Virus record (IMG/VR): IMGVR_UViG_3300045988_173400
Location: 1 to 17,806 of that record
Strand: one strand, 5' to 3'
From: a virus
Length of the DNA: 17,806 nt
Below are positions 1 through 17,806 of this stretch, one piece after another (the first letter of the stretch is position 1; each line of letters starts with the position of its first letter). A program made the translations under genes and the position numbers. Under the pieces are notes generated by a model. The model had not been told where the DNA came from. It was given only the letters and a program-made list of their open reading frames with translations, and did no database searches.

Positions 1-55
1 TCACCGGGGGAGAGGCCCTCGGGATGGCTCGAAAGGATCGAAAAAATGAGCTACA
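1..55. repeat. Left inverted terminal repeat (55 bp, perfect)
   Basis: The reverse complement of 17752..17806 is identical to 1..55 (tcaccgggggagaggccctcgggatggctcgaaaggatcgaaaaaatgagctaca). Identity ends at position 56 (c versus t). Confidence 0.95.
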
Positions 56-351
56 CGAAAAATGCCTGGATCGCCGAGGATGTCATGGACTCCACGCTCG
101 GAGCCCAGACCCTCGCGGGGACGCCCCTCTACCAGATGGCCGGCCTGAACGTCAATCCCCGCTCGGACGGTTTCACGATCGAGTGGGAGGTCCGCCCGGG
201 CCGGTACGAGGCCCTCTATGAGCTCGACGCCCGCGGAGTGACCCAGATCGAGGACGGGGCCGCGCTCATCTCCTACCAGGAGCGCTACGGCGAGCTCGGC
301 ATCGCCTGCGTGAGCGCCCTGCGCAGCGCCGTCGAGGATGCCTTCCTCTAA
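46..351 (+). CDS. Hypothetical protein, 101 aa, left terminal gene
   Basis: The ATG at 46 follows AAAGGA (32..37). Read by hand, third-codon positions are almost all G/C. The amino-acid composition is balanced and acidic. A strong hairpin terminator follows. I recognise no family. Confidence 0.6.
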   Translation: MSYTKNAWIAEDVMDSTLGAQTLAGTPLYQMAGLNVNPRSDGFTIEWEVRPGRYEALYELDARGVTQIEDGAALISYQERYGELGIACVSALRSAVEDAFL

Positions 352-364
352 TCCCCCAGCCGCC

Positions 365-393
365 GGCCCCCTCCTTCGGGAGGGGGCCTTTCC
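365..393 (+). terminator. Rho-independent terminator after the left terminal gene
   Basis: A 10-bp perfect stem (ggccccctcc / ggagggggcc) carries a ttcg tetraloop and is followed by tttcc. It lies 14 nt after the stop at 349..351. Confidence 0.8.
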
Positions 394-401
394 ATGCCCA
401 G

Positions 402-430
402 CACCCCCTTGTGGGGTGTTTCACATTTTC
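402..430 (+). terminator. Possible second, weaker terminator hairpin
   Basis: A 6-bp stem (cacccc / ggggtg) with a 5-nt loop is followed by the T-rich run tttcacattttc. Confidence 0.4.
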
Positions 431-434
431 CAGC

Positions 435-464
435 TTGACAGTGGCACCTGCCTCGGGTTATACT
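435..464 (+). promoter_or_regulatory. Sigma-70/SigA-type promoter for the left-arm operon
   Basis: The layout is TTGACA (435..440), an 18-nt spacer, then TATACT (459..464). It sits in an intergenic gap about 34 nt upstream of the ATG at 498, which has a GGGAAAGGA SD. Confidence 0.75.
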
Positions 465-497
465 GGATACGTCGGATCGAGGGAAAGGATTATTCCG

Positions 498-893
498 ATG
501 TGTGAAAACAGAGGCATCGCCGCGGTGGAGCGCGTCGCGGCCGGCCTGCGCGAGACCCTTGCGGCCGAATTCCAGCCCCTGATGGGGGACGTGGAGCTGC
601 GTTGCGAGTGGAACGGCGACGACTTCAGCAGGATTGCCCTCGCCGCCCCTGCCGGGGGGCTGGATATCATCGTCACGTCGGTGGTCGGCGAGGCGGGCGC
701 CGATGTGCGCGTGGTCGCCTTCAACTTCGAGGACCATGGGGTCGGGGATTTCATTAGTGGGGCATACGGTCGCGAGCTGTGGCACGTGGCCCGCGCCGTC
801 GTCGCTATTCCCGGTGTCGACAGCGTGTGGCCGGACATGGCCTGGCCGAAGGCGTTCTTCGCGTCCGTTCGCCTTGAGGGAGGTGACTCGTGA
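498..893 (+). CDS. Hypothetical protein, 131 aa
   Basis: This is the in-frame ATG of track ORF 411..893 lying downstream of the promoter, with an SD at 481..489. The track start at 411 would lie upstream of the -35 element. I recognise no family. Confidence 0.55.
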   Translation: MCENRGIAAVERVAAGLRETLAAEFQPLMGDVELRCEWNGDDFSRIALAAPAGGLDIIVTSVVGEAGADVRVVAFNFEDHGVGDFISGAYGRELWHVARAVVAIPGVDSVWPDMAWPKAFFASVRLEGGDS

Positions 894-1078
894 TCGCCGA
901 TATTGTCCTTCTCATGGCTCTGTGCGTCCTGCAGGTCTTGGCGGCGGTCGCCGCCGGGGCCTGCGCCCTGGCCCTGCGCGATCAGGTGCGCGCTGGGTTG
1001 CTCGTGCCGCTGTGGGCGGTTGCCGGCGTCTGCGTCGCCTCGGTGGGCGGCGCCCTGGCTCAGGTGGCGGTCCTATGA
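890..1078 (+). CDS. Small membrane protein, 62 aa, two predicted TM helices
   Basis: The GTG start overlaps the upstream stop (GTGA), and a GGAGGT SD lies 5 nt upstream. The sequence is almost entirely hydrophobic (IADIVLLMALCVLQVLAAVAAGACALAL ... LLVPLWAVAGVCVASVGGALAQVAVL). Confidence 0.5.
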   Translation: MIADIVLLMALCVLQVLAAVAAGACALALRDQVRAGLLVPLWAVAGVCVASVGGALAQVAVL

Positions 1079-1494
1079 GCGGCCACCCCGTGAAAATGCC
1101 GCCCGAGCTGCGTACGTCGCTCCTGACGGAGGTCGTGCTGGCCGCTCTGGGCGTCGCCTCCGAGGGCGCCCCTCCGGTGCGTGTGGAGACGACGGGCCCC
1201 TACACCGCAGTTCTGACGGTCGCCGAGTCGAATCTCCGGTATGGCGGCGTGAGGCTCGCTCTGACGACGTGTGTCGGCGGCGTCTCACGGGCGGTCGTCT
1301 CTGCCATCTGGCGCCCCGGCGCGTCCGAGCCGCTGCGCGAGCGCCGCGCGGTGTGCATGGAGCGCCTGGCGGAGGCTATCGAGGCCGAGCCCGGCGTGAC
1401 CGAAGCCGTGCTCGACGAGACTTACGGAGCAAGCGTCCTCGTGCAGATCTCCTACGGGAGGGCCCGGATTATCAGGGAGGGCAATAATGGCTAG
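1075..1494 (+). CDS. Hypothetical protein, 139 aa
   Basis: This is an internal ATG of track ORF 634..1494 that overlaps the upstream stop (ATGA). An AGGTGG SD lies 7 nt upstream. The upstream part of the track ORF is Arg/Gly/Pro-rich off-frame sequence. Confidence 0.55.
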   Translation: MSGHPVKMPPELRTSLLTEVVLAALGVASEGAPPVRVETTGPYTAVLTVAESNLRYGGVRLALTTCVGGVSRAVVSAIWRPGASEPLRERRAVCMERLAEAIEAEPGVTEAVLDETYGASVLVQISYGRARIIREGNNG

Positions 1495-1846
1495 GAGGGT
1501 CCATATGACGCAGATTCGCCTCGCGCAGGCGCTGGAGGAACTCGCCGATCTGGTCGGCGAGGCGATCGACGGGCCGATCTGGGCCTGCTGGACGGGTGGC
1601 CGCACCGGCTGGCTCATGATCGACGACGGCCTCGACTCGCGGATCGCCGCTTCGGTCGACTACCGGGATCGTCTCATGACGCTGAACCTCCCGCCCGGGC
1701 AAGCCGTCGGGTCGAGCGCCTGCCTGCGCGGCTGGCTGGGCGACTGGCTGGCCGACGCCGGGCTCGCCTGGTGTGTCGGCTGCGACGACCTGGGTGACCG
1801 CGTCCTGATCGACGTGGCTCGCGACTATAGGCTGGTGTGTAAGTGA
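1487..1846 (+). CDS. Hypothetical protein, 119 aa
   Basis: The ATG follows a GGGAGGG SD with a 5-nt spacer and overlaps the upstream gene by 8 nt. I recognise no family. Confidence 0.55.
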   Translation: MARRVHMTQIRLAQALEELADLVGEAIDGPIWACWTGGRTGWLMIDDGLDSRIAASVDYRDRLMTLNLPPGQAVGSSACLRGWLGDWLADAGLAWCVGCDDLGDRVLIDVARDYRLVCK

Positions 1847-2157
1847 CGCCGATTCCGGATGACCCTGACCGCCCATGGGTTCCTGTCCACGATATTCTGC
1901 GGCGGCTCGGCGCCGAGCGGCACCGCTCCCGCGAGGAGGCGATCGACTGGCTGCTTCGGGTGCCGCTGGAGGGCGAGTTGACGGATCTGCCGGCGTCGTG
2001 GCGTCGGCTGGTGGCTGAGCGGTGTGCTTTCTGGCTGGAGTCGTCCGGGTCGTGGTGGTCGGCGTCGCCGGAGGTGATCGCCGAGGAGATCGCTACTGCG
2101 CGCCGGGAGGCTGCGGCGGCGGGTGCCGCGCCCGAGCAGCTGGCGCTGGACTTGTAA
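1843..2157 (+). CDS. Hypothetical protein, 104 aa, Trp-rich
   Basis: The GTG start overlaps the upstream stop (GTGA). There is no internal Met. The gene is followed by the convergent terminator. The SD is weak. Confidence 0.5.
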   Translation: MTPIPDDPDRPWVPVHDILRRLGAERHRSREEAIDWLLRVPLEGELTDLPASWRRLVAERCAFWLESSGSWWSASPEVIAEEIATARREAAAAGAAPEQLALDL

Positions 2158-2170
2158 AGGATGTTTCACG

Positions 2171-2205
2171 AGAAACCCCCGAGAGTAAATCTCTCGGGGG
2201 TTTCT
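2171..2205. terminator. Bidirectional hairpin terminator between the convergent arms
   Basis: A 15-bp perfect stem (agaaacccccgagag / ctctcgggggtttct) has a 5-nt loop. It lies 14 nt after the plus-strand stop at 2157 and 2 nt after the minus-strand stop at 2207. A T-run follows on the plus strand. Confidence 0.85.
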
Positions 2206-2206
2206 T

Positions 2207-2500
2207 TCACTTGGTGTTGGCGGCTGCGAGGCCGACGCCGAGGAGGCCGGCGATGGCGGGGGCGATGAGGGCGGCAGTCTCGCCGGTGACCCAGCCTGCG
2301 GCGACGCCGAGGGGAATGAGTCCGGTGAGGGCGCGGTAGGCCCATTTGCGCCAGGGGAGCCACCGGTCGGTGCCGGTCGTGTCGACGATGTCGCCGGCGG
2401 CGGCGGGGGTGCCGTCGGCGACGGCGTGTTTGGCGGCCTGGAATGCTGCGAGGGTGCCGGTGTCGGTGACGCCGGTGTCGAGATGCTTGGGGGTGCTCAT
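2207..2500 (-). CDS. Membrane protein, 97 aa, two C-terminal TM helices (holin candidate)
   Basis: The ATG at 2500 overlaps the upstream stop (TAATG), with GGAGGA just upstream. Two hydrophobic segments are present (YRALTGLIPLGVAAGWV and AALIAPAIAGLLGVGLAAA). It is the last gene of the lysis cluster. Confidence 0.6.
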   Translation of the reverse strand: MSTPKHLDTGVTDTGTLAAFQAAKHAVADGTPAAAGDIVDTTGTDRWLPWRKWAYRALTGLIPLGVAAGWVTGETAALIAPAIAGLLGVGLAAANTK

Positions 2501-2616
2501 TATCCTCCGTAGATGTATCTGTGGCAGTCGAGGTGGTAGTGGACGACGTCGGGATCGTCGGTGATACAGATGAGCGGGATGGGATCGCCACACCCCGCAC
2601 ACCTGCAATTAGGCAT
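2500..2616 (-). CDS. Cys/His-rich mini-protein, 38 aa (42 aa if started at 2628)
   Basis: The sequence is MPNCRCAGCGDPIPLICITDDPDVVHYHLDCHRYIYGG. My hand count gives GC3 of about 74% in this frame against about 44% in the alternative frame (the N-terminal extension of track ORF 2207..2608). It overlaps both neighbours (ATGCCTAA and TAATG). Confidence 0.5.
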   Translation of the reverse strand: MPNCRCAGCGDPIPLICITDDPDVVHYHLDCHRYIYGG

Positions 2617-3346
2617 TCTTTGGGCCATTTTTGTCCAGTTTGTTGATGATTTCTTCGAGTGCGTGGTGGCTGGCGGCGGGATATCCGAAGCCATAGCCGG
2701 GCACTTCCAGGAATCCTCGCAACTGTTCGACGGTGGCCGTCAATTTGTTGACGGTCTCCTGCAGGTCTCCGAGGGAATTCTGGGTCGCCTGCGGGTAGCC
2801 GAAGCTCTGCTCGGGCACTTTGAGGTTGCTGTATATCCAGTCAAGCTTGTTAGCCTGGTCGGGGGTCAAATCGTCCTCCTCGCTATCATCCTCTATGAAT
2901 CGCCTCACGGCTATGATGCTCGCAGACCCGGTGAGGCTCGGGTCGGAGAGTCGATGGAAGCGGGGCCCGCGGCCAGGGCCGCCGTGCCCCCACGTGTACC
3001 CGCCGCCGGCGTAGAGCTCGACGTGGGAGATGCGCCCGGCGAAGGGGCCGGTCGCCCACCCCATGCAAATGACGTCGGCGGGCCGGAGCGCGTCGAGGTC
3101 GAGGTCGCGCCACGTGTGCGTGTAGGCGACGGAGCGCCCCTGGACGGCGATGTTGAAGCTGCGCTCCCCCAGTCGGATGCCGGCGCACTGCAGGTAGGCC
3201 TGTGCTATAGTGGAGCTACAGTCGCCCCAGCCGTAGCGCTCAGGATCTTTGCGCCGCCAGTCGTTCGTGTAGCCGAAGGCGTTCTCGTGCTTGGCCATCC
3301 ATGCTACGATGGCGGCCCTAGTCGTCGCTGCTGTGATTTTTGTCAC
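2609..3346 (-). CDS. Endolysin: N-terminal NlpC/P60-type cysteine peptidase plus an unfamiliar repeat C-terminus, 245 aa
   Basis: It has the GWGDCSS catalytic-Cys context and a downstream ISHVELYAGG His motif. The domain is a paralogue of the C-terminal domain of the tail lysin. GTG start. It is flanked by small membrane proteins. Confidence 0.8.
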   Translation of the reverse strand: MTKITAATTRAAIVAWMAKHENAFGYTNDWRRKDPERYGWGDCSSTIAQAYLQCAGIRLGERSFNIAVQGRSVAYTHTWRDLDLDALRPADVICMGWATGPFAGRISHVELYAGGGYTWGHGGPGRGPRFHRLSDPSLTGSASIIAVRRFIEDDSEEDDLTPDQANKLDWIYSNLKVPEQSFGYPQATQNSLGDLQETVNKLTATVEQLRGFLEVPGYGFGYPAASHHALEEIINKLDKNGPKNA

Positions 3347-3572
3347 ATCCCCTCAGTGTCTCCTCCACTTTCCCGAGCCTGGCCTCGACGTCGGCCAGGC
3401 GTTCGAGGATCCCCGGGGACGCGGGCACGCCGGGGCGCGCCGCCTCCCCCATGAGATCGTCCAGAAAATGAGAGATTCGTCTCAGATTCGGCATGATTTT
3501 CCACACCACCCCCGCAAGGGCGATGATACCACCGAGCCCGAGTCCCGTCAATCCGTCGACGAAACCGTCCAT
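3318..3572 (-). CDS. Small membrane protein, 84 aa, one N-terminal TM helix plus a coiled-coil tail (holin or lysis-regulator candidate)
   Basis: This is an internal ATG of track ORF 3318..3812, 1 nt after the ATPase stop, with a GGGGG SD 6 nt upstream. The TM segment is GLTGLGLGGIIALAGVVW. It overlaps the endolysin start by 29 nt. Confidence 0.55.
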   Translation of the reverse strand: MDGFVDGLTGLGLGGIIALAGVVWKIMPNLRRISHFLDDLMGEAARPGVPASPGILERLADVEARLGKVEETLRGCDKNHSSDD

Positions 3573-3573
3573 A

Positions 3574-4581
3574 CTACACCCCCTTGAAGGTCTGGATAAA
3601 GCAATTTCGGGTCTGCGGCTTGTCAAAATAGAGCTCTCCACGATTGTACATGCGCCTGGCTGATGCCAGGAACGAGTCGCGCGGAGAGCAGTACATCGTG
3701 CTCTCGGTGACGAGCTTGACCTCGCTTGTGATGCGGAGTTGCTGTTTGGGGAGTTTTTCTTGGCAGTACCATCCGGACTGGCGTGGGTCGATCCACAGGG
3801 AGAACTCACCAAGGTCGGTGACGACGGTGCACGCGTAGTCCGAGTAGTGCGGTTTCCGGCCGATGAGGACGCCGTTGTTGTCGACGAAGCGGGATTTCAT
3901 CATGTAGTCTGCGTTGTCGCCGCCGACGGACGATAGGAATTTCCCGAATTTCGTTTTGGCGACCTGGCTGGCGAAGACAGCGTCGTCGGAGGTGTGGACG
4001 GCGATGAACCCGTCGTGATATGTTTCGAACTCGCTCGATGGTATAATGCCGTACTTGATGAAGTAGGGGTTGGTGATCGAGGCGGCGTTGGCGAGGAAGA
4101 GCGCCTGGACGCGATCGTCCCAGCGGTCGATCGTCGAATAGAAGCCCTCGAAGATGTCGGCTTCTTTCGGCAGGTACCGCGTGAGGCCTTCTTCGAGGAT
4201 GAATTCGTCGAAAATAAGCGTTCCTACCTCGCGGAAGCTCATGGACTTGGCTTGTCTGGCTTGGGTAAGGGCGGTGCATCTGCCGACGAGGGCGCCGGTT
4301 TTGGTGCCGTCGTCGACCCAGAGGCTGTTTTGGCGCACGGTGAAGTCATGGTCGGGGAATCTGTCGGCGATGTCGGCCATGAATGTCTGGAAGGCATGCT
4401 TTTCGCCCTTGTGGCGCCGGAGATAGACGAACTGAGACCCTTTGTCGATAAATCGGCGGAGCGCTATCTTTTTGGCGCCGTAGGTTTTCCCAGTGCCGCG
4501 GGCGCCCGTGACAATGGTCCACGGTGCATTGTAGGAGAGGATAGGGCCGAAATTATAGTAATTGAGAACTTGTTTAGTCAT
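3574..4581 (-). CDS. DNA encapsidation (packaging) ATPase, phi29 gp16-like, 335 aa
   Basis: The Walker A motif is GARGTGKTYGAKK and the Walker B-like motif is LIFDEFI. The N-terminal pattern LSYNAPWTIVTGARGTGKTY...RFIDKGSQFVYLRRHK parallels phi29 gp16 as I remember it (LSYDRILNFVIGARGIGKSY...RFIKYGEQFIYVRRYK). Confidence 0.92.
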   Translation of the reverse strand: MTKQVLNYYNFGPILSYNAPWTIVTGARGTGKTYGAKKIALRRFIDKGSQFVYLRRHKGEKHAFQTFMADIADRFPDHDFTVRQNSLWVDDGTKTGALVGRCTALTQARQAKSMSFREVGTLIFDEFILEEGLTRYLPKEADIFEGFYSTIDRWDDRVQALFLANAASITNPYFIKYGIIPSSEFETYHDGFIAVHTSDDAVFASQVAKTKFGKFLSSVGGDNADYMMKSRFVDNNGVLIGRKPHYSDYACTVVTDLGEFSLWIDPRQSGWYCQEKLPKQQLRITSEVKLVTESTMYCSPRDSFLASARRMYNRGELYFDKPQTRNCFIQTFKGV

Positions 4582-5935
4582 TGAGGTACCTCTTGACGCA
4601 CCACCCTATCCCTCGGGTGTCCCTGATGAATTTCGACAGCGAGTTTTTGTGTGGCCCGGGCACTTCGCCGTGGAGCCCGCCGCCATGGCCCCACGTGAGG
4701 TCGCCGCCGGCATACATCTCGACGTGGTCGACGCCGACGCGCCCGGATCCCCAGTCATAGAAGACGAGATCGCCAGGCTTCATGAGCGCAAGTTGTTGCG
4801 CGGAGATGGATTTCGCCGTGTTCCAGTTGATAACGAAGGATCCGTGGCCGTTGGCGCTCTGGGCGACAGTATTGCCGCCGATGTCGATGCCGCAGACGTC
4901 GAGGTAGGCGCGCCGGCAGGTCGACGAGCAGTCGCCGACGCCGGACCGGTCAGGGTCGAGCCGGCCGGCGCCGTTCGAGTAGCGGAACTTGTTTTCCCTC
5001 GACGCCATCCACCACACAAGTTTCTGGCGGGTCTCCGAGGTGCCGGGGGCGAGCTGGCCGCCGCCGCCGCCGGTGCCGGGGCCGCCATTCTGTCCGCCGG
5101 GCGTCGTGTCGGTCGGGGGCGGGGTGCCGGCGCCGCCGGGCCCCGCGATGTACTGTCCCTGACCATTGGGTGCGCACTGGACGATTTTGCCGTCGGCCAT
5201 GTGTGCGATAGCGACGTTGCCGACGGCCTCTATCCTAGAAAGCGTCCCGGCAGTGGAGCCTTGCTGCTGGGGCGCGTTGGTGTTGCCGCCGGGGGTGCCG
5301 CCGGAGCCGTCGCCCTGTGTCGGGCCGCCGGGCGCCGCCGGACCGGGTTCGACGCCGTCGACGCCCGAGCTGTCCATGTTTTTGATGATGGTGTATGCTG
5401 TATTGTATCGGTTGCGGTATTTGCCGAGAACTGGTTCGGACAGGAGCGCCGCATGCCACCGGTCGAGCGTGGCGCCCCCGATCTGGTTCGCTATCCGGAG
5501 GGCTCTTTTCGGCGACTGGTGGTAGGCGACGAAGAACATGATCATCGCCTGTGTGTGTCGGTCTCTGTCGATGCCGCACCGGCCGGCGACCTGCACGTAG
5601 GCTTCTAGATCCTCCGCCATTTGCCTTTGCTGTACTTTGTAGGCGGCACGCAGTACGGGCTTGACTTGACCGTCCCAGTAGTTGGGGAGGTAGTACGTGG
5701 CCCAGTTAATGGAGTTGGCGTTGACGAGCGACTGCAGCTGGGCCGGGAGTTTGGCGAACTCTGACGGCATTTCCTGTTTGATACGGTTGAGTAGCCCGTA
5801 GGCGCGGGGGCCGAACCACTGGCCTATCCCGATCGTGATCGGGTCCACGTGGTAGATGCCGTCGTAGCGCATGCCGGACTCCACCGTGCCGATCGCCTTG
5901 ATGGCGACGGCCTTCGCTTTAGCGTCCCACGCCAC
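4574..5935 (-). CDS. Tail-associated peptidoglycan hydrolase (phi29 gp13 analogue): N-terminal lysozyme-like domain, Gly/Pro linker, C-terminal NlpC/P60 peptidase, 453 aa
   Basis: The N-terminus carries GTVESG...IGIGQW, a phage tail-lysozyme-like motif. Residues 191-299 form a Gly/Pro-rich linker. The C-terminus carries GVGDCSS ... DHVEMYAGG. The GTG start has a GGAGA SD 5 nt upstream. Its position after the fibre genes matches phi29. Confidence 0.8.
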   Translation of the reverse strand: MAWDAKAKAVAIKAIGTVESGMRYDGIYHVDPITIGIGQWFGPRAYGLLNRIKQEMPSEFAKLPAQLQSLVNANSINWATYYLPNYWDGQVKPVLRAAYKVQQRQMAEDLEAYVQVAGRCGIDRDRHTQAMIMFFVAYHQSPKRALRIANQIGGATLDRWHAALLSEPVLGKYRNRYNTAYTIIKNMDSSGVDGVEPGPAAPGGPTQGDGSGGTPGGNTNAPQQQGSTAGTLSRIEAVGNVAIAHMADGKIVQCAPNGQGQYIAGPGGAGTPPPTDTTPGGQNGGPGTGGGGGQLAPGTSETRQKLVWWMASRENKFRYSNGAGRLDPDRSGVGDCSSTCRRAYLDVCGIDIGGNTVAQSANGHGSFVINWNTAKSISAQQLALMKPGDLVFYDWGSGRVGVDHVEMYAGGDLTWGHGGGLHGEVPGPHKNSLSKFIRDTRGIGWCVKRYLND

Positions 5936-5946
5936 GAGAGTCTCCG

Positions 5947-5958
5947 TTTCACGTGAAA
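5947..5958. promoter_or_regulatory. Perfect palindrome TTTCACGTGAAA, copy 1 (intergenic)
   Basis: This exact 12-mer sits between the fibre-gene terminator hairpin and the SD of the tail-lysin gene. The same 12-mer occurs at 13609..13620 and 15320..15331. Confidence 0.6.
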
Positions 5959-5995
5959 ACCGCCGCCCACGAGATGCGAACCCGTGAGCGGCGGT
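5959..5995 (-). terminator. Hairpin terminator after the fibre gene (minus strand)
   Basis: The stem pairs accgccgc-c-cacg with cgtg-a-gcggcggt (8 bp plus 4 bp around one mismatch) and has an 11-nt loop. On the minus strand it is followed by TTTT, which merges into the palindrome. Confidence 0.5.
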
Positions 5996-6004
5996 GTCTA
6001 ATAA

Positions 6005-7234
6005 CTACAGAGTACTCCATGCGGCCGAGATGTTCAAGTTCCCGCTCCATCCCTTCCACGTCTGCAGGTGTTGGTTGGGGTGGATCTGGAACGGGATGTC
6101 GTCGGTGCCGGAGGCGCCCCCGCGGGCGTTTCCGTTGACGGTGGCGCGGGGCGCCGCCCACTCGGGGATCATGCCGAGGTCGGCGCCGGTCGCGATCGAC
6201 TGGCCGGTGATGATTCCGGAGAGCGAGACGAGGCCGCCGGACAGGCGCAGCGTGAGCGGCGTGTCCGAATGGGAGGCGCCACCGGAGAGGCCGATCCTGT
6301 AGTTTTGCGATACAGGGATCGGTTCGTTGCCGTATTGGAGGTAGTTGCCGGCAAGTGTGGCGAATCGTATGTCTCCGGTAGAGTTGAGGTGGATTTGGCC
6401 CTCGGTGAAGTACTTCGCATATCCGAGACACCAATATTCGGTGCCGACATATTCGGCGCCGTAGTTGCCGCAGACCTCCTGCATAGCGGACAGGCAGTTC
6501 GCGAGGCCGTTCTTCGATTTCGTTAGGATGTGGAGGTTGCTCCACGCCCACACGGCACTAAAGACAACAATTCGGGCGTTTTTGAATGCTCTTTTGGCGT
6601 CGGAGATGCAGGTGACGAGCCCGTTGTAGATGTCGATTTCCTGCATCGCGTCGTTGCCGCAATCTGCGATGATGACGTATTTTACGTTGTCGTTCGAGAA
6701 CGATCCGTCGGCGATGGCGCGATTCATCTGCACCTGGAAATTGTCGGCGCCCTGTGCTATGCCCGTGCCGCCCTTGGCGAAGTTTTTCTCCGTGATCCCC
6801 ATGGCGCGGCACATGAGTGTCGGCCATTTGCCTTCGACAACGTTGGAGGTGCCGACGATGACTGCGCACAGCTCGGGCGCCGCCGCATTTTTCAGTATGT
6901 ACCTGCTGTCGGACTCCTCCTTCGTGTAGCGGTTGGCAACCTTCAGCCCGAGGTCGTCGTAGGCGGACTTCACTTGGCGGGTCGTCTCCATCTTGGCGCG
7001 ACCTTCGGCGTCGGCGATCTTCTGGTCGATTTGCTCGACGACCTTGTGGTCGCCGGCGACGGTATCCTCCGCTTTTTTGATACGGATCTCCATCGAATTG
7101 AATTTTGTGGTGTCCTCGGCTGCGCGCAGGTCGATTTTGCGCATGTCGCCGTTGTAGTCGCCCCGCCAGGTGGGCTTATCATTGTCGAGGAACTGTGACA
7201 GCCCGAGGGCCTCGGTCTTGTCAGTAGAGCTCAT
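6005..7234 (-). CDS. Tail fibre/appendage protein with a central SGNH/GDSL-type hydrolase domain, 409 aa
   Basis: The N-terminus is fibre-like (LGLSQFLDNDKPTWRGDYNGDMRKID) and is followed by a coiled coil. SGNH-like blocks are VIVGTSNV (I), KGGTG (II), ADCGNDA (III) and IHLNSTG (V). A Gly/Ser-rich beta-type C-terminus follows. The start overlaps the upstream stop (TAATG). Confidence 0.7.
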   Translation of the reverse strand: MSSTDKTEALGLSQFLDNDKPTWRGDYNGDMRKIDLRAAEDTTKFNSMEIRIKKAEDTVAGDHKVVEQIDQKIADAEGRAKMETTRQVKSAYDDLGLKVANRYTKEESDSRYILKNAAAPELCAVIVGTSNVVEGKWPTLMCRAMGITEKNFAKGGTGIAQGADNFQVQMNRAIADGSFSNDNVKYVIIADCGNDAMQEIDIYNGLVTCISDAKRAFKNARIVVFSAVWAWSNLHILTKSKNGLANCLSAMQEVCGNYGAEYVGTEYWCLGYAKYFTEGQIHLNSTGDIRFATLAGNYLQYGNEPIPVSQNYRIGLSGGASHSDTPLTLRLSGGLVSLSGIITGQSIATGADLGMIPEWAAPRATVNGNARGGASGTDDIPFQIHPNQHLQTWKGWSGNLNISAAWSTL

Positions 7235-7737
7235 TAAATGTCCTTTCGTACTGCGTGTGGCGTTGTGGCCTCGGGATCGAGGTCCCAGCCGCGGGCTTTC
7301 CAGCCCATCTCGTCGAGCTGTTTGGCGGTGGCACCGATATTGTCGGCCTCGATAGCGAATCTGGCGGCGGTGCGGAGATTGCTGTACATGCTGGCGAGCG
7401 CCTCGGAGAGGGTTTTGGTGGTGACGCCGTCGACGGGGTCGGTGACGAAGACCTTCTCGCCGCCGCGGGCGGCGAGTTTCCTGTAGAGTTCGTCGATAGC
7501 GTATTGTATTTTACGATCAGTCTCGGCGCGTAGCTGTGCGACCGTCTTGTTGACGTTGGCCTCAAGCTCATTGCATATTTTTATGCACTTGTTGATGGCG
7601 TCGACCAGGTTTTGACAGTTCCGGGCGACACGTTCGAGCTTTTCGACGTAGGTGATGCCGTCTCGGAATGTGAACGGAGTCACATTCGTCAGCGGCGTAT
7701 CCTGGATTGTGAAAAACGGTACATTTTCTACCGGCAT
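7234..7737 (-). CDS. Putative tail appendage or fibre-associated coiled-coil protein, 167 aa
   Basis: This is an internal ATG of track ORF 7234..7788, with a GGGGGAGGT SD 6 nt upstream, 5 nt after the collar stop. It has a central heptad-like segment (EKLERVARNCQNLVDAINKCIKICNELEANVNKTVAQL). The function is inferred from position only. Confidence 0.45.
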   Translation of the reverse strand: MPVENVPFFTIQDTPLTNVTPFTFRDGITYVEKLERVARNCQNLVDAINKCIKICNELEANVNKTVAQLRAETDRKIQYAIDELYRKLAARGGEKVFVTDPVDGVTTKTLSEALASMYSNLRTAARFAIEADNIGATAKQLDEMGWKARGWDLDPEATTPHAVRKDI

Positions 7738-7741
7738 GTTG

Positions 7742-8455
7742 CTACCTCCCCCACCAAGGATACCACAGGCCGAAAGGATACGTCGCATCCGACCCGACGT
7801 GTGCGTCTCCGGACGAGGCGATCCCCATGAAAAGGGGCTCTAGCTCGGCGACGACCATTTGGTCAACGTTGATCATCGCCTGGCGGTACTCCGTGATAAG
7901 CGCGGCGCCGGAGGTCATCCTGCCCCGCTGGCCCGACCTGGCGTGCGACTCCGCCATGTCCGAGTGAGAGGCGTCGGAGGTTGCTTTTTGGCCATTTTTG
8001 CCGGCAGTGCGCCCCTCCGACGTCGTGCCGGTGGTGGCGTAGTCGCCCTCTTTGTAGATGGGGCTGCCGGGGTAGGCGTGCTCGCGGCCGGCCGACGTCG
8101 ACTCGCCGGACGACGTGGACTCGCTGGATGACGTAGATTTCTGGTTACCGCTGCCGGACTGGTTGGCGTCGGTCCAGGTCGTCATGTCCACTGCGGAGAG
8201 CGGGTCGTACTGCAGCCTGGTGCTCTCGTAGAGCTGGTTGTAGTAGGGCATGACGAGGCGCAGTTTCGCGGCGACCTGTTGCCGGAAAATGTCGATCGTT
8301 TCGAAGCCTATCTCACGGTAGCAGTAGACCTCGTACAGGGTCTGGTTAAGCTGTGCCCGGTAGGCCTCGTCGAAGATCGGGTATGTCTCTACGCCCCAGT
8401 CGCCGCCGGTGACGTCGACGACGTCCCGGAGGAGCATGGTGAAATCCGCGGCCAT
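7742..8455 (-). CDS. Lower collar protein, phi29 gp11-like, 237 aa
   Basis: This is an internal ATG of track ORF 7742..8527 that overlaps the portal stop (TAATG). The motif YREIGFETIDIFRQQVAAKLRLVMPYYNQLYES, followed by a Ser/Thr/Gly-rich insert, matches my recollection of lower collar proteins. It lies directly after the portal. Confidence 0.8.
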   Translation of the reverse strand: MAADFTMLLRDVVDVTGGDWGVETYPIFDEAYRAQLNQTLYEVYCYREIGFETIDIFRQQVAAKLRLVMPYYNQLYESTRLQYDPLSAVDMTTWTDANQSGSGNQKSTSSSESTSSGESTSAGREHAYPGSPIYKEGDYATTGTTSEGRTAGKNGQKATSDASHSDMAESHARSGQRGRMTSGAALITEYRQAMINVDQMVVAELEPLFMGIASSGDAHVGSDATYPFGLWYPWWGR

Positions 8456-9375
8456 TAGACCTCCATCTCGGACGCGACGTCGAGGTTGCCGACGAAACCC
8501 TCGACCATGGCGTCGGTGAGGCGCCACGAGACGGAGACGTCGAGCCCGTATTTCCTGTTGATTTTCTCGCAGGCCTGCTCGCGCTGGGAGAGCGCCATGC
8601 CGCGGAAGGCCATCGTCTGCCCGTCCAGTGAGTTGGCCTCGTCGGCGACCATGCGTTCCTTTTTGCCCGGAGGCGCAGCTTGGATGCCGAGCATCATCAT
8701 CGCGTCATTCCAGATGGCCCTGCGTGCCGCGAGGTTCTCGGTGACAACCTGAGGGTGCACTTGGTTCGGGATGGTGACGACTTTCTCGGCGATGCTCTCG
8801 CCCCCATTGGTTTTGATCGTGTAGATGACCGGCTGCCCCTCGACGAGCTGGCGTTGGAAATTCTGGGCCGTCAGCATCTCCGACGGCTCCACCGCGAGAA
8901 TGAGGGGATTCCGCGTGTTGGCGAGGTTGATATCGATCGTGCGGTCGATCTCCGACAGGCGTGCCGCATAGGCGGTGACGACGTCATTGTCCGGCTCGTG
9001 CATGTCATTGGCCCAGATAGGCACGCAGTCACGGGATTTGACGTGTCGATTGATCTTAGAGTTTGCGTTGAGGTAGTAGGATAGTGGACGGTTGTAGATG
9101 TCGCGGTCACCGCTCGGAGTGCCCGCCAGCGCCGTGAAAATCCGGAAATGCGGATCGAGGGAGAAAACCACCAAGCCGTTCTTGTGGAGGGTCATCTCCA
9201 CATACCGCTCGTCGACGGTGTTCGGCAGCCCCTCCCATTTGAATCTCGCCATGGCGAGCATCCGGAGGGTGCGCCAGTAGATGTTGAAATTCATGCCCGT
9301 GCGGGCCATCGCTTCGTTTCTTTTGAAACGCCCGCGCGCGGTCACCATATCGTAGACGTCATCGGCGCCTTTCAC
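8455..9375 (-). CDS. Portal (head-tail connector), phi29 gp10-like, 306 aa
   Basis: FKWEGLPNTVDERYVEMTLHKNGLVVF, RDIYNRP and IWNDAMMMLGI parallel phi29 gp10 [34 protein letters not shown] and VWNEMMTFLGI. I chose the GTG at 9375 as the start: it overlaps the upstream stop (GTGA) and has an AGGTGG SD 7 nt upstream. The track ORF extends to 9681 inside the upstream gene. Confidence 0.9.
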   Translation of the reverse strand: MKGADDVYDMVTARGRFKRNEAMARTGMNFNIYWRTLRMLAMARFKWEGLPNTVDERYVEMTLHKNGLVVFSLDPHFRIFTALAGTPSGDRDIYNRPLSYYLNANSKINRHVKSRDCVPIWANDMHEPDNDVVTAYAARLSEIDRTIDINLANTRNPLILAVEPSEMLTAQNFQRQLVEGQPVIYTIKTNGGESIAEKVVTIPNQVHPQVVTENLAARRAIWNDAMMMLGIQAAPPGKKERMVADEANSLDGQTMAFRGMALSQREQACEKINRKYGLDVSVSWRLTDAMVEGFVGNLDVASEMEV

Positions 9376-11591
9376 AGTTTCACCACCTCGTATGGACCGT
9401 TTTCGTAGATTTTCATGGTCGGTATTTCCTCGGGGTCCCCCCAGACGGTCGTGCCCGACTCGAAAATGCCTCGGATCGTATCGACGAACATTTGCGGACA
9501 CCTTGGTGCCTCGATATGCACGTCCGCGAGCTTCCAGTACGTGAAATGCGTCATGAGGTCGAGCCGGTAGGAGGCCATGTCGACATAGCGATTGCAGGCG
9601 TACCCGTACCTTGCGAAAAATTGGGCGACGCGATGGGCGGCGCCGGAGTTGAGGCCGCGGATCCGCAGCCAGACCGCCCACCCGGACGTGGCCAGCATGA
9701 AAGCGTCACCGCCGATCTGGCCCGACGTCGACGGCTGGGTGAGCTGCGTGTCCTGGACGCGTGCATTGATGCCGGCGATGGTATTGGCGTAGTCGCCCTT
9801 GGCGACCATGTCGGCGTAGGCTCGGTTCGTGTCGCGGTTATAGGCGGCGAGATGGTTTTGGGCTTGGTTAATCTGGGACGCGAGTTGATTGGATATACCG
9901 GTGGAGGCCGCCGCCGTCGAGTTGGCGAGTTCGGCCTGTGCGTTCCGGGCAGTGGTGTTGATATTGTTCGACGCTGCTGCGGTCGCGATCGAGGCGCCCC
10001 CCTTCAGGGCGCCCCCGATGTTGCCGCTCAGGAGGTTTCCGACGACGCCGAGGCCTGTGTTAGCCATGGAGAGCTTCGTCTGGTCCCATGCGGCGTCGTT
10101 GGTGATCGCCGTCGACTGGGACCTGGCGGCGTTCGATAGGTCGGTCTGGGCGGTACGGGCTGCGTTGCCGAGATTGGTGGTGGTCGTCGACGTTGCCATC
10201 GCCTGGCTCGCTTGGTCGTAGGCGAGCTGGTTGCCGGCGAGCGCTTTTTGCTGCCCCCACTCGGCGGACTGCCGAGAAAACGCGATCGAGTGCGCCTGGC
10301 TGGCCAGCGCGGCGATTCCGGCGTTATTGGTGATCGAGAATGTTGGGAAATTCGTGAAATAGACACTACAGTCCAGATAACTGCCGTCCAGCGCCCCCTT
10401 CTGCGCTGGGCCATCCTTGAGATAATCTTTCACCCAGCACACGACGCGGGGCGACGGCGGCGCGAAATGCCGCAGGCAGGCGATCGTCGTGACGCCGCCC
10501 TTCGGCAGGTACTCGGGGCGGAGCGTCATGGACTGCCCGGCATAGTTGGTGAGCTCTATCCACACGAAAGGCGAGGTGAAGAGCTTCGAGTAGTTTTGCT
10601 GCCAGTCGGGGTACGCAAGGGCCCCTGCCACCGACAGCATGCCGTCGGGGAAAAACGTTTGCTGACGCCCCCACATGACGGCGCCAGCATGCTGATCGCC
10701 CTGTTTGCGGGCCCTGACGATCGCGACGTTATTGAGATCCATCCCGGGGATGAAATGGCTGTCGGGAAGCTCGCACTCGTGGCTGTAGACGACGTCGAGG
10801 AACGGGTGCTGCCCTCCGCCATCGCCCCACGGCATGATCTGGATCGATTGGATGCCCTGCGCCACCCACGGATAGAGGCTGCACGACAGCGCGAAAACCT
10901 CGAAAGCGGCAATCGACCGGAAAATGATGATGTCGGCGCCGTTCGGCAGCCCCTCAAACCCACTGCCTTTAGCGGTGTCGAGGTGGGGATTTTGCGTATT
11001 GCCGGGGTTTCCCGTGAAATCGGTGCCGGCGATGACCATGACGCCGCAGTCCTGCAGCGTGGCGAGGTTGTACCTCTCCGTCCACTGCACCATGTAGTCG
11101 GCGCCGAGGTCGAGCCCCTCGGTCTCACGGAGGACGTCATGGTTGCGGCCACGCCACGTGGCGGCCACCGGCAGGTGTCCGCGCTCGACGTAGGCAGTGC
11201 GTAGCCGCACGTTCCAGCAGTAGGTTGTCCATACGTCGAGCTGCAGGGCGAGCTCGATCGTGTCGGGCGCTACCTGGACGATGTCGTTGATGAAATAATA
11301 GTAGACCCTGACGTCGTCGTCTTTCTCGTGGAGGTTGGAGAGCTTCGGGTCGCGCACGCGGACGTAGTTGAATTGCATCGCCTGCGGCCAGGGAATATCG
11401 AGCCGCACTGTCTGCTGTTGCGTGAGGGGGGTGAATTTGTTGATCGTGAGCGATTTCCCACCCTTGCGGCGCAGGTAGGCGTCGATCTGCTTAAAATTTT
11501 GCCACTTGACGATGTTTCGATACTGGGCGTCGTAGTCGACGCGGGCGAGCAGCACCTCGCTGCCGGGCCCCCAGCCTGCCCACTGCGGCAT
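9372..11591 (-). CDS. Tail knob / distal tube protein, phi29 gp9-like, 739 aa
   Basis: Its size and position (after the MCP, before the portal) match gp9. The N-terminal pattern (TVRLDIPW...FNYVRV...VYYYFINDI) resembles gp9. It has an internal Ala/Asn/Gln/Thr-rich region with a Gly-rich hydrophobic loop. I prefer the ATG at 11591 (GGAGGT SD 8 nt upstream) over the track GTG at 11600, which abuts the SD. Confidence 0.75.
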   Translation of the reverse strand: MPQWAGWGPGSEVLLARVDYDAQYRNIVKWQNFKQIDAYLRRKGGKSLTINKFTPLTQQQTVRLDIPWPQAMQFNYVRVRDPKLSNLHEKDDDVRVYYYFINDIVQVAPDTIELALQLDVWTTYCWNVRLRTAYVERGHLPVAATWRGRNHDVLRETEGLDLGADYMVQWTERYNLATLQDCGVMVIAGTDFTGNPGNTQNPHLDTAKGSGFEGLPNGADIIIFRSIAAFEVFALSCSLYPWVAQGIQSIQIMPWGDGGGQHPFLDVVYSHECELPDSHFIPGMDLNNVAIVRARKQGDQHAGAVMWGRQQTFFPDGMLSVAGALAYPDWQQNYSKLFTSPFVWIELTNYAGQSMTLRPEYLPKGGVTTIACLRHFAPPSPRVVCWVKDYLKDGPAQKGALDGSYLDCSVYFTNFPTFSITNNAGIAALASQAHSIAFSRQSAEWGQQKALAGNQLAYDQASQAMATSTTTTNLGNAARTAQTDLSNAARSQSTAITNDAAWDQTKLSMANTGLGVVGNLLSGNIGGALKGGASIATAAASNNINTTARNAQAELANSTAAASTGISNQLASQINQAQNHLAAYNRDTNRAYADMVAKGDYANTIAGINARVQDTQLTQPSTSGQIGGDAFMLATSGWAVWLRIRGLNSGAAHRVAQFFARYGYACNRYVDMASYRLDLMTHFTYWKLADVHIEAPRCPQMFVDTIRGIFESGTTVWGDPEEIPTMKIYENGPYEVVKL

Positions 11592-11614
11592 GATCGTCAC
11601 CTCCTATAGGAACA

Positions 11615-11643
11615 GCCCCGGGGCGGATCGAAAACCCCGGGGC
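11615..11643 (-). terminator. Hairpin after the major capsid gene (attenuator or 3'-stabiliser candidate)
   Basis: A 9-bp GC stem (gccccgggg / ccccggggc) with an 11-nt loop lies in the 110-bp gap between the MCP stop and the tail-knob start. No clear U-tract follows on the minus strand. Confidence 0.45.
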
Positions 11644-11710
11644 CGTCGGCGAGAACTCGCTCCAACACCGGTTGCTCAGGCCGGCGCCTCACTCCGCATT
11701 GTCGCCACTT

Positions 11711-13351
11711 CTAGACGACGTTTACAGTATACTCTCCGTAACTTTTGCCATCAAGTCCGGCGATTGTGAGCTTCACCACGAAGCTGGCTTCGCTCTTGGC
11801 GATCGAGATCGCCGACGCGAAGACGTTGACGCCGACCGGGTAGACCTGGCTCTCGGCGCCGTCCTCCGCCAGGAGGGCCTTGCGGGAGCGGGAGACCGTG
11901 TATTCCTTCGTCGCCTCGGTGAATTTCGCGACGCGACGCCCGAGGACGTCGATGCCCTTCAGCTCGCTCTTGGTCGCCGGCCACTCCGGGAAGGCGGGGC
12001 CGCCGATACCGGTGAACTCGGCCTCCGACTTGGCGCCGTCCGCCTCCGCGGTGACGGTGATCGGGCCGAGCTCGCGCGGGCCGATCGAGAGGACGCCGGC
12101 CTGGGAGACCTGTGTGCGGGAGTCGGTGCCGCGCACCGTCCAGTTGATGTCCGGGTCGGTGCCCCCGCCAGTGCAGGTGGCTTCCAGCTGGTAGTTGCCG
12201 CCGCGCACCATATCCTGCCCCTGGACCTCTTTCGCGCCCTCGCCATACGCCTTGATGGCGGTGATAGCCGTGACAGGGTCTTTGGCGATGACGCGCTCGG
12301 TTTCGCCTCCGGTCCAGAACATGATCGCCGGCACGAAGCGCGAGCAAGAGATGATTTCGTGGTGGTGCAGGAAAATGTTTTCCTGGCTCGGTTCGGTCGG
12401 GTCCTGGAAATTGAGGTTTTCCAGAAGGGTGTCGGCGACGACGAAGAAGTCGCTGTCGACGAGGATCGCCTGACATCCGCCCTGCGGGAAATACTCAGCG
12501 GGCACCTCGATGATGTGGTAGGGCACCTCGGCGTAGGGGACGTTGAAAAGCGCCGCCAGCCCCTCGACGTCCAGGGCCGCATTCGCCTCGGGCGTGATGA
12601 ACATCACCAGGTTGTCGGGCTTGGCGGCGATCGGGAAACGTGCTGCGTTGTAGTAGGGGCTCCGGAATTTCAGATTCCCCGCCATGGCGCGCATCTTGCG
12701 CAGTGCCAGCCTGACGTCGCGATCGGTGACGTCCTGTGCCGAAATGTCCGGAATGTGTGCGTGATAGAAGCCGCCGCGGCGCTCATACTCGGTGAAAAGT
12801 CTCGACATGAGAAGGAATTCGTCCCATTTGTCCGACTCGCTCGGTGCGGCCATGATGTCCGAGATGAGCCCGGACATGTCGCCCTCGCCGAGAAAGGCAC
12901 TCTTGATGACGGCGCGCTCCACGGAGACCGGGTAGACGTCCATGCGGTTTTTCTCGTGGAAGCTGACGTCGATCGGCACCCTGTGCGTGCCGAAAGCCAT
13001 CTTTTCGCCGAAACTGCGGTTCGGGTCGTACGCCTTGGCGCGGATGAGCCCCGTCTGGTACTCTTCGATGCCATTGCCGTATTCGATGAGCCCCCGCTTG
13101 AAGCGTGCGAGAGGGTTCGTCCACGAGTTGTGACGGGCGACGATCGTGCCGATCTGCGTCATCAGCGCCGTGTAGATGGGATTCCACAGCTGGCGGTGCT
13201 GGTCCAGGTAGCGGACCGTCGTCTCCACGCCGGCCTGCGTCGGCGACGGAATCCGCGCCTTGTAGCCGATGTTGGCACCGTTGATGGCGACCTGCAGCAG
13301 CTCGCCGTTGGAGACTCCCGGCTTCAGGGACGGGATGTTGGGTACGGGCAT
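11711..13351 (-). CDS. Major capsid protein, phi29 gp8-like, with two C-terminal Ig-like domains, 546 aa
   Basis: Several segments parallel phi29 gp8 as I recall it: [20 protein letters not shown] versus [30 protein letters not shown] versus [25 protein letters not shown] versus AVLVDKDWFMVYDNL, and [11 protein letters not shown] versus SVSRFANAVAF. A GGAGGA SD lies 7 nt upstream. Confidence 0.93.
   Translation of the reverse strand: [546 protein letters not shown]
11726..11754 (-). promoter_or_regulatory. Promoter-like element inside the 3' end of the MCP gene
   Basis: On the minus strand the layout is TTGATG, a 17-nt spacer, then TATACT. It shares the exact -10 hexamer with the other two promoter candidates. 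It lies upstream of the 11615..11643 hairpin, so its function is uncertain. Confidence 0.3.
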
Positions 13352-13354
13352 GTG

Positions 13355-13645
13355 TTAGTCCTCCGCGATGATGTCTTCGAGCGTTAGGGATTCAGGGTCG
13401 ATGTCGGCGTCCGACGTCTCGGGCGCCTCGTCGATCGCGGAGTGCTCGATGATCGCGCGCAGCTCCGTGCACTGAGCGAGCGCCTCCTCGGCGATCTGCC
13501 GTACCTCGGAGATCATCTCCGTCAGGTCGGCGTCGATGGCGTCGGACTCCGCCTTCACGACGTCCGACTCATCCATTTCCTCAGGGGCCGGCGCCTCGTC
13601 CGGCTCGGTTTCACGTGAAACATCGTCTTCAGGCGTGTCCGCCAT
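13355..13645 (-). CDS. Scaffolding protein candidate (phi29 gp7 analogue), very acidic, 96 aa
   Basis: This is an internal ATG of track ORF 13355..13732 with a GGAGGA SD 5 nt upstream. The protein is Asp/Glu-rich and helical-looking, ends 3 nt before the MCP start, and matches gp7 in size and position. Confidence 0.65.
   Translation of the reverse strand: MADTPEDDVSRETEPDEAPAPEEMDESDVVKAESDAIDADLTEMISEVRQIAEEALAQCTELRAIIEHSAIDEAPETSDADIDPESLTLEDIIAED
13609..13620. promoter_or_regulatory. Perfect palindrome TTTCACGTGAAA, copy 2 (inside the scaffold gene)
   Basis: This is the exact 12-mer, or the 14-bp palindrome gtttcacgtgaaac at 13608..13621. It lies 25-36 nt into the scaffold CDS and encodes VSRET. 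Confidence 0.6.
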
Positions 13646-13787
13646 GCATGTCCTCCGATCGGTAGTGGGGGATGCCGCCCCCCGGCGCCGGACGGCACCC
13701 AGCCACGGGATCAGGGCTGCGGCCGGTCTCACCCGGGGCTCTCCGCGCGCCCATCGCCGGCGCGCACGGGAGGGGCATCATGTGCGC

Positions 13788-13817
13788 AGTATATCACACC
13801 GCCGACATCCTTGACCA
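13788..13817 (-). promoter_or_regulatory. Candidate late promoter with extended -10, overlapping the DNA polymerase stop codon
   Basis: On the minus strand the layout is TGGTCA, an 18-nt spacer, then TG-a-TATACT. It lies upstream of a 148-bp non-coding gap that precedes the scaffold and capsid genes. The spacing and -10 hexamer match the left-arm promoter. Confidence 0.55.
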
Positions 13818-15464
13818 GTCCTTGAGCGTGTAGCTCTCGCGGACGTAGGCGGCACCGCCGGGCACCATCCGGCAGACGCGATTCTCTAGGACGGCATAGG
13901 GACGGACGTCCTCGTAGCGGACGAGCGGCGCCAGGTCGCCGGAGAGACCCGCCATGACGGCCGTCGAACCGGCGCCGGAGTCCAGGTAGTATTGCTTGGG
14001 TCCGACGAATTTCGCCCTACCGAACGTGTCGCGCCGGGACCACTGCCCCAACCTCCCGCCGACGTCGGCGCCGCGAGGCGGCTCGCCTCCGAGAAGGATG
14101 ACCGAGTCCGTGTCATAGTAGAGGAGCCTGTCGTAGTTCGCATTAGCGACGTGCACGAGCTCCCTGCGCCCATAGGCCGTCACGAAAGCGGCCAGGGCGG
14201 GGTAGACGCTGTTGACGTAGCGTTGACTGATTTTAAAGGGCTTTAGGATGCCGTCGGTGTGGACGAGGCTCGGGCCGTCGTCTTCACGCGAGTCGACGAG
14301 CTCGTAGCCGAGACCCTGCTCGACCATGAGCGTTCGCGTCGCGAATTTACCGTACACCGTGTTGAGGGCCTGTTTGGCGACGAGGCGCATCGCCGGATCC
14401 GAGTGGGACTTCATCTCATAGAGCGGCTCAATATACGGCGCCAGGTCCCCCACCGAGCTCTCGTATTCGAAACACGAATTCCAGCACCACACATCGAAAT
14501 CATAATATGTTGTCAGACACTCATAGTCGACAGACGTGATCCAACACGACGTAGAAACATCATCATCCCACACCTTCGTGCCACACTCGGTCTTCTGAAA
14601 AAAGCACGGCACACCCCACCCCAGACGCCCCTCGCAGACGACGTTCGCGATCCAGAGACCGTCCATATCCTCCGGCGCCCCCTCGTGATAGTAGGGGCGC
14701 CCGACCGGCAAACGCTCGCCCGCCATGATCGACGGATAGAGAGAGTTGACGTCCCACGAGGATCCAGCACCCGTCTCCGTGAAAGGCTCGGCCTCCGGGC
14801 CGAGATTGCACAGGCCGGGCAGATAGGCGGCGCGGAGCATCTCCGACTCGGGGACGCCCGTCGGCGCCGGGTAGAGCCCGTCGAAATCCGCCACCGCCTC
14901 GCGGAGCCGCGCGAAAGCCCGCGACGCCTGCGTCATTTTCCGCGACGACCAGGCGTCGTCGAAAAGCACGGCGGCGGCGAGCACGTCGAGGTAAACGCGC
15001 GACCACGGGACGTCCAGGGCGAGATCCGTCGCCCACTGGGGATGGAGAGTCTCCGCCAGAGCGTCGAAATCCAGCGGCAGGAGAGCCTCGACGCCGCGGA
15101 TCGACACCGACCGGCCCGGCGCCACGGGGGCATTGAGCGAGAAAAATTGGCCGTCGCCCGTGTAGAGGCCGGAGAGACGGTCGACGGGGCGCCGGTAGTC
15201 GGGGGACCAGGTGATGCCGCGCTCGATGTAGTCGGCGACGATGCAGGGGCCGACCAGGTCCATATCCCACGTGTAGGCGACCTGGTAGGCAGCGAGGTCA
15301 GCCTCGGCGTCGGCGAACGTTTCACGTGAAACGTAGTTTTCGCCGTCGAGACCCATGAGGTGGACAGAGGCTATCGAGGCACGCTCGCCGTCGTAGGCGG
15401 TCTCCACCCACAGGACGCAGACGTCAGATCGCTCCAATCGTTTGCTCGATTGCTTTGAAGACAT
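13794..15464 (-). CDS. Family-B, protein-primed DNA polymerase, 556 aa
   Basis: Polymerase motifs are A (DVNSLYPS), B (KQALNTVYGKFA), C (YYDTDSV) and KxY (GPKQYY). The start is an internal ATG of track ORF 13794..15794 with a GGAGGGAGG SD 7 nt upstream. It overlaps the 3' end of the terminal protein gene by 41 nt. Confidence 0.93.
   Translation of the reverse strand: MSSKQSSKRLERSDVCVLWVETAYDGERASIASVHLMGLDGENYVSRETFADAEADLAAYQVAYTWDMDLVGPCIVADYIERGITWSPDYRRPVDRLSGLYTGDGQFFSLNAPVAPGRSVSIRGVEALLPLDFDALAETLHPQWATDLALDVPWSRVYLDVLAAAVLFDDAWSSRKMTQASRAFARLREAVADFDGLYPAPTGVPESEMLRAAYLPGLCNLGPEAEPFTETGAGSSWDVNSLYPSIMAGERLPVGRPYYHEGAPEDMDGLWIANVVCEGRLGWGVPCFFQKTECGTKVWDDDVSTSCWITSVDYECLTTYYDFDVWCWNSCFEYESSVGDLAPYIEPLYEMKSHSDPAMRLVAKQALNTVYGKFATRTLMVEQGLGYELVDSREDDGPSLVHTDGILKPFKISQRYVNSVYPALAAFVTAYGRRELVHVANANYDRLLYYDTDSVILLGGEPPRGADVGGRLGQWSRRDTFGRAKFVGPKQYYLDSGAGSTAVMAGLSGDLAPLVRYEDVRPYAVLENRVCRMVPGGAAYVRESYTLKDWSRMSAV
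15320..15331. promoter_or_regulatory. Perfect palindrome TTTCACGTGAAA, copy 3 (inside the polymerase gene)
   Basis: This is the exact 12-mer, or the 16-bp palindrome cgtttcacgtgaaacg at 15318..15333. It lies in the N-terminal part of the polymerase CDS and again encodes VSRET. Confidence 0.6.
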
Positions 15465-16266
15465 TTTTCGGCCTCCCTCCGTTTCGGCCCGTGCCGGGGT
15501 TGCCCTCTCCCATTTGCACCCGGGAGAAATCCAATTTTGTGAGCTTGTAGGCGTTGCGGAGGTTCTGAGCGAGGGTGGAGTCGCGCCACAGCACCATAAA
15601 GGCCGCCATGCCCTTACCTTTCCGAGCGATCTTCGCCTCCATCTGCTTGCGGATGCGCTCACCCTCCTCGCCAAGCTCGGATGCCATCGACACGAAAGAT
15701 CGCCACGCCTTGTCCTGCTGGTATTTGCGACCCTCCGCCGACAGGAGAAAATCCAAGCGCGCCATGTGCTTGTCGAAAGCCTTTTTCGACGCATACTGTT
15801 TGACGCCGCGGTTGCGGGAGGCGATCGGGTCGGAATCGACGCCCGGGACCCCGATGTAGCGGGGCGCTCGACCTTTACGGGTTTCCTTCTCGGTGAACAT
15901 CTGCTGGAGCGACATGCCGCTCGACGGGTCGACGTAGCGGACGAACCTGCGCCGCTGACGGGCCGCTCGCTCGTTCAGGCGGCGCTGGCGATTCCGGAGG
16001 ATATCCATATCCGTCTTCGAGATGACGCCCCCCTTCTGGGTGCCGTAGAATTGGACGCCACGCGACGTGAACACCTGCATCCGGTTAATAAAGCTCTTGA
16101 GCTCCTTCACCGACATGCCGCGGATGTCGTCCAGCGACGACGGGTCCGGGTGATACTCGGTGCCGCGCAGATCCACACCCTGCCTCTTCAAGCGGCTGAG
16201 CTTCCGCATCGCCCGGCGCCGAGCCAGCGCCGCATCCCTCTGCCACGAAGCCTTCGTTTTAGCCAT
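15424..16266 (-). CDS. Terminal protein (phi29 gp3 analogue), basic, 280 aa
   Basis: It lies immediately upstream of, and overlaps, the polymerase gene. The N-terminal half resembles phi29 TP as I recall it: LKRQGVDLRGTEYHP versus KKKYGVDLTAEIDIP, and FINRMQVFTSRGVQFYGTQKGGVISK versus WKEQASSFTNRANMRYQFEKNAYGVVASK. Confidence 0.8.
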   Translation of the reverse strand: MAKTKASWQRDAALARRRAMRKLSRLKRQGVDLRGTEYHPDPSSLDDIRGMSVKELKSFINRMQVFTSRGVQFYGTQKGGVISKTDMDILRNRQRRLNERAARQRRRFVRYVDPSSGMSLQQMFTEKETRKGRAPRYIGVPGVDSDPIASRNRGVKQYASKKAFDKHMARLDFLLSAEGRKYQQDKAWRSFVSMASELGEEGERIRKQMEAKIARKGKGMAAFMVLWRDSTLAQNLRNAYKLTKLDFSRVQMGEGNPGTGRNGGRPKNVFKAIEQTIGAI

Positions 16267-16284
16267 GATCCCATCCTAGCCGAA

Positions 16285-16308
16285 GCGGGGCGGCCGAAGC
16301 CGCCCCGC
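16285..16308 (-). terminator. GC hairpin between the SSB and terminal protein genes
   Basis: A 10-bp perfect stem (gcggggcggc / gccgccccgc) carries a cgaa loop. There is no U-tract, so it may be an I-shaped terminator or an RNA processing or stability element. Confidence 0.4.
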
Positions 16309-16322
16309 GCGAGTGATTCACG

Positions 16323-16715
16323 TTACGGCCGCCGGCGTTTCGCGGGCGTCCGAGCCGGCCTCGCCAACGCCGCCCCCTGGCGGGGAGTCGTCCCGAGATA
16401 GGTCGCCGACCGGATGACCAGGTCGGTGCGCACGACGCCGTCGGAGTCCGTCCACTCGTCCAGTGCCAGCTGGCCGGAGACGGCGACGAGGTCCCCTTTC
16501 CGGGAGGTTTCGGCGACCGCCTCGGCGATGGCGCCCCACACGGAGGCGATCACCCAGAGAGTCGGGCCGGCATCCACCCACTCGTCCGTCTGCGGGTCTC
16601 GCTTACGGGGCGTGTGGGCGATCGACAGATTGGCGACGGCCAGGCCGTCATTCGTGTAGCGGACCTCCGGCGCGGCGCCGAGGAAGCCCTGGATCGTGAC
16701 GTTAGCGGATGTCAT
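16323..16715 (-). CDS. ssb: Single-stranded DNA-binding protein (bacterial OB-fold type), 130 aa
   Basis: NVTIQGFLGAAPEVRYTNDGLAVANLSIA ... LWVIASVWGAIAEAVAETSRKGDLVAVSGQLALDEWTDSDG is the canonical SSB OB-fold pattern. I chose the second ATG (16715), which gives AAGGAG a spacing of about 7 nt. The ATG at 16721 is also possible. Confidence 0.88.
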   Translation of the reverse strand: MTSANVTIQGFLGAAPEVRYTNDGLAVANLSIAHTPRKRDPQTDEWVDAGPTLWVIASVWGAIAEAVAETSRKGDLVAVSGQLALDEWTDSDGVVRTDLVIRSATYLGTTPRQGAALARPARTPAKRRRP

Positions 16716-16726
16716 GAGCATTCTCC

Positions 16727-17011
16727 TTAGAATCGATGAGTGGCGGCGAAACGTGCGATCGCAAAGCCGGTGCGGCCGTCGGCGGATAGCCGGCGGATGA
16801 CAACCCCGCCGCGGCGCCGCGCCTTGGCGACGGCCACAGGAGGAAGATTCGGGTGGTGGCGGTCCAGAATGAGGATCCGACGCCGAGAAGTCGGGGCGAC
16901 TCGATAAACCGATTGCGGTAGGGCGACGGCCAGCTGGGCCAGCGACGCGTCGCAAACATAGACGTCGGGGCGCCGACGGTGAAAGCGGACGAAGTCAAGA
17001 ATTGACGACAT
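16727..17011 (-). CDS. Hypothetical, strongly basic protein, 94 aa
   Basis: The ATG has a GGAGGAGG SD 4 nt upstream. I count about 17 Arg/Lys against 5 Asp and no Glu. I prefer it over the overlapping 135-aa track ORF 16702..17109, which lacks an SD and runs far into the upstream gene. Confidence 0.6.
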   Translation of the reverse strand: MSSILDFVRFHRRRPDVYVCDASLAQLAVALPQSVYRVAPTSRRRILILDRHHPNLPPVAVAKARRRGGVVIRRLSADGRTGFAIARFAATHRF

Positions 17012-17369
17012 AGCGCCTCCTCCTCAGCCAGCCGGCCGCCGACCCGACCAACATCTCGTAGAGCGAGTCGCCGGCCGGCGTCGGGTAGGGGATCGACCTC
17101 AGCCACCACAGCCTCTCAGGCTCGTCAGGCCCCTCTTCGGGAGGGCAGACCAGGAAGAGGGCGATGGGGCAGGTTACGCCATAGCAGTCGACATACGCGA
17201 CTTCAATGCCGACGCGAGGCTTGGAGACGGTGAGGACGTCAGGCCGCCATGAAGGCTCGGCTCGAACGGCGTACTGTTCCAGATCTCCGAAAAGACTCCG
17301 GGCAAGGCCGGGCAGTTCGGCAACCGCGGCGCCAACGCTATCGACGCGCGAAGAATATGCGATCCACAT
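16995..17369 (-). CDS. Hypothetical protein, 124 aa
   Basis: The ATG overlaps the upstream stop (TAATG), and a G-run SD lies upstream. I recognise no family. Confidence 0.55.
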   Translation of the reverse strand: MWIAYSSRVDSVGAAVAELPGLARSLFGDLEQYAVRAEPSWRPDVLTVSKPRVGIEVAYVDCYGVTCPIALFLVCPPEEGPDEPERLWWLRSIPYPTPAGDSLYEMLVGSAAGWLRRRRYVVNS

Positions 17370-17761
17370 TAGCAGCCCCCCAGATCGAAGCGGAAGCCTA
17401 AAGTCGTCGAACGCGCCGGCGGAACGACAAAGTCGAAGTAGTCGCTGTCAGAGCACGCAGAGGCGAGCTCCCGCACAACCTCGTGAGTCTCGACGTCGAC
17501 TGGACCGTGCTTCAGCCAACGCCTCGACCGTCCCGAAAGATCGGTGACGAAGCAGATCCCGGACCAATCGATAACGTCGACCACGACAGCCAGCGAGCCG
17601 TACGCCTCGAAACCTCTAGCTGTGATCGAGAAATCCACGACAGCGGCAATGTCCATCGGGTGGCGGACACTGGTAGAGACGTGACGACCGTCATCGTAGG
17701 CGGCGAAGCAGTGACCGAGAGCCGTACACACGCCCTGAGTGACGTCGGATATGTAGCTCAT
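17369..17761 (-). CDS. Hypothetical protein, 130 aa, right terminal gene
   Basis: The start codon, SD and first three codons (MSY) lie in the right ITR, mirroring the left terminal gene. GC3 is moderately high by eye. I recognise no family. Confidence 0.55.
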   Translation of the reverse strand: MSYISDVTQGVCTALGHCFAAYDDGRHVSTSVRHPMDIAAVVDFSITARGFEAYGSLAVVVDVIDWSGICFVTDLSGRSRRWLKHGPVDVETHEVVRELASACSDSDYFDFVVPPARSTTLGFRFDLGGC

Positions 17762-17806
17762 TTTTTCGATCCTTTCGAGCCATCCCGAGGGCCTCTCCCC
17801 CGGTGA
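17752..17806. repeat. Right inverted terminal repeat (55 bp, perfect)
   Basis: It is the reverse complement of 1..55. Confidence 0.95.

Follow-up and report, generated by a model that had tools for sequence, protein, structure and literature searches.

A phi29-like phage genome carries conserved chromosomal-type parS sites that may recruit host ParB

The phage genome and its repeated palindrome

The window analyzed here spans 17,806 bp, and its ends and gene content identify it as the entire linear genome of a podovirus of the phi29 type. It is bounded by a perfect 55-bp terminal inverted repeat (left copy at 1..55, right copy at 17752-17806), is presumably capped by terminal protein, and encodes a protein-primed DNA polymerase (PolB), a Phi29 MCP, a connector and a gp16 ATPase in an arrangement syntenic with Av-1. 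The genes discussed below as carriers of the palindrome lie on the minus strand and include those for PolB (13794..15464, start at 15464) and for an acidic, scaffold-like protein of 96 amino acids (13355..13645, ATG at 13645). At 2171..2205, where the left-arm genes and the lysis genes converge, lies a bidirectional terminator hairpin, AGAAACCCCCGAGAG-loop-CTCTCGGGGGTTTCT, which is supported by 14-mers that recur in inverted orientation. A second, intrinsic terminator hairpin on the minus strand (5960..5995; −33.4 kcal/mol, z = −4.5) is located 3′ of a gene for a 409-aa protein. Comparison of the phage ORFs with Pfam and PHROGs gave no match to ParB or to HTH or RHH proteins at E ≤ 0.05, and some ten small early ORFs could not be assigned to any family.

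A preliminary description of this DNA had reported a 12-bp palindrome, TTTCACGTGAAA, in exact form at 5947-5958, 13609-13620 and 15320-15331 and with one mismatch at 2164-2175 (TTTCACGAGAAA) and 11008-11019 (TTTCCCGTGAAA), with symmetry reaching into the flanks. All of these positions were reproduced, and the extended symmetry was found at 13607-13622 (gGTTTCACGTGAAACa) and 15318-15333 (cGTTTCACGTGAAACg). A shuffle count, which that description had proposed as a check, bore out the enrichment: the five matches (three exact, two with one mismatch) compare with 0.03 expected, and none of 200 dinucleotide shuffles contained five or more. Measured against a third-order Markov expectation, TTCACGTGAA is over-represented ∼240-fold, and it is the sole outstanding palindrome of the whole genome. 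The isolated half-sites, which had also been listed, are not significant: three were seen where 1.4 half-sites are expected in total. The one assigned to 171-177 actually occupies 170-176 and lacks conservation; that at 418 is conserved, but lies directly upstream of a promoter-like site (435-464).

The preliminary description did not recognize the motif as a known regulatory box. It is, by its match, the pan-bacterial chromosome centromere sequence parS. In its canonical chromosomal form, parS, the best-known centromere of bacteria, is the 14-mer GTTTCACGTGAAAC, to which a dimer of host ParB/Spo0J binds; the consensus TGTTNCACGTGAAACA is listed for species including B. subtilis, C. glutamicum, M. 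smegmatis and Caulobacter (PMC7022226), and this same 14-mer is in use as parS in the published literature. A chromosomal-type parS is a 16-bp palindrome of the form TGTTNCACGTGAAACA around the core GTTTCACGTGAAAC; the phage sites match this core at 14 of 14 positions where they start at 13608 and 15319 and at 13 of 14 where they start at 5946 and 2163. The occurrence of these four sites is far beyond chance. The probable binder of such a sequence is host ParB. Because they are carried by a complete virus genome bounded by terminal inverted repeats and not near the origin of a chromosome, the sites have the sequence of parS but do not form a chromosomal centromere.

Conservation of the individual sites

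The four sites occur at the same positions in 14 relatives with 78-90% DNA identity, and the fifth, at 11007, is not conserved in this way. The best conserved is the site in the scaffold-like gene (13608..13621), which matches GTTTCACGTGAAAC at 14/14 and TGTTTCACGTGAAACA at 15/16 positions and covers codons 9-13 (VSRET). Of 15 aligned genomes, 14 carry it without a mismatch, the ∼80%-identity clade included, and by conservation it ranks among the highest 0.4% of all 14-bp windows. The polymerase-gene site (15319..15332; 14/14) begins 133 nt into the gene, at codons about 45-49 (YVSRETF), and, among 12 aligned genomes, has no mismatch in 7 and a single one in the other 5.

The intergenic site at 5946..5959 (GTTTCACGTGAAAA; 13/14, with the 12-mer core exact) lies between the −33.4 kcal/mol hairpin and the SD (GGAG) of a 453-aa NlpC/P60 tail lysin with a GTG start, as had been described. 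Its T-rich arm is also the U-tract of the terminator behind the 409-aa gene. It is kept in all close relatives, three of which (L001, L004 and L007) have the exact 14-mer, and the sister clade has one-mismatch versions at the homologous intergenic position. The site at 2163..2176 (GTTTCACGAGAAAC; 13/14) runs into the left stem of the convergent bidirectional terminator; it is exact in three relatives (L003, L005 and L011) and absent from the ∼80%-identity clade (L024, L025). The overlap of these two intergenic sites with terminator U-tracts may explain part of their conservation. By comparison, the degenerate sequence in the tail-knob gene (11007..11020; 12/14) is conserved at background level, with 83% of 14-bp windows at least as conserved, and is lost in L005; from this pattern it is probably non-functional.

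Within the genes, conservation could be assessed at codon third positions. The scaffold-gene site comprises four rare A/T-ending codons, and all four third positions are invariant across the 15 genomes, against a background of 21.7% invariance for all third positions and 5.7% for A/T-ending ones. At the polymerase-gene site, two of the four third positions are invariant, and each of the remaining two has a single change. Conservation of the N-terminal peptide encoded at the scaffold site does not extend to the sister clade, so that selection acts on the DNA element rather than via the encoded peptide. Taken together, these patterns indicate that the four sites are kept by purifying selection at the DNA level, inside genes and against codon bias too. 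The preliminary description had suggested selection on the DNA or RNA motif from the reading of both coding copies in one frame as VSRET, an argument that carries little weight beside the far stronger evidence of the third positions: one of the three frames of the palindrome is closed by TGA, which leaves two possible frames and a probability of 1/2 for agreement. The constraint is not absolute, as single sites vary between exact and one-mismatch forms among the relatives, and one-mismatch forms prevail in the sister clade.

Distribution, host, and possible consequences of ParB binding

Among the 80 nearest relatives by gp16, the packaging ATPase, sites were found in 7/7 members of the phage's own clade, 5/5 of a sister clade and 1/68 of the others; no parS sites were present in Av-1, Tillums, Prophecy, PineapplePizza or Reje. 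Within this set of the high-GC branch, the sites are restricted to two clades with a common host-interaction module. The tail-lysin, endolysin and holin proteins of the own and sister clades are 63-87% identical, compared with 39-46% for core genes, and no early orphan protein is common to the parS-bearing clades (own, ∼80%-identity and sister). This combination of a common lysis and tail-lysin module with no common early orphan points to a host-encoded binder. A scan of 2.9 million contigs for gp16 gave at least 600 matches, at least 584 of them confirmed as phi29-like. Separately, ∼30 phi29-like stretches were found among the 120 IMG/VR matches listed with an exact 16-mer parS; these have a GC content of 32-54% and up to 4-6 sites each, often as tandem pairs 24-34 bp apart.

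The host is probably an oral, non-sporulating member of the Actinomycetaceae, as suggested by a single short sister-clade contig in a Pauljensenia MAG (n = 1), GC content, the HMP origin of the sample and the relationship to Av-1. Two scans of genome contigs for a host gave no match, and none of the phage contigs came from the genome of an isolate, which gives no direct sign of a carrier state. That Actinomycetaceae have ParB is an assumption based on how widely ParABS occurs in Actinobacteria (PMC7022226).

The sequence data are compatible with partition, titration or silencing as the consequence of ParB binding. The reading that we favor, and consider probable, is that this phage borrows host ParB for segregation and hitch-hikes on ParABS in a carrier state, an outcome proposed in place of spore entry because the host is probably non-sporulating. 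The precedent is phi29 in Bacillus, whose mechanism is here carried over to a host without spores. After injection, host ParB dimers would nucleate on the phage parS sites and, with CTP, form closed clamps that slide along the 17.8-kb genome. Accumulation of ParB-CTP requires DNA that is closed or capped (PMC7053999), and the covalent terminal proteins could stop the clamps from running off the ends. The phage DNA would then become a ParB partition complex behaving as a copy of the host origin region, and ParA and polar anchors would position and segregate it, such that daughter cells inherit an un-integrated genome while lytic growth is delayed, that is, a carrier state or pseudolysogeny.

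ParB binding could instead serve titration, in which hundreds of replicating phage genomes with around four sites each would outnumber the few chromosomal parS, deprive the host origin of ParB and of SMC loaded by it, and impair host segregation or division to the advantage of the phage. The phage has ∼1 site per 4.5 kb versus 3-21 per whole actinobacterial chromosome, and actinobacterial parB mutants produce 10-44% anucleate cells (PMC7022226 Table 1); enrichment, positional conservation and the third-codon evidence would fit equally. We consider titration unlikely, however, since the literature searched holds no precedent, the sole studied case, phi29, points to genome segregation (PMC2731898), and segregation defects would surface a generation later, with little gain for a lytic phage.

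The preliminary description had proposed operators for a dimeric protein of phage or host origin acting as a roadblock to read-through from early into late genes. The non-random motif and the form of a dimeric-protein site stand, but the timing role, whether by ParB or another dimer that times or suppresses late and lysis genes, appears quite improbable. In its favor, the 13608 site starts 25 nt into the scaffold gene, as originally noted, downstream of a promoter-like site at 13817-13788, the 5946 site directly precedes the tail-lysin SD, and the 15319 site lies within the early part of the polymerase gene. In addition, P. aeruginosa ParB can repress genes beside intergenic parS, and the ParB proteins of P1 and F silence neighboring genes (PMC7022226). 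Against it, placement relative to promoters is neither consistent nor conserved across clades, with sister-clade sites elsewhere, and two sites double as terminator U-tracts. In phi29, too, four of the five sites lie inside transcribed genes (10, 12, 15 and 17) and the remaining one beside a terminator, with none at promoters, and repression works via Spo0A boxes rather than parS (PMC2731898); such boxes are not enriched here (TGTCGAA, 3 versus 2.06 expected in the window). Modest silencing by ParB is possible.

That the sites are operators of a phage-encoded dimeric regulator with the recognition sequence of ParB is very unlikely. The early ORFs without a family leave room for a novel DNA-binding protein, but 14-bp identity with the pan-bacterial consensus would be an extraordinary coincidence, the profile searches revealed no candidate, and the sites are common to the parS-positive clades whereas the early orphan proteins are not. 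An origin by chance, by common descent alone or as a restriction-modification signal centered on CACGTG, a type II restriction site, was rejected as having a negligible probability: close relatives do have sequence in common by descent, but no shuffle attained the observed TTTCACGTGAAA count, synonymous-site conservation, as seen at the third codon positions, exceeds the genome background, and CACGTG occurs 10 times, 7 without parS flanks, and is thus neither avoided nor specially embedded.

If host ParB loads on the sites, a "strictly lytic" oral phage would be inheritable without integration, which would help explain the long-term persistence of such phages in people and why lytic phages are recovered from isolates in a carrier-like manner (PMC12768965). 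The phi29/Spo0J paradigm would then reach beyond spore-formers, and the phage would offer a natural test of ParB-CTP clamp retention on protein-capped linear DNA. For the selection of therapy phages, phage-borne parS could mark non-canonical lifestyles, and it could be a clue to host range because the host must have a standard ParB. More broadly, and only tentatively, we suggest that protein-primed phi29-like phages of many hosts, non-sporulating hosts among them, may have evolved carriage of host parS repeatedly and independently, with ParB driving a plasmid-like carrier state of nominally virulent phages and terminal proteins making the linear genome a "closed" substrate for ParB-CTP clamps. 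The phi29-like stretches with exact parS listed from IMG/VR, and the confinement of sites in the high-GC branch to two clades, speak for this view.

Comparison with known systems

In the literature searched, phage-borne host parS has been reported for phi29 and Nf only. The five phi29 sites are bound by host Spo0J/ParB, which traps the genome in the forespore (Meijer et al. 2005, via PMC2731898 and PMC9437464). Our identical scan of phi29 (NC_011048) found four exact parS and one near site, one of them adjoining terminator TD1. Both phages are small podoviruses with terminal protein, PolB, a Phi29-type capsid and a gp16 ATPase; both carry several host-consensus parS sites, genic and intergenic, with no ParB of their own, and in both, one site adjoins a convergent bidirectional terminator (17243-17258 at TD1 in phi29, 2163-2176 here). 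They differ in host, Bacillus for phi29 and probably a high-GC non-sporulating actinobacterium here, and in the arms of the site, which are GTTTCAC on both sides here whereas phi29 uses TGTTCCACGTGAAACA. Phi29 is tied to sporulation by promoter Spo0A boxes and by the spore formation of its host; no such coupling was found here, and with a probably non-sporulating host, entrapment in spores cannot be the outcome. The mechanism of ParB capture may be common to both phages, but not that outcome. The nearest actinobacterial phi29-like isolates are without sites, so the gain here was independent.

Chromosomal ParABS centromeres have the identical 14-16-bp palindrome, several per replicon, in coding sequence and between genes; here, however, parS lies on a 17.8-kb linear viral genome without parA or parB, away from any oriC and at a roughly thousand-fold higher density. 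Plasmid-prophages (P1 ParB-parS, N15 SopB, mycobacteriophage parABS; PMC7157519) likewise make a non-integrated genome heritable through a ParB-centromere complex, but they are temperate and have their own ParA and ParB and private centromeres, whereas this phage has neither gene and uses the host consensus site. Co-opted LexA, Spo0A and CtrA boxes (PMC9437464) resemble these sites in linking phage behavior to host cell state through host-factor sites in phage DNA; those are promoter-associated transcription-factor sites, whereas parS is a segregation and loading site and is here not promoter-associated. Carriage of host-type parS is already known from phi29, and this genome is a further case.

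Enrichment of a canonical parS sequence

Scanning of the window returned the palindrome TTTCACGTGAAA as exact copies at 5947, 13609 and 15320 and with one mismatch at 2164 and 11008, the same positions as in the preliminary description, whose view that this recurrence exceeds chance also held: five matches were observed versus 0.03 expected from dinucleotide shuffles, and 0 of 200 shuffles reached five. When all palindromic 8- and 10-mers of the window were compared, TTCACGTGAA occurred at ∼240 times its third-order Markov expectation, and no other such word stood out. A palindromic 12-mer occurring at least twice was seen in only 15 of 300 shuffles; repeated 12-mers of any sort were frequent across the 300 because of GC-rich low complexity. 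The flanks lengthen the symmetry, as had been described, to GTTTCACGTGAAAC at 13608 and 15319, where the match to this 14-mer is 14/14; it is 13/14 at 5946 and 2163. By sequence, GTTTCACGTGAAAC is the canonical chromosomal parS, at which dimers of ParB (Spo0J) nucleate, and in the literature searched, the papers containing the 14-mer are nearly all about ParB or parS. The parS consensus is TGTTNCACGTGAAACA in B. subtilis and C. glutamicum and GTTTCACGTGAAAC in M. smegmatis, with near-identical forms in Caulobacter, Hyphomonas and Burkholderia (PMC7022226, Table 1), and parS is highly conserved across the vast majority of bacterial chromosomes (PMC7022226).

A restriction site as the explanation of the motif was ruled out by counts of CACGTG, 7 of 10 copies of which lack parS flanks. 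Half-sites were also considered as additional ParB sites, and their count was not significant after removal of the full sites. Conservation is lacking for the half-site at 170; for that at 418 it is present but is confounded by the adjoining promoter, the best sigma-70-like promoter of the genome (TTGACA-18-TATACT, 11/12 match, plus strand, 435-464). The element upstream of this promoter (region 418-464), GTTTCACATTTTCC, includes the parS half-site, is kept in 6/6 relatives and could serve as an UP element for the promoter, as the tail of a terminator or as a half-site for ParB.

Genome organization around the sites

The window is linear, 17,806 bp long and bounded by perfect 55-bp terminal inverted repeats (1-55 and 17752-17806); it is therefore a complete genome. 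The minus strand encodes an SSB (16323-16715), a 280-aa protein in the terminal-protein position (15424-16266), a family B polymerase of the protein-primed type (13794-15464), an acidic 96-aa scaffold-like protein (13355-13645), a Phi29-type major capsid protein (11711-13351), the tail knob (9372-11591), connector (8455-9375) and lower collar (7742-8455), a 409-aa SGNH-like protein (6005-7234), a 453-aa NlpC/P60 tail lysin (4574-5935), the gp16 packaging ATPase (3574-4581), an endolysin (2609-3298) and a holin (2207-2500). Transcription of a short left arm (46-2157) converges on these genes. Given this long minus-strand operon, the gene contexts previously assigned to the exact copies, which lie ahead of the tail lysin gene, within the scaffold gene and within the polymerase gene, were correct. 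At its longest, the polymerase ORF (666 aa, starting at 15794) overlaps the upstream 280-aa gene; the gene calls of relatives and GC3 indicate that the true start is the ATG at 15464 (556 aa), leaving a 41-nt overlap with the putative terminal-protein gene.

The gene order is that of Actinomyces phage Av-1, whose polymerase is the best isolate match to that of the window at 27% identity. Megablast of the whole window against the INPHARED phages gave no match, so that deposited phage genomes include no close relative. An Rfam scan of the window detected no packaging RNA (pRNA) or other RNA family, whereas a pRNA is annotated near the equivalent end of Av-1; Rfam otherwise gave just His_leader matches below threshold, which fell on the terminator hairpin (2087-2268). 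The early ORFs at 46-2157 and 16702-17761 are all orphans with no Pfam or PHROG match, and they have no homologues in either the sister clade of ∼16-kb genomes or the clade at about 80% identity. Turnover is far more rapid in the early regions than elsewhere in the genome.

DNA-level selection on the sites

Relatives were drawn from IMG/VR and ENA/Logan (capsid identity, 86-97%; whole-genome DNA identity, 78-90%), where one capsid cluster by itself has 321 members. The preliminary description had proposed looking for the motif in related phages, and parS-type sites were found at the same four positions in 14 relatives. In the multiple alignment, the site at 13608 is exact in 14/15 genomes, ranks in the top 0.4% among all 14-bp windows and is kept in the clade at about 80% identity despite diverged flanks. 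The site at 15319 is exact in 7/12 genomes, with one mismatch in the rest, and that at 5946 is present in all relatives, either exactly or with a one-base change or indel. The site at 2163, which has one mismatch in the window, is exact in three relatives and missing from the clade at about 80% identity. Conservation of the degenerate copy at 11007 is at background level, and this copy is probably not functional.

Because both coding copies are read as VSRET, the preliminary description had taken their shared frame as a sign that the nucleic acid is under selection. This argument adds little, since the stop codon TGA occurs in one of the palindrome's three reading frames. We instead regard codon third positions as the decisive evidence for selection. 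Over eight genes, 21.7% of all third positions in the alignment are invariant, and 5.7% of A/T-ending ones; genome third positions are >80% G+C. The four scaffold parS codons, GTT-TCA-CGT-GAA, all end in A/T, and 4/4 of their third positions are invariant across 15 genomes. The N-terminal segment of the scaffold-like protein, in which VSRET lies, is wholly unconserved in the sister clade; in tblastn searches against that clade, the polymerase and scaffold N-termini could not be aligned and gave no homologous VSRET codons to compare. With invariant third positions and an unconserved peptide, it is the DNA itself that is maintained.

Lineage restriction, host and comparison with phi29

Among the 80 closest IMG/VR loci by gp16 in the matches listed, parS-type sites occur in 7/7 members of the window's own clade, 5/5 of the sister clade and 1/68 of the rest. 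None were found in the distant relatives examined or in the isolates Av-1, Tillums, Prophecy, PineapplePizza and Reje. Most sister-clade sites depart from parS by a single mismatch; one occupies the homologous intergenic position ahead of the tail lysin, and others are at nonhomologous positions. The core proteins of this clade (capsid, connector, ATPase and polymerase) are just 39-46% identical to those of the window. In the module at 2207-7234, however, compared with sister-clade genomes L023, L029, L032-L036 and L187-L190, identity is 87% for the tail lysin, 80% for the 409-aa SGNH-like protein, 70% for the endolysin and 63% for the holin. This far greater similarity indicates that a host-interaction and lysis module was exchanged between the two parS-bearing clades, which probably have a common host.

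A sister-clade contig of 1.8 kb has been binned into a MAG of Pauljensenia (Actinomycetaceae), relatives originate from HMP samples and a human-metagenome TPA set, the nearest isolate, Av-1, has an Actinomyces host, and the window is high in GC (63%). In the phage-host pairs considered, phi29-like actinophages are lower in GC than their hosts. Scans of genome contigs that used the capsid protein and SSB as queries found neither the phage in isolate assemblies nor a host. Taken together, the binning, sample origin, isolate host and GC content point with moderate confidence to an oral, non-sporulating member of the Actinomycetaceae.

Carriage of host-type parS may recur across phi29-like phages, far beyond phi29 of B. 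subtilis. Among the first 120 IMG/VR matches listed for the exact 16-mer parS TGTTTCACGTGAAACA, some 30 stretches are phi29-like (GC, 32-54%), and many of them have 2-6 sites; the phi29-like stretches include loci L054, L058, L059, L064, L065, L072, L081, L093, L096, L099, L101, L104, L107, L117, L122, L123, L127, L133, L146, L152, L153, L158, L160 and L169. Tandem pairs 24-34 bp apart are frequent (e.g., 6546/6580 in L058 and 5526/5552 in L065). The gp16 scan confirmed at least 584 phi29-like relatives among 2.9 million contigs. These counts suggest that parS carriage may be a broader and recurrent strategy. A single perfect 16-bp parS was also observed at 8389-8404, in an intergenic gap with a late gene on either side, in the cultured phi29-like Hungatella phage CH17P1 (OP172758), which has a Clostridia host.

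The sites follow the shared host-interaction module rather than core phylogeny or a candidate phage regulator, which points to a host factor as their binder. We propose that host ParB would nucleate at the candidate parS sites and, with CTP, form clamps that slide along the phage genome. In vitro, ParB accumulation requires closed DNA or capped ends (PMC7053999), and covalently bound terminal proteins could act as the cap. The resulting partition complex would allow the phage genome to be carried along by the host's ParABS system and inherited while lysis is deferred. We rank lower the possibility that the sites titrate host ParB, and likewise ParB-mediated silencing or a roadblock, the latter recalling the timing of early-to-late read-through suggested originally. 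A binder encoded by the phage itself also ranks lower: among the 20 window ORFs, Pfam and PHROGs detected neither ParB nor ParA, nor a recognisable regulator that binds DNA, and no early orphan protein is common to the parS-positive clades. Of the earlier suggestion of a dimeric binder of phage or host origin, the host half is thus favored and the phage half is not.

In the literature searched, phage-borne host parS is reported for phi29 and Nf only. According to PMC2731898 and PMC9437464, phi29 has five parS sites, Spo0J takes part in segregation of its genome into the forespore, and its lytic programme is repressed via Spo0A boxes. The window shows no enrichment of Spo0A boxes. The terminal inverted repeat of the window is also far longer than that of phi29 (55 versus 6 bp). 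Scanned as the window was, phi29 (NC_011048) yielded four exact TGTTCCACGTGAAACA sites and one near site. Its site at 17243-17258 directly adjoins the bidirectional terminator TD1, and the two genomes are alike in having one parS against a bidirectional terminator between convergent late and early operons (2163-2176 in the window); two parS sites of the window also supply terminator U-tracts through their T-rich arms. Judged from these features, the candidate parS sites of the window are the same kind of element as those of phi29, and what appears new is their setting, outside a sporulation context and in another host phylum.
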